DNA of 64,000 nt from Chanos chanos (Eukaryota). The stretch is taken from positions 33,092,702 to 33,156,701 of the forward strand of contig NC_044504.1 in assembly GCF_902362185.1 (NCBI RefSeq), in the 5' to 3' direction. How positions within the stretch are numbered: the first letter of the stretch is position 1; each line of letters begins with the position of its first letter. Positions 1-64,000 of the stretch are shown one piece after another. The position numbers and the translations under genes are program-made. The notes under the pieces were generated by a model. It was not told the origin of the DNA, made no database searches, and saw only the letters and a program-made list of their open reading frames with translations.

Positions 1-2381
1 AAAATTACTAAGAAACAAAAAAAAATAAAAAATAAACAAAACTGCCAAAACATAAATCAGTCTCAAACTGCAAACCAAAGACAAATTGGGTTGATAACTG
101 AGCAAAGAAGAGGGAAAAGCAAAAAGAGAACAATAAAGCAAAGCAACTGAAAGATAAATGAAACAAAACCAATCAAGGCAAAACAATGACAGGCAAAACC
201 AAAGTAATTCCACTGAGGCAAAGCCGCAGTGGTGTAGCCTACATGAATAAAACCCATCGTCAGATTAACATATAGCAGGGCAAAAGCAGTACCACTGATT
301 AAAACATTTAAAACACAGTTGCCTCTGTTTGGAGCAATAGTCCTCTCAGGCCTTTTGTAGAGCTACTCAAACCGTGTCTCCTCACTGTACTGACGGGACA
401 CACTAGAAAACATAGGAAACATACGCCACCGCATTGCACTAAAAGCCAAAACTTACACCTTTTAAACATCACATGCTCCTGTGCACAAACACAATCTCAT
501 CATACAGCTCAGCTTTGTGCCCCAACACCGTTGGGAAATGTGCACTTTGAACCAGAGAACCAGGGAGTAACATAAACCTAACAAACTGGCCTGTAGAGGG
601 GTACAGAGAGAACCAGAGTGTGACATTAATAATGTTTTCAGTACTTTTATGGTGAAGTCTGCATGCTCTGAATGCACTATTTTGATTAAATATATATTAT
701 TTAACATATAATTACTGTATATATTCATCGTTCATCTCTCATCGATGATTGATTTTTTACATCTGATGTGATACACTAGGGGGAGCTCTTGCTGTTTCCA
801 TGTTACTGAGGGGGAGCCATTGTGTAGACCAAGTGGTTTATTGCTCATCTCCCTTTTCAGGTAAAAATGCCGGAAAACGCTGTTGATTTTTTTTTAAAAG
901 AATATTCAGATATTGTTTTTGGCAATTGTCTTTGAAGGTATTTTCATCTAAATAGAATTTTGACACCTTTTCAGGGGTGTAACAGCCATATATTGTTATT
1001 GTTATTTGTTCATAGTGTTTTGTTTGAATTAGGCCACTTTTGTTGTGCTGCCTGTAAATTGTGGAGTTGGGATTAGTGTAAATTGTGGATTCTGGTTGGT
1101 TAATGGTTGATCCCCTGGTGCGCACGTGTGGGATCAGGTTCGTAAGAAAGTTTGGACGCCGCTGCAGAGTGAATGCTTTTCTTGGACATGTGCGCACATT
1201 ATGGCAAACAGCTTTTTGACCGCTTTCTGTAAAATTACCACGACTCTGATTGATGAGACTGAAAATAAACGACGCCGACATTCATCCGAACTTGGTTGTG
1301 AGTAGCATGCTTCAAGGCTCTGGTGAATGATAAAAGTTACATGTGGATACGGATGCGAGTCGAAATTACCTTTTGTGCCCACGTGAAAGAAGTGGCTTAA
1401 TTACAACGAAAACAGAAACGAAATTTTGCCACTATAAGGGGCGTAACACTTTTCAGGGGCAAAGAAGGAGATCATCATTCCATTTTCAAGGAAATGATTT
1501 ATTGTTGAATTTTTCAAGCAAGTCCAAATTGAAATCCAAGAGTAAAGTCAATGAAACAGGCAAGAATCCACATGTGATGTCCAAACAGTATTTTATTTTA
1601 TTTTAAGAACAATCATCAAGCTTGCTGGTGCCTTAGTAGCATGTTGGACACATTGAACGTGCTAGGCTGAACTGTAAATACTTTAGTGGATTGGTTCTTT
1701 TCACTCTTATGTTTGGCTCACTCTATAGCTGGATCTCTTCATTTCTGTTTGAGAATAGTTTCAGTCTCTTTCTTCAAATCCTTCTTGTACAGCCATATTT
1801 AACATGATTTATGTTACGTGTGGCGCACCATGCGTTTTGTTGCGTCTAGTTTCCCTCCCGCTATTTCGCTTGCATCTGGTTTTCCTCTCTCCTTTTTCTC
1901 CCGCCACTTTCCTGACGCAGGTATCCAGCCGCGGCGCGAAACTATCAGTATCAGGGGTGGAAGTAATGACAATTAACTGATAAAAATGGAGGTGATGAAA
2001 ATGAATGTGAACTTAAAAGTAGAGCAGTACAAATGTATGTGAAATGAAAAACAGAGTGATAAATTATCAAGTGATTTGATTAAGTAGGTGCGGGCTGATT
2101 TCTACATTTGGATAATGACAGAGGTCCCTTCATAAAAAAGGACAGAAGTATCAAAATCCATTTATTTCAGTCTACTAAGTGGTTACAAGCTGTTACTAAC
2201 TGGCTATACCATACATCTCATTGTTAAGCATGTTGTCCACTGTTCCAGCTGTAGATGGTTTTGTCCTTTCTCAGAGACCATTTTTTAATTTCACCACCTT
2301 GAGCTGTTTACAAAGACTAGAACTTGAGAGTGTACAAGTATGTTTTAAATTATGGTGCTTGCACTAGTTCCCTGAAAGAGG

Positions 2382-3700
2382 TTAGCCATGAGGTTGTCTG
2401 TTTTGTTGAACCTGAGGTATGCTGTGTTGTTGAAGGGGTGAACCTGAATTGTCTTCTGTTATGGAGGAGGTTGACCCACTGGTGGTCTGAGCTGTTGAGG
2501 AGGTTGAGCATAAGTGGTCACCTGTGTGGTCTTCTGTTGTAGGGGAGATTGACACATTTGCAGACTCAGCTGTTGAGTAGTTTGAGCTTGAGTTGTCCTC
2601 TGTTATAGACGGCATTGGCACATTAGAGGACTGTGTCGATGAGGAGGTAGACCCTGAGTTGGGCTGTGCTGGTAAAGAGATTTTGTTGGCGAATGTTTCC
2701 ATAAAGAGGGTTAGGTCTGATATATGAAACCATACAACTTCATCAGTCGCTTGATTTTGTCGATCAGTTGGTTGATTTTGTCCATCAGTGGGTTGATTTT
2801 GTCCATCAGTGGGTTGATTTTGTGCATCAGGGGGCTGATTTTGCAAATCAGTGTGACACAAGATTTGTTTTAGTTCATCTACAGAGTTTCTGCACATTTC
2901 CTGGCTCCATTCTTCAGCAAATTTTTCTTCAGAGTGGTCTCCATCTTTTTCAGTAGATAGTCCTCATAGAGACGTTTGTAAAATGGTGTATGGCACAGTT
3001 GTCCACAAGAACATAGTATCCATATAAGTGAAATAACGGTTAATAATGCCAGGCCACTCGTCTGGAAAAAGATGAGTAATCATGATTATGAATTACACAT
3101 AAAATCAATTTGTAAATATATCTGTTGAAGCCAGTTAATTGCATTCCTAATGAGTTGCTGCATATCCAGTTTTAGTCCAGTAATATAATCCTCTATATAA
3201 TTATACAATTTATGCATTTAGTATACTTACACGTGATATTGCCTTATAAAATTTCAAAGTTCTGATTTCATCAGTGGAAGGATTTTTCTTACATGCTATT
3301 TGCTCATGCCAGGCTGTGATGTTTTTATCAGTGCTGGCAATACACACAAGCCAGTCTCCATCAATGAATGCTGCCGAAACCCAGAGAACAACAGCCATGA
3401 TGGCTTTAATGAAGCGTTTGAAACACATGCACCTCCAGTAGTCTGGCCCGTGTTGATATATTGAACGTCTTGCACAGATCCTCAAGAGCAGTTCATCACT
3501 AAGAATTACAATGCACAAAAGAGTGGAACACGGTAGAGCCATGTAAACTACACAAACCCATATGTTTTCTTCATGGCTGCATGGACATTCAAACTCCAGT
3601 TTGAACAAGTACTGAAAAATGACCAAAAAAATCATAACTCTAAAAGCGCTGCCTGATAATCATTTCTTCAGTATTTTGATAGTGAAGTCTGGATGTCCAG
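2382..3700 (-). pseudogene. CALHM-like paralog A (subfamily 2). Both exons are present but it is probably a pseudogene.
   Basis: Exon 1 ORF 3210..3635 (FKLEFECPCSHEE...AAFIDGDWLVCIAST...YKAISR followed by GTAAGT donor at 3225-3230). Upstream, the family start MVSTGHPDFTIKILKK is followed by an in-frame TGA before LSGSAFRVMIFLVIFQ. The exon 2 region at 2382..2960 carries a 10-nt deletion in the A-run relative to paralog C, so the YEDYLLKKMETT frame and the EEWSQEMCRNSVDEL frame are split. Confidence 0.55.
2755..2840 (-). repeat. Coding 21-bp tandem repeat (about 4 units) encoding a (G/A)QNQPTD heptapeptide repeat in the paralog A C-terminal tail
   Basis: Plus strand reads gggttgattttgtccatcagt x3 plus variants. 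Translation on the minus strand is QNQPPDAQNQPTDGQNQPTDGQNQPTDRQNQATD. Paralog B has fewer units. The same region also has SITEDNS Ser/Thr-rich repeats. Confidence 0.7.
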
Positions 3701-6499
3701 TAGAGACCATTTTGATAAAACAAAAAAGGTTCAGCACAATGTTTAAAATGTTGCACACAAATTATTAATGTTATTCCAAATGTTTGAGAAACTGAAATCA
3801 GTTTCAAGCCTCAAGATTTATCACCAAAACATTCATGTTGCTGTAACAGACCCTCCATTTTTTTGTTTGTTTGTTTTCGTTTTTTGTTGTTGTTTTTGTT
3901 GTTGTTGTTTGCTTGAGTTTGAGAATGAATCTAGAGGTAAATCCAGCAATCCACGATGTTTCCATGAAGATCACAGAGACACTTAATATCCAGTTTGAGT
4001 ACCAGGAGTATTACAACATCAAAAATCCACATCCCCAAGAAACAATTTGTGTGAATTTCTGCAGCAAAATTCAGATGGTTCCAAGGGAGTAGGAAAAAAT
4101 TCTCCAGGACTCAGATATGGCAAAGGAACAGGGTAACTGAACATATGGTATCAAGGGCAAATTCTCTGCATAGACAAGTGAATCAAAAAATGATTGTGCT
4201 GCTTTTACATTGTTTAGGCTGACCTTGGGGGAGGAGCATACAGTACGTGCAGTTTGCTGAAACGTCATATCTTGATTTGAAAGAAAAAAAGAAGCCTGCT
4301 TTGGTTTTCTGCTATGTGATTATGGTCGTAGTTTGCTGAGTTTCTTCTTTATGCCCTGTAGTTTTGAATAGTGTTTGTTCTGCACATGCGTTTTAGTCCG
4401 TCCCTATGGAAGTTTAAGCCAAGGCTTCATCTTGTATGTCTCTGTTTAGAACTCTGTTTAGTTGTCTCACATCTATGATTTAAAAATGTGCTTGTAACGG
4501 ACCAGAGAAGGAAGAGTCCTAAAATGGACAAGGCTCTGGGGAAGGTTTTGCAGCAAAGAAGGAAGCTATACTGGCTATATCAGTTCACCATTTTTGCATG
4601 AGGGCTCAACCGTAGGCCTTTGTCTTCTTAACTTTCTCTAGCTTCTCTACCTTCTAGAGATAACCGCTATCTGTTAGTGGAGATAAATGAAGCCATATGT
4701 GATTTTCAGTTTTATAATGGGAATTATTACATTTAGATACTACTCTTTTTTTCATTACTGAACGATCCAAAGCCAAGTCTAGGATCAAATCAGTGTTCCC
4801 TGTGTGCATTGCACATTCAAGCAGAATGATTTGTCTCTGAATGTTGTGGACAGTCAACTGTAACATTATTAATATTATTAATATCAATAATTAAAAGATT
4901 CTTTATATGAGATTATGCATATGAAGAGGTAGTGACCTGATAGCTTCTTGGTGAAACATAAAACAGCAATAGGAGATATTTGACTGGATTCACTAATGGC
5001 ACCATACATTTATCACTTATCACTTATTTATCACTTTGTCAGTACATCTGCCAGGATTTGGGTATTTGGCCGCCCTGCTGGCCATTCTGTGTATTGCCAT
5101 GCCTTGTGCTTTCGTCTGTTTTGGTATTGCCATGCGCTTCTGTTTGTCCCTGTGAACCTGTGGACTGGACACTGTTTTGAGATTGCCTCCTGATTTTTTT
5201 TAATAAAGAATTTGAATAATTTTTACCCAGTGGGTCTGCGATTGGGTCTAGGTCTGTCAAAACCTCACATACTTTCCTGTAAATTACTGTTCCTCATGGT
5301 AGTTCAAGCCAATTTATGTATTATCTTTAAAGATAATAAAACTCGTGTGTAAAAATATTCTAAAGAAGGTGACTGTAAATTATCATTCTAACATGTAAAA
5401 CACTTCATTTTTGACTTAATTGTTGAGTTTATGTGTCACGAACTTGAGGAGATTCTGGATGCATGAGTAGATTTGCTCAGAGTTTATTTAAGGAATAAGC
5501 AATACAAAAGAAACAAGACTCTAGGAACAGGAAAAGGCTTAGACTTAACAAAAGACTTCAAAAACAGACTTTGGGTAAAGACAACACAATTCCACACAAC
5601 CAAAAGAACCAAACCAGCACTATTTATATAAATTAATACAAACATTGCTAAATTAACTAAAAGAGGTTCAACTAGTGAGTAATAATGTGAACCAAGGAAA
5701 CCTAACAAACATGCCCAGCAGAGGGGGAGAGAGAGAACCAGGGCGTGCCACTCACTTGAACTTCAGACTGCTGACAATGTAAGACGCATTTTACTGAAGA
5801 AATTCAGCAGTTTTAGTGAACATTAAAGTCAATATCAACATTGCACCACGCTATCCAATATCATTTCGATAAGCTCTGTTTCTATGTAGCTAAATCAGAG
5901 AAAAAAAACAAAAATCGACATTGATTAAAAAAACCAAAAACTTATACAGAAAAATAGAACATTGGCATTGAAACCTGTGTTGAAATTAACTGTCGACACT
6001 GAACAGAAGTATTGATGTTTTTTGTTTATTCTAATGTGCTTTTTCACTGACAATCTTTTCTTTGTTTCTTCATGTCAGCCTTTTTCAGTGCAAGTTTTGT
6101 TTTAAGCTGCAAGTCTTTTTTCGATTTCAGTACTTCTCAATTTCCTCTTACTGTCTCTGTTTTGGTGTGGAAAGGGAGGGGTTTGAAGGGGAGGGCCAAT
6201 AAATGTGTTATTTGCATATTTTTAAATGAGGAAAACATTACTGTCCTCAGACCTAAGGTCTGCTCAGAGTTCAATGTCTTCCAGCAAAGATTCATCAAAA
6301 ACAGCTCCAACTGTGATCTCCTCTGCTTCCAGGATGGCTTCGCCATCACAGAGTGCACCTAGAACACCAAAACCCTGAAGTAGCTTTAGCCGTATCTATG
6401 GCAATGGCTGGAGTCCAGGGTCTGGCATAGGGGTGTCCTAATCCTAATTGTTGTTTTAAGGATGTGGGAGCTGAAATTATTGAGTATGTCACTCACTTT

Positions 6500-6950
6500 G
6501 CAAAAAATATCGGTTTATGGTTTAAAGATTGGTTTATGACCATGCAGATGTGTTTTTGTGCCACCTAAATGCCACCTTTCTCAACATTAAAACTCATATC
6601 TCTAACCTACAATTAACTGTTCAACGGGAAAAGGAGCACATCACAATTTATTTATTAAACAACAGCAAGCATGCCAAACAGGATGTGAGCTGTATAGATT
6701 TCAGTCAAACACGAGGGTCATGTTACTCAATGGTGGCAAGGAGTAGACTTAGCTCCTCTCTCATGCCTCTCTAATGCACAGTAGTTCACAGTCCTTTTAA
6801 ACCTCAGTCACAGTGCCAATTACAGCTCTGTGATCTAGATTTCATATTCCACCTGGACCTTTGTTGCTTATCATGCAAATAGTTTTTCATCCACTTAAAC
6901 ACCATCTTTTGGTGTTAAAATCCTGCCAAACTTGGCTGTGACACAAATAC
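6500..6950 (+). repeat. Dispersed repeat (about 450 bp), copy 1 (copy 2 at 38590-39050)
   Basis: gattggtttatgaccatgcagatgtgtttttgtgccacctaaatgccacc...ttttggtgttaaaatcctgccaa matches 38590-39050 at about 85-90%. ORFs 6529..6774 and 38643..38879 are artefacts of this repeat. Confidence 0.6.
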
Positions 6951-7340
6951 TAAGTATGTATGGCCGACATCTTGCTCGGGGCGGTACGGGGCACCCCAAC
7001 AAAAAAATCGGAATGGTGACATTTGCACAATTGGTATTCTATCGCTCATTTGCACATCACATCAATGATATCATGTCACCGTGTGGGTCAAGTAACCTTG
7101 GCGTAGTGGGCGCCCTGCTTCTAGTTTGTGAACTAGGTAGGCTCCTGCCTGGGAAGGTCTCCCACTCAGAAGTATGAAATGGGGAGGGGGGAGGGGTTCG
7201 GCTGACCTCAGGTGTGCCCACTGGAAGCCCGAGGTACGGGGAGCGGGGGGATACTATCAAATAGCGCACCTCTAACTTTGTGCAGTACTAATGCAGTTAG
7301 TAAAATCAGTCACACTTCGAAATGCTTCCAAATAACCAAT
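6950..7340 (+). repeat. Dispersed repeat (about 400 bp), copy 1 (copy 2 at 31620-32040)
   Basis: ...catcttgc.cggg...ggcaccc.aacaaaaaaat.ggaatggtgacatttgcaa.attggt...ccgtgtgggtcaa.taacct...gggaaggtctcccactcagaagta..aaatgggga.agggg.ggggttcggctgacctcaggtgt.cccactggaagccc.aggta... is shared with 31620-32040. Confidence 0.6.
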
Positions 7341-7449
7341 GAGTAGCTTCCTGTGTACCTACATTATGTGACGATGCATACTGACTGGCTTACAGTCTAC
7401 ATTCAGGACTTTGCTTATTTTGAGACGTTTTCCAGTGCTTTCATCAACA

Positions 7450-9230
7450 CATTACTCTAGCGTGTTGATGTACACTAGCACTGAAAATATGTTTAGTATA
7501 ATCCACACTTGCTGCAATATATGAACAATGGAGGTGTTCTCTGATATAAATGTACATTTACTTGTTAAGCATTTGCCTCTTTGGATCAACATGAGAGGAA
7601 ATAAGGGTGAAGTTGGGAACAAGTTAACAAAACTTTGACAATAATGAGAAGCTGAGAAATCAGCTGTTGTCAAGGCAAAGACACAAACAGTATTCATCCT
7701 ATATGAAAGTATCTTATTCCTTCACACAAAATATGTGGTGAGTGTTTTTTACAATTTACAATTTACAATTTAGCATTTAGCAAACGCTTTTAGCCAAAGC
7801 AACTTACAATCAGTGCATCAGTCGGATTCCTAATACCTCATAAGCAGACATCGCAAAAAGACTGAGCGTCAATTTACTCCTTCGTATTGCGCCCGTTTTA
7901 TTTTGAAGGTAGGCCTGTGATTCTCTTCTTTGATGCTGTTAAAAGAGCTCAGTATCTGTGAGAATGATGCCGGTCACTTGTCTGTGTTTCATGAGTAAAG
8001 TGAAAGTAAACTATGGCTATCTCTCTGGAACTTTAGAGCATACATGGCAGTGGGTCTGCTCTCTGCATTTAAAAGGACCATAAAACAGGATCCATTTTGG
8101 AAACACTGCTCTAATTCCACATAAAATGTACAGTGGATAAACAGCATCAGTAGATTCAATTAAATGTATGTGACCCTCCCCAACAGTTTTCACTAAGCAT
8201 AACAAACAAACACAGGGCATTCCACATAGTTCAAACCACAGATTTTATCTTGTTTACTTTGTTTTGATCATTTTCAAGATTAAGGTATGAAATCCCAAGC
8301 TTGTGCTGGGTCTTCTTGTCAAGGAATTTACAAAAAAAATCTGTCAGCAGATTTGCAGTTATCCAGCATATCACCAGCTATTAAACAGATGGAGCCAAGG
8401 GATGAAGGCATTTCATGGTTTTGAGTTTGTTTCATTTCATTTTGTTTTTATGACTATCATGCTATATGTAGTATGCTGCACTGTGACACGCTTCTTTAAA
8501 GTGAATATATGCTGGTTTGCATGCCATCCAAGTTCTGTGGGATTTTTCTGTTTAGTTCTTTAAAATAATGATACTGCATGTATTTATTGAATTATCCAGT
8601 GTAATCCGTACCTTACCAAATGAGCCCTTTTTTCTGCCCTAAAGCCCACTGACAGCACATAATAGCATACAAAAATGTTATACTGAGCCTTTTCAAAAAC
8701 CCCAGACACTACTCAGAAATAACCCAAATATGAAGTAGCCGTTACCTGTTGTGACATTCCTGTTTTTCTCTCGCATTGTTTTTGTTTTTCACTGACTTCC
8801 TTACAACACTGGTGAAAATATTTCTTTCGTTTTGTCTTTTTTGTTGTCATTTTTTAATGACAGATTGCTTCTTCATTTTTCACAAGGCTCTCAAGCACAC
8901 TGCTTTTATTGGCATGATCAGATATTTTATCATATATTTTGTGGATATCACATTTCAAGAATTATCACAAATTATTCATGCTGCAATATTTCCTCAAGGC
9001 GAATATATGTTGACTTGCATTCTACCTAAGTTCCTTATTTTTAGTGTTTTGTTGTTTTTGGTTATTTCCAGAATTATATCACTGACAGCTCAGGACAACT
9101 TATATATTTAATCTTAATCATCAGTTTCCTATGACAAAGGAGTACTGTAACTACAATAACTGCTATCGTAAACACAGAAATTAGTCCACGGTCAGATAAC
9201 AGTATAAAACAACACAAAATAAGCAATAAA
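7450..9230 (+). repeat. Segmental duplication, copy 1 (copy 2 at 46470-48170, same orientation, about 93-95% identical)
   Basis: Collinear alignment. It includes the duplicated ORF pairs 8303..8563/47263..47541 and 8776..9111/47710..48051. The SINE insert at 7751-7892 is in copy 1 only. Confidence 0.7.
7751..7892 (+). mobile_element. SINE-like insertion (about 140 bp) present in this copy of a segmental duplication but absent from its paralog
   Basis: The paralog at about 46845 reads gtgagtgttttttattttgaagg without the insert. The insert is acaatttacaatttagcatttagcaaacgcttttagccaaagcaacttacaatcagtgcatcagtcgg.... A T-run TSD flanks it. Confidence 0.5.
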
Positions 9231-10570
9231 TCTTTTTTCAGTGCGCAGCAGTGCGCATACGCCCACTTGCATGTTCTCACACACACACACACATCTCCAG
9301 TCTTATACTCATTCAGTCTAACACTGAATACTTGTACATAGCCTCATTACCATCCTATTACCATTTGCGCTTTGATCATGTTAATAAATAGTATGTTTGG
9401 AATAAACTGTTGTCCTGTCTGTTTCTGCCGCAGTATTCACTGAGTGCCAACCACTGCCATCAGACTACTCCCAATAGCCTTCGTCAACCTGGTTGTTCAT
9501 GTGTGTTTTTAATACTGCAATACTCACAAGACTGTAGCACAGGGTTACAACTAGATTATTCTATTACTTTTAGTAGTTTAATTATAAAGTATTAAACACC
9601 AAAATTAATGGTTAAGAATTTTATGAGACTGATTTATATGAGGCTGATTTGATAATCCTATCACACCTCCATCTTTCCGTGCCCCCATGTTAGGACTGCT
9701 ACTGTACCTACAAGATAATGTTCTGCACAATAGACTCTTTTCTCAGAAAGCACAGTCTCAAAATAATTTGCTCTGATTTTGTATTACCTTGGTATAGCTC
9801 AGAAGAGTAGCATGCAATGTTTACTGGAAACTTTCCACTATCTCTTCTTGAATACATCATACATTGAACTAAAAAGAAGAAAACAACAACTTTGGTTCTG
9901 CGGTGCCCATGGTTAGCTAAGTTCCTGTTCTGTGAACTATAGCTTTGCATAGGGTTTTTTCAGCAGGTGCATCTTAGTTCATTTCTATGGACATGCAAGC
10001 CAAGGCATCATCTTATATGTCTCTGTTTAAAAATCTGTAGTGTCCACTCTATGATTAAAAAAGTGCTGACAGCAGAAGAGACCTAAAATTGGCAAGGCAC
10101 CGGTAAACAATAAGAAGGAAGCTCAGCACACTGAGAGATATACTCTGCATCTGCCATGGTATCTCACTATATATATTGTTCAGCTCTTGTTCAACCACAA
10201 AATATGAACATACTTGAACAAATTTTCCTATACATCTGTTTGTCAGAAAAACATGTGGTTTTCAACTGTGCCCCTGGTTACAGAACATCCTGTCTCACAA
10301 TCTGCATTTGACCTACCAGTTATTTCAGCTTAACTTTTTCTCATGAACGTTCAACCATAGGCCTTTGTCTTTTTTAATATTGCTCTCTGGTACACTGATG
10401 TTGGCAAAGTCCTAACAGGTATCCGTCAGGAGTATGGACTCTTGGTATGCAGGAGTACATCATACACTTTGTGCTTTGAAGTCTCTGAAGATTTGTCACA
10501 AACGTTGCAAAATTGCAGCATGTCAGTGTTTCTGTGAGGTGAATGTGGATTTATATCACAGCCAATAAAG

Positions 10571-11070
10571 TGTCACGGTCCAGCCCTGCCCTTCCAGATC
10601 CTAGTCCATGTTTTCCTTGTGTCCTGTCATGTATGTCTTGTCTGTCTGTTCCAGGTTGCTCTGGTCCATGTTTTACACTGTTTCCTGCCTGATTTCCGCT
10701 CACCTGCTGCCATTTTCCTCATCAGCCACTGCATTTAAGTCCAGTCTGTTTCCCTACTAGTTTGCCGGATTATCCAGCCATTTTCATGTTTCCTGTGTTG
10801 GTTTGGTTGCATCATTCTTGTTACCTTTTTGACCCTTGCCTGTTTTTTGGATAGTGTTTTTGCCTTGTGTTTTTGGAACTTCTGCCTGGTTTTTTCTGTT
10901 TCTCTGTGCCTGACCTTCTCTGCCTGTCTTTGCCCACTGGTACTGTCACCGTGATTCAGTCTTTTGGATTTCTTGGAAGATAAGACTTCATTAAACACCT
11001 GCTAAAATATATTCTGTCCTCTGAGTCTGCTTTTGGGTCCTCAGTCAACCAGGCCTCACCGGCCCTAACA
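10571..11070 (+). mobile_element. Solo-LTR-like insertion (TGTCACGG...CCCTAACA) with 5-bp TSD TAAAG
   Basis: TG..CA termini. TSD copies at 10566-10570 and 11071-11075. The segmentally duplicated copy at about 15596 (ccaataaagcaatttcagagg) is an empty site lacking the insertion. Confidence 0.6.
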
Positions 11071-11699
11071 TAAAGCAATTTCAGAGGCTCTGTTACTTGG
11101 AGACAAAGGAAATAAGGGGGATATTATTGTCCTCTTTGGAAGTGTGCTGCAATGTAGCAAAGACATTCAATGAGTAAACAACAGTTTACCATACAACAGT
11201 TTACCATAGGCAGGTAGAGGCAGTGCAGAGAACAAGCCTGCACAGAGACAATATCTTCTCCTTTGTTACAACACATGTCTGTATGGAACTAGTGAAAAGG
11301 ACTGGAAAAGCACTGTGCAGATCTTTTATTCTCTGTCAAGGGAACCTGAAAAGCCGGAGATACACAGAGATACACAAACAGTAAGAGTTTTGTATGTATA
11401 TGAGTATGGGAGCACTAGATAATGCAGCATTCGTATTAAGACACAGGAAGCATGAGACATTTTGTATTGGACGGTCATTCAAACACAACCATGCCACGCA
11501 TCAGAGGGTTTACAACACACAATCCCCTTAACAATTATGTTAAGTTATTAAACACTTTACAATGTGTCAGTATTTTTGACAGGCACATTTTAAATGTTTT
11601 TCTCCCTGTAAGACAGAAATGCCCTAGAGCACAATCCATCTATTTTATCTTTGTGCTGTATTTTGCAATGAAAATGACTGATCTGAACTCATACTCATA

Positions 11700-12010
11700 T
11701 TCATTGTAAGAGTTCAGTACAATGTATGAGTCTTTGAAAAACTGACTGATGCTGTCTGGGGAAAAAAACCTAATAGAGAGCGTAGCTTGGCTGATAGCTT
11801 AGCTGTGTTTCATGTGTAAAGGGAAAGTATTTTTTTTGTAAACTCAAGACATCTGTCTCAAAGGTTAGGATTCATAGGGCAGTGGGTCCATCTTCTGTAT
11901 GTTACATGAGGCAGTGTTTTTGGTAATACTGCCTTGTTTTGAAATAATATGTTAAGAAGTAAATAATGAATATTGGATACACATTGGTAAAACGTTACAT
12001 TGTATGCAAC
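11700..12010 (+). repeat. Roughly 320-bp repeat module (also at 16275-16600 and 35410-35720)
   Basis: gttgtaagagttcagtaca.tgt.tgagtcttg.aaaactga.tgatgctg...cctaatagagagcgtag..tg.tggcttagctgt...ctcaagacatct...ggtaatactgccttgttttgaaata.atgttaagaagta is shared among the three sites. The third copy lies outside the gene array, so it is probably a TE fragment. Confidence 0.5.
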
Positions 12011-12840
12011 TAACCCTAGCAAAAGTTTGTCCACTCAGGGTTCCACACCACATTCCATGCTGATCACAGCAGCAAAGATTTTTGAAATCATTTTAGAGAT
12101 TAAGGTATGACATCCTTGTGTGCAGTGTCCTGTTACAATGGATGGTACAAAAATGTTGGAATCACTTCCTTAACCTTCAACATATTCACATTTGTTCCAA
12201 TTATAATTAGTTTGTCTTAATTATACTGTTTATCAAATGTTCTCTAGATTAAAAATAAAGATGGGAAATGGGGCCAATTTGAAAGTAAAGAAAAATTGTG
12301 TGATAAATCAATTGTAATCATTTTGGGGGGTTTTTTGGACACCTCAGGTAGGAACCTGACAGGCTTGTTGTGAGACATGGATTGACAAGAGTATACAAAG
12401 TTGGAGTAGAGAACAAATGCTATAGTTTATTTATAGTACAAGAAGAGAAAAAATGGCCATTTTATTACAAATACACAAAGAACAAGCTGACAATAAACAA
12501 ATCCTTTGTCCAAAATGCTCTTTAGAGCACATAAAATGTCTCTGTCTGCACAAGGTCCTGGTTACTGTAACTAAAACTGTTAAACAAAGTATTTTTTTCA
12601 TTAATCTTTATCATATATCACAGTATAAAATGAGGTACTTTGTACAGTAATAGAACCTATAATTTCATGAAGCATAAATCATTGTTTAAGTAGGTGTGGG
12701 CTGATTTCTACACTTGGATAATGACAGAGATCCCTTCATAAAAAAGGACAGAAGTATCAAAATCCATTTGTTTAAGTCTATTCAGTGGGTTACAAGCGGT
12801 CACTAACTAGCTACACCATCCATCTTATTATTACGCATGT

Positions 12841-13440
12841 TCACTGTTCCAGCTGTAGGTGGTATTGTCCTTTCTCATTGTCTTCTGTTATAGAGGAGGT
12901 TGACCCATTGGTGGGCTGAGGTGTTGAGGAGGTTGAGCATGAGTGGTCATCTGTGTGGTCTTCTGTTATAGAGGAGATTGATACATTTGCAGACTCAGCT
13001 ATTGAGGAGACTGAGCCTGAGTTGTCCTCTGTTATAAAGGATGTTGACACATTAGAGGTCTGTGAGGAGGTAGACCCTGAGGTGGGCTGTGCTGGTAAAG
13101 AGATTTTGTTGGTGAATGTTTCCATAAAGAGGGTTAGGTCTGATACATGAAACCATACATCTTCATCAGTCGCTTGATGTTGTCGATCAGTGGACTGGTT
13201 TTGTACATCAGTGGGCTGATTTTGCAAATCAGTGTGATACAAGATTTGTTGTAGTTTATCAACAGAGTTTCTGCTCATTTGCTCGCTCCAGCAAATGTTT
13301 CCTTTTTTTTTTTCATAGTGGTCTCCATCTTTTTCAGTTGATATTCCTCATAGAAGCTTTTGTAAAATGGTTTACAGCACAGTTGTATACAAGACAATCC
13401 CATCCATATTAGTGAAATAAGGGTTAATAATGCCAGGCCA
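12841..13440 (-). pseudogene. CALHM-like paralog B (subfamily 2). Exon 2 only. Exon 1 lost.
   Basis: ORF 12841..13278 (MSRNSVDKLQQILYHTDLQNQPTDVQNQSTD...). The upstream TM4/KPFYKSFYEEYQLKKMETTMKKKK segment runs into a stop (…ETFAGASK*). Homology to paralog C ends abruptly at about 13640, where exon 1 should start. Confidence 0.55.
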
Positions 13441-13629
13441 CACATCTAGAAAAAGATGAATGATCATGGATATGAATTACACACGGAATCCACTTGAAAC
13501 TATATCTTTTAAAATTGCATTCCTGTATTCTTAGCATCTTACACGGTGAGGTAATGAGCGGCCGCGTATTCATTTTAGTCCAATAATGTAATCCTCTAAA
13601 GTCTAAATCATTGTAGAATTTTAGCATTT

Positions 13630-14020
13630 GGTATGCTGCCGCCTCGTGGCTTCCTGCGCTGATGTGGCTGTGTCGTCCACCCCAACTGAGCCCCTAGCTG
13701 TTTTGTCATTCTTTATATTGTCCACTTGTTGTGTTTTCATTTTCATTATCACTGTGTTGTTTGTAATTTGCCCACTGGGTTGGCACCTATTGCACACCTG
13801 GCTGGCCTAGAAGGGGTCTCCTCTTTCTGTGGTCCTTCTCAGGATTTCTCTTATTTTTCCCTAGCATCTTGGTTTTTTGAGGAGATTTTTCTTGCCCGCT
13901 ATGAGGATCAAGTCAGGGGGTGCCACCCTGCTCTGGTTGTTATATTCCTGTGGGCATGTAAAGCCCTTTGAGACTGTAAACAGTGATATAATGGGTTTTT
14001 AAAATGAACTTGAGCTTGAA
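13630..14020 (+). mobile_element. SINE-like insertion occupying the position of paralog B exon 1
   Basis: This is the point where the paralog B/C alignment breaks. The sequence ends ...gccctttgagactgtaaacagtgatataatgggtttttaaaatgaacttgagcttgaac, which resembles the tails of many teleost tRNA-derived SINEs. Family is not identified. Confidence 0.3.
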
Positions 14021-17000
14021 CACACTGTCTTTCACGCACAATTCGATTTTTGGCCACTTGTTATTTTCTTTTTGCGACTTCTAAAATATAGACCTGGCAT
14101 GCTTTCTTTCTCTCTTTGTCTGAGCACACACTTCAACTTTGGGATTACAGTGCGAGTTAAGGGTTGGGTAGAGTTGTTGGGTTGAGGGCCTACTTGAGAC
14201 TAGCTCTCAAGTTGGAGATCCTTTGTTTCTCTCTCACACACACGCACGCATCTCCACTCTTACACTCATTCAGTCTTACTATGAATACTTGTACATAGCC
14301 TCATTACCATCCTATTACCATTTGCGCTTTGATCATTCTATTTGCTGCTGGTTATTGATTGTACCATATCATTATTAGTTTGCCAAGTAGTGTTGATCAT
14401 GTTAATAAATAGTATGTTTGGAATAAACTGTTGTCCTGTCTGTTTCTGCCGCAATATTCACTGAGTGCCAACCACTGCCATCAAACTACTCCCAACAACC
14501 TTCATCAACCTGGTTGTTCATAGGTGTTATAGATTTAATACTGCAATACTCACTAAGACTCTAGCACAGTGTTACAACTAGATTATTCTATTACTTTTAG
14601 TAGTTTAATTATAAAGTATTAAACACCAAAATTAATGGTTAAGAATTTTATGAGACTGATTTATATGAGACTGATTTGATAATCCTATCACACCTACATC
14701 TTTCTGTGCCCCCCTGTTAGGAGTGCTACTGTACCTACAAGATAATGTTCTGCACAATAGACTCTTTTCTCAGAAAGCACAGTCTCAAAATAATTTGCTC
14801 TAATTTTGCATTACCTTCGTATAGCTCAGAAGAGGAGCATGCAATGTTTGTTGCAAACTTTCCACTATCTCTTCTTGAATACATCATACATTGAACTAAA
14901 AAGAAGAAAACAACAACTTTGGTTCTGCGGTGCCCATGGTTAGCTAAGTTCCTGTTCTGTGAACTATAGCTTTGCATAGGGTTTTTTCAGCAGGTGCATC
15001 TTAGTTCATTTCTATGGACATGCAAGCCAAGGCACCATCTTATATGTCTCTGTTTAAAAATCTGCAGTGTCCACTCTATGATTAAAAAAGTGCTGACAAC
15101 AGAAGAGACCTAAAATTTGCAAGGCACCGGTAAACAACAAGAAGGAAGCTCAGCACACTGAGAGATATACTCTGCATCTGCCACGGTAACTCATTATATA
15201 TATTGTTCAGCTCTTGTTCAACCACAAAATATGAACATACGTGAACAAATTTTCCTATACATCTGTTTGTCAGAAATACATGTGGTTTTCAACTGTGCCC
15301 CTGGTTACAGAGCATCCTGTCTCACAATCTGCATTTGACCTACCAGTTATTTCAGCTTAACTTTTTCTCATGAACGTTCAACCATAGGCCTTTGTCTTTT
15401 TTAATATTGCTCTCTGGTACACTGATGTTGGTGTAGTCCTAACAGGTATCCGTCAGGAGTATGGATACTTGGTATGCAAGAGTACATCATACACTTTGTG
15501 CATTGAAGTCTCTGAAGATTTGTCACAAACGTTGCAAAATTGCAGCATGTCAGTGTTTCTGCGAGGTGAATGTGGATTTATATCACGGCCAATAAAGCAA
15601 TTTCAGAGGCTCTGTTACTTGGAGACAAAGGAAATAAGGGGGATATTATTGTCTTCTTTGGAAGTGTGCTGCAATGTAGCAAAGACATTCAATGAGTAAA
15701 CAACAGTTTACCATAGGCAGGTAGAGGCTGTGCAGAGAACAAGCCTGCACAGAGACAATATCTTCTCCTTTGTCTGTTACAACACATGTCTGTATGGAAC
15801 CAGGGAAAAGGACTGTGGGAGGACTGAAGGACTGGAAAAGCACTGTGCAGATCTTTTATTCTCTGTCAAGTGAACCTGAAAAGCCAGAGATACACTGAGA
15901 TACAAGCCAGCGATACAAGCCAGAGATACACAGAGATACACAAACAGTAAGAGTTTTGTATGTATATGAGTATGGGAGCACTAGATAATGCAGCATTCGT
16001 ATTAAGACACAGGGAGCATGAGACATTTTGTATTGGACAGTCATTCAAACTCAACCATGCCACACATCAGAGGGTTTACAACACACAATCCCCTTAACAG
16101 TTATGTTAAGTTATTAAACACTTTACAATGTGTCAGTATTTTTGACAGGCCCATTTCAGTGTTTTTCTCCCTGTAGGACAGAAATGCCCTAGAGCACAAT
16201 CAATCTATTTATTTTATCTTTGTGTTGTATTTTCACAATGAAAATGACTGATCTGAACTCATATTCATATTCATTGTAAGAGTTCAGTACAATGTGTGAG
16301 TCTTTGAAAAACTGACTGATTCTGCCTGGAGAAAAGGGAAAAAGCCTAATAGAGAGCGTAGCTTGGCTGATGGCTTAGCTGTGTTTCATGTGTAAAGGGA
16401 GAGGTTTTTTTTTTTTGTAAACTCAAGACATCTGTCTCAAAGGTTAGTATGCATAGGGCAGTGGGCCCATCTTCTGTATGTTATATGAGGCAGTGTTTTT
16501 GGTAATACTGCCTTGTTTTGAAATAATATGTTAAGAAGTAAATAATGAATATTGGATGCACATTGGTAAAGCAATAAATTGCATGCAACTAACCCTAGCA
16601 AAAGTTTATCCACTCAGGGTTCCACACCTCATTCCATGCTGATCACAGCAGCAAAGATTTTTGAAATCATTTTAGAGATTAAGGTATGATATCCTCGTGT
16701 GCAGTGTCCTGTTACAATGGATGGTACAAAAATGTTGGAATCACTTCCTTAACCTTCTACATATTCACATTTGTTCCAATTATAATTAGTTTGTCCTAAT
16801 TATACTTATACTAAAAAAAAAATCTTTTTTTTTTTTTTAATTTTTTGGACACCTCAGGTAGGAACCTGACAGGCTTGTTGTGAGACATGGATTGACAAGA
16901 GTATGCAAAGTTGGAGTAGAGAACAAATGCTATAGTTTATTTATAGTGCAAGAAGAGAAAAAATGGCCATTTTATTACAAATACACAAAGAACAAGCTGA

Positions 17001-17509
17001 CAATAAACAAATCCTTTGTCCAAAATGCTCCTTAGAGCACATAAAATGTCTCTGTCTGCACAAGGTCCTGGTTACTGTAACTAAAACTGTTAAATAAGTA
17101 TTTTTTTCATTAATATTTTTCATATATCACAGTATAAAATGAGGTACGCTGTACAGTAATAGAACCTATAATTTCATGAAGCATAAATCATTGTTTAAGT
17201 AGGTGTGGGCTGATTTCTACACTTGGATAATGACAGAGATCCCTTCCTAAAACAAAAGGACAGAAGTATCAAAATCCATTTGTTTAAGTCTACTCAGTGG
17301 GTTACAAGTGGTGACTAGCTAGCTACACCATCCATCTTATTATTACACATGTTCACTGTTCCAGCTGTAGGTGGTATTGTCCTTTCTCAAATACCATTCC
17401 TTATTTTCACCACCTTGAGCTGTTTATGAAGACCAAAGCTTGTGAGTGTACAAGTATGTTTTGAATTATGATGGTTGCACTAGTTTTCTGAAAGAGGTTG
17501 GCCATGAGG

Positions 17510-18720
17510 TTATCTGTTTTGTTGAACCTGAGGTATGCTGTGTTGTTGAGGAGGTGAACCTGAATTGTCTTCTGTTATAGAGGAGGTTGACCCATTGGTG
17601 GGTTGAGGTGTTGAGGAGGTTGAGCATAAGTGGTCACCTGTGTGGTCTTCTGTTTTAGGGGATATTGACACAGTTGCAGACTCAGCTGTTGAGTAGTTTG
17701 AGCTTGAGTTGTCCTCTGTTATAGAGGGCATTGGCACATTAGAGGACTGTGTCGATGAGGAGGTAGACCCTGAGTTGGGCTGTGCTGATAAAGAGATTTT
17801 GTTGGTGAATGTTTCCATAAAGAGGGTTTGGTCCGATATATGAAACCATACATCTTCATCAGTCGCTTGATTTTGTCGATCAGTGGACTGGTTTTGTACA
17901 TCAGTGGGCTGATTTTACAAATCAGTGTGATACAAGATTTGTTGTAGTTTATCAACAGAGTTTCTGCACATTTGCTGGCTCCATTCTTCAGCAAATGTTT
18001 CCATTTTTTTTTTCATAGTGGTCTCCATCTTTTTGAGTTGGTATTCCTCATAGAAGCTTTTGTAAAATGGTTTACAGCACAGTTGTATACAAGACAATCC
18101 CATCCATATTGGTGAAATAATGTTTAATAATGCCAGGCCACACATCTAGAAAAAGATGAATGATCATGGATATGAATTACACACAAAATCCACTTGTAAC
18201 TATATCTTTCAAACCCAGTTAATTGCATTCCTGTATTCTTAGCATCTTACAGGGTGAGATAATGAGCAGCTGCATATTCATTTTAGTCCAATAATGTAAT
18301 CCTCTAAAGTCTAAATCATTGTAGAATTTTAGCATTTGGTATGCTGACATCTTGATTGCTCATGCCAGGCTGTGATGTTTTTAAAAGTGCTGACAAGACA
18401 CACAAACCAGTCTCCATCAATTAATGCTGCCGAAACCCAGAGAAAAACAGGCACAACTGCTTTACAGAAGTGTCTGAAACACATGGACCACCATTAACTT
18501 GGCCTGCGTTGATGTTTTGGATGTCTTGCACAGATCCTCATGAGCAGTTCATCACTAAGAATTACAATGCAAAATAGAACGAGAGATGGTAAAACCATGT
18601 AAAATGCACAAACCCATTTCTTTTCATAAGTGTTGCATGGACATTGAAACTCCAGCTTGAACAAGTACTGGAAAATGACAGAAAAATCCTTGTTTCGACA
18701 GTGAGATCTGGATGTTCAGG
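17510..18720 (-). pseudogene. CALHM-like paralog C (subfamily 2). Both exons disrupted.
   Basis: Exon 2 is split over three overlapping frames (ORFs 17510..17818, 17719..17994, 17915..18145). Exon 1 (18290-18720) reads FQYLFKLEFQCPCNTYEKKWVCAFYMVLP...ICARHPKHQRRPS* with an in-frame TAA. The track ORF 18562..18777 is in a shifted frame. Confidence 0.55.
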
Positions 18721-19387
18721 AGAAACCATTTTGATACAACAAAAAAGGATCAGAACAATGTTTAAAACATTGCACACAAATTCCTAATGCTGTCCCAAAA
18801 TGTTTGTCAAACTGAATTCAGTTTCAAACCTGAAGATTTTTCACAAAAACATGTTGCTGTTACAGATCCTCTGTTTTGGGTTTTTTTTTTATTGGTTTGG
18901 TTTTTGTTTATTTGTTTGATTTTTGTTTGCTTGAGTTTGAGTATGATTCTAGAAGTAAATCCAGCAATCCACAATGTTTGCATGAAGATCACAGACACAA
19001 AAATCCACATATCCTCAAGAAACAATTTGTGAGAATTTCTGCTACAAAATTCAGATGGTTCCAAAGGAGTAGGAATAAAATTCTCCTGGACTCAGATATG
19101 GCAAAGGAACAGGGCAACTGAACATATGGTGTAAAGGGCAAATTCTCTGCATAGACAACAGAATAAAAAATGTTCTGTGCTGCTTTACAATGTTTGTTGC
19201 TTGCAAATGCTGTTTGAAATGTCATATTTGAATTGAAAAAAGAAAAGAAGCCTGCTTTGGTTTTCTGCTATGTGGTTATGATCAAGGTTAGCTGAGTTTT
19301 TCCCATGTACCCTATAGCTTTAAATAGTGTTTGCTTTGCAGGTGCAACTTAGTCCATTACCAGAAGTTCCAGCCAATACTTCACCAT

Positions 19388-19752
19388 TGTCACAGCCTGC
19401 ACCTCATTTTGGACTTTCAGTTTGAAATGTCTTGTGCTCCTCTTCCGTGTGTGTTTCCACCCCTCACCTGATCCTGTTTGTTGCATTTATTAACCTCGTT
19501 CTCCCCTTGTTAAGTTCATCCAATCATGTTTGCCCTGTTTAGTTTTTCTCTTGATTTAAGCCCTTGTGTTTGACCTGTCTTTTGTCTGTCATTGTTTGTG
19601 TTTATATGCACACTGTTAGGCTGCACTGTTTGGTCACTGGTTTTTGTTCCTGTTTGCACCTGTTTATTTATTTTCATTTTTGCAAGTAAAGTCCTCCTTT
19701 TTGTCACTACAATCTTTGTCTCTTGCGCATGGGTCCTGCACCACTCTGCCGG
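19388..19752 (+). mobile_element. Solo-LTR-like insertion (TGTCACA...TGTGACA) with 5-bp TSD ACCAT
   Basis: Inverted TG..CA termini. TSD copies at 19383-19387 and 19753-19757. Paralogous empty sites are at about 4415, 9995, 15025 and 57765 (…agccaaggcttcatcttgtatgtc…). Confidence 0.55.
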
Positions 19753-21234
19753 TGTGACAACCATATATGTCTCTGTTTAGAAATCTGTAGTCTCATCTCT
19801 ATAATTTAAAAAGGTGTTTGCAACAGACCGGACAAGGAAGAGACCTAAAATGGATAAGGCTGTGGGAAAGGTTTTGCAGATACTTTTGTAAGCAAAGAGG
19901 CCCAGTGCATTAAAAGATATATTCTGGCTTTCCACTGTGCCTGCCTGTGGTTAGAGAGCTTCCTGTTTTGCAGTCTGTGATGTTTTGAAATATGCATCTG
20001 GTCCACCAGTTATATCAGCTTAACATTTTACCATTAGGGCTCAACCAGTGGTCTTCTTAACCTTCTCATCTATCTTGTGGAGACAGATGAAGCCATATGT
20101 GATTTTCAATTAATTGTATGCTGGGACATATTAGTGTTTTTTTTTTTTTTTTTACTGAACGATCCATTTCAAACTCCCACTAATTTCAGATTCCTGGTTG
20201 TTCCCAGTTGTGTTAATTTCAGCAGTTAAGAAGTTAGTTTCAAGTAAATGTATAATTGTCTCAGAACTCAACATGATTTTGCCAGCACTAGTTCATAAGC
20301 ATGACAGTTTACGAAATTCTATATTTATGTCATAATATGACCTTGCTTACAATGCTGAACTTATTTTATTTTTTCCCCTGACAAATGTAAATGAATTACA
20401 GGAGACAGCAAGCACTTTTAAACAGAGACCACATGGCATGAGGGAGGTGTCCCAATGTATCAGAATCGATCTGGATTCAAAGCCGGCCACTCTACCGAGA
20501 CGGCCCTCCTTGCTGTCTCGGAGGAGCTCCACTTGGCCAGAGTGAAGTCTCTCAGCACTGTCCTCATACTCCTAGACCTCTCCGCAGCATTTGACACGGT
20601 CAACCACCAGATTCTCATGGTTCAAGTACTATCTGTCTGACCATTCCTACCAGGTCTCTTGGAGGAAATCGGTCTCTTCCCCCCGCCCTTTCCACACTGG
20701 AGTCCCACAAGGTTCTGTACTTGGTCCACTCCTCTTTTCTCTCTACTCAGATCACTCGGTCAAGTTATCTCCGCCCATGGTTTCTCTTACCACTGCTACG
20801 CTGATGACACACAGCTGTTCTTCTCCTTCCCCTCCTCTGACTCTCAGGTTCAGCCTCGTATCGCAGCCTGCTTAGCTGACATTGCCTCCTGGATGTCCGC
20901 TAACCACCTCAAACTCAACCTGGAGAAAACGGAGCATCTGTTTTTTCTTGCTAAGAACTCCCCAACGATCAACACTGCAATCACCATCGAGGGATCTGTG
21001 GTGTTCCCCACCACAGCAGCCAAAAATCTTGGCGTAACCCTTGACAACCAGCTGACCTACTCCGGTCACATCGCGGCAGTCATTCAATCCTGCAGATTCT
21101 AGCTATACAACATCAGGAGAATCCGCCCCTTCTTCACACAACAGGCGACCCAGCTCCTTGTCCAAGCGCTTGTCATCTCCCACCTGGACTACAGCAACGT
21201 TCTACTGGCTGGCTTGCCGACCTGTGCCATCAGG

Positions 21235-21848
21235 TGTCACGGTCCAGTCCCGCTCTCCCAGATCCTAGTCCTTGTTTTCCTTGTGTCCTGTATGTCTTGT
21301 CGGTCTGTTTCTGTATGTCCCAGTCCATGTCTTACCCTGTTCCCTGCCTGGTCTCTGTTCACCTGCTGCCCATTTCATTAATCAGCTACTGCGCTTAAGC
21401 CCTGTCTGTTTCCACTCCAGTTGCCAGATTATCTAGCCTTCTTTCCTGTTTCATGTATTAGATTGTCTTCCTTCTTTCTTGTTTCCCCCTTTTTGACTAT
21501 TGCCTGTTTTGGAGAAAGAGTTTTTTGCCTTTTGCCTGTGGACTTTTGCCTGTTTTTGGAGAAAGAGTTTTTGCCTTTTGCCTTAGGATCATTGCCTGTT
21601 TTTGGAAGAAGAGTTTTGCCTTTTGCCTTGGATCTTTGCCTGTTTTTGGAAAAGGAGTTTTTGCCTGTTGCCGTTGGACCATTGCCTGTTTTTGACTCCT
21701 GCCTCTGTCTTTGCCCCTCTGATATCACTGTGATTCATCTCTTTTGGATTTCTGGTAATCACTGTAATTATTAAACTCCAATTAAAACTTACTCTGTGCT
21801 CAGCCTGCTTTTGGGTCCTCAACCAACCAGGCCTCACCGGCCCTAACA
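21235..21848 (+). mobile_element. Solo-LTR-like insertion, same family as 10571-11070, with 5-bp TSD TCAGG. It is nested in an L2 LINE.
   Basis: Termini TGTCACGGTCCAG... and ...CACCGGCCCTAACA are identical to the 10571 copy. TSD copies at 21230-21234 and 21849-21853. The insertion interrupts the L2 ORF2 C-terminus (…LPTCAIR | …ARLVFNLPKHSHVTPLL). Confidence 0.6.
21480..21700 (+). repeat. Tandem repeats of about 57-60 bp inside the 21235-21848 LTR (about 4 units)
   Basis: ttttgcctgtttttggagaaagagtttttgccttttgcc... is repeated. This generates the spurious K-rich ORFs 21429..21728, 21497..21682 and 21589..21951. Confidence 0.6.
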
Positions 21849-22261
21849 TCAGGCCACTGCACGCCTGGTATTCAACCTCCCTAAGCACTCTCATGTCACT
21901 CCACTGCTTACTGCGCTCCACTGGCTTCCTACCAGCCACAAGAAGCTCCACCCCATCATACCTTCAGTCCTTTATAACTCCGTATACCCCTACTAGAACC
22001 CTCTGCTCTACGACCTCTGGTCAACTGACAGTCCCCTCACTTCAGGAACCCAGCAGCCGCTCCTCCTGACCATGCCTCTTCTCCGCCATTGCCCCGCGGT
22101 GGTGGAACGACCTCCCTCATGCAGTTAGGACTGCGGAATCTCTTACCATCTTCCGCAGAAAACTGAAAACCCACCTCTTTAGAACCCACCTGTCCCCCAC
22201 TGCCTAACCTCCCTTTCCTTACATTAAAAAAAAAAAAAAAAAAACCTTGTCTTGTGTCTAT

Positions 22262-22418
22262 GTTTGAAAGTATTTCAGGGGCGCAATACGAAGGGGTAAA
22301 TTGACGCTCAGTCTTATTGTGATCTCTGCTCATGAGGTATTAGAAATCCAAATGATGCACTGATTGTAAGTCGCTTTGGCTAAAAGTGTCTACCAAATAA
22401 CCAATTGTAAACTGTAAC
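22262..22418 (-). mobile_element. Second copy of the same SINE-like element, reverse orientation, abutting the L2 poly(A) tail
   Basis: Reverse complement of ...ttagccaaagcgacttacaatcagtgcatcatttggatttctaatacctcatgagcagagatcacaataagactgagcgtcaatttaccccttcgtattgcgcc, about 85-90% identical to 7751-7892. Confidence 0.5.
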
Positions 22419-23319
22419 CACTCCAGGTGGGGCCCTACAAAGTACTAGCTGGGAATCCTTGGGGCTTATCAAGCCCCTTTTAAAAGATGCACCCAAAGCA
22501 AAGACAGAAAGGCTGACTTGGAAAAAGATGTAAGGTGTTATTAAATGCTTTATAACAATTTGAAGTATTTTTACCTGCAGGCTTGTCCTTGAGAGCATGG
22601 TGGAGGATAAGATCTCACCACAGGAGAAGAGAAAAGAACTGATCCAGAAAGGTCTTTCTGGAACTACAGCCTCCTTCAGCAAATTCTTTTTGACCTAAGG
22701 GTCATGTCTGGCATCTAAAAAAGAGGAAATAAGCAGCTTAGTTAAAGGCAGAGCTATGTTAATTACTTGAATATGAGATTATGAAATTAATGTTAAATCT
22801 GGAATGTTACAGCAAAATAACATTTAATAAATGAAACTTTTAATTGTAACACTATTATCAGAGTTATAGCATGATGATCTAAGCTCCATGTCAAAATATT
22901 CATTGTACACTTCTAGAAATATTGTTGGTGATCCAAGGCAAGCTTGAGGTCATACAGCAAAGTTCACAAGTTATGTCTATTATCTTGAATAATTCTATTG
23001 GCACTCCAGCATTAATTTCAATGTGTTTACGTAAACCACACTGACCTGTTTAGTTTAGAGTTCGTTTAACACTGGAAAATGGCTGAGTATCAGTAAATTC
23101 AAAAGGAATGCTGTGAAAACAAATCTAATTTTGTTGCTCAACATTAAGCACCAGTATTCCCTGGGGTGTGTGTACTTATACTCCTGAAACAGAATGTACT
23201 TCAATACAGCAGTAAATTCAGATCAAATTTGGCATTACATATGACAAATACTAGATTTACAGTAAGAGAAGCTTCACTGCTCAGCCTCAGCTTTAGAAAA
23301 TAAAGAAAAAAAATCTAAG

Positions 23320-24720
23320 ATGCTTGTGTTTGGCCTTCAACAAAACTCTTGTAGAAAGTCACGAATTGAGGAATGCATATCTGACTGTTCCCAAACAGAA
23401 ATTGGCAGCATCACCTCCAGGACCATCAAACTGAGCACCGGCACTCCACAGGGCTGTGTGCTCAGTCCGCTCCTGTTCACCCTGCTGACCCACGACTGCA
23501 CAGTATCATCCACCTCCAACCTCATCGTAAAGTTTGCTGACGACCCTACATTGGTAGGCCTCATCAGCAACAATGATGAATCTCTATACAGAGCAGAAGT
23601 GGACCAACTAGCAGCGTGGTGCAAAGTCAGCAACCTCTTCCTAAACATAGGGAAAACTAAGGAGGTTATCATTGACTTCAGAAAGACCAGCACCCACCAT
23701 ACCCCCCTGACCATCGATGGTACGGACACAGAGTCAGCAGCTCTAAGTTCTTGGGAGTGCACATCACACAGGACCTCTCCTGGTCCTCACATGTCACTGC
23801 GCTCTCCAAGAAGGCCCAGCAGCATCTCCACTTCCTGCGGCACCTGAAGAAGGCGAGTCTCCCCCATCCATCCTCACCAAATTCTACAGAAGCACCATAG
23901 AGAGCATTCTGACCAGCTGTATCTCTGTCTGGCATGGGAACTGCAAAGCCTGGGACCGCAAGTCCCTACAGCGGATAGTGAAGACAGCTGAAAAGAGCAT
24001 AGGAACTGCTCTCCCATCCATACAGGCCATCAGCATCGTGAAGGACCCAACCCACCCTTCCCACGGCCACTTCACCCCCCTACCCTCTGGCAGGAGGTAC
24101 CAAAGCATCCATGCTGCCTCCTCCAGACTATGCAGCAGTTTCTTTCCTCAGGCTGTAAGGTTCCTCAACAGCTTGAACACTCTCTGACCTCTCCTTTGCG
24201 CAATAAACTGCACAAATGCACCTTTGAACAATCAACTGCACAATCAATTGCACTAACACCCCAAACAACTCACCTACCTGCACAATGCCAATGCTGTTGC
24301 CAGTAATTCACTGTCCGTGTCAGGTGTATGTCTGTGGGTGTTATGTCCTGTTATGTGTAGGTTTGTAATATGTAGGGATTTTTTTGTATGTTGTAGAAGT
24401 TTTACTTTTTAATTACTTAGTACTTTTTCTTTACCCAGTACTTTCTGTCTTTGCTCGGTGCTTCTGTTTTACTTACTCAGTACTTCTGTTTTACTAAGTA
24501 CTTTCTGTTGTCGTGTTTATTACCGCCCCCCCCCCTCCCTTTTTTTGTTTTTGTTTACCCTCACCTCAGTATTAATTGTGCGTTATTTATTATTTTATGT
24601 GGTATTTATTTCTTGTTTGTTTTATGTGGCACTGTGGTCCTTGTGTAACGCAATCTCGTTCCCCTGTATGTATGAGTCATGCATATGTGGAAATGACAAT
24701 AAAAGCAGTCTAAGTCTAAG
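23320..24720 (+). mobile_element. Rex1/Babar-like LINE 3' portion (RT C-terminal half plus 3'UTR with tandem repeats)
   Basis: ORF 23320..23847: LSTGTPQGCVLSPLLFTLLTHDC...IVKFADDPTLVGLISNNDESLYRAEVDQLAAWC...LNIGKTKEVIIDFRK. C-terminus ...LCSSFFPQAVRFLNSL (23978..24187). The 3'UTR has tacttagtactttctg-type tandem repeats and ends gacaataaaagcagtctaagtctaag. Confidence 0.6.
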
Positions 24721-25449
24721 AAAGCTTCACAACAAGGTGAGTTTACATGTCAAACATAGACCACTTTCAGACATGCACTGCAACCCTGAATTTATCTAGA
24801 CATTACCCGGGGGGGCTATATGTGAGAACACAAATGTCCAAATCAGTTGGATCAGGCATGGAATGGACTTTATTTTGCCAGCCCCCTAGTACAAAGTCCA
24901 TGTAATGTCCAGTTGAATCCATGTGCGAATAGAGGAGGTCATTGTCCAGATAATTCACAGTGAGCGAGTGAGCGTGTTGATGACGTTTCTATCATGCAAC
25001 TGGCACAAAGCCAGGAGAATGCAAACATCGAAGGGTGAAGAAAAAGGGTCATTTACACAAAGACAGCAATGAAAATGTTTAACTGGAGAGATGACAAGAT
25101 TCGGGAACTTCTGTCGTTAAGGGCTGACACTGAAATCGTCAGACAAATGCATACCACGGCAAGAGGCTTGGTTGTTTATGACCAAATTACGACCCGGCTA
25201 TGTGACTGCTGTATAATGTTGTGTCATGTCCTGCCTCCTGCACACTCTACCCAGGTGCCACCCCTCTCCTAAACCAAACAGAGTATTTCCAGTCGGTGAG
25301 AACGTGTGTAGCACAGACCATCTCCTGCTGTGTGCTTCATGTGTGAAAGAGCAACTCGGGACACTGTCCAGACCTGATTCTGTCCGGAGTTCAATGAGAA
25401 AACGGCAATCAAGTACCAAAGCCTATTCCCCACGTCCAGTTTATTTCGT

Positions 25450-25750
25450 AAATGCCTACATTTATTCTCATATCCTTAAATTTATCACCTGCGACGTTTT
25501 AGTGAAAGTACATGAGAGTGTCTGTAGGATCATGGTTATAAAATTGATGATCTTGGTGAGGCTGCCTTCGAGGCCATTCTTGAGGAGGACCGTGTTCTTG
25601 AACAGGTTTTTTTGATACCAGGTGTCAAAGAAAGGTTTGGATCAGATAGAGTAGCACAAACACCTATTAGATCAGAATGTCTTTGTCTGATGCTCCTGAC
25701 TCAGAGATGGAAAAGAACAGATAAAATGAGCGGTATAGGACCATCTGCAT
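25450..25750 (-). pseudogene. Relic of a CALHM-like exon 2 3' end (paralog D). The rest of the gene is deleted.
   Basis: 25540-25700 aligns with the 3' coding end of paralog F exon 2 (55990-56120: ...ggtttggatcagatagagta...). It carries multiple stops. The cognate upstream module is at 26030-26650, with only about 250 bp between them. Confidence 0.4.
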
Positions 25751-27032
25751 ATCGGCCACAGACAACAAATGCTCTCAACTTGAGAGGAGGAACATACAGT
25801 GTTTACAGATTTTCCATTTAATCTTTATATTTATATATTGGCTAAGTTCCTGCTCTGTGTCTTTAAGCCTATGGTTAGTGTTTACTAAGGTGCTCCTGAG
25901 GTGCATCTTAATGCATTCCCACAGATATTTAAGTAACAGGATTAAAGTAACAGGATTAAGTAACATGACCTGTTATAAACATGATAACATGATTTGTTAA
26001 AATGCCTTTGACCTTGGCTGCCCTCCGTAGATAGCTGCTATCTGTGCTCATGAGTGGTCTCCATGAATGAAGCCATGTTATGTGATTATCAGCTAATGTT
26101 ACACTGGGACTATTTTGAACTACTTATAATGTATTTTCATATTTGCCGTGTCCATGCAGTCCTTCCACTTTCACAGTATAAATGTTAGCAGTTAAGTGGC
26201 TACTTCTCTCATAAAGGAAAGCTATGTGAAACTCAAAAGCAATACAAGAAAACAGTCAATACCATTTTAGACTACAATATGATGTTTTTTCTGTTATTAA
26301 AGATCAAAATCATTTAAAGGGTATTTTAAAGGGAGAGACAAAATGGGCAAGGCTGTGGAAAAGGTTTGGGGGAAATACTGTGGTAAACAAAGGAGGATGG
26401 TCAGCACATAAAAAGATACACATTGGATCTCCTCCAGAATCTCGGAACATATATTTTCACCCCTTATTTTGTAGATTGTACTTACCACAAAAGATGAGCA
26501 TAGGCAAATACAATTTCCTATGCATTTGTTTCTAAGAACATGTTCTGCTTTTCAGCTGTGCCCGTGGTTACCGAGCTTCCTGTCTCACGATCTGAAATGT
26601 TTTAAAATATGCATTTGGCCCACCATTTATATCAGCTAATTAGGAGTGTTCTCCACTGAACAAAACAAAAGTTAACACACAAGCACATAAATGTGCCCAT
26701 CCACAACGAATGACTGATTCTCACATTTACTGCTCAAATTTCAATATAGCAATACTGTGAAATATCAGAATTTGGAAGAAAACTTTTGCATTCACATATC
26801 ATTACCCTATAATGTGTGCTAGCAGAATTATGTGGTATGGGACAAGAATTTTGTATTATCCCCTTCAGTAAATCTCAACTTCCTTTCAAGAGAGAAAAAA
26901 TCTATTTTCTTCATTTTAATATGCAATTTACCTAATCACCTAAAGACAAAAACACAGATAAGAGCACTGTAATAAAGTTGTATTTATTAAATGTTGCTAT
27001 ACCAATTATAAAACATTCCACAATTAGCAGTA

Positions 27033-27615
27033 GAGGTGCTCCCCGACTTACGATGGGCTTATGTCCCAACAAACCTATCGTAAGTCAAAAATATTAGAAG
27101 TTGAAACTACATTTAATACAGTACATCTAACCTACCGGACATCATAGCTTAGCCAACCCTACCTTACACATGCTAAGAAACACTGGCAACACTGTACACT
27201 GTAGAGTGTCGGTTGTTTATCCTCGTGATCGCATGGCTGACTGGTGTTGAAGTTACTACTTGATGAACAAACGTGGATGGCATTATTCCATGCTCAAGAT
27301 GTTATTATTAGTGCAACTCATCAACCAGCTAGACAGCTTGACAGATCGTAACCAACTGCCCATATCCTGCGTAACACTATATGACACCCCTAATCACTGC
27401 GCATGTAGACATACACATAAAATCGTCAATAGACAACTGGGAGCTGTGGCTCGCTCCCATTGCCCAGCATCACAAGAGACTATCGTTCCGCATATCGCTG
27501 GCCTGGGAAAAGATCAAAATTCAAGTTCAAAGTATGGTTTCTACTGAATGCTTATTTGCACCATTGTAAATTCGAAAAATCGTAAGCTGAACCATCGTAA
27601 GTCGGGGACCACCTG
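27033..27615. mobile_element. Tc1/mariner-like MITE (about 583 bp) with about 24-bp terminal inverted repeats (TIRs) and TA TSD
   Basis: Left TIR GAGGTGCTCCCCGACTTACGATGG. Right TIR is its reverse complement, CCATCGTAAGTCGGGGACCACCTG. Flanking TA at 27031-27032 and 27616-27617. No transposase ORF is present. Confidence 0.55.
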
Positions 27616-28300
27616 TAACTTCATTTTCTGATATAGGCAATTAGCAAGACCCTTTGTTATCAAAAAGGCCACACTTGTGCTTGCGTATGAACACCAGAGA
27701 TAATTCTGAGGTCAACCAGGGAGAGTTTGGTGAAGGAGTACCTAGTTCCAGACAGAACCTTTTGGGCCAGTTCCTTCTTCTCCTGTAAAGAGGAGATCTT
27801 GCCCTCCACTGTTCCCTTGCAGACAAATCTGCATGGAGAAACATTTTGACTCATTACAAAGCTTTTAAAAGTCCATACTTTGTTTTTTTGGTCCAAAAGT
27901 TGAAAGAAAAATCTCACATGGACCATGTCTCATGGCATGCATTTTGTGCAGTGAAGCGTGGGCTCCAAAAAGTGGTTTAATCACAAAATCACTACTACTG
28001 CATTAATCTCATATGTACTCAGCAATGTCATAATCTCACATATAAAGACAAGACACTGCCACATAAATGGCCCCTAAACACAGAAGCTAAAACTCTTTCT
28101 TTTGGAGTACTTGTGTCCATTATGTATTCAAATGCATGTCTGACTGTACGCAGCTCAGAATGGATTATCAGTTGGAAACTATCTTCACCTGTGTGTGCTC
28201 ACATCCCTGTACCAGCCCACCCTGTAAAGTCTGTCACAGGCTTGGTCTTCTAGGGCTGGATTTTTGCAAAACCAGGTTCAAGGTAGAATGAAATGTAATA

Positions 28301-28326
28301 TGTGTGTGTGTGTGTGTGTGTGTGTG
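28301..28326. repeat. (TG)13 microsatellite
   Basis: Read directly. Confidence 0.9.
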
Positions 28327-30458
28327 CCCTTAATGCCTACCTGCTATACAGTTCCAAAATCATAACCCACCATTTTGTCACAGTATTAATTGATTAAAAT
28401 GGTCACACCTATCTCAGATGTATTGTTTACAAGACACTTGTTTACTTAACCTGTTGTGGACATGTTGGAAAAACTGTGGAAGGAGAGATGTTGGTTTTAA
28501 CTGCACTGTCAAACTGCACTGTACTGTTTTGCAGTTTTGCTTTATGCCTTCAGAGGGCACTCTCAACAACCTTGGGAGAGTGGCCAATACTGCACTCTAA
28601 AAATGAAAGTGAAAGCTTCCATCCAATCTGATCCATGGATCCCTTTGTGAAAGTATTGCTGCAGGAATTTGTCAGATTTTTTTTCACTTCTCAAGTTTCA
28701 AACATTTGAGTGAATGGTCATACTTTTTCTAATTCTTTTATGAGACACTGAAGCTTCATAGATCATGTGTTATTTGCAGAGTATCTCACTGAGGTACTGT
28801 GTGTTCAGTCTATTCTATCCTCGCCATAATTACATGCAGAGCTAATTTCTTAACCACACAGAGGGCTGGGAATTGAGAACCAGTATTTAGACTTGTTGCT
28901 AGTTGATTAGACTTGTTACTAGTTGATTAGACTTGTTACTATCCCATCAGTTGCAATGTTTTCCCTTGGATTTCTTTCAGCAATGGTTCTGTTTTGCACC
29001 TGGCCATGAACCCACAATGCTGGACCCTCAGTGCTTTTTTGAAAATTATTATTATCATCAAAATACTAGCATTAAAAATAGTTTATAATCTTATAGTCTT
29101 CATTCATATTAAATTTAGTATATCAGCCTATTAAATTCTTTACTTAACAGAAATAGTAAATAGGCTAATACATACACATAAGTGATATTTAAAATCATTC
29201 TCAGTCAATGTGTCGAGGCTGACTATGCACATTGAGCGTTTTTCTATGTTTAGTTGAAAAGAAAACTACTTGACTGTACATTGATGTAGGCCTACACTGA
29301 TTAATGGTGCACTGCCCATTGTAAAAAGTATCAGCTTTTTTCATTGTTGTCCGAATGTGTTCACAGCACGACTTCTTCACTATTCTCAACGCCTGGGAGA
29401 AGATATGACACTTCAATAGACTAATGTGCTTCAGTTTGGCATATTGCATTATGCTACGTTACGTTAGCCAGTTAGCTATGGATTATGCTTACCATTTGCC
29501 TGAGTCTGCGGACTTTCCGTATCTTTCTCGGTCACATTTCAGATGCAATATGCTGTCTTCTTAATCTTAATGTGGTGGCCTCGTTTTGTATGTGATGGGC
29601 TGTGTTTATATAATGCATCACTGGAATCTTTTGTTTATCAGTCCATGGAATGTCGTATAGTGTCTCTATGGTTGTGAATTTTAATGTTGGTTACATGGCC
29701 CATAGTGTAAACGCAATAGGAACTCTAGCCCCGGTGCTTGAAGGCCAGGACAAAGTTCCTGGGCTTACGTTCCTGGACTTATGGCCCACAGTGTAAACGC
29801 AGCTATTGTGTGAAACAAAAACAAAGTCACTGTGACAATATGAGAAATAAAAAGGTCAGAACAACTTGTAGGGAAACAGAAAAGTGTTTGATCTCTCCAG
29901 CAGAATGTGGTAATTTGATTACTAAGCTACAAATGAATCTAATATCCCTCTCGGAGCAATAGTTATTAGTCCAAGGGCAATCCATGTTGTAGTACAAAGT
30001 GCTTTTACAACACAGCATAACATAACATAGTATCTGTATATCCAAATTTGTTAGTGTCCATCTCATTACTGGGCATGTATATGTGTCCACTGCTGCAGTT
30101 GGAGATGGTTTAGATGTTTCTTAATTACCTACATACTTTCTGACTCCTATAAGTTGATCACCCAGAACATTGAAGTGGAAGTGCTTACAATTATCTGTAG
30201 GGTTATGATGGTAATAATTGCACTCTTCAGAACCTGACCCTGATATCAAAGGCATTGATTCTGTGGTCATTGAGTCTTCAGTTGAGGGCACTGACCTTTT
30301 GGTGTGGTTGTGTCTGTGGTTGACCTTCTGCTAGAGTTTGTTGTTGAGGAGGCTGACTTTCTGGTGGATTCTGTTGTTGGTGAAGTTGATCCCAGAGGTG
30401 TTTTCTCTGTTTAATATGTCAAAGTTTTCATGTGAAGGAGCGGATAAGATATAATAAA

Positions 30459-30785
30459 TCATATGTCTTGTTCATCAGCAGGCTGATTTTGTGGATTAGC
30501 GTAATGATTTTGTGGATTAGTGGACTGGTTTCGTTGATCAGTGGGTTGTTCATGTTGATCAGTGGGAGGTGAGATTTGGGTTCTCAGTTTCCTCATATGG
30601 GGTACACAAATACTTTTGACCTGATCTTGGGCACATTGTTTTAATTTCTTGATCAGATAGGAATAGGGCTCTTTCTGTAGATTGTCCTCATATATTATCT
30701 CGTAATATGGTTTACACCTCAAGTACATGCAATAACCCATGATCCCTGCAATGGAAATTATTTCTAGGATGCACAAGCCAATGAC
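30459..30785 (-). CDS. Divergent CALHM-like exon 2 (paralog E). No convincing exon 1 found. Possibly partial or a pseudogene.
   Basis: ORF 30459..30797: ...KVIGLCILEIISIAGIMGYCMYLRCKPYYEIIYEDNLQKEPYSYLIKKLKQCAQDQVKSICVP...PTDQHEQPTDQRNQSTNPQNHYANPQNQPADEQDI. This is a TM4 plus KPYY..YED helix plus a QPTD-type tail. Acceptor tttttgaAG|GTCATTGG mirrors F/G. No FxCPC/FIDGDW exon was found in 30.8-31.5 kb. Confidence 0.35.
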   Translation of the reverse strand, partial: VIGLCILEIISIAGIMGYCMYLRCKPYYEIIYEDNLQKEPYSYLIKKLKQCAQDQVKSICVPHMRKLRTQISPPTDQHEQPTDQRNQSTNPQNHYANPQNQPADEQDI

Positions 30786-31619
30786 CTTCAAAAACATGAA
30801 TAAACATGGTTATGAATTCTGTAAAATCAATTGGTAAATGTATTTTTTACCTGTTATTCCTGTGATTTCACTGAGGGCAATAAGGTTCTTCTGAGAGTTC
30901 ATCCTTTCAATTAGTATACATTTTTAGCTCTAAAATGTCATACATACTATCCGTGCTATGCAATATTCAGCCATGCCTGTTTAACAGTGTAATGGAATCT
31001 GATGGTAAAAGAAAAACTATTGTATCATTTAGGACCAGGCCCATTGGTGAAATTCAAGCATTTCAAGTGTATTTATCACACATTTCAAATTGACCACTGG
31101 CCTAGTGAAGACACAAAACTTCTCTGGGCAAACTTGCTAAATAGCAGCAATAAAAGGTAAAAGCGAATCAAATATTGAAAGTGATATTTTAATATAAGTG
31201 TGTATTACATCAGTATAGCTCACTGTTGTAAGACCAAGTTTAGCACATTCTATCATAATTTGGGTCAGAAAACATGAAATCATATCAAATTTGATACTGC
31301 TGGTATTAGGTGTGAAAAAACATGCAGTCATCCTTTTGTTGTGCTTCATAGTAGTTTGGTCCTGGTCACTTCCCAACACAGGAAACCTGTCAAAGATGTA
31401 AGTATTGCACCACGATACATTCCTCTCATATATACTGTGAGAAATATAAGGTTCACTTCTGTCTTAACAAACTTAACATGCATAAATATCCAAACCATGA
31501 ACCGCTAAAGGACAAACTATGAAGCAGCCCCATACCTTTACCCATTGAGTGTTTGTTGTTTGTTTGTCCCAAGAGAAGAAAAGGATGGTGTTGGATTAAA
31601 ATTAGGAAAATATTGACAT

Positions 31620-32040
31620 CAGGGGTGGATTTAGGCATGGGCGCATGGGCAGCCACCCAGGGCGACATCTTGCAGGGAGCGGCATGGGGCGCCCACACAA
31701 AAAAATTTGAAATGGTGACATTTGCAAGATTGGTTTTCTAGTGCTCATTTGGACATCACATAAATGATATCATGTCACTGTGTGGGTCAATTAACCTCGT
31801 CGGGTTGGGCGCCCTGATTTTAGTTTGTGAGCTAGGTAGGCTCCCGCCCGGGAAGGTCTCCCACTCAGAAGTACCAAATGGGGAGAGGGGTGGGGTTCGG
31901 CTGACCTCAGGTGTCCCCACTGGAAGCCCAAGGTAGGGAGAGTGAGGGAATCTATTGAGTAGTGCAACTCTAACTTTGTACAGTACTAATGCAATTAGTA
32001 AAATCAGTCACACTACGAAATGCTACTGAATAAACCACAA
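31620..32040 (+). repeat. Dispersed repeat, copy 2 (see 6950-7340)
   Basis: Pairwise similarity to 6950-7340. Confidence 0.6.
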
Positions 32041-32299
32041 TTAATTTAGAATACTGTGAATATATAGTTTCACAGACATATTGTTGCATTTTTTATCTCG
32101 GAAGCGGGACTTTTGGCTCTCAGTATATTTATGTTAATCAACACTGTCCACGTTATGCTAAAAGACAGAGAGAGAAGTTAATCATAGCAGCAGTAACCAA
32201 GCTCGCTTCTACAGTCTTGTTGATTTGTGCAGGTAGATATATTTCTATGTTAGTGGGTCACCTGCCTTTCTTTAGCTGATCCATATAAACTCTGAACGA

Positions 32300-33100
32300 G
32301 AATAAGCAGATACACGTTCTTGCTCGTAAGCGAGGGAGCGCATAGTCAGCCCAATGCACATTATTTTAGGATTAATGTTTGACTCCCGGGTATGACGTCA
32401 CTCCGTACCACCAGCTAATCTTATGTCTATATTGCAAGGTACATAACATGACAATGTTTAAGAAGAAGAGATTACTTGATTGTAAAGCACAATTTCTTTG
32501 TAATTCAATGTAAAGTTACCCTAGACTCTGAAAATATGTTCCTGTCCCGCTGAAGGCTCCAGCTCTCCAGCTCTGTTGTTCTGCAGAGTTGTGCTTCCGA
32601 TAGACTTGTGCTACTTAGCAGTTCTGCGCATGCACGGACCCACAATCTTGGGCTCTGTTTCAACACCCATAAATCTGTGCAACCCTGCGGTCAAGCATGC
32701 GTTCAAGACTGGCTGATCGTGAGTAATATCTTAAAAAAACTTTTTTCATTGCGCCTCTTGACCTGTAAACGTAAATATTTTCATGTACACACTGGCTTTG
32801 CTGCAGAATGTAGAAATTAGGTGATTATTGCGTACAGCGTGTGTTATCTGTAAACAAATGTAGTTCATTATCAGTGTTGACTTCGTCAACAAAAACCGCC
32901 GAAAAATGGTCGGCAACAAACTTTATAGAGATCGCAGAGTATCAAAACATGCTCCCCATATCCTTGCAGGGAACATGGAGTGAGTAGTGGTGTCATATAA
33001 AGTGATTATGTACTGGGAGCATTATTTGATATGGGATATTGGTCTATTAAAATTGGTGGAAAGGCCGCTCCTCTGCGCATGCGTCACGCAGAACTTTCTA
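32300..33100. promoter_or_regulatory. CpG-enriched island with NRF1-like GCGCATGCG palindromes. Candidate promoter or first-exon region of an unannotated gene. Speculative.
   Basis: tctgcgcatgcacgg at about 32622 and ctctgcgcatgcgtcacgcag at about 33076. There is local CpG density in an otherwise CpG-poor window. Possible GT donors (gatcgtgagtaat at about 32715; atggagtgagtag at about 32975). Confidence 0.2.
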
Positions 33101-33112
33101 GTGAGACCCTAA

Positions 33113-33915
33113 CTGTACGTTCACACTGAGAGCGGCGAGAGCGTCAAGAGTCGCCCAAACCTCCCTGCCAACGACGCTGTTGAACACTGTGGACGCTCTG
33201 CCATTGATGAAATAGGCGGGTACAAGTTCCTTCGGAAAGCTTGGTTATGCAAATGTTTTTAAAGGGGCTATAAAGCAAACAAACAGGTCGAGCGGTATCT
33301 TTGTGCGGACTGACCACCAGTAGGCTATAAGTTAACCTTATGAGATATTTTAAATGTGAAGGTGCGAAATCGACCGATGACAGAAATAAATAAACAATGC
33401 TAATTACATATTTCGTAACAAAATTAACTAATGAAAAACACTACTTAAAAGCTTTTTGTTGTTGTGTGTCTTTTGTGTTAATGATAGGCTAGGTCAAATT
33501 CCAGCATGGAGTTTATAGGACACGTTTACTAGCCTTGGTCTTTAATTAACACTAACGTTTGTGCATAACCTACATTACAGTACAACATGGGGAAACCCAC
33601 CACCGATATAATCAGTTTCTCCTCCATTTTGCTTAGGACCAAAAGTTTTGTGGGAACAATAGTTTATACTGTTGTGTTCTCTACAATTCTCTAGAGCGGA
33701 GCACTTCCAAGTTTCTATTGGTTGCCGCCCAACCGCGTCATATCTCATTACCATAAAGTTAACCGAACTTCAACTGTATTTTGACGCCCAAACCACCCTC
33801 GCCGCGACGCCCTTTGCCGCGACGCTCTTCGCCGCTTAAAGACGCTGGCTCTCATTGAAAATGAATGACTTCCGGTCACTTTGACGCTCTCGCCGCGCTC
33901 AGTGTGAACGTACAG
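33113..33915. mobile_element. PIF/Harbinger-like MITE (about 803 bp) with about 35-bp TIRs and 3-bp TSD TAA
   Basis: Left TIR CTGTACGTTCACACTGAGAGCGGCGAGAGCGTCAA. Right end TTGACGCTCTCGCCGCGCTCAGTGTGAACGTACAG. TAA at 33110-33112 and 33916-33918. The interior is GC/CpG-rich and non-coding. Confidence 0.55.
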
Positions 33916-36900
33916 TAAGAATACCAAAGCGAAGTACTCAGAGAAGCCCTGTGTGTTAAAGTGTGCGTGATTGCTGTAAAAGTGAGTTCTACCCTGTTCA
34001 GTAATATATTCATTGTTAGTTTAGCCTTTTCCCTATATATATTCTAGCATTGTTATAGTTCGTGGGGTTTCTCGGAACGCAGAATGCAGCTTGTTTACCT
34101 CGCATTAGTCTGCGCCATTGTAAATAGAGTTCACTGCTTGTTTACGGATTAAGTAATTGATGCCGTCACGTTTATATCGTTACATTTTCAGTTAATTCCT
34201 TATTCGTTGCACAAATGTACACTTGTATATACTTGTCATGCCACAGTTACCGCCTTTATTTTGTGTATAAAGTGTTCGCTCGTTGTCGCAAAGTGAAACT
34301 AGCCTGGTAGCCATGTTTGTTTTATCTCATAGAGCTTCACGTCCGCCTTGTGGTTAATTCAGAAAGCGCCGCTAGATGGCACTGTTGGACCGTATACATT
34401 ACTTAATGTTCTGTAACAGCACTGCATGTTCCCTGCTCTAATGATGTTTATGTGACTACTATTAATGTAAATAATGTAAATTACTGTTTGTTATCACCTG
34501 TCTCTGTCACACTGATGTAAATGTGGTCTTGCTGTTTATTGTTACAGACCACACTAACACATACCTTTGTATCCTGCTGTCTTTGGACAAAAGGGGAGTA
34601 AAGTTATAGTTGCATTAGACGGACTACTGTGTGTCCTGACCGACACCCCAGGGAGACACCTACTTCCCTCATACAAAACCTCACAGTCCATCCAGCCACA
34701 GCTATCCAAAAAAAATACTACCCCTAAAATCTTAAATAAAGATAATAGAATATCAAAATATGCTCCCCATACTCAAAGTACACTTACCTCTGTTTGTAAT
34801 AAAAAAAGAAAGATAAATAAAGATTTAATAGTACTGTGAGAGTCATACCTTTTGGGGATATACACAATTGGAAATGGAAACTGAAAAGGTAGCATTTAAC
34901 AATAGGGTAGCGTGAATCGATAGATTCTGCTATCGATTCTTGATATAGTAGCACTTTTCGACAAAGCAGCACAAGTCGACAGAACACCGGCGTCTGTGTT
35001 TTGACAGTTTTGATTGCATCAAAGCAGAAGTTGCAATGTAGCATATGCAATGATATCCTGGTAACATCCCTTCCCTTAGGCTTTCCGTTTCTGACTGAAA
35101 CTGCGGGAAAATGGTGCGTTTGCCTGCCAGAATTAATAAAATTTTCCCCAGGGGACCGTCTCCCCAGACCCCCTTACAGGTTTGGGTTTACACTGTGTTC
35201 TTGGCCCTCACTTTAAAGAAGGGTTCACCCAGGGCGCCATACAACCTTGAACTGCCACTGATTGGCATTACTGAGAAACTGAGAGGCCTTAGCAATCAGC
35301 AGTTGTGAAGGTAACTACACAATATCATACATTCATATTTAATATGAAACTATTGTTTTTATCATTTCTCACACCTCATGTCACGGCACTGTTTTACGTT
35401 TTTAACACACAGTTGTTTTCTTTTGTTGTGTTGTAAGAGTTCAGTACATTGTGTGAGTCTTGTAAAACTGATTGATGCTGCTTGAGGGGGAAAATCCTAA
35501 TAGAGAGCGTAGTTGATGGCTTAGCTGTTTCGTATGTAAAGGGAAAGTATTTTTTAGTAAACTCAAGACATCTCTCAAAAATTAGCATACATAGTGGGTC
35601 CATCTTCTGCATGTTACATGAGACAGTGTTTTGGTAATACTGCCTTGTTTTGAAATATGTTAAGAAGTATTTATTGAATATTGGATACGCATTGGTAAAA
35701 CATTAAATTGTATGCTGTGGTAGGGATGCAGCTTTACATATCTGGGTCTTCTTGTGGACACATTTATTTGTTTATTTAATATGTGCAAGTCTGAAGACTG
35801 TAGTCCCTACAGTCAATGTTACTGTCTGTGTCAATGTCTGTGTATATATTTGTTGCAGTCAGCTAATAAAACACAAAAAAGCAGGTCCCGAGTTCCCCCT
35901 GCACTTGTTCAACCTACCCCCTTTACACTTCCACCATCAAACCATCTTCTATAATGATCCAATTTTTCTTGAAGACCCTGGTGTTCTCTCTACTGAGCAT
36001 GAGAAATGTTGATACACAAACAAACACACTTGTGTGCACATCCCCATAAAAGTGACTCAAATTTTATGCCTGAATTTCAGTGCAGCAATGCTGTGAAATG
36101 TCAACTTTATTGGAAAAATAACTGCATCTACACATGTGGAAAAGTATTCATGGTTGTACTAAACTTTTTGGTATCCAGAGGGCTGAATGGTGGTCAGACA
36201 TGTCAGTATAATTTATGCAATCTGTGATCAGTGTCTGCTACTATAAGTATCTAGTGACCCTTTTTGTCTGCTTTGGTAAAAGCAATTTCCCCTAAATTTC
36301 AGTAATACTATAGCGACCCCTAGAGGAGCCCTGTGCCAACCAAATCATGGCTCCACTGAAAATTTTAGGTTCCTGGGGCAAGAGTGTTTTTTGAATAAAG
36401 ACAAGGTCTGCACTTGTTTCTATTAAAGAGAGAGAGAGCTTTTCTCTTCAATAGGATATTAAAACATCTGACATTGACAGACGTTTAGATAAAAATCTGT
36501 ATGAAAAAAATTAACTAGTCCAGGAAAATGACATTAAAATGAGCATTACCTCAACAATCTCTGCTTTTCCCCTTCAAAATCTATGTGGCATAAAGTAATA
36601 TAAATAATGATCTAGTAAGACTATAGGCTTAACCCTTATGCTTATTGTAAAAAGAAACGTATTGTGGGCAAGACTAACCAATCCTGTCCTTAAGGAATAA
36701 CTCCTTTGCCCTCAGCGAATGCTCTTGGACCAGTTAAATGTGCCTTTTTCCCTCTTCAAGAGGCTTCCTCCTCTGGCCTTGTGCTTGGTCGTTTCTTTGG
36801 TATTTACTACTCCATTTGTTCTGCTATATTGGGCGCAACCTCTTTGCAATTATTAATCACCTTGTGCTTTATATTCTAATTCTGTTGCTCAGTGAGATTG

Positions 36901-37822
36901 TGAAGACAAATACACCACATCCGTTTTTTACTACTCAGTATCGTCGTGTTGGTTTTCTACAAGTGCTACTATGCTTTCTTCTTTTGCACAGTTTCGTCAC
37001 AGCCTCTTTGTCAGGACATAGATTTCACGGTTAACAAACTCCAGAGAGGCTTTCAGATCCTTGTCTTCAGTTGTCTCCAAGTTTCTTTTTCATCATTTGT
37101 TTATGACTGTTAGCACTCTCATTTATTTTGTCCATAGTGGCACCAATTATGTTTTTCTGAAGCTCGAACAAAAAGGGCTTCATCATTTATATAATCACTT
37201 ACCATAAATGATTTAAGATTTCAGCACTGTAAATCTGTCAATGCATGGGGTGGCTGCATTTGAATGACTACCCTATTGTAGACAGTCTGGTGCATTCTAA
37301 AACTGAATGATGATATCTAATGCCACCTAGCACATGCTCACAAACATATTTGGTGTCCTACAGAAAGCCACATGCACCCTCTTTGAACAGGATTTGTTAT
37401 AGCTGCATATCTATAAGGCTGAAATCCAAGATAATACCATGTGTATTAAGTGTTTACTAGCAGCCCCCAAGGCACGAGACAGTTCTCTGTCAATGCCAAA
37501 CACCACACAGATCTGTTGAAAGGACAAGTGGTGGGCTGGTCAGAGGTGGAAGAAAAAAAAAAAATAATAATTCCTGGAAATGTTGGAAGCCTGTGAGTGT
37601 GTGTGTGTAATATTGTATGCACCAGTATTCCTGATTCATATGTTTTACACCTCTCTGTACTATCCAACACATTCTTTTCTGTGCTTTTGTCCTCCTATCT
37701 CTCCAACCTTACAGTTACGTTCTCTAAACTCTCTAAACCACAATGAAAAGTAAACTGTTTGTTCTATATACTCTCCTTTCATAAACATACAAAGCAACAA
37801 AACTCACATTTTAACTACATAG

Positions 37823-37823
<1 letters not shown>

Positions 37824-37865
<42 letters not shown>
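37824..37865. repeat. (CT)21 microsatellite followed by CTCA/CTCT variants
   Basis: Read directly. Confidence 0.9.
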
Positions 37866-37871
<6 letters not shown>

Positions 37872-38589
37872 ACTCTCTCTCACTCACTCACTTACTCATA
37901 CCATAATAAATCTTATAAAAATATAATAGATAATAATTATAGATATTCTAACCTACATATTCTATGTAATTATATATCTATATACTTAGAATACTCTACT
38001 TTATTCATAAAATAACAGATATGGATATAATTTGAGATATAATCATAATTAATTGATTTTGAAGCCAAGCATTATACGGTTGATTTGAGATTCAGCCTGA
38101 TAATTTGGTGTTCTGGATTACCCTAGAAGCCTGATACATTAATCAGTAAATAATATAATTATGCTATATACAGCTGTTGCAATTACACAGTCACACAAGC
38201 ACTTAGATTTTGCATGGGAAGAGGATGATAACAACCAAACATTAAGATTCTCTCGTGAGTCCATAATAAAACTCTGGAAAAGCACAAAATGGTAATATCC
38301 TACAAACTTGGTAGAGATGCAAATCTACATTTGTTGGTCTGACATGCTGCAACATGAATATTTTGTTATGTGTCTTGAGACACGCAATTTGTGACTTGCA
38401 TGAGTCAATCTTTTAGAAATGAAGATCTTCTGGTGACAAGCAACAACAAAGAGAGATGTACTTTCACAGCTTGACCCCACCTGTGTATGGTCTCATAACT
38501 TCAAGAAGTTTAAGAAATTACTTGTAACAGTTTCCCTCAAGGGCATCTGTTTGCAATACAAACTGTTTTTCAAGAGTCTGTATGAGCAC

Positions 38590-39050
38590 GATTGAGCATA
38601 GATTGGTCTATGACCATACAGATATGTTTTTGCGCTGCCTAAATGTCACCCTGTTCAACATTAAAACAAAAAACATTACCTGCTCATATCCTACATTCAC
38701 ATAACTCAGAACCTGAAATTATCTATTCAACGGGAAATGGATCACATCGCAATTTATTTATTAAACAACAGCAAGCATGCCAAACAGGATGTGAGCTGTA
38801 TAGATTTCAGTCAAACATGAGGGTCATGTTATCATTGGTGGCAAGTAGGAGATTTAGCTCTTCTCTTGTGCCTCTCTAGTGCAGTTATTCACAATACTTT
38901 TACACATCACTCACAGTGCCACTTACAGTTATATGATCTAGAATTCATATTCCACCTGGACACTGGTTGCTGACCATGAAAAGAGTTTTTCACCCACTTT
39001 GACACCATCTTTTGGTGTTAAAATCCTACCAAGTTGCTGTGACACAGACC
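38590..39050 (+). repeat. Dispersed repeat, copy 2 (see 6500-6950)
   Basis: Pairwise similarity to 6500-6950. Confidence 0.6.
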
Positions 39051-39394
39051 CAAATACACAGTTTTAAAGAAACATGAAAAAACATGATTGATTTATTTAT
39101 ATATATCATGCATTGCGCCGCTTGAATGGGATAATCTTTTTGAAATAAAATCAGAATCAGGGCTCTAAAGTGGTAAGAGTGTAAACAAATGCGGCTAAGG
39201 GAGGAAAATATTTCTTGGTTATCTGCTTGGTGGTATTCGATCTAACGTTTGATGTTTTGAAAGAAGATTAAGATTTTATAAGATTAAAATGTTACAAACA
39301 CAAACTACGGAAACTGTATTTACCTTAACTGACTTCTCTGGAACATCTGAATTTGGAAATCTGGAACATTTGGATTTAGAAATTGAAATACTAT

Positions 39395-39720
39395 GTGGGG
39401 CCTAGCTGAATACTTTGAATATTTTGTACCATCACCAGACATCTCCGGACTCTTAGAGAGGTGTATTAGTAAAACACGATCACAGGTATATATCTTGTTA
39501 AGTGAATGGAATGTGTTAGACATGCATTCGTTTTCTCTCACTTCTCTCACGCACCTGCCCCACAGTTTAGAAGTTCTCGTTATCCATGGGTGTCAAAGTC
39601 AAAGGCCCTTGGCTGCACGGGTATATCTGTGTGTGTGTGTGTGAGACCTTGTGGTCTAGTCTTCCACCATCAAAACTGTCTGGATGCCTCTGATGACCTC
39701 CTCTCTGCTTTTGCTGTATA
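39395..39720 (+). repeat. Candidate degenerate 5' LTR plus decayed PBS/leader of the ERV
   Basis: 39672-39720 (tgatgacctcctctctgcttttgctgtatac) matches the leader downstream of the 45104 PBS. The upstream 260 bp resembles the 44831-45103 LTR only weakly. Confidence 0.25.
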
Positions 39721-40080
39721 CTCTACCTTTTGTTCAATAAAGACAAAAGAGCTACCTCCAGTCATCGTCGTGCCTGTTTATTATTTTCAGCACTTTTAAA
39801 AACATTGATGCCCAACAATTTGGTGCCGTGACCCGGATGGAATAGAAGACTGTTGAACTTAAAGCGGAGACGGTTGACGAATAATCCGAAGCCAACGCCT
39901 CAAGTGTGTGCGCGTGAGTCGTTCTCAGTTCTATCTCCATTCGAAGTTTAGCTGTAAACTCATATGGTGATTTTTCCTATTAGTCAAAGAAGTTAGACTA
40001 ACAAGTCGGGCATTAAACCTTCTAAGAATGATCAGTGGCATCCTGATGACATTAAAAGGGCATGGGATAAAACACAATGC

Positions 40081-40954
40081 ATGAACGACGGCACAGAAAA
40101 AACTAAATGGCGTTTTGTTGCTCTCTCTAAGCTCAAACAGCATGAGATGAAAGTTGAATGGGACAAATGTCAGCATGAAAGTGGTAAATTAAAATCTGCC
40201 AATGATTTTCTCCGTTCTGAATATAAGAAACTGAAATCTGCTAATGCCTCTCTGTGCTCTAAGAATGAGAAGCTCAAAAAAAAGAGAGAAGCAGGTCCAT
40301 TTTTGCAGCTGCAGTGCAGTTGGCAATCCGCCAGCTCAAGGCAACACCCAGACTTGCTCTTATGGCGATGTGATAAACAACATCGACAGAGGCGCCTCCA
40401 CAGGGTCAAGCTCAGAGTCAACTCCTGTGTTATTTCCCTTGTACTCATGGGAAGAGCTAAAACATTTGGCAGAAATGGTGGATGACCCAAGGGCTTATGA
40501 TGTCAACAAATATGAAGAGGAACAGGAGGGGGATGACTCTGATGACGCACAAATAGCCCTGAGGCAGGTTGAAACAAGATCCCAGAGGATTGTGGGGCCT
40601 ACAGGAGAGGTGATTCTGGATACAGGAGGACATATATCTAGACTAGCCAGCCAAAGGTATGTCCCTCTATCACCAGACATGGTTGAGAAGTTTTCATCAA
40701 GAGTGCCACCTCCCAGAAAGGGAGGAACGAAGACATGGGAAGAGCTCCAAAGGCTGAAAAGAATTTACAATTTACACCCTCTTGATGGATGTCAAATCTT
40801 AGCTGTACATCAAAGTGAGCAGCAAGCTGAGCAATTGCAGGATGCAGTGAATCATAAACTAGACACAGACGACGAAAGTGGTGCATGGAAGAGGATTCAA
40901 ACCTGGTGTATGGAAAATGCACAGCTGACAGTGGACTGGAAGAAAATTCTCTAA
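40081..40954 (+). pseudogene. ERV gag-like region (coiled-coil N-terminus), frameshifted
   Basis: Overlapping ORFs 40081..40485 and 40244..40954. It sits immediately upstream of the protease in retroviral gene order. Confidence 0.5.
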
Positions 40955-41199
40955 TGTAAACAGAAACCAGAGGAGTCAGTCAAAGGGTACGCGAGACGTC
41001 TGAAAAGCGCCACAGAACCAACAACGCCCTCAGCCCTCCATCAGTGCCTCTCAGCAGTCTGAAGCAGCATCAAACAACCTACCGGAATTAGTTTCCCAGT
41101 TTATACGGCTACCGCCAGAGATTCAAAACCTACTCATGGGGAGTGTTGGAAACACATCCCAGGGAAACTGCTAAATCACCCCTCTCTTCAATCTCTGTC

Positions 41200-41520
41200 C
41201 ACAGCTGTCCAACAGCGGGCAGATGGTTTGTATGTGGAAGTCACAGTTGGACCTTGGAGTGTAGATTTTCTCATTGATACAGGTGCTCAAGTAACTGTCA
41301 TTTGAGATATATACAAATTGCCCCTTAGTGATAAAACAGCAGAAGGTTGTGGTGTTGAAGGGACATCTCAATTCCTCTTAAGACAAACAGTTCCTGTTTA
41401 CATTCAAATTGGGCCTATTACATTGACCACACCCATTTGGACTGGGCCAGTAAGACAGGCTTTATAGGGACTGGATGTTCTTAGTCAAACTAGTTCAGAC
41501 ATCCAATTCAAGGATGGGAA
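41200..41520 (+). pseudogene. ERV aspartic protease remnant
   Basis: VTVGPWSVDFLIDTGAQVTVI (the D-T/S-G-A active-site motif) is followed by an in-frame TGA. More stops follow downstream. Confidence 0.6.
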
Positions 41521-41533
41521 GATTAATTGGCTA

Positions 41534-42334
41534 TTGCGAAATTTAACTTTAACCCAATTAGCTGATCATCCAGTTTGGGCTACAGATAAGAATGATTGTG
41601 GGTGTTTGAAAATGCAACCTGCCACCTTCACAGGCTCCCCACCACCTTCAGCTAAACAATATCCCTTAAGTATACAGGCGGTCCAAGGAATTCTACCAAT
41701 CGTTAAACAGCTGGAAGAGAAAGGCATTCTGATTCAAATCTTCAGCAGCAGTAACAGCCCCATTTGGCCAGTCAAAAAAGCAGATGGAAGCTGGCACCTT
41801 ACAATTGATTACCGAGAAGCCAATAAACACATTGACAAGCTTACACCTCTTGTAGCAGACCCATCTACCATCTTTAAGGTCATCAAACCATCACATCAAT
41901 GGTTTTCAGTCGTTGACATGGCTAATGGCTTTTGGTCAGTACCACTCAGCCCAGATGTACAACCTTGGTTTGCGTTCACAGTCAAAGGGCAGCAGTATAA
42001 GTGGACACGCCTCCCACAAGGATTCCATAATTCACCCACTGTGTACCATCAAGCACTAAGAAAAGATTTAGGGAAATTGACAGATGTGTCATCCACCGTG
42101 GTTCAGTATGTTGATGATGTATTAATAGCATCTGATGACAGAGAGCAACATGAGCAGGACGTGCTGAAGCTGCTAGACCATCTAGCGAAGCAAGGTCACA
42201 AAGCCAGTCTGAAGAAGGCACAGCTCAGTCAAATAGAGGTAACCTATTTGGGTCAAAAGATTTCACAAGGTCAACGAGAAATCACCCAGATAGGAAAACG
42301 GCTGTTAAATCATCTCCGCTACCAACAACGGTGA
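41534..42334 (+). pseudogene. ERV reverse transcriptase domain
   Basis: ORF 41534..42334: PIWPVKKADGSWHLTIDYREANK...LPQGFHNSPT...QYVDDVLIAS (YVDD box). Confidence 0.85.
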
Positions 42335-43400
42335 GAGAATTAAGATCTTTTCTTGGTCTTTGTAATTACAACAGGACATGGGTAGCTGGATATGCTGAGC
42401 TCACTCAACCTCTGAATAACAAACTCAAGGGTAATCCTCATCCAAAGGATCAGCTGACATGGACTAATGAGGAGAAGCAGGCCTTTGACAATGTGAAACA
42501 GGCTCTGATAACAGCTCCCGCTTTGGGAATTCCAGACACCTCAAAACCATTTGTTCTCCACGTCCATGAGCATCAGGGGTACATGACAGCAGTTCTAACT
42601 CAAGAATGGGGAGATAAAGACAAACCTGTGGGTTATTTCTCAGCTCAGTTAGACCCTGTGGCACAAGGCATGGGACCATGTCTTAGGGCAGTGCAAGCAA
42701 CATACTTGGCAGTTCATGTAACAGGATCCCTTGTCCTAGACCAGAAACTGACAGTCAGATGTCCTCACGCTGTACACACTATCCTCAGTATAGGACAATC
42801 TTCACAAGTGACAGCAGCCAGATGGACAAAATGGTCAGTAGCTCTGGAAATGCCAAACATCACAATTGAGAAAGCCACTCCCAGTAACCCAGTTACTATG
42901 ATGACACCTCCCAACGATCCTGTGAATGACGAGCATGACTGCTCCAAGGTAATTCAGGCATCATTGGAGGGTGACGAACACATCAAAACAACTCCGCTAC
43001 AAAATCCTGACTTTTGTAGGATTTTTGTAGGAAAATACTGTTTACTGATGGGCCTTCCATGACCATGGAAGGAAGATGGAAAGCAGGATGGGCGGTGACT
43101 TCAAGTCATGAGGTCATGGCAAGTGGTTCAGCTCAACAAGCAGAACTCCATGCACTTACTGAAGCACTAAAAGTGGCAGAAGGAAAGACAGCAAACATCT
43201 ACACTGATTCCAGGTACGCCCTCTGGGTGGTCCATGATTTTGCAGCCCTGTGGAAACAGAGAGGATACCTGATGGCCACAGGCACACCCATACGCAATGG
43301 CAAAGAAGTAGCTCAACTGCTGGACGCTTTTAAATTACCAGATGTTCTCGCAGTACTCAAGGTTAAAGCACACTCCAGACAAGAGGACGAGGTCAGTAAG
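42331..43400 (+). pseudogene. ERV RT connection plus RNase H
   Basis: ORFs 42331..43062 and 43059..44240 (N-terminal part). It has the RNase H motif ...ANIYTDSRYALWVVHDFAALWKQRGYLMATG.... This is gamma/epsilon-retrovirus-like (compare MLV YTDSRYAF). Confidence 0.75.
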
Positions 43401-44706
43401 GGAAATGCGATGGCAGATGAAGCTGCTACAGCTGCCGCAAGGAGGGGTGATGAAAAACGTGATGAAAAGAGTAATGAAAACTCTGACAGCAGCAATGTTG
43501 ACTCAGCTCCAAACGACATGGATGAGACTTTTCATGGTGGCATCACGAGAACGCCCACCAGCAGAACTGAGGAATTGCGACATGTCATTGTCCGCGATCT
43601 TAAACACATTTCTGAAGTGCAAGACAGTGCAAGCCCAGAGGAGCAATGGACTTGGATGGAGAATGGTGCAAAGCTGCATGATGACTTAGTATGGAGGAAA
43701 GGTGACAAGGTCATTGCCCCTTCCTGCCTCTTGTCATATCTGGCTCAGCAGATAGATAGCGTCGGCCACATTGGACCCAAAGCATTGGTCTCAAGATTTT
43801 CTTCAATTTGGTATAACCCTCTCTTTAGAGCGGACGCCCAGAAAGTTAAAGACACTTGCATCATCTGTCAACAGCGTGATCCTTCTCCCGGAGCCCCAGT
43901 TCCAAAGCTTCGACCAAACGCGCCACCTGGACCTTTCAGACATCTGCAAGTCGATTACATCACCTTGCCAAAGATAAAAGGGAAACAGGACGTCCTAGTC
44001 ATCGTTCCAGATGGATTGAAGCATATCCAACAAAGAAGGGGACGGCCTCCCACACAGCCAAAGTGCTGGCACAGGACATCATTCCCCATGGGGACTCCCT
44101 GGCACCATAGACTCAGACCAAGGAACACACCTCACAGGAAGGGTGTGTCAGGAAGTGTGCCGACTGCTGGGTGTCCAGTGGTCATTACATTGCGCTCACC
44201 AATCATCTGGAATGGTGGAAAGAGCCAATGGCATTCTTAAAGCACGACTGTCTAAAATGCACTCAGAAGGACTTTCATGGGTTGATGCTCTTCCTATGGC
44301 TCTTTGCAGCATGAGAGCGACAGCCAACCAAATAACAGGACTCAGCCCTTTCGAAATCATCACAGGACGACCAATGAAGCTTCCTGGTACGCCAGATCTA
44401 CGCGAAGCTGACGTCCACCTTCTCTCTGACTCTCTTTTTCAATACTGTTGCGAGCTCACTAAAGGTCTCAGCAGCAGAAGCACAGGTTAGGGAGGCCTGG
44501 GGAGAGCCATTCTTTAATACCAGGACAGTGTGTCATGATTAAGAAATTTCCACGCTCATGTGTAGAACCAAGATGGGAAAGGCCATTCCCAGTCTTATTA
44601 ATTACACCATCAGCGGTTAAAGTACAGGGCAGGAAACGTTGGGTTCATGCTTCACATTGTAAACAAATTAAGGGTGTTCAAAGTGTAGGAGCCAGCGGGA
44701 AGAACT
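43400..44706 (+). pseudogene. ERV integrase (HHCC zinc finger, DDE core, C-terminal SH3-like domain), frameshifted
   Basis: HIGPKALVSRFSSIWYNPLFRADAQKVKDTCIICQQ (zinc finger). The DDE core is split across ORFs 43059..44240 and 44143..44490. The C-terminal domain is at 44500-44706: ...PGQCVMIKKFPRSCVEPRWERPFPVLLITPSAVKVQGRKRWVHASHCKQIKG. Confidence 0.7.
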
Positions 44707-44830
44707 GAGTTGTTTAGAGGCTCAGGGGCCACCCCACGGTGAAGATAGTTTGCTGTCAATGTTATTTAGCTCCCACCTGCACTTTGATTAGCTTCCATCC
44801 TTATTTTAAAAAACTTCATGGTTAATAATA

Positions 44831-45103
44831 TGTGTTGTGACGAATGTTACTCCCCAATATGTTTCTGCTTTCTGTGTTTTACAGGCCTGAGATACACCGG
44901 CGCCTTCCACCAATGTACCACGATTGGTTCTTAAGGTGTCCACGTCTGAGTAAACCACGAGAGTTGAGCTTAACAGCTCACCTGAGTCTGCAAGCTCTTC
45001 AACAGACTCAGAGGGCAAGCAGCTAAGTGGTTGTTTGAAGATCCCTGTGTTCTAGCAGTAGGGTTTGTTTCGTCTTACCGACAATCAGACATACTCCTAA
45101 TCC
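44831..45103 (+). repeat. Candidate retroviral LTR (about 270 bp) immediately upstream of the tRNA-Pro primer binding site
   Basis: It starts TGTGTTGTGACG... just after the IN C-terminus and ends ...cctttaacagat directly abutting the PBS. Boundaries are approximate. Confidence 0.4.
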
Positions 45104-45121
45104 TTTAACAGATTGGGGGCT
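45104..45121 (+). other. Primer binding site TGGGGGCTCGTCCGGGAT, an 18/18 match to the MLV-type PBS complementary to the 3' end of tRNA-Pro (as I recall it)
   Basis: Read directly from the sequence (gat|TGGGGGCTCGTCCGGGAT|gacctcctctctgc...). The downstream leader gacctcctctctgcttttactgtatac is shared with 39690-39720. Confidence 0.6.
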
Positions 45122-45479
45122 CGTCCGGGATGACCTCCTCTCTGCTTTTACTGTATACAGCAACCACTATATATGTCTGGATATATTTCCAAAACTGTTA
45201 GAACAAAAAAATCTGAATGTATGGTTGTAAAAGCTAATTTATTGTAAGAAACGATTAGCAGTTATGCGCCTGTTATGCAAGCCCACAATAACCTTTAAAT
45301 AGGTTTATTTTGGTCATATCGACTTGGAAAATGGACAGCAAGGATAATTTAGTTATGGCTTATTTCTTACATACCTGCTGCATTTGTTTCTACAGCAATG
45401 TTTGAGGTGGCTGTTATGTTTTGTTGTATGTGTAGTCACGGCATAGCATTCACTGTAATTACGACGAGTTCGAGTATGC

Positions 45480-45720
45480 GCAACAAATTCAGTTCATTTT
45501 GCCCTATCTCGCAATGTTAATGGAAGTGCAAAATAATATGTGGATCCACCCCGTGAGTCGGCTTCACTCCAAAATTTAATGGGTTCTTCCTTGGCCCATG
45601 CTACACCCCTCCACCAAGTTTCATGAAAATCGCCCCAGTAGTTTTTACGTAATCTTGCTGACAAACAGACAGACAGGCAAACAAACAGCACCGAAAATAT
45701 AACCTCTGTGACGGATATAG
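45480..45720 (-). repeat. Fragment of a widespread teleost repeat
   Basis: ...ggcccatgctacacccctccaccaagtttcatgaaaatcgccccagtagtttttacgtaatcttgctgacaaacagacagacaggcaaacaaacagcaccgaaaatataacctc.... This motif recurs very often in fish genomes. ORF 45494..45742 is an artefact of it. Confidence 0.3.
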
Positions 45721-46261
45721 AAAATAAATAAAAATCGCTCATCTTTGAAAAGAAAACATCACAGCTGTTAGGGTAAAGCCTACCAAATTACCACATTTGA
45801 AAATATCACAGACTTTGAAATAACAAAATGAAGAACAGCAGCTTTGAAATGATTAGCTGTTTTGCCATATGCCAAGGTATTTTCTTTAAAAAAAAAAAAA
45901 AAAGCATTCAAATGTAGCCTACGCTCAAAAACACAAACGTCATCACACTGGTTTATGTAATTAATAACAAAAAGAGACATGAACAGCCAAAATAACACTA
46001 ATAAATAACAAAGTAAAACAAACTTAACAAATGAAACGTGGGAGTCCCGGGACCCGCAGTTTATTTTTTGACCGCCCATTCCCAACAAAGTTAAAACCAC
46101 CCGCTTCCACGAGATTTGCCTTTCAGGACCCAATCCCAATGCAGTCCTTCAGACCAGATCACCTGGGTTGTTTCCTATGTGAACTGAATTCAGACCACAG
46201 CAAGAGTCCAATCTACATTACTGCACTTAAGTCTACATTTGTCCTTTCTCTCGTAAACAGT

Positions 46262-46300
46262 ATGGAAGAAGAAGAAGAAGAAGAAGGAGAAGGAGAAAAC
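46262..46300. repeat. (GAA)n / GGAGAA microsatellite
   Basis: gaagaagaagaagaagaaggagaaggagaaaa. Confidence 0.85.
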
Positions 46301-46469
46301 TAACTAACCTGTACAGCATTACTGAGTAATCATGCATATGAAACATTGTCAACTACTGCAATATAAAGCCACAGTGAGTTGCTTCCTGCATACCTGCAAT
46401 AGGTGACAATGCCTAGTGACTAGCTTACAGTCTACATTCAAGGACAATGACCATGTTTTCCAATACTTT

Positions 46470-48170
46470 CATCAACACCTTACACTGGAGAGTGTTGATG
46501 TACACTAGCACTGAAAATGTGTATAGTATAACCAACACTTCTTGCAATATATAACCAAGCTTAGAGTTCATTTAAAACTGGTGAAATGGCTCTGTGAATG
46601 GAGGTGTTCTCTGTTATAAATGTACATTTACTCTACAAACATTTCCTGCTTTGGATCAACATGAGAAGAAATAAAGCTGGGAACGAGTTAGCAAAATTTT
46701 GACAGTAATGAGAAGCTGAGAAATTGTACAAATCAGCTGCTGTCAAGGCAAAGACACAAACAGTATATATTGATGTTTTATATAAAACATGAATATATAA
46801 AATCTTATCTCCTTCAAACAAAATATGTGGTGAGTGTTTTTTATTTTGAAGGCAGGCCTGTGATTCCTTTCTTTGATAGTGTTAAAAGAGCTCGGCATCT
46901 GTGAGAATGATGCCGGTCACTTGTCTGTGTTTCATTAGTAAAGTGAAAGTAAAATATGGCTACTTTGAAAACTCAGCAGTCTCTCTGGAACTTGAGAGCA
47001 TACATGACAGTGGGTCTGCTCTCTGCATTTAAAAAGACCATAAAACAGGATCCATTTTGGAAACACTGCTGTAATTCCACATAAAATGTACAGTGGATAA
47101 ATAGCATCAGTAGATTCAATTAAATGTATGTGACCCTCCCCAACAATTTTTACTAAGCATTACAAACAAACACAGGGCATTCCACATAGTTCAAACCACA
47201 GACTTTATCTTGTTTGCTTTGTTTTCATCACTTTTGAGATTGAGGTATGGAATCCCAAGGTTGTGCTGTGTCTTCTTGTCAAGGAATTTACAAAAAAGGT
47301 CACTTGTTCAGACTGTCAGAAGATTTGCAGTTATCCAGCATATCACCAGCTATTAAACAGATGGAGCCAAGGGATGAAGGCATTTCATGGTTTTGAGTTT
47401 GTTTCATTTCATTTTGTTTTTATGACTATCATGCTATATGTAGCATGCTGCACTGTGACACGCTTCTTTAAAGTGAATATATGCTGGTTTGCATGCCATC
47501 CAAGTTCTGTGGGATTTTTCTGTTTAGTTCTTTTAAAATAATGATACTGCATGTATTTATTGAATTATCCAGTGTAATCCGTACCTTACCAAATGAGCCC
47601 TTTTTCCTGCCCTAAAACCCACTGACAGCACATAATAGCATACAAAAATGTTATACTAAGCCTTTTCAAAAACCCCAGACTGTCGTGACATGCCTGTTTT
47701 TCTCTCACATTGTTTTTCTGTTTCTTTTTCACTGACTTCCTTACAACGCTGGTGAAAATGTTTCTTTCATTTTGTTTTTTTTGTTGTTGTTTTTTAATGA
47801 CAGATTGCTTCTTCATTTTTCACAAGGCTCTCAAGCACACTGTTTTTGTTGGCATGATCAGATATTTTATCATATATTTTGTGGATATCACATTTCAAGA
47901 ATTATCACAAATTATTCATGCTGCAATATTTCCTCAAGGCGAATATATGTGGACTTGCATTCTACCCAAGTTCCTTATTTTTAGTGTTTTGTTGTTTTTG
48001 GTTATTTCCAGAATTATATCACTGACAGCTCAGGACAACTTATATATTTAATCTTAATCATCGGTTTCCTATGACAAAGGAGTACTGTAACTACAATAAC
48101 TGCTATCATAAACACAGAAATTAGTCCAGTCAGATAACAGTACAAAACAACATACAAAATAAGCAATAAG
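46470..48170 (+). repeat. Segmental duplication, copy 2 of 7450-9230
   Basis: See the copy 1 entry. Confidence 0.7.
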
Positions 48171-49519
48171 TCAAAAGTCTTCTGAAAAGTCCTAGATGCT
48201 GAAAAAAAAAAAATCTAAACTTCATAGTGGCATCACCTCTAGGTGTCTGCGTGGTCTGTGGTTACTCTAGTGAACGTGTTATCAAATGTCATGCCTGATA
48301 TGGCATAGCTGAAATAGGCCTGAGAGAACACACAATCAGGTCTTATTTAGTTCACTAATTCTTGATCCAATAAATCCAATAATATTGATGTAACTAGACC
48401 TTTATAAAAAACTTTTGAAATAATAATGCAAGAGGGAGGGGGCTAGGTTTGTATGATGGGGTAAGAAGAATATAATAAAGAAACAGTGTGGAGGAGTTTA
48501 GACAACTGAAGACAATGGAGAGAGATATAGATGATGATGATTACTGGAAGAGGGGACAATAGAGAAGAGAAATCTAATGTACTGAGGAGATAAACTACAG
48601 ACAGAAAGCATACCATAAGGAGTAATGAGGGTATAATCGACAGGCATCAATTCTTAATCCTCTGAAAACAAGAGGTTTTATATCCTTTGTTTTGTGAGTT
48701 TACACAGGCTCACAACGGTTACAGTCTATGGCATCTTCATTGTGAGCACTTTAAGTGCTACTCTAAGGTTATTATTGTTCTTATCTTCATCTAAATTCAT
48801 GAACTTTTGGATCACAGAAGTTAACTGAGTACTTGTGTCTATTAACTCTCAGAATTACATTCAGATGGATCATCTTATCAGAACAAAATGGAAAAATCCT
48901 ACAGAATTTGAGTATGGCACTGATCCATATATGTAGTCTGTACCTTGAAAAAACATGCAGCAACATGGTTGTTCTCACAGTACATCTTGAGGCACACAAT
49001 GGGAGTAATCTTTTAAAAGTCAATACCACGGAGCAAACAACCAAGAAATATCTCCCTCTTCACTTGACTGCATTCACTTACATTCTTGTTTTATCAGACC
49101 ACTGCATCTTCTCTCAGTTTAACCTATACTGATCTAAACAAGATTAGGAGTTTGCATGCAACATTATAAACCGAAATTGAGGAGTCTACGTTTACCTGAA
49201 ATGGCCTCTCTAGAACACCTGGATCTGGGATTCAAATATATTGTAATCCAGCACTGTTAATTCCAATTATATTGTCTATATAATAATATCCACTGTGATT
49301 CTTAGGATTCCTATGAATTGAGTATGAAATTTATAGAACTATTATTTTTGACTGCATTTTAGGTTGTTACGGAAAGTAATCATATTTGGTGAAAAATAAA
49401 TTAAATAGAAAATGCAAGTTAAAAAATGGTACAGACAAATACTCTGGAAATTGTTACAATGGATCTAAAAGGTGAGGTTCCCCTTTACAGAATTTTGCAT
49501 GAAAGGGTTGATCACTCTA

Positions 49520-49905
49520 TGTAACGACTTCGTCTCCTCCCGCACCGACTCCAGCCATTCAGCGATCAGCGTTACCGGTTTACTAATCATCGGCCTGTCC
49601 CTTCATCATTCAGACCTGTGTTCACTTTGCTTTCCCTGATTCTCACCTCTTTATAAACGCCACTGTTTCCTTTAGTCATCGCAAAGTCTACACTTTCCCA
49701 ATGTGTATTCTGAGCGCTCTGAAAGATTATTTTTTTCATTCCTAGTGTTGTCCTAAGTCTTGGTTCTGGTTTACATTCCAGTCTAGTGTGCTTTTCTGTT
49801 TGTTTTCTACTTAGTGTGGCTATCTGTGTTTGTTTGTATTTGCCCGATTCGCATTAAAATTTACATCTCTGCACTTGCGTCCGGTTTCCTGGTGACTTCG
49901 TTACA
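49520..49905 (+). mobile_element. Solo-LTR-like insertion (TGTAACGA...TCGTTACA) with 5-bp TSD CTCTA
   Basis: 8-bp inverted termini. TSD copies at 49515-49519 and 49906-49910. The 3' end resembles the 19388-19752 element (tctctgcacttgcgtccggtttcctggtgacttcgttaca versus tctcttgcgcatgggtcctgcaccactctgccggtgtgaca). Confidence 0.5.
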
Positions 49906-52499
49906 CTCTAGTATCACATCAACATGAATACCATGTTTTTGAAAATGTCTTATAATTAATGTTATTATTTTACCGTTGTGCATAGGAATTTAGCTCATGC
50001 TAATCTAATCTTTTTATTTCTGTATGTTAAGCTTGGTATGTTAAACATTTCAGCTATTAGTGCTACATGTGAAACACAAAATTGTTTTCTTCCTGAAAGA
50101 AGTTGGAGTTAAACACACGTCAATGCGTATCTCAAACTGAGTCGTGCTATCAGTGCCAACATTCTGTAAATATTGTTCTCTTGCTTGTCAGAGCTTATGT
50201 GAGTTTGTTCTACTTTTAAATAAGTTTATGAATTTCTACAGTTTCTAGAACATCCAGACTTTGCCTCCAACAAACTGGTGACATTATTAAGAGAGAGTGT
50301 TTCTGAAATTGATTTTTTTTTAATCATTTTGCAGTCTTTGGAGTTCGAGCACCCATGTTTGAGTACCCATGTGAGCCATAGAAAAGCATGTACATCTGAA
50401 GAATTGACTTGGCTCTGCCATTACTCTGACCTTTTTGCATGGTAGATCTGACTGATGCACTTCTAACAAGGCTCTGTGCAGGATGTTTCACCGCACAATG
50501 AGATTACTCACAATCACACTCCTACTGCCCTGCATCTGTTAAGGCCATATGAATAATCTGAAAAGACAAACCTCAAAGAAACCTGATTCACAAACCTGAT
50601 TAAACGGCACATGTCCTCACTGCACCTGTGTCCATGTCTTTTCGTTGATATTAATTTTTAACATTGAAAATCAAATTGTGTCTTTTTGGCATTACCAGCA
50701 TTTATCTATATTTTATTATTATAATCATCATCATGATTTTTATTATTAGTAGTAGTAGAAGTAATAGTAACAGTAGTAATTAATAATGGTAGTGCACTCA
50801 GTCAAATGATCATGACTGAGACTGCCTATAAGCAAGGGAGTATTTGTTTACTCTATGGAGCCAGTTGCTGTATTGTTTACTTCTTTTTGTATATTTGTGT
50901 TACAATGTACACCTTTTTCATTTCTTTCCCTTTAAATGATCTACAGCATTTATACTTTACCTTAAACACTGCATCCTATTGTTAACCTGCGTCTCAAAAA
51001 GATAACTTCCGACATCAGAACACAACAGTGAACTTTAGTGGAAACAGGACAGTGAGTCTGCTCTCTGCATATAACAGGATGCTTTATTTTGAAAACACAG
51101 CTGTAGTGTCACATAAAATGTAAAATCAATAAATAACATCAATATATTCGAGTATATGTGAGCCTCCCCAGAGATTTTTCACCTAGCATTACAAACAAAG
51201 ACAGAGCATTCAAACCACAGATTTTATCTTGTTTTCTTTGTTTTGATCATTTAAGACATTAAGGCATGGAATCATGGGGTTCTGCAGTGTCTTCTTGCCA
51301 GGGAATTTAAAAAACTCATTTGAGTAAACTATCAACAGATTCACTGGATTCATTGCTCTTTCAATCAGATCAACACTTTGTCTGATTCTGTTTTCATTAT
51401 CAACACATTCTTAAGTTTCCAAGCATATCATCATGTTATATGTAGAGTGTTTCATATTGATCCATGAATAGGAGTACTTGCAGAAGCACTGAAAAAAAAT
51501 GCTTTGAATATGATACAGGCTTCACTTCACTGCATCACTCTTTAGAATGATAGAAATTGCTCCAGAATATTTTTCATAAAACCAGATTAATAATTCATAA
51601 ACTGAAAGTGTTCCCTCTATGTACAACAGCCAAGACAGTGTTCCTTCTGTGAAAGTGTTCCTTCTATGTACAACAGCGAAGACATGCAGAGCATCATTCC
51701 ATCATTTCTTGTTTTCTTATACTGACAAGGACCCTCATAAGAAATCTTCATATGATACTTAGAAAGGGTATGAGATGCACACACTCTCAGATCACATAGA
51801 TTACAATCTATTTTCCATCTCAGAAAGTAAAATATGTCAGTGTGATATTGTCAGTGTTACAGATAAAGGTCAAAGTTTTTAGACAAACAGGTTCCAGGTG
51901 GTGCCAGTTGAGCATTTTGAGAGGACATTCAAGAGAGATGGGAGCTTTCCACATTTAGCTTTGTGCATTTTCTCCTGATTATGAACCACTTACATCAAAA
52001 TTGCTCTCTTCGACCCGGTGGCTTTTTGATCTGTCTGTATGTGTGTCAGTCAATGTGTCGTTGTCAGTTGTTGCTATGACACTTGCATCTTACTGAATCT
52101 GTACGGTAACGGTTAGCATCATGCCAAAGAGAAAGTCGGTCCTTTCTAAAGACCCCCAGAAGGCTACCCGTTTCTTCATGAAGTAGCCGGCAACAAAAAT
52201 GCTGCGTTCCGCACACACTGCAGGAGTAGGCCTGCATTCTCGGTCGCACAAGGTAGAAATGCCGATATAAGACACAGCCAAACATAAGCGACAGATTCAA
52301 TTATAATTCAAAACAAAAAAATCTCAACCAGTTTTGCAATTATTACTTGCTCCCGTAATTTCATTGCAAAAAACTGTGCATAAACTGGAAAGCATAAATA
52401 ACATTTTTTCAAATATATGCTCACACATGGACTCAGATACTGCTGCTGCTCTCTGTTGTTTGTTGTGGAAAAACATTGTTTCATTTCTAACTTACAAGC

Positions 52500-52576
52500 A
52501 TACACACGCACATACACACAAACATGCATGCATGCACGCACGCACACACACAAACACACACACACACACACACAAT
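52500..52576. repeat. (CA)n / CACG-rich compound microsatellite
   Basis: Read directly. It underlies the spurious ORFs 52308..52703 and 52334..52618. Confidence 0.85.
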
Positions 52577-53159
52577 AACAGCCCTCAAACATATCTTCTC
52601 TACTCTTCAGAATGTTGAATTTACTTCCAGCTAGCAGTGCTGGATCAGACAGAGCTGCAGGCTGGTGGCACCATTCTGTCTGTGGAGGGACAGGTCTGTG
52701 CATGAGAGTACTAGCTGTATGTTTATTGAGGAGCCAGCATCAGGCGACTGGTTATTGTTGATGCTTACAAGCAAAAAGTGGGCACCATAACGCAAAGTGT
52801 TATAGGCTTTCAAGTTCTTTGGTTATGTGACTGCCAGCTGAAATATCAGAAGAAATGATGGCCCTTCTTTACAACAACACTGTTGGGGAAAGTTCAGTAG
52901 CTTCTGATAACATGAAGTCCACCGCATAACAGGAGTACGATCGACTATGTAGTGGGTTAAACAGCACTAGCTGTCTGTGGGGGTTTAAGGTGGGAATGAC
53001 AACAACTGTGGCAAATTTCCATATATAATCAATTCCTGTAAGAACAAACACAGACAGAAAGCATGGCAGAGGCAGATATGGATTTGCCCATGGACTGTCA
53101 TATTGTCAGATAAAGAATTTGTAAGTGAATATTTAATAAGCATCACTTCTATGCCCAGG

Positions 53160-53300
53160 CCTCCAAAGGGTTTGTCTGTGTGTCTGCCCTGCGATGGACT
53201 AGCGACCTTTCCAGGTGACCTTTCCCATGCTTTCACCCGGTGAGTACTGGTATAGGCTCCAGCACCCCCTGGGACCCTAATTAGGATACGCAGCTTAGAA
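53160..53300 (+). repeat. SINE-like dispersed repeat (second copy at 61985-62130)
   Basis: ctgccctgcgatggact.g.gacct.tccagg...ctttc.cccg.tga..actgg.ataggctccag.accccctg.gaccctaattag..ta.gca.cttagaaaat.aatgaat is shared between the two sites. It is a very common teleost repeat motif. Exact family is not assigned. Confidence 0.5.
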
Positions 53301-55606
53301 AATGAATAAATAAATGTGTCCTCTACCTATAAAATTACAACAGATTTAAAAGTCGTTTGACTAAAAGTTCTACTTATTTAGAATAGAAAGCAATACAGTT
53401 GAGTCTCTAAAAAATATTTTGTTGTGGATATTTTTAGATATTTGCTTTGGTTCAAATAATTCAAGAATGCTTGTAATTCATAGTACATTCACCATTTTGT
53501 ACACATAATGAATACATAAAATTCATCCATCCTTAGTTCTTTGTTAATACTAAAACATATAATTTTATGAAGCAATAAGACTGATTTGTTCAACAGTCAG
53601 AAGACTATAGTTTCCTTCCTCAAAATGAAGAAAGTGAGTATCTTTGTCAGACACAGGGCAGCAAAAAGTACCCTTCATATCCAGAGTGGTTAGAGTCTCC
53701 TGTTGCCAGGTATGTGTTCTTGGAGTAGAGTGGTTGATTGACTAGTCTGTTATTCAGTATCTGTCTTTGTCCTACCCACATTAAGCAGCATTCATGTGAA
53801 AGTGCTTAAGAACATCTACAGGATAACTATGACACTAGTGGTTCTTCTAATGATGCTGCTGCTGAGGTGAACTCACCCATGAAGGATTGAAATATAACAT
53901 ATCCAAATCCGTCTCCACTCTCTGGCTGCTCAAAACATGCCATCTCTCTCTCAAATTCACTTATTTACCAATTTATTTTGATTCAAACTTGGGCCTACTT
54001 CAAAACTTTAAAGATGCAAAACTTTTCTCTCAGCTCTCATGAGTCTAAAACACTGAACCACTCACACTGAATGACTCATCACTTCTCTGCCATTTTCCCT
54101 CTGCTTATCCTCTGATGCAATCATCTAATAATCCATCCTTCTTCCAGGACGTAACAAGACAAAACAGACAAGAAGGGGAGACTTGACTGCGGAGAAAAGG
54201 CATCTATTAAATGTGATGTCCTTGACACAGAGAAGGAAGACAGCACAGCTGAACTTAATGTGTATACTTATTTTTTTAAAGAAATTATTATACTGGTTTG
54301 TTTTTAATGCAGACGATTGTTTGGAACCACCCATATGTTGTTTGCCTGTACTGTTGTTTTGATTATATTGCAACGTAACAAAGGGCCCTCGCGAGGCAGC
54401 TATATCATAAGGCGTGAAAAGTATTAATTTTGTTAGTTACACTAAAAAGCATGAGCCGAACTGTCAGTAGGCTACTAAAAGAAGGAGTTTCAAAATTACC
54501 ATTGAAACCTCAACATGAAAAGACACCAACTTTAGCACTAAGGCTAATGAACAACAGCAGCCAAACAGCGTCACTGACTACAGCCACAACATCAAGAACT
54601 ATGACAACGACGATGAGGACGATGATGAGGCTGTAATGTCTCAGTCCAAGACCAGTGATCAACAACAGCAACAAGAGAAGTCGCAGGATGAACTCATCTC
54701 CTCAGACCCAGAATTATGGGGACCCATAACAGAGCAGGTCAGTGAAACAACTATCCATCAAGGCCCTGCAGCCTTCCAAAATCGAGCTGCTAAATATGCA
54801 GCTTCTTTGCAGGACTTTGGTAGCAGAAGTAGAACACGTTCACTTACTAATGATTTACTGCATTGCTATGGTAGCCCAAAATCACAACTTTATTGTCATA
54901 ATGTTCTAACTTTTTTTCTCATTAAATTACGACTTTGCTCTCATAACATTACGACTTTTTTCCTCCTTAAATTACGACTTTCGTCTTGTAATATTACAAC
55001 TTTTTTTATTCTCATAATATTATGACTTTATTCTCCAAATCTCAGATTTCCCCCCCCCTCAATGCTCAATGTGGCCCTAATACTCCGTAGTAGAAAACTG
55101 ATTTGCATATTGGAGTGAAGTTCATTTTCATTATGTTCAGTTTATTGTTTATTATTTGAAGTTAGAATGGTTTAATAGTCTTGGAATTATATTAATATTG
55201 CTATGAGGTTCCGTTAGATTTGCACAGAAACAGCCAGTAGAAATGTCCTTCAAAGGGCTACTTTTTACTTTTATACTTTGTGTACATTTTAGAGCCTGTA
55301 CTTTTTCACTTTTACTTGTGTAAAGAAGTTGAATCAGTACTTCTACTTTTATCATAGTCTTTTTTACATAAATATCTGTACACTTCTACTTGAGTAAAGA
55401 ATGTGTGTACTTTTGCCACCTCTGTTTTTTAAGTATTCATCTCACAAATATTTCTGTTCTTTACAAAAATAGTGTTTTGAATCTTTCAGGAAAATTGTTT
55501 TTTTTCTGATATAGTTCTGTGTGCTAGTAGAGGAACCTGATAACTTCTTTGTGAGATATGGATTAACAAAAGAATACAGAGTTGAGGTAAATGAAAAATG
55601 CTGAAG

Positions 55607-55612
55607 TTTATT
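55607..55612 (-). promoter_or_regulatory. Candidate poly(A) signal AATAAA for paralog F (3'UTR of about 370 nt)
   Basis: Plus-strand tttatt lies within the conserved 3'-flank module (gaagtttatttatgac). The same module and hexamer recur downstream of paralogs A/B/C, G and H. Confidence 0.4.
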
Positions 55613-55978
55613 TATGACATAAAAGTGGTGGTCATCTGATCACAAATATATGAAAAACAAGCAGGCAATGTAAAAAAACTCCTTCCTGAGAACATTACAG
55701 TTATCCACATGCAGCCCTGGTTACAGTTAATTCAATGTATGCCCTATATAATTTGTACAGATATTATAAGTATGAAATATTCTATATCCAATCACATTAC
55801 ATGATCAACACTGTACAGTTTTAGAATCAGTAATCACTAATAGACACATCCAGAATAATTTGTTCTACTCTCTGTTTAGTCTACTCTCTATTTGTCCTTT
55901 AAATACCTACATTTAGTCTCTAAACCAAAAGCTCACCTAGAGTACTCCAGTGAAAGTACATGAGAGTATCTGTGATCA

Positions 55979-56353
55979 TCATTGTAGAAGTGATGTTCTT
56001 GATGAAGTTGCTCCATAGTCCATCCTTGAGGTGGACTGTGCCCTTGAAGAGGTTGTTTGAGGGATGGAGGTCAAATGAAGGTTTGGATCAGATAGAGTAA
56101 CCCATACATCTGTTAGATCAGTGTGCAGATTTGGGGAATCAGAGGGCTGTGAAATTTGATCTATCAATGATTCACAAATCTTTTTGGCCCGTGCTTTGAC
56201 TAACTCTTCTAATTTCTCCTTCACAAATTCATCAGTCCTTTCTTGTTGATAGTCTTCATACAGAGTCTTGTAATATGGCTTGAAACGCAAACGAAAACAA
56301 GAAATCACCATCCACATGACTGATACCACTGCCAGAACGCTCAATCCGATGAT
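55979..56353 (-). CDS. CALHM/FAM26-like channel, paralog F, exon 2 of 2 (TM4, C-terminal helix, acidic/Ser-Thr tail)
   Basis: ORF 55979..56371 (-). Acceptor tttttcaAG|ATCATCGG (plus-strand cttgaaa at 56354-56360). Reading frame is continuous with exon 1: ...YKAISH|IIGLSVLAVVSVMWMVISCF RLRFKPYYKTLYEDYQQ.... This matches CALHM TM4 followed by the C-terminal helix. Intron is about 171 bp. Confidence 0.7.
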   Translation of the reverse strand: MIGLSVLAVVSVMWMVISCFRLRFKPYYKTLYEDYQQERTDEFVKEKLEELVKARAKKICESLIDQISQPSDSPNLHTDLTDVWVTLSDPNLHLTSIPQTTSSRAQSTSRMDYGATSSRTSLLQ

Positions 56354-56524
56354 CTTGAAAAAGATTAACAAACATTGTTATAAACTCCATTTGTAAATGC
56401 ATTTTGGCCTATTATTCCAGGCATTTCACAAAGGATTATTATCTAATCACTTTTCAGTCCTGTAAGTCTCTTTGATTCAGTCATTACGAACTTCAGTCAT
56501 TATGTAGCTATTAAATATACTTAC

Positions 56525-57001
56525 ATGTGAAATGGCCTTATAATGTCTCAGCATTGCAAGCTCCTCAGCAGAAGGTTTCTCTTTACAAGTGATTTGCTCT
56601 AGCCCAGCTGTGGCATTACAGTTTGTGGTTACAAGACACACAAACCAGTCCCCATCGATAAACGCTGTGACGATCCATAATATCCCAGCAGTGAAGGCTT
56701 TAAGGATACATCTGAAGATTGTACAGTAGTTCTTTTTGATGTGGTTTATGCACTGATATTTGACACAGATTCTGATGGACAGCCCATCAATGATGAGTGT
56801 AATCAGGAAAAGTATGATGAATGGTACAAGCATGTAAACAAAGCAGACTGCATAGTTTTTCACTGGATCACATGGACATTCAAATTCCAGTTTGAACAGA
56901 TATTGAAATATGACAAAAAGAATAACAAATGCAAATGCACTGCCTGTTAGTAATGCATTCAGTACTTTGGTGGTGAACTCTGGATGCTCTGGACGCACCA
57001 T
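56525..57001 (-). CDS. CALHM/FAM26-like channel, paralog F, exon 1 of 2 (N-terminus, TM1-TM3)
   Basis: Long ORF 56477..57001 (-). It has the motif FKLEFECPCD (compare FDFNCPC in CALHM1), a VPFIILFLITLI TM2 segment, and ILWIVTAFIDGDWFVCLV (compare VVWVAVTLLDGKCFLCAF). GTAAGT donor is on the minus strand immediately after the codon for ...AISH (plus-strand acttac at 56519-56524), so the exon ends at 56525 in phase 0. Confidence 0.72.
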
Positions 57002-57769
57002 TTTGATTAATCAGTGTTCAGTAATATGTCCTGAAAATGTTGTCTACAAGTTCTTAACTGTGTACAAGTTGTGTACAACCGCTAGACCAAAATAATAAAT
57101 AAATAAATGAAAGCATAAGACAAACAGAAATCTGTTTCATACCCCAAGATTTATCACAAAACTCTGCAAGTTGCTGTGACAGTCCCTGTTCATGTTCAGC
57201 ATTCTTGAAATTAGTTCATGCACTTTTTGTTAATGAAATAAATGGTATGAAATACAAGATAAGGTTTAGAGAAGTGGAATTTACCAGCAGTGCAGAACGT
57301 TTCCTTAAAATCCAATATTAGTCTGTAAGGAAAAAATCATCCGAAATAATCGAACTACAAAATGCACTTGCCCAAGAGAAACCTGTCAGAAACTATTTAG
57401 ATGGTCCTGAAGCATTGTAAGGACTGTGAATTAAATAGTCCTAAATCCTGATTGGATGAAAGACATGTGAAATTGAACAGATAATGTTCTGCACAGGAGA
57501 CTACTTACAGACAGCGCAATCTAAAATGTTTTGAGCTGCTTTTATATTGTCCATGTATACTTCAGAGGAGGAGCATGCAATGTTTGCTGCAAACATTCCA
57601 CTAACTCCTCTGCATACTCCATGCACTGAGGTGAAAAAAAGTAAACAAACAGCTTTGATTCTTTGATTCTCTTTGTCCACGAATAGCTTCATCCCCGCTC
57701 TGTGAACTACACCTTTGCATTGTGTTTTTTAGGCAAGTGCATCTCAGTTCATTCTCACAAATATTCAAA

Positions 57770-58260
57770 CCAAGGCCTCATCTTATATGTCTCTGTTTAA
57801 AAATCTACAGTCTCACCTCTATGATTAAAAAAAGTACTGACAACAGACTGGAGAAAGCAGAGACCAAAAATGGACAAGACTGTGGGAAAGGTTGGGGTAA
57901 TACTGTGGTAAACAAAGAAAGTCTGCTCCAGCATCTGAGAAAATATATTGTTTGGTTCTTATATTGTAGACTATATTTAACACCAAAGGCAAGCATGTCT
58001 GAAAAAATGTCCAGTTTATTTGTTTGTCAGAATATTTTTTGTTTTTCAGCTGTGCCTGTAGTTACGAAGCTTCCTGTCTCATGATCTAAAATGTTTTAAA
58101 ATGTGCATTTGCTCCATCAGTTATATCAGTTTAACCTATTCTCATGAGGGTCTAACCACAGGCCTTTGTCTTCTTAACCTTCTGTAGCTTCCATACCTTC
58201 TAGAGATAGTAGCTATCTGTGGAAATGGGCAATTTCTATGAATGAAGCAATGTGTGAGTT
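57770..58260. promoter_or_regulatory. Conserved upstream module about 0.75 kb 5' of the paralog F ATG (candidate shared promoter or enhancer, or a co-duplicated element)
   Basis: catcttatatgtctctgtttaaaaatct...ggacaagactgtgggaaaggttgggg...agctatctgtgg...atgaatgaagcaatgtg. The same module recurs at 4430-4700 (A), 9970-10100, 14990-15130, 19756-20110 (C), 26030-26650 (D) and 60480-60800 (G). Confidence 0.4.
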
Positions 58261-58511
58261 TTATATGTAGAATTTACTACATATATAGTGCTTACAAACT
58301 TTTTTCATACTTTAATTTCATATTTTTTCATCTAGCACTTCCTTCTTCACCCCTTCTTTTAAGGAGTTGCTATATACCTTTCTATGTTTCTGACTATATT
58401 TCTGAACCATATTTCTAACACTTTACTGTTTGTGTTGATAAAGGCCCTGACAGTTTCTTGGCATATTTTAACACAAGGATGCAGAGTTGGAGTAGAGAAC
58501 AAATCCTGAAG

Positions 58512-58517
58512 TTTATT
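58512..58517 (-). promoter_or_regulatory. Candidate poly(A) signal AATAAA for paralog G
   Basis: Plus-strand gaagtttattcatagggc lies inside the conserved 3' module (ggagtagagaacaaatcctgaagtttattcat). Confidence 0.35.
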
Positions 58518-59010
58518 CATAGGGCAAAAAGAGACAAGGTAGAGAGGAGACAAGAGACAGGACAACAAAAATAGAAAGAAAAAAAACAAGCAGTTAACAA
58601 ATAATCTGGGCAAAATTCTTCTTGAGTTAATCATTAGTCCACACATAGCCCTGACACTAATACACTAATTTTGTGCACATGTTATAAATGCTTTAAATGC
58701 ATCCAGTCACAGTACTTTATCAATAACTAAACACAGTTTTATGAAGAAGTAATCACTTATTGAGGAACATGTACAAACTGATTGTTTGAGCATAGAAAGA
58801 GGCTCTGTGCTTACAAACAAGGTGAGCTTACTTTTCAAACCCATAGCATTGAAGTTTACTCTCCGCACTCAGAGTGTCTTGCTTCTGACACGTATTCTTG
58901 TGCTACATTCCAGGCGTAGTTAGTACATTTGTCCTTTAAATTCTTTAGTCCCAAAACCATGAGCTGATCACGTAAGGCATTCCAGTGAAAGTACGTGAGT
59001 ATCTGCAGAT

Positions 59011-59379
59011 TCATGATTGTAGAAGTGATGTTCTTGACGAGTTTGCCCCATAGTCCATCCTTGAGGTGGACTGTGCCCTTGAAGAGGTTGTTTGAGGGAT
59101 GGAGGTCAAATGAAGGGTTGGATCAGATAGAGTAACCCATACATCTGTTATTTCAGTGTGCTGATCAGAGGGCTGTGAAATTTGATTTATCAATGATTCA
59201 CAAATCTTTTTGGCCCGTATTTTTGCTAACTCTTCTAATTTCTCTTTCACAAATTCATCAGTCTTTTCTTGTTGATAGTCTTCATACAGAGTCTTGTAAT
59301 ATGGCTTGAAGCACAAACGATAACAAGAAATCACCATCCACATGACTGATACCACTGCCAGAACGCTCAATCCGATGAT
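59011..59379 (-). CDS. CALHM/FAM26-like channel, paralog G, exon 2 of 2
   Basis: ORF 59011..59397 (-). The acceptor context is the same as in paralog F (caatccgatgatcttgaaaaag on the plus strand). Protein: IIGLSVLAVVSVMWMVISCYRLCFKPYYKTLYEDYQQEKTDEFVKEKLEELAKIRAKKICESL... in frame with exon 1. Confidence 0.7.
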   Translation of the reverse strand: MIGLSVLAVVSVMWMVISCYRLCFKPYYKTLYEDYQQEKTDEFVKEKLEELAKIRAKKICESLINQISQPSDQHTEITDVWVTLSDPTLHLTSIPQTTSSRAQSTSRMDYGANSSRTSLLQS

Positions 59380-59550
59380 CTTGAAAAAGATTAACAAACA
59401 TTGTTATAAACTCCATTTGTAAATGCATTTTGGCCTGTTATTCCAGGCATTTCACAAAGGATTTTTTCCTAATCACTTTTCAGTCCTGTAAGTCTCTTTG
59501 ATTCAGTCATTACGAACTTCAGTCATTATGTAGCTATTAAATATACTTAC

Positions 59551-60051
59551 ATGTGAAATGGCCTTATAATGTCTCAGCATTGCAAGCTCCTCAGCAGAAG
59601 GTTTTTCTTTACAAGTGATTTGCTCTAGCCCAGCTGTGGCATTATAGTTTGTGGTTACAAGACACACAAACCAGTCCCCATCGATAAATGCTGTGACGAT
59701 CCATAGTATCCCAGCAGTGAGGGCTTTAAGGATACATCTAAAGATTGTACAGTAGTTCTTTTTGATCTGGTTTATGCACTGACATTTGGCGCAGATCCTC
59801 ATGAACAGCCCATCAATGATTAACACAGTCAAGAAAAGTATGATGAATGGCACTAACATGTAAACAAGGCAGACTACATAGTTTTTCATGGGATCACATG
59901 GGCACTCAAATTCCATTTTGAACAGATACTGATACACTACAAAAAAAAACACAAGTGCAAATGCGCTGCCTGTGTGTAATGCTTTCATTGCTTTGTTACT
60001 GAAGTGTGGATGCTCTTGATCATGATGCCCTGGTTGCTCTGGATGCACCAT
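59551..60051 (-). CDS. CALHM/FAM26-like channel, paralog G, exon 1 of 2
   Basis: ORF 59503..60051 (-): ...YQYLFKMEFECPCDPMKNYVVCLVYMLVPFIILFLTVLIIDG...ILWIVTAFIDGDWFVCLVTT...RHYKAISH followed by GTAAGT donor (plus-strand acttac at 59545-59550). About 90% amino-acid identity to paralog F. The N-terminus is about 8 aa longer (HHDQEHPH insertion). A downstream alternative Met (MKALHTG) exists. Confidence 0.72.
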
Positions 60052-61984
60052 TTTGATTAAAAGAAGTGTTCACAGCTTGCTCCTGAAAGTGTTACATGCA
60101 AATAATTAATATTGTTTCAAAAAAGCACAAGTCAAAATGAGATTTGTCAAATCTATCAGTAATTATCAGAACTATCAAGATTTATGAGAAAGCATAATTC
60201 ATATTGTTATAAAAGACATCCAGGTCTTGCTCAGTATTCCATAAAGAATTCCATGCACTTTTTTATGAGCGATTGATAGCATAAAAGCATAAGGTGAGGG
60301 ATGACAGTAAAGTTCACATGGACAATAAAAATCAAGCTTGAGTAAGCTCTGGAAAATGATCAAAATACAGAACTGAAAAATATACTTGCCCCGAGGAAAC
60401 ACTTCAAGAGCCTTTCTGCTGTAAAATTCAGATGGTCCCGAAAAAATGTTCTAAGTACTAGGAATTAAATATTCCCGATTGAGAGATGGCAAAAGACAGA
60501 GCAAAATGAGCAATAGGAGACCATGTGAGGGCCCAGTCCAAGAATACTTTGTTCTGCTTTTATGCTCTCAACCTGAGAGGAGGAGCATGCTATCATAGGT
60601 GCTATCTGTGCAGATGAGTGCTCTGCATGAATGAGGCCATGTGTCAGCTATTTGTACATTGGGACTACCTGTTTTAAACTACTTATACAGTATTTTCATA
60701 TTTGGGGTTTCCATTCAGTGCTTCTCATTTCAAAATTGTATGAGTGTATGAATTTTAGCAGTTAGGTGGCTATTGCTATCAAGGGGGATAGTTATGTGAA
60801 AATCAAAAAGGGATACAAGAAAACTGTTTCATGCAAGAATAGGCTAGATACATGATGAAGTGTGTACAAAGGCAAAGTGTCAGTAACATTTGGCAAGGTT
60901 TTAAGCAGCAAGTTGTAGTCTGACAATGTTCTTGAGCAGCTTCTGATGAAAGCATTTTACAGTCATGATCCCAAAAAATATTTGTTAGCTTAAAGTGTAA
61001 TGATGTGATCCAGGTGTGTAATGATGTGATGTGGTGCAGGTGTGGTCAAGAAATTAGCGCTGTATGTAGCTATGGTGTGGATATAATAGACTGATAAAAG
61101 AATTAGATTTCTTTTCAAATAAATTCCTGTGGCAACACTTTCACTAAGGGATCCTTAGATCAGACTGGATGGAGGCTTTCACTTTCATTTTTAGAGTGCA
61201 GTTTAGGCCAGTCTCCTGAGGTTGTCTAGTGTGACCTCTGGTGGCACAAAACAAAACTGTAAAACGATATAGTGCAGTGTGACAGTACAGTCAAAACCAA
61301 TGTATCTCCTTCCACACTTTTTCCAACATGTCCACTACCAGTTAAACAAGCTAATGCCTTAAAAACCACACATCTGAAATTCAGGGATAGATCTTCTGGC
61401 ATCAAGCCAACAACAAAAAAGAGAGACATATCTTAGCCACCTGGTTCCACCTGTTCATGATCTAGTTACTTAAAAGCACAGCCTGTGTTCGTGGTTTCAT
61501 ATAAGGCATTTAAACCTATAAGACAATGCTATATATGCCCTGATCCAATCAACAGATCCTGATGCAGTGGCAACATCTTCAACAACGACCTTAATTAGAA
61601 GCTCATGCACCTACTGCAATACAGTCGTAATCCGAAAGTTTCTTTGCCTTTTCACTGAAACATTCTTGAGTGATCAACTCCAAGTAATGAGAGTAAGTTG
61701 TCTTGATGAAGGACCAGTGGACCTTCTCTTAGCTGTTTGGCACCTTGTAGATTGCTCATAGCTTCCCACAAGTGCATGAAGATACATGAAGAGGTTCTTG
61801 TTTCTAGGAACAAAATACAAAGGAAAAATGCAATGGCATATCTAGATTCTTTTTCCCTGAAGAAAAAAGGGCAAAACATCAGTGAATGGTGGCTCCAGCT
61901 GACGACCCTGCAGCTGACCCAGTGTGCACCGGCAGAGGAGCGGCAGGCAAAGATGCCGAGCAGTAAGAACATCACCTGTACAAC

Positions 61985-62130
61985 ACACTGCATTATATGC
62001 TTATCTGATTTTACTGCCTGCGATGGACTGGTGACCTGTCCAGGGTGTTTCCCTGCCTTTCGCCCAATGAACACTGGGATAGGCTCCAGTACCCCCTGTG
62101 ACCCTAATTAGAGTAAGCATCTTAGAAAAT
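61985..62130 (+). repeat. SINE-like dispersed repeat (copy 2 of 53160-53300)
   Basis: Pairwise similarity. The spurious ORFs 61652..62074 (-) and 52985..53236 (-) both read ...GKHPGQVTSPSQ... across it. Confidence 0.5.
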
Positions 62131-63479
62131 AAATGAATGAAATTAATTTCTCTGCAATAATATACTTATAACTTAGCTGTAAATATAAGCCATATGCACT
62201 TACAATTTTGATGCAAGTGGTTCATAAGCAGGTGAAAATATACACAGCTTAATGTGAAAAATTCTAATTTCTGTGAAATGCACCCTCAAGTTGCCCCAAA
62301 CTGGCACCATTTATGTTTCCCTACATGCATTGTTCCTGTTTATTTGAAAACTCTGACCTTCATCTGTGACAATGACAACATTACACTTACTGACAATTTT
62401 TCCATTTTTATATAGAAAGGATGTGCTGGAGGCCTCTATTGCTGTTGCTGCGTGGCAGGCACTTGTCCTCTCTCCCGCACCACTGGGAGAGGTTTCCTCT
62501 CTCAGTTAACCAGCCTCCCCATCTGTCTGTCAGAGAGCTCCCGAGGCTTCGGATAGGTTGCTCCGCCAGCCATGGAATTTCCTCTCTTCCTACGACGAAT
62601 ACTGTGCAGTTGTTCCTCGCACCTTTCCTAATCGAAAGGCTCAGTGACTTTGAGGGCTTGATCTTCAACCTTGCCCATGTCATCAGCTCATCAAGGCACC
62701 TGTGGAGCCTTGCTGTGCATGGGGCTGTCTGTAGGACGCTTGTGACGTCATCCATGTAGCTTCTCAGAGGAGGGAGTCTGTTGCCAGATGGTAATTTCAG
62801 GCCTCTGACTGAAATTCAATTTAGCAACTTTGTACAATCATTTGAAATAATTGTCCATTTTCCTGTCAGCCTTTTACAAGTCTTGTCATTTTAGATGTAA
62901 AGCCAGCCTATTATTCAGCAAAATTATGCTACTCAGTATTTTCAGTTAATTGAGGATTTTCATTCACAATGTGAAATCACTGTGTGTTGACAAAAAGAGA
63001 CCCTAGAGAGCCAGGCAGAGGGCAATGCCTTAACAGTGTATCATGTTTAAAGTGAAAGTAAAACTTATTTTTCTTAATGCAACGGACTGTTTTAAAGTTT
63101 CAGTGCACACAAGATAGTGTATGCTTTCTGCATGTTGCATGTTGCCATGTTTTTTGACGTACGGCTATGATTTCACATAAAAATGTAAAACCGGGATACA
63201 CTGAATAGAAGATAAACTGTATTACAAAACTGAAAGGAATTTGTATGACCCTTCCAAAGATCTTTCACGTAGAGTTTGAAACACTTAAAAAAAACTTTAC
63301 ATTTTGTTCATGTTGTTTTTTGTTTAGTTTTGTTTTGTTTTACCAGGTCAGACATGTTATTCTGAAGTTGTGGTAAATCCTGTTGTCGAGGAACGTGTAA
63401 ATATTCATCTCACAGATGCTTCTGTTCTTAAAATAATTATGTTTAGCATCCTCGACTAAAATACATTCTTTCTGATATA

Positions 63480-64000
63480 GTTCTGTGTGCCAGTAGAGGA
63501 ACCTGATCGCTTCTTTATGAGACATGGATCAACAAAAGAATGCAGAGTTGGAGTAGAGGGGAAATGCTTAAGTTTATTTATAATGCAAAAGTGGTGCATT
63601 TTCAAAAAGAAGCAGGCAATTTAAAAAGCTCTTTGGCAAAAATCTTTCCTGATTACATCACATTTATCTACACACAGCGATAGGTACAGTTATTTAAACG
63701 TATGCCTTTGCAGTTTTTACATATATACATGTGAAATATTCTACATCCAATCACCATACTTGGTCAAAAAACGTACAGAAATAATCAGTAACTGTCAAGC
63801 ACATACAGGCTAATTCGTGCATTCTTAGAAAAACAGAGGGTCTTTGCATACAAAGTAAGTTAACTTATTTGTTAAGCCCAGAGCACCAGAGTCTACTCTC
63901 CATTTGTCCTTTAAATACCTACATTTAGTCTCTAAACCATGAGTTGATCACATAGGGCATTCCAGTCAAGGTACATCAAAGTATCTGTTGGATCATGACG
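63480..64000 (-). other. 3' UTR/flank of a further CALHM-like paralog (H). The coding part lies beyond the window end.
   Basis: 63480-63800 matches the 3' modules at 55500-55800 and 58440-58700, including gtttatttata (AATAAA on the minus strand). 63890-64000 matches 55870-55985, the region just 3' of the paralog F stop codon. Confidence 0.5.

Follow-up and report, generated by a model that had tools for sequence, protein, structure and literature searches.

Known systems and how the locus compares with them

In a live virus, a primer binding site (PBS) of the MLV type, 18 nt long, anneals to the 3′ end of tRNA-Pro and primes minus-strand DNA synthesis. The tRNA-Pro site studied here shares with the MLV-type PBS all 18 nt and a position 3 nt after an LTR end in ...CA. 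It differs in being devoid of a leader and gag of its own, in having its last base fused to the R region of the 3′ LTR of another endogenous retrovirus (ERV), and in its host, which is a teleost-like genome and not a mammal. Fish retroviruses of the WDSV and ZFERV type are, like the elements treated here, class I-like retroelements of fish, a likeness drawn by description, and WDSV has been reported to use a tRNA-His primer site. In contrast to these viruses, the clade to which our locus belongs has neither env nor accessory genes.

The related proviruses used for comparison were retrieved via their RT and integrase (IN) proteins and comprise L001-L003 of GCA_977066305.1 and L063-L065 of the piranha Serrasalmus rhombeus (GCA_051861685.1). 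They have in common with the provirus of the window (the whole 64-kb stretch of DNA that was analysed), hereafter ERV-A, related RT, RNase H and IN, an identical tRNA-His PBS (PBS-His), LTRs of the form TG...AACA, 4-bp target-site duplications and the lack of env. The copy in the window differs from them in that the polypurine tract (PPT), the U3 of the 3′ LTR and most of the region following IN are missing, in that it carries an LTR-like segment coupled to the tRNA-Pro site (X-PBS-Pro), and in having a gag without detectable similarity to theirs. The LTRs of the relatives measure 406-510 nt, start with TG and end with AACA; their PPT is AAAGGGGGAAT, and about 1 kb of non-coding sequence follows IN, with no env. 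Their 4-bp duplications are exemplified by CATC in L003 and ATAT in L065.

Nested insertions of LTR elements that are later cut down by internal deletion belong to the general decay of ERVs and LTR retrotransposons. Our locus is similar to such cases, with a fragment lying within another element in the same orientation and microhomology at the deletion junction. It differs from them in that the fragment ends at the last base of a PBS and a 30-nt island of R is left. Retroelement cDNA can also be captured at chromosomal breaks, as with Ty1 in yeast, and PBS insertions occur at 2-LTR circle junctions; cDNA capture is not known from germline ERVs of vertebrates. The locus shares with cDNA capture the ends to be expected of a reverse-transcription intermediate and an integrase-free join by microhomology, capture being here one reading of the data. 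An ERV fragment inside a decayed ERV is a known kind of structure, which at this locus has one curious feature, a strong-stop-like junction.

ERV-A is a single provirus with confirmed boundaries

ERV-A is flanked by two copies of the target-site duplication ACTA, located at 39390-39393 (left) and 45166-45169 (right) on the plus strand. The pre-insertion sequence was rebuilt by joining the left flank, AAATACTA, to the right flank, TATATGTCTGG, and was compared with the window. It matched 16 of 19 positions at 6945-6963 (plus strand, AAATACTAAGTATGTATGG), where the left flank, a single ACTA and the right flank follow each other as in a paralogous empty site, and this was the sole non-self match in the window (0.04 expected). 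The flanks of ERV-A have paralogues in the same window, with 38600-39046 corresponding to 6526-6945, 45202-45219 to 6998-7015 and 46372-48172 to 7337-9232. The empty site is colinear with these flank homologies and lies exactly between them, and it confirms the boundaries of ERV-A. The ACTA duplication and the paralogous empty site therefore show that ERV-A is one provirus, originating from a single integration and spanning 39394-45165.

The coding region and class of ERV-A

The first ORF of ERV-A, a putative gag of 236 aa (40244-40954, plus strand), was so assigned from its position only; it gave no Pfam match and no homologues, and showed no similarity to the gag of the relatives. Pol follows on the plus strand at 41195-44708, encoding protease, RT, RNase H and integrase with at least four frameshifts, as established by Pfam and by tblastn with the pol of L003. 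The Pfam domains found in the ORFs at 41534-44708 were RVT_1, RT_RNaseH_2, RNase_H (E = 4e-19), Integrase_H2C2 and MLVIN_C (E = 1.4e-12, in the ORF 44535-44708). The YTDSRYA motif noticed in the preliminary description is present in the RNase H ORF (43059-44240).

The closest solved structures to the ERV-A RT were the RTs of MLV and XMRV (E = 1e-46 to 3e-47), as compared with 1e-42 for foamy virus and 1e-20 for HIV. In the protein collection, the best RT match was 57-65% identical. The amino acid identity to the pol of L003 was 44-67%, and that to the Serrasalmus proteins was 58-68% over the integrase. Of the features that define class I, ERV-A has a gammaretroviral-type RT, an MLV-type IN C-terminus, a 4-bp duplication and a PBS after the 5′ LTR; it has neither two homologous LTRs, nor a polypurine tract, nor env, an env ORF being absent from the window and the relatives alike. 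Judged from its sequence, ERV-A is a class I, env-less gag-pol ERV that is MLV-like in RT and IN, in agreement with the gamma/epsilon-retrovirus-like character proposed earlier. The locus is decayed and inert.

ERV-A has its own tRNA-His primer binding site in the 5′ region

The 5′ LTR (TGTGGGG...CCCAACA, plus strand, 39394-39817) abuts the left target-site duplication. It has in common with the LTRs of the relatives the TGTGGG start, GATGAC, CAATAAAG, CAATAAA and the AACA end. Its U3 extends over 39394-39691, R begins near 39692, and AATAAA is at 39736-39741. A 3-nt spacer (ATT, 39818-39820) separates the LTR from a PBS of the tRNA-His type, TGGTGCCGTGACCCGGAT (39821-39838, plus strand), which is unique in the window. 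The identical 18-mer stands directly after the 5′ LTR in L001 and in L063-L065, and L003 has it with a 1-nt insertion, so that, of the five related proviruses from two other genomes, four have it exactly. Compared with the reverse primer for human tRNA-His-GTG-1-1, the match was 17/18. The own primer site of ERV-A is a perfect predicted PBS of the tRNA-His type, not of the Pro type.

We have also compared the position of the 30-mer GATGACCTCCTCTCTGCTTTTGCTGTATAC (39692-39721, plus strand; repeat family D7), which lies 15 nt upstream of AATAAA and 100 nt upstream of PBS-His. It opens with GATGAC; L001 and L003 have this motif at the corresponding position, with the TATA box 40 nt upstream of it and AATAAA 32 nt downstream. 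The 30-mer is therefore the start of R or lies within a few nucleotides of it. The L002 junction and the TATA spacing of the relatives would be compatible with R starting perhaps about 7 nt further upstream of GATGAC; in the 5′ LTR of ERV-A, no TATA was found at -30 from 39692.

These assignments change the reading of the 5′ region. The preliminary description had placed a decayed PBS (tggatgcctctgatgacc, at about 39681) and a shared leader of roughly 30 nt in a stretch that lies 15-55 nt upstream of the AATAAA of the 5′ LTR. The supposed decayed PBS is located inside the 5′ LTR, and the real one is the His-type site at 39821-39838. The shared 30 nt were recovered as a repeat (29/30 between 39692-39721 and 45129-45158), but they belong to R of the 5′ LTR and not to a leader. 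On the 5′ side, the family thus has a PBS and an LTR boundary other than those proposed. With the true PBS (tRNA-His), the LTR boundary and the duplication found, the paradox of a PBS standing after a 3′ LTR dissolves.

A perfect tRNA-Pro site near the 3′ end of ERV-A

The 18-mer TGGGGGCTCGTCCGGGAT occurs as a single exact copy in the 64-kb window, on the plus strand at 45114-45131. Its earlier identification as an exact MLV-type tRNA-Pro PBS was correct, the 18-mer being perfect and unique, but the coordinates then given (45104-45121) were 10 nt too low. In dinucleotide-preserving shuffles, 0/100 contained a match even when up to three mismatches were allowed, and the chance expectation for an exact 18-mer is about 2e-6 in 128 kb. 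The same 18 nt form the MLV PBS core of a published probe (PMC4587795), and the reverse primer for human tRNA-Pro-TGG-3-1 begins with them (PMC12217144). The perfect 18-nt site was complementary to the 3′ end of tRNA-Pro at 18/18 positions, with human tRNA-Pro as the reference. The tRNA-Pro PBS at 45114-45131 is genuine.

Downstream of PBS-Pro there are 27 nt of the R of ERV-A, about 7 nt of a U5 end and the host flank, with no leader, gag or pol belonging to the site. Searching the window by tblastn with the pol of L003 revealed no second pol, and no PBS-Pro-like sequence (up to 5 mismatches) was present in the elements of any of the relatives. PBS-Pro is here an inert relic with no gag-pol of its own downstream, and it does not belong to the replication apparatus of ERV-A.

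A tRNA pseudogene or SINE origin of the site was considered and is unsupported, tRNA genes having been found neither in the window nor at the loci of the relatives, and the Rfam search having given 0 matches. An apparent similarity to tRNA-Pro antisense beyond the 18-mer (GACCTC) was also rejected; it needs a 10-nt gap, and the same bases are found in the 5′ LTR copy.

The segment preceding the tRNA-Pro site

PBS-Pro is preceded by a foreign LTR-like segment, X (TGTG...TTTAACA followed by GAT), at 44831-45113 on the plus strand, with its left boundary bracketed to 44709-44836. X starts 123 nt after the integrase stop. With the intervening spacer (44709-44830, plus strand), the native non-coding 3′ region probably begins. 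The spacer contained no AAAGGGGGAAT-like polypurine tract, and no clade-type PPT was found between IN and 45200. When 44600-45200 was compared with the post-IN regions of the relatives, only a weak 22-nt match was obtained (E = 0.21). X and PBS-Pro together stand where ERV-A should have the remainder of its sequence after the integrase, its PPT and its 3′ U3.

An LTR had previously been proposed at 44831-45103, following the integrase. An LTR-like segment does follow IN, but it has no second copy and is unlike the 5′ LTR. Global and local alignments of 39394-39691 (the 5′ U3) and 44831-45128, and ungapped ones with offsets up to ±6, revealed no similarity (global z = -0.1, local z = 0.4, ungapped identity 29.5%). 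As noted in the preliminary description, the two LTR regions share only the 30-mer; their U3 parts are unrelated. Relations by reversal, complement, reverse complement, transitions only (hypermutation) or shuffling (identical composition) were tried between 39394-39691 and 44831-45128, and none was shown. There were no other copies of X in the window.

The length of X plus 15 nt of PBS is 298 nt, which is exactly that of the 5′ U3.

X ends in ...TTTAACAGAT/TGGGGG, which corresponds to the U5 terminus and the spacing of the clade (AACA + 3 nt), the U5/PBS junctions compared being ...CAACAGA/TGGTGCC in L001 and L003 and ...CTAACAACT/TGG in the piranha copies. Its start, TGTG(TTG)TGACGAATG, resembles TGTGAGATTAC of L001. 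Based on the clade-type U5 end and spacing and on the TGTG start, X can therefore be read as the 5′ LTR of a second ERV. As no clade PPT precedes it, X also sits like a 5′ LTR and not like a 3′ LTR. This second ERV, to which X presumably served as 5′ LTR, would be primed by tRNA-Pro and belong to the same clade. It is by its termini and position only that X would qualify as an LTR: a clear TATA box or AATAAA was absent from it, and in a MAFFT alignment of R-U5 ends it was not convincingly placed beyond the terminal AACA. The 25-mer formed by the U5 end and PBS-Pro gave 0 matches in viral contigs.

Such an assignment comes close to one of the earlier suggestions, namely the 5′ LTR plus PBS of a related, truncated ERV, although the foreign piece ends at 45131 and not at about 45160. 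That the second ERV would be the younger one does not follow, since both PBSs are perfect and the evidence points neither way.

The 3′ LTR remnant and its junction with the foreign piece

What lies past the foreign piece, at 45129-45158, is R of the own 3′ LTR of ERV-A. This remnant (plus strand) corresponds to the first 30 nt of R and matches 39692-39721 at 29/30 positions. It is followed by a U5 terminal remnant, AGCAACC (45159-45165, plus strand), where the 5′ LTR has CCCAACA. The latter assignment is based on the fit of CAAC.ACTA to the expected "U5 end + ACTA", a fit equalled by only 0.08% of the 11-mers of the window. About 90 nt of R-U5 are missing between 45158 and 45159-45165, and the remainder of the 3′ R-U5 was not found elsewhere in the window.

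The foreign piece stops exactly at base 18 of the PBS and joins R within a 3-nt microhomology, GAT (PBS end at 45131, R homology from 45129), giving the arrangement X-PBS-Pro-GACCTCCTC... at the locus. An 18-mer of the R 30-mer had 0 matches in viral contigs, and the 55 loci that it matched in metagenome contigs were all chance matches with unrelated flanks.

Two of the relatives were found to be broken at an equivalent place. In L001, the LTRs are otherwise about 99% identical, and the 3′ LTR breaks off exactly before GATGAC. In L002, integrase-coding sequence is fused to R-U5 via an AGATT microhomology, with R-U5 ending at a proper CA, and the junction lies within 7 nt of the equivalent ERV-A junction point. 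Taken together, ERV-A, L001 and L002 suggest that breaks at the U3/R border recur in this clade. The more distant ERV L059 (GCA_977065575.1) was uninformative for LTR and PBS.

Origin of the tRNA-Pro piece

Standard reverse transcription yields identical LTRs from one template (review PMC6894440). As ERV-A results from a single integration and both of its LTRs would have been made from one template, X most likely arrived after integration; models in which a single cycle of reverse transcription puts X-PBS-Pro at the 3′ end only were rejected for the same two reasons. The reading that we favour, while giving it somewhat less than an even chance, is that a second ERV was nested in ERV-A and that a deletion then ran from its PBS to R, with an additional loss of about 90 nt of R-U5. 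The second ERV, a member of the same clade, would have inserted, in the same orientation, into the non-coding region of ERV-A downstream of the integrase. A later deletion would have reached from the final base of the inserted PBS to where R begins in the ERV-A 3′ LTR, with GAT at the join; the remainder of the second ERV would have been lost, and with it the polypurine tract and the 3′ U3 of ERV-A. Another deletion, of about 90 nt, would have taken most of the R-U5 that was left, and the second ERV would remain with its 5′ LTR (about 280 nt) and the 18-nt PBS only. This sequence of events has its weaknesses. Of random deletions in a provirus of about 7 kb, roughly 1 in 1,000 would be expected to break at PBS base 18, and nothing in the nested deletion predicts this breakpoint. 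The 27-30-nt island of R can be left behind only by two deletions or by a single complex event. X has no clear TATA or AATAAA, and neither a second copy of X nor a full-length tRNA-Pro ERV was retrieved. If X-PBS-Pro were instead part of a tandem provirus (LTR-internal-LTR-internal) or of a recombinant of the same ERV, as had been suggested earlier, the PBS would belong to the next unit, in keeping with its place after an LTR-like segment at the 3′ end of pol and with the recurrence of the following 30 nt near the 5′ end. The data contradict such an arrangement and leave it scarcely credible: the PBS of ERV-A is of the His and not the Pro type, the 30-mer falls within the 5′ LTR and precedes the real PBS by 100 nt, X shows no relation to that LTR, and only 34 nt separate PBS-Pro from the end of the provirus, where the matching duplication stands, a single copy of which is found in the empty site. 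Very improbable, too, is an assembly chimera or a meaningless chance juxtaposition. The join could not be checked against reads, but an exact 18-mer is expected only about 2e-6 times in 128 kb, PBS-Pro adjoins a clade-type U5 end, and the flanks are colinear with the paralogue.

The exact extent of the foreign piece would be compatible with another origin, which we regard as possible but rather doubtful, namely plus-strand strong-stop DNA (U3-R-U5 plus an 18-nt copy of the primer) of a tRNA-Pro-primed relative. The modified base 19 of the tRNA stops plus-strand strong-stop synthesis at PBS base 18, and the piece has the corresponding extent, from a TGTG start without PPT to an end at PBS base 18. 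It could have been captured at a chromosomal break in the 3′ end of ERV-A and joined by microhomology. Alternatively, in a mixed virion, it could have been extended on the ERV-A minus strand after a non-homologous second strand transfer, giving rise to a lineage X-PBS-Pro-R-U5-PBS-His-gag-pol that was later nested in ERV-A and recombined with the 3′ LTR via the shared R-U5. The join by a mere 3-nt microhomology (GAT) agrees with a strong-stop origin, as do the acceptor point immediately before GATGAC, which is the break point of the L001 3′ LTR, and the fusion of IN to R-U5 in L002 within 7 nt of the junction. Against it, no precedent for the capture of strong-stop DNA in the vertebrate germline was retrieved, the 5′ LTR has no TATA at -30 from 39692, and the true 5′ end of X is bracketed only to 44709-44836. 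The version with extension in a mixed virion requires several further steps and is weakened by the possibility that R starts about 7 nt upstream of GATGAC. The junction hints at strong-stop DNA, and nested insertion followed by deletion is equally tenable; that the 301-nt piece (X + PBS-Pro) is a germline fossil of plus-strand strong-stop DNA, captured or extended heterologously, seems to us on the whole unlikely. We have finally considered X as the own 3′ U3 of ERV-A, with unequal LTRs arising by intermolecular plus-strand transfer between two subfamily RNAs or by gene conversion, the donor of the latter being a subfamily whose U3 ends in a captured PBS-Pro. The length of X plus 15 nt of PBS (298 nt, that of the 5′ U3), the TGTG start of both, the single integration shown by the duplication and the availability of conversion homology on both sides (pol and R-U5) all fit such an origin. 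However, there is no PPT before X, the approximately 1 kb that follows IN in the relatives is missing, no promoter-like TATA stands about 30 nt before R, standard reverse transcription yields identical LTRs (PMC6894440) and the equal length is perhaps due to chance, and we consider it improbable.

Significance of the locus

The locus adds a member to a clade of env-less, tRNA-His-primed class I ERVs that is also found in the piranha and in GCA_977066305.1, where cluster P0001 has roughly 390 members. Should the strong-stop origin be true, the locus would preserve, in the germline of a vertebrate, a rare natural instance of strand transfer gone astray or of cDNA capture, and would record an interaction of ERV lineages with different tRNA primers. 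Considered with L001 and L002, it would then also indicate that aberrant strand transfer recurs at the U3/R border in the clade. If a replicating recombinant lineage had existed, copies of X would be expected to show GACCTCCTCTCTGC..., with R-U5 and PBS-His following PBS-Pro.

Within the foreign piece itself, the 192 nt at the 3′ end of X including PBS-Pro (44940-45131) folded well, with z = -2.5.

Genomic setting of ERV-A

The window carries an internal duplication, with the paralogous blocks 6526-9232 and 38600-48172 sharing 72-90% identity; the ORFs 8776-9111 and 47710-48051, one in each block, are nearly identical. The empty site of ERV-A, the decayed class I provirus found at 39394-45165, comes from this duplication. 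Immediately 5' of ERV-A, a segment of ~330 nt (39047-39385) is missing in the paralogue; direct repeats of AAATAC bracket it (39052-39057 and 39386-39391). The segment could be another small insertion, or could reflect a deletion in the paralogue.

The surroundings of ERV-A are a host gene cluster, in which an exon resembling calcium homeostasis modulator (CALHM) recurs in tandem on the - strand (3210-3635, 56477-57001 and 59503-60051; Pfam Ca_hom_mod, E=6e-16), together with partner ORFs (55979-56371 and 59011-59397). Two fragments of non-LTR (LINE-type) reverse transcriptase (20659-21102 and 23320-23847; RVT_1) sit in a GC-richer stretch at 20-24 kb of the window.

U3, leader and putative gag of ERV-A

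The 5' U3 (39394-39691) is 298 nt long, which is exactly the length of the foreign LTR-like segment inside ERV-A when taken together with 15 nt of the tRNA-Pro PBS that follows it (44831-45128). The two sequences are unrelated, and we have treated the match in length as a possible coincidence.

The putative gag (40244-40954) had no Pfam domain, no homologue in a search of 5.8 billion proteins and no similarity to the gag of the related proviruses. Despite the dissimilar putative gag, the pol of one relative (L003) was 44-67% identical to that of ERV-A at the amino-acid level. Tandem repeats occupy the leader between PBS and gag in the piranha ERVs (70 nt; L063 5709-6387, L064 5242-5742 and L065 9214-9702) and in the related provirus L001 (81 nt; 7982-8276), whereas the ERV-A leader has none.

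Broken 3' ends in related proviruses

L001 is a young provirus with ~99% identical LTRs (7126-7531 and 14319-14733). Its 3' LTR ends exactly 5' of GATGAC, that is, at the U3/R border, and the break is followed by 27 unrelated nt with a terminal CA and then by TATGT, which also adjoins the 5' LTR. In another relative, L002 (12520-12660), an R-U5 terminating at the normal CA is joined directly to integrase-coding sequence via a 5-nt microhomology (AGATT), with U3, PPT and the integrase C-terminus missing. The L002 junction looks like the product of an aberrant first strand transfer or of a microhomology-mediated deletion.

Follow-up and report, generated by a model that had tools for sequence, protein, structure and literature searches.

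Two intact genes of the CALHM superfamily in a minus-strand tandem array of Chanos chanos

The window (the whole stretch of 64,000 nucleotides analysed) contains on its minus strand a head-to-tail array of CALHM-superfamily units, in which two genes, designated F and G, are intact. F and G are members of the CALHM superfamily (Pfam Ca_hom_mod), as confirmed by the family profile, by sequence matches in the PDB, and, for the predicted fold of G, by matches exclusively to CALHM/CLHM-1 structures. With an estimated probability of about 0.8, they are probably functional paralogues that belong to a separate clade and are not orthologues of any of CALHM1-6. As new members of a known family, they constitute a solid but fairly ordinary gene-family finding.

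Structures of genes F and G

Both genes consist of two coding exons (Table 1), and their open reading frames are intact across the intron, encoding products of 283 aa (F) and 289 aa (G). The first-pass annotation had described intact two-exon genes with the same splice contexts, and its intron positions are exact; the two introns are of equal length with identical ends, GTAAGTAT...ATCTTTTTCAAG. The exon split, which had been called typical of the family, is indeed found at the homologous site (phase 0, just before S4) in the Galemys CALHM6 genes and in the relatives from Megalops and Danio aesculapii, the exon junctions (marked by a slash) being ISH/IIGLSV in F and G, SQSQ/VAGW in Galemys CALHM6, LSR/VIGLG in Megalops, and LSQ/VAGLS in Danio aesculapii.

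The conserved 3'UTRs with AATAAA that had been noticed after F and G are present, each hexamer being located within a block common to F, G, and the third unit H. As 126 such hexamers occur in the AT-rich window, the hexamer alone is weak evidence, and it is the conserved context that carries weight. The block of G at 58468-58537 is repeated at 12382-12451, 16892-16961, 55563-55615, and 63531-63590, and the region 55430-55808 on the F side matches the 3'UTR of H by 73% (blastn). The upstream region of F, with a conserved start context, is a candidate promoter. A relic S1/CPC-like fragment (...LKLDFYCPC...) is found upstream of G at 60280-60396 (family HMM E-value, 0.0012; ORF, 60199-60402) and again at the corresponding site preceding copy A (3934-4029).

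Table 1. Coordinates of the features of units F, G, and H in the window
Feature	Position	Strand	Family HMM match (E-value)	Remarks
F, upstream region	57002-57430	-		homologous to upstream regions of G, A, and C (four-way alignment); conserved start context ATCAAAATGG and GTGATAAATCTTG block
F, exon 1, coding part	56525-57001	-	56522-57001 (1.3e-52)	159 codons; ORF and donor site taken straight from the sequence; covers N-terminal helix, S1, FECPC linker, S2, S3, and extracellular loop (NAT sequon); ends ...KAISH
F, intron	56354-56524	-		171 nt; GT..AG; phase 0; directly before S4
F, exon 2, coding part with stop codon	55979-56353	-	55991-56353 (2.9e-28)	124 aa; S4, C-terminal helix, Ser/Thr-rich tail
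F, 3'UTR to conserved AATAAA	55607-55978	-		AATAAA 55607-55612; block ATAAATAAACTTCAG common to F, G, and H
F, putative gene-conversion tract (approximate)	55985-56737	-		codon 89 to near stop
G, upstream region	60052-60480	-		four-way alignment with F, A, and C
G, exon 1, coding part	59551-60051	-	59548-60012 (1.2e-55)	167 codons
G, intron	59380-59550	-		171 nt; GT..AG
G, exon 2, coding part with stop codon	59011-59379	-	59026-59379 (4.4e-30)	122 aa
G, 3'UTR to conserved AATAAA	58512-59010	-		AATAAA 58512-58517
G, putative partner conversion tract	~59015-59763	-		
H, 3'UTR	63398-64000	-		AATAAA 63573-63578; presumed stop ~63993-63995; blastn to F and G 3'UTRs

Family membership and predicted fold

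The spliced translations of F and G match the Pfam profile Ca_hom_mod (PF14798) with 74.6 bits (E-value, 8.8e-21) and 81.2 bits (E-value, 8.3e-23), respectively, far above the gathering cutoff of 25 bits, over profile positions 26-245 of 252; at such E-values (9e-21 and 8e-23), the family resemblance is not due to chance. A phmmer search against the PDB retrieved CALHM2 (E-value, 4.7e-8), CALHM6 (6.7e-7), CALHM1 (1.2e-6), as well as CALHM5 and Caenorhabditis elegans CLHM-1, with CALHM4 found only at E-values of ~2-3. The AlphaFold2 model of G (pLDDT, 81.3; pTM, 0.67) contains helices at residues 15-27, 29-44, 54-79, 100-124, 153-191, and 194-235, which correspond to the N-terminal helix (NTH), S1-S4, and the C-terminal helix (CTH), and four hydropathy peaks are seen, in agreement with the four-transmembrane layout expected at first pass. 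In a Foldseek search of the PDB with this model, the 36 best matches were all CALHM1/2/4/5/6 or CLHM-1 (probability, 1.0), with moderate TM-scores (0.45-0.6), and the next match had an E-value of >3.

The sequence hallmarks ascribed to F and G at first pass (FECPC, FIDGDWFVC, four hydrophobic segments, and a long C-terminal helix) are all present. CALHMs share a pattern of 13 positions, nine of which are named in the text of the source (PMC13183375); the S1-S2 linker Phe and the four cysteines of the extracellular disulfides are F44, C46, C48, C130, and C162 in CALHM2 numbering (PMC13183375). Seven of the nine named positions (F44, C46, C48, P64, W117, C130, and C162) are kept in both F and G, and I61 is conservatively changed to Met. 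The residues aligned to the linker Phe and the disulfide cysteines are F48, C50, C52, C130, and C147 in G, and F40, C42, C44, C122, and C139 in F, while P68 (proline kink in S2) and W117 (S3) of G, aligned to P64 and W117 of CALHM2, are invariant in an alignment of 61 sequences. The conserved tyrosine of S2 (Y56 in CALHM2, Y52 in CALHM1, and Y51 in CALHM6) is absent, the aligned position being occupied by Val in both F (V52) and G (V60) and by Phe in the relatives P0001 and P0003; in the clade, a Tyr is conserved one turn further along the helix (Y64 in G; consensus of the 61-sequence alignment). In canonical CALHMs, the S2 tyrosine is in contact with the linker between S1 and S2, and gating is altered when it is mutated. 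Its loss concerns one of the 13 pattern positions and by itself does not exclude CALHM membership.

Relatives and position of the clade

A library of 1.84 billion proteins yielded 295 relatives of F and G, the best of which is 41% identical; none reaches 50% identity, and the library thus holds no close annotated orthologue. Nearly all of the best 150 relatives (147) obtain a better score with F/G than with any of the canonical CALHMs, with medians of 73 bits and 33 bits to F/G and to the best canonical CALHM, respectively. Among 30 hits looked up, 26 are named (22 from teleosts, three from sharks, and one mammalian canonical CALHM6), the other four being unnamed Logan contigs; on short Logan contigs, two relatives, P0019 and P0007, are encoded by ORFs without interruption, which is what spliced transcripts would give. 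Members of the clade are mostly annotated as uncharacterized teleost proteins, together with shark proteins. The label 'fish-specific' given at first pass fits the sample, which is fish-restricted, but is better worded as teleost plus shark.

In a neighbor-joining tree of 107 sequences, 200/200 bootstraps set canonical CALHM1/2/4/5/6 (together with P0101 and P0125) apart from F, G, and 96 relatives, with the shark members joining nearest to the canonical group; the tree is distance-based, with saturated distances, and was built without fish CALHM2-6, CALHM3, or an outgroup. The distance of F and G from each canonical CALHM paralogue is about the same (16-23% identity). Orthology of F and G to one of CALHM1-6 is rejected on these grounds, and the link to CALHM6/FAM26F drawn by the first-pass annotation is weak. 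Judging from these comparisons, F and G most probably belong to a separate, largely unnamed clade of teleost and shark proteins outside CALHM1-6.

Array organization, gene conversion, and selection

The array reaches the window edge, as had been claimed: of unit H, the window contains only the 3'UTR, in which 63398-63996 matches the F 3'UTR by 73-84%, and its coding exons are located beyond. The stop-to-stop distance is 3032 nt between F and G, consistent with the supposed periodicity of about 3 kb, but is ~4982 nt between G and H, the H stop codon having been placed by eye on the minus strand with G as the analogue. The remaining copies in the window are decayed, A with a stop at codon 17, C with a frameshift, and others reduced to exon 2 only. 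Copies A and C are pseudogenes, and decay is common in the array; with intact F and G beside such copies, the array appears to evolve by birth and death.

The DNA of F and G is 90.4% identical over 1109 nt, close to the ~90% reported at first pass, a figure that does not extend to the proteins (86.8% over aligned residues). Similarity is unevenly distributed: 167 of 171 intron positions are identical (97.7%), as opposed to 55-68% in the flanks, and codons 1-88 have a dS of 0.365, compared with 0.09 for codons 89-159 and 0.08 for exon 2. From this mosaic of dS and identity, we infer gene conversion (tracts in Table 1), which would have made F and G alike in S3, the intron, S4, and the C-terminal helix and left the N-terminal helix, S1, and S2 divergent. 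Since dS is 0.365 in the unconverted 5' third, the duplication of F and G is not very recent, and their description as recently amplified was overstated, the conversion tract inflating their similarity. The dN/dS ratio between F and G is below 1 everywhere (unconverted region, 0.42 with a binomial p of 0.016; overall, 0.45 with p = 0.003; exon 2, 0.6), with no sign of positive selection. Values of 0.4-0.6 indicate moderate constraint only and are based on few substitutions.

Possible function and alternative explanations

Each subunit is predicted to consist of an N-terminal helix and S1-S4 with the F-x-C-P-C motif in the S1-S2 linker, followed by a long C-terminal helix in the cytoplasm and a Ser/Thr-rich tail that is disordered; two extracellular disulfides would link Cys50/52 with Cys130/147 (G numbering), and one N-glycosylation sequon would lie in the S3-S4 loop. 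By homology, the subunits may assemble as ring-shaped oligomers of 8-11, each with a large pore that the N-terminal helix and S1 line and that lets ions and ATP pass with little selectivity. The oligomeric state would follow that of the homologues, and F may assemble with G as a heteromer. F and G may be expressed and may act as channels. Several canonical CALHMs conduct poorly in standard assays, and for this reason the fold does not prove channel activity. At the level of the array, birth and death would be combined with the gene conversion between F and G described above.

It is very unlikely that F and G are young, unexpressed, non-functional duplicates kept intact-looking by recent duplication and conversion and not by selection. 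Decay of the other units, the ability of conversion to copy intact sequence between units, and the dN/dS of 0.6 in exon 2 are compatible with such relics, but both ORFs have remained intact over 283 and 289 codons despite the dS of the unconverted part, where dN/dS is significantly reduced, and the splice sites, start context, poly(A) blocks, disulfide cysteines, and key motifs are all conserved. Another explanation, quite improbable, would make F and G teleost co-orthologues of the CALHM4/5/6 (FAM26D/E/F) cluster that evolve fast and are set apart in the tree by a long-branch artefact. Mammalian CALHM4/5/6 are likewise tandemly arranged two-exon genes, and the Galemys locus has tandem CALHM6-like copies; moreover, the best canonical BLAST partner is CALHM5 for 55 and CALHM6 for 27 of the best 150 relatives, NCBI names shark members 'CALHM6-like' or 'CALHM2-like', and the tree was built without fish CALHM2-6. 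However, the split of canonical CALHM1, 2, 4, 5, and 6 from the clade in all bootstraps means that CALHM1 is closer to CALHM6 than F and G are, and the unnamed sequence P0125, which resembles CALHM6, joins the canonical CALHMs instead of the F/G clade. The equal distances of F and G to all canonical paralogues and the relatives' much higher scores to F/G also argue against co-orthology.

The first-pass annotation also raised the idea of innate-immune channels. We consider it unlikely that the array encodes interferon- or infection-inducible channels like CALHM6/FAM26F, amplified by pathogen-driven selection. The array shows tandem birth and death, decayed copies, and TE-rich surroundings, as immune gene families typically do, F and G differ mainly in their N-terminal third, and mammalian CALHM6 has a role at the immune synapse according to one report (PMC10068325). 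Tandem arrays are, however, also common among non-immune families such as sensory ones, F and G have no specific kinship with CALHM6, and the selection analysis gave no indication of adaptive change. In the 800 nt upstream of each of F and G, a scan detected no consensus for ISRE (GAAANNGAAA), GAS, or NF-kB, a motif scan being weak evidence, and the sole ISRE core, upstream of pseudogene A, is not conserved; the analysis gave no support to the immune idea. Apart from these explanations, the preferred reading of F and G as functional paralogues outside CALHM1-6 has a tentative extension, and this extension we regard as possible though doubtful: the clade might be an ancient gnathostome one (sharks and all major teleost lineages, apparently without tetrapods) diversified by tandem birth and death, in which conversion keeps neighbours identical in the half that makes the subunit contacts (S3, S4, and the C-terminal helix), whereas the half that lines the pore and gates it (N-terminal helix, S1, and S2) diverges. 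If so, neighbouring paralogues could co-assemble as heteromers whose large pores differ in their properties, possibly serving a sensory or immune role specific to the lineage.

Comparison with known CALHM proteins

Human CALHM2 (PDB IDs: 6uiv and 6lmu), the best PDB sequence match to F/G and among the top fold matches, has in common with them the FxCPC linker, the S2 proline, the S3 tryptophan, both disulfide pairs, and the C-terminal helix after S4. It is only ~20% identical and is not orthologous; the S3-S4 extracellular loop is ~20 residues shorter in F/G, Y56 is replaced by Val, and a Ser/Thr-rich tail takes the place of the C-terminal region. Human CALHM6/FAM26F (PDB ID: 6ytv) adopts the same fold as the G model (Foldseek E-value, 1.4e-5; rmsd, 5.2 over 217 columns), the Galemys CALHM6 genes have the phase-0 intron before S4 at the same position, and mammalian CALHM6 is also located in a tandem cluster; at 22% identity, it is not nearer to F/G than CALHM1 or CALHM2. 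CALHM1 (human, chicken, and zebrafish; PDB IDs: 8gmp, 6vam, and 7dsd; 23% identity) shares with F/G the FxCPC motif, the fold of four transmembrane helices plus the C-terminal helix, an N-glycosylation sequon in the S3-S4 loop, and the DG-x-x-x-x-C motif (LLDGKCFLC in CALHM1 and FIDGDWFVC in F/G) with its aspartate aligned. Fish and tetrapod CALHM1 group together in 200/200 bootstraps, apart from F/G.

The closest relatives include KAG7463547.1 (P0001) from Megalops atlanticus (41% identity), with a second Ca_hom_mod gene 4 kb away, and KAI4898117.1 (P0002) from Prochilodus and XP_056321278.1 (P0003) from Danio aesculapii are 41% and 35% identical to F/G, respectively; XP_067865697.1 (P0091) from Heterodontus is a shark Ca_hom_mod protein of the same unnamed group. 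The unnamed teleost and shark relatives resemble F/G in their two-exon structure and intron site, with variable, low-complexity tails. Many of them have much longer repeat tails than F/G, and it is on account of these tails that relatives have been misnamed 'proteoglycan 4-like', 'golgin...', or 'samkC'.

Gene models of F and G

The two intact genes F and G encode products of 283 and 289 aa, respectively, and share the same two-exon architecture and the same intron ends. The introns proposed for both genes in the first-pass annotation coincide exactly with the models built from open reading frames (ORFs) and splice sites. The figure of about 90% identity that had been given for the pair is correct for the DNA (90.4% over 1109 nt) but not for the protein (86.8%), and the ~3-kb periodicity describes the F–G interval (3032 nt from stop to stop) but not the G–H interval (~4982 nt). 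A conserved block carrying the AATAAA signal (ATAAATAAACTT.AG) is common to F, G, and H, the third unit at the window edge, and is also present in two older units. H is represented within the window by its 3'UTR only, with a 73–84% match to that of F, and the sequence suggests a position for its stop codon (see table).

About 400 nt 5' of the ATG are homologous among F, G, and the two decayed copies A and C, including the start context ATCAAAATGG and a GTGATAAATCTTG block. In F, G, and A, this block precedes the ATG by 113–155 nt; its counterpart in C is GTGAAAAATCTTC. It contains TGATAA, a GATA-type or TATA-like motif, and could mark the core promoter. A 5'UTR intron in F and G (TTTTCAG/GA, ~35 nt upstream of the ATG) was considered and dropped, the site not being conserved in A and C (TTTTAAACA).

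Positions of the features in the window
Feature	Position	Strand	Remark
F, start codon	57001	minus	159-codon exon, then GTAAGT donor
F, intron	56354-56524	minus	171 nt; 3' end ...TTTTTCAAG
F, stop codon (TGA)	55979-55981	minus	frame open for 124 codons after intron
G, exons	60051-59551, 59379-59011	minus	
G, intron	59380-59550	minus	
AATAAA of F, G, H	55607-55612, 58512-58517, 63573-63578	minus	inside conserved block
AATAAA block, two older units	12382-12451, 16892-16961		
H, 3'UTR	63398-63996		compared with F 3'UTR
H, suggested stop codon	~63993-63995		
GTGATAAATCTTG block of F, G, A	~57155, ~60168, ~3823	minus	conserved upstream sequence
Copy A	2888-3653 (2888-3710 in array list)	minus	family HMM; stop at codon 17
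Copy C	17939-18682 (17939-18729 in array list)	minus	family HMM; frameshifted
Exon-2-only remnants	13296-13445, 30477-30788	minus	family HMM
Tail fragment	25539-25682	minus	tblastn with G
S1/CPC-like relics	60280-60396, 3934-4029	minus	upstream of G and A, homologous positions
QNQPTD-type ORFs	2382-2897, 12841-13278, 17510-17818	minus	with Ser/Thr-rich low complexity
~700-nt block	57479-58175		upstream of F
~700-nt block, five further copies	9713-10374, 14740-15401, 19764-20066, 26334-26635, 4413-4674	same orientation	each upstream of CALHM-like unit or remnant
Likely conversion tract	55985-56737 (F), 59015-59763 (G)		
Retrovirus-like/LTR-retrotransposon pol	41534-44490, 40244-40954	plus	several frames; RVT_1, RT_RNaseH_2, RNase_H, integrase zinc-binding domain
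RVT_1 fragments	20659-21102, 23320-23847	plus	within GC-richer 20-26 kb stretch
Suspected LINE-fragment ORFs	61652-62074, 62408-62755		no Pfam match
~112-aa ORF pair	8776-9111, 47710-48051	plus	39 kb apart

Family membership and predicted fold

The spliced translations of F and G scored 74.6 and 81.2 bits, respectively, against the Pfam Ca_hom_mod profile (PF14798; gathering score, 25 bits), with nearly the whole profile covered, as expected of the CALHM membership first proposed for them. In a sequence search of the PDB, significant matches were obtained with CALHM2 (4.7e-8), CALHM6 (6.7e-7), CALHM1 (1.2e-6), CALHM5 (8.5e-6), and C. elegans CLHM-1 (1.2e-4), and CALHM4 reached an E-value of only ~2–3. 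The anticipated four-transmembrane layout was recovered as four TM-grade hydropathy peaks in F and G, and in an AlphaFold2 model of G built from a 61-sequence alignment (mean pLDDT, 81.3; pTM, 0.67). The model comprises an N-terminal helix (NTH, residues 15–27), four transmembrane helices (S1, 29–44; S2, 54–79; S3, 100–124; S4, 153–191), and a long C-terminal helix (CTH, 194–235), followed by a poorly predicted tail. Foldseek comparison of this model with the PDB returned 36 CALHM or CLHM-1 chains (probability, 1.0; TM, 0.41–0.63), beyond which no match was better than E = 3. The S3–S4 loop contains one N-x-T sequon (NAT).

The intron of F and G lies in phase 0 (...ISH / IIGLSV...), and phase-0 introns are found at the equivalent site in CALHM6-like genes of the mammal Galemys (SQSQ / VAGW), and in genes of Megalops (LSR / VIGLG) and Danio aesculapii (LSQ / VAGLS); this exon split is ancestral to the family. 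Because the intron occupies the ancestral family position, an origin of F and G as retrogenes or by transposable-element (TE) capture was rejected.

Phylogenetic position

A library of 1.84 billion cluster representatives was searched exhaustively with HMMER, and 295 relatives were found (E up to 0.001), the best with 41% identity; proteins of the source species itself are therefore absent from this library. Names were looked up for 30 of them: 22 are teleost (Elopomorpha, Osteoglossomorpha, Clupeiformes, Cypriniformes, Characiformes, Salmoniformes, Osmeriformes, and many percomorphs), three are shark sequences auto-named 'CALHM2-like' or 'CALHM6-like', one is mammalian CALHM6, and four are unnamed Logan contigs. 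The teleost relatives carry the labels 'uncharacterized', 'hypothetical', or 'unnamed', or else erroneous names taken from their low-complexity tails. Relatives in other fish carry long repeat tails; the Ser/Thr-rich tail of F and G is short. On short Logan contigs, two relatives are encoded at full length by an ORF without interruption, as would be expected of spliced transcripts; this is evidence on the family only, not on F or G.

Among the best 150 relatives, 147 scored higher against F/G than against any canonical CALHM (medians, 73 vs 33 bits). Neighbor-joining trees were built from 190 core columns of 107 sequences with capped Kimura distances, with verified reference sequences taken from PDB alignments (human CALHM1, 2, 4, 5, and 6, and chicken and fish CALHM1). 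The canonical set, together with Galemys CALHM6 and one unnamed CALHM6-like sequence, was separated from F, G, and 96 others in 200 of 200 bootstraps, well supporting a distinct F/G clade, though as an unrooted split only, because this distance method worked with saturated distances on a set without CALHM3, fish CALHM2–6, and an outgroup. The shark sequences attach nearest to the canonical group, and F and G are placed with Megalops and Prochilodus proteins at low support (46/200 for Megalops alone, 22/200 for both). F and G are none of the six named CALHMs, and the link to CALHM6 drawn in the first-pass annotation is weak, no special relationship being seen in either the identity comparison or the tree. 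Altogether, F and G are CALHM-superfamily genes of an unnamed fish and shark clade, members of which are already in public databases and recognised by Pfam.

In Megalops atlanticus (CM032889.1), the closest relative and a second Ca_hom_mod gene are 4 kb apart (L001 10001–11037 and 15161–16267), which makes tandem arrangement a feature of the clade. The annotation fuses a TCTP domain to the second gene, and a TRIM-like RING/B-box/filamin gene is located on the other side.

State of the array and its surroundings

The family HMM, run on the six-frame translation of the window, matched the minus strand only, and array units span the whole 64 kb in a single orientation. F and G are the only intact copies seen in the window; with A and C decayed, this state fits birth-and-death evolution. 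The S1/CPC-like relics lie ~230–350 nt before the start codon (...LKLDFYCPCEL... upstream of G; LKLDIKCLCDL upstream of A), and that upstream of F is partly deleted; they may go back to an ancient duplication of part of exon 1 that became fixed in the repeat unit, or may be an alternative first exon that is now dead. In older copies, QNQPTD-type ORFs sit downstream of the exon-2 homology, and similar long tails occur in other fish. No copy of the ~700-nt block was found upstream of G. Either this block belongs to the ancestral repeat unit, or it is a TE that was amplified with that unit.

The supposed TE-rich setting was confirmed by the retrovirus-like RT/RNase H/integrase sequences at 41.5–44.5 kb and the RT fragments at 20.7–23.8 kb, but not for the spacer at 60.4–63.3 kb. 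The pol region probably belongs to an endogenous element, now degraded, that interrupts the array, and the RVT_1 fragments are likely LINE remnants. Short blocks between G and H recur elsewhere in the window. The near-identical ~112-aa ORFs (M.FLFFTDFLTTLVK.FLSFC...) are presumably a repeated element.

Divergence of F and G, and the proposed immune role

F and G have diverged unevenly along their length, in a mosaic pattern. Codons 1–88 have a dS of 0.365 (dN/dS, 0.42), codons 89–159 a dS of 0.09 (dN/dS, 0.13), and exon 2 a dS of 0.08 (dN/dS, 0.60); the introns are identical at 167 of 171 positions (97.7%), and the flanks at 55–68%. This pattern is likely to reflect a gene-conversion tract of ~750 nt. 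Such a tract inflates the similarity, which therefore overstates the recency of the duplication, and the description of the cluster as recently amplified is overstated, given the dS in the 5' third of exon 1. The synonymous excess reaches significance both in the unconverted part (p = 0.016) and overall (p = 0.003), which argues for purifying selection on F and G, moderate only. An innate-immune or interferon-related role of the array, raised earlier as a possibility, receives no support from the analysis: there is no special tie to CALHM6, no ISRE, GAS, or NF-kB consensus was found within 800 nt upstream of F and G, and dN/dS between F and G never exceeds 1.

Predicted channel and comparison with known CALHMs

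CALHMs are large-pore channels that release ATP; the family is small, its structures were solved recently, and the functions of half its human members are still obscure. By homology with the solved structures, F and G would be subunits of ring-shaped large-pore channels, in which the NTH and S1 would line the pore, two disulfides would staple the extracellular loops, and the CTH would form a cytoplasmic ring. CALHM1/3 and CALHM2/4 are known to assemble as heteromers. Such an assembly of the neighbours F and G is conceivable but speculative, given that their S3, S4, and CTH have been homogenised by conversion and their NTH, S1, and S2 are different.

A literature search for a description of this fish clade found no paper; one study only counts gains and losses of Ca_hom_mod in 20 species (PMC10768655). 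With an extra clade, widely distributed in fish and sharks, the CALHM family tree would grow, and annotation would gain, many relatives being mislabelled 'proteoglycan 4-like', 'golgin', or 'samkC' through their repeat tails. The finding opens no long-standing question and would not surprise a specialist, but it is useful for annotation and as an observation on the evolution of the family, and the natural variation of the gating region (NTH, S1, and S2, including a lost S2 tyrosine) adds some value as material for structure-function work.

The CALHM shared pattern was defined at 13 positions in an eLife 2026 study, nine of which are named in its text (PMC13183375). In the order CALHM2/G/F, seven of these are conserved (F44/F48/F40, C46/C50/C42, C48/C52/C44, P64/P68/P60, W117/W117/W109, C130/C130/C122, and C162/C147/C139), and Ile61 is conservatively replaced (I61/M65/M57). 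Tyr56 is not conserved (Y56/V60/V52); in its place, the F/G clade has a conserved tyrosine one turn of the helix farther on in S2.
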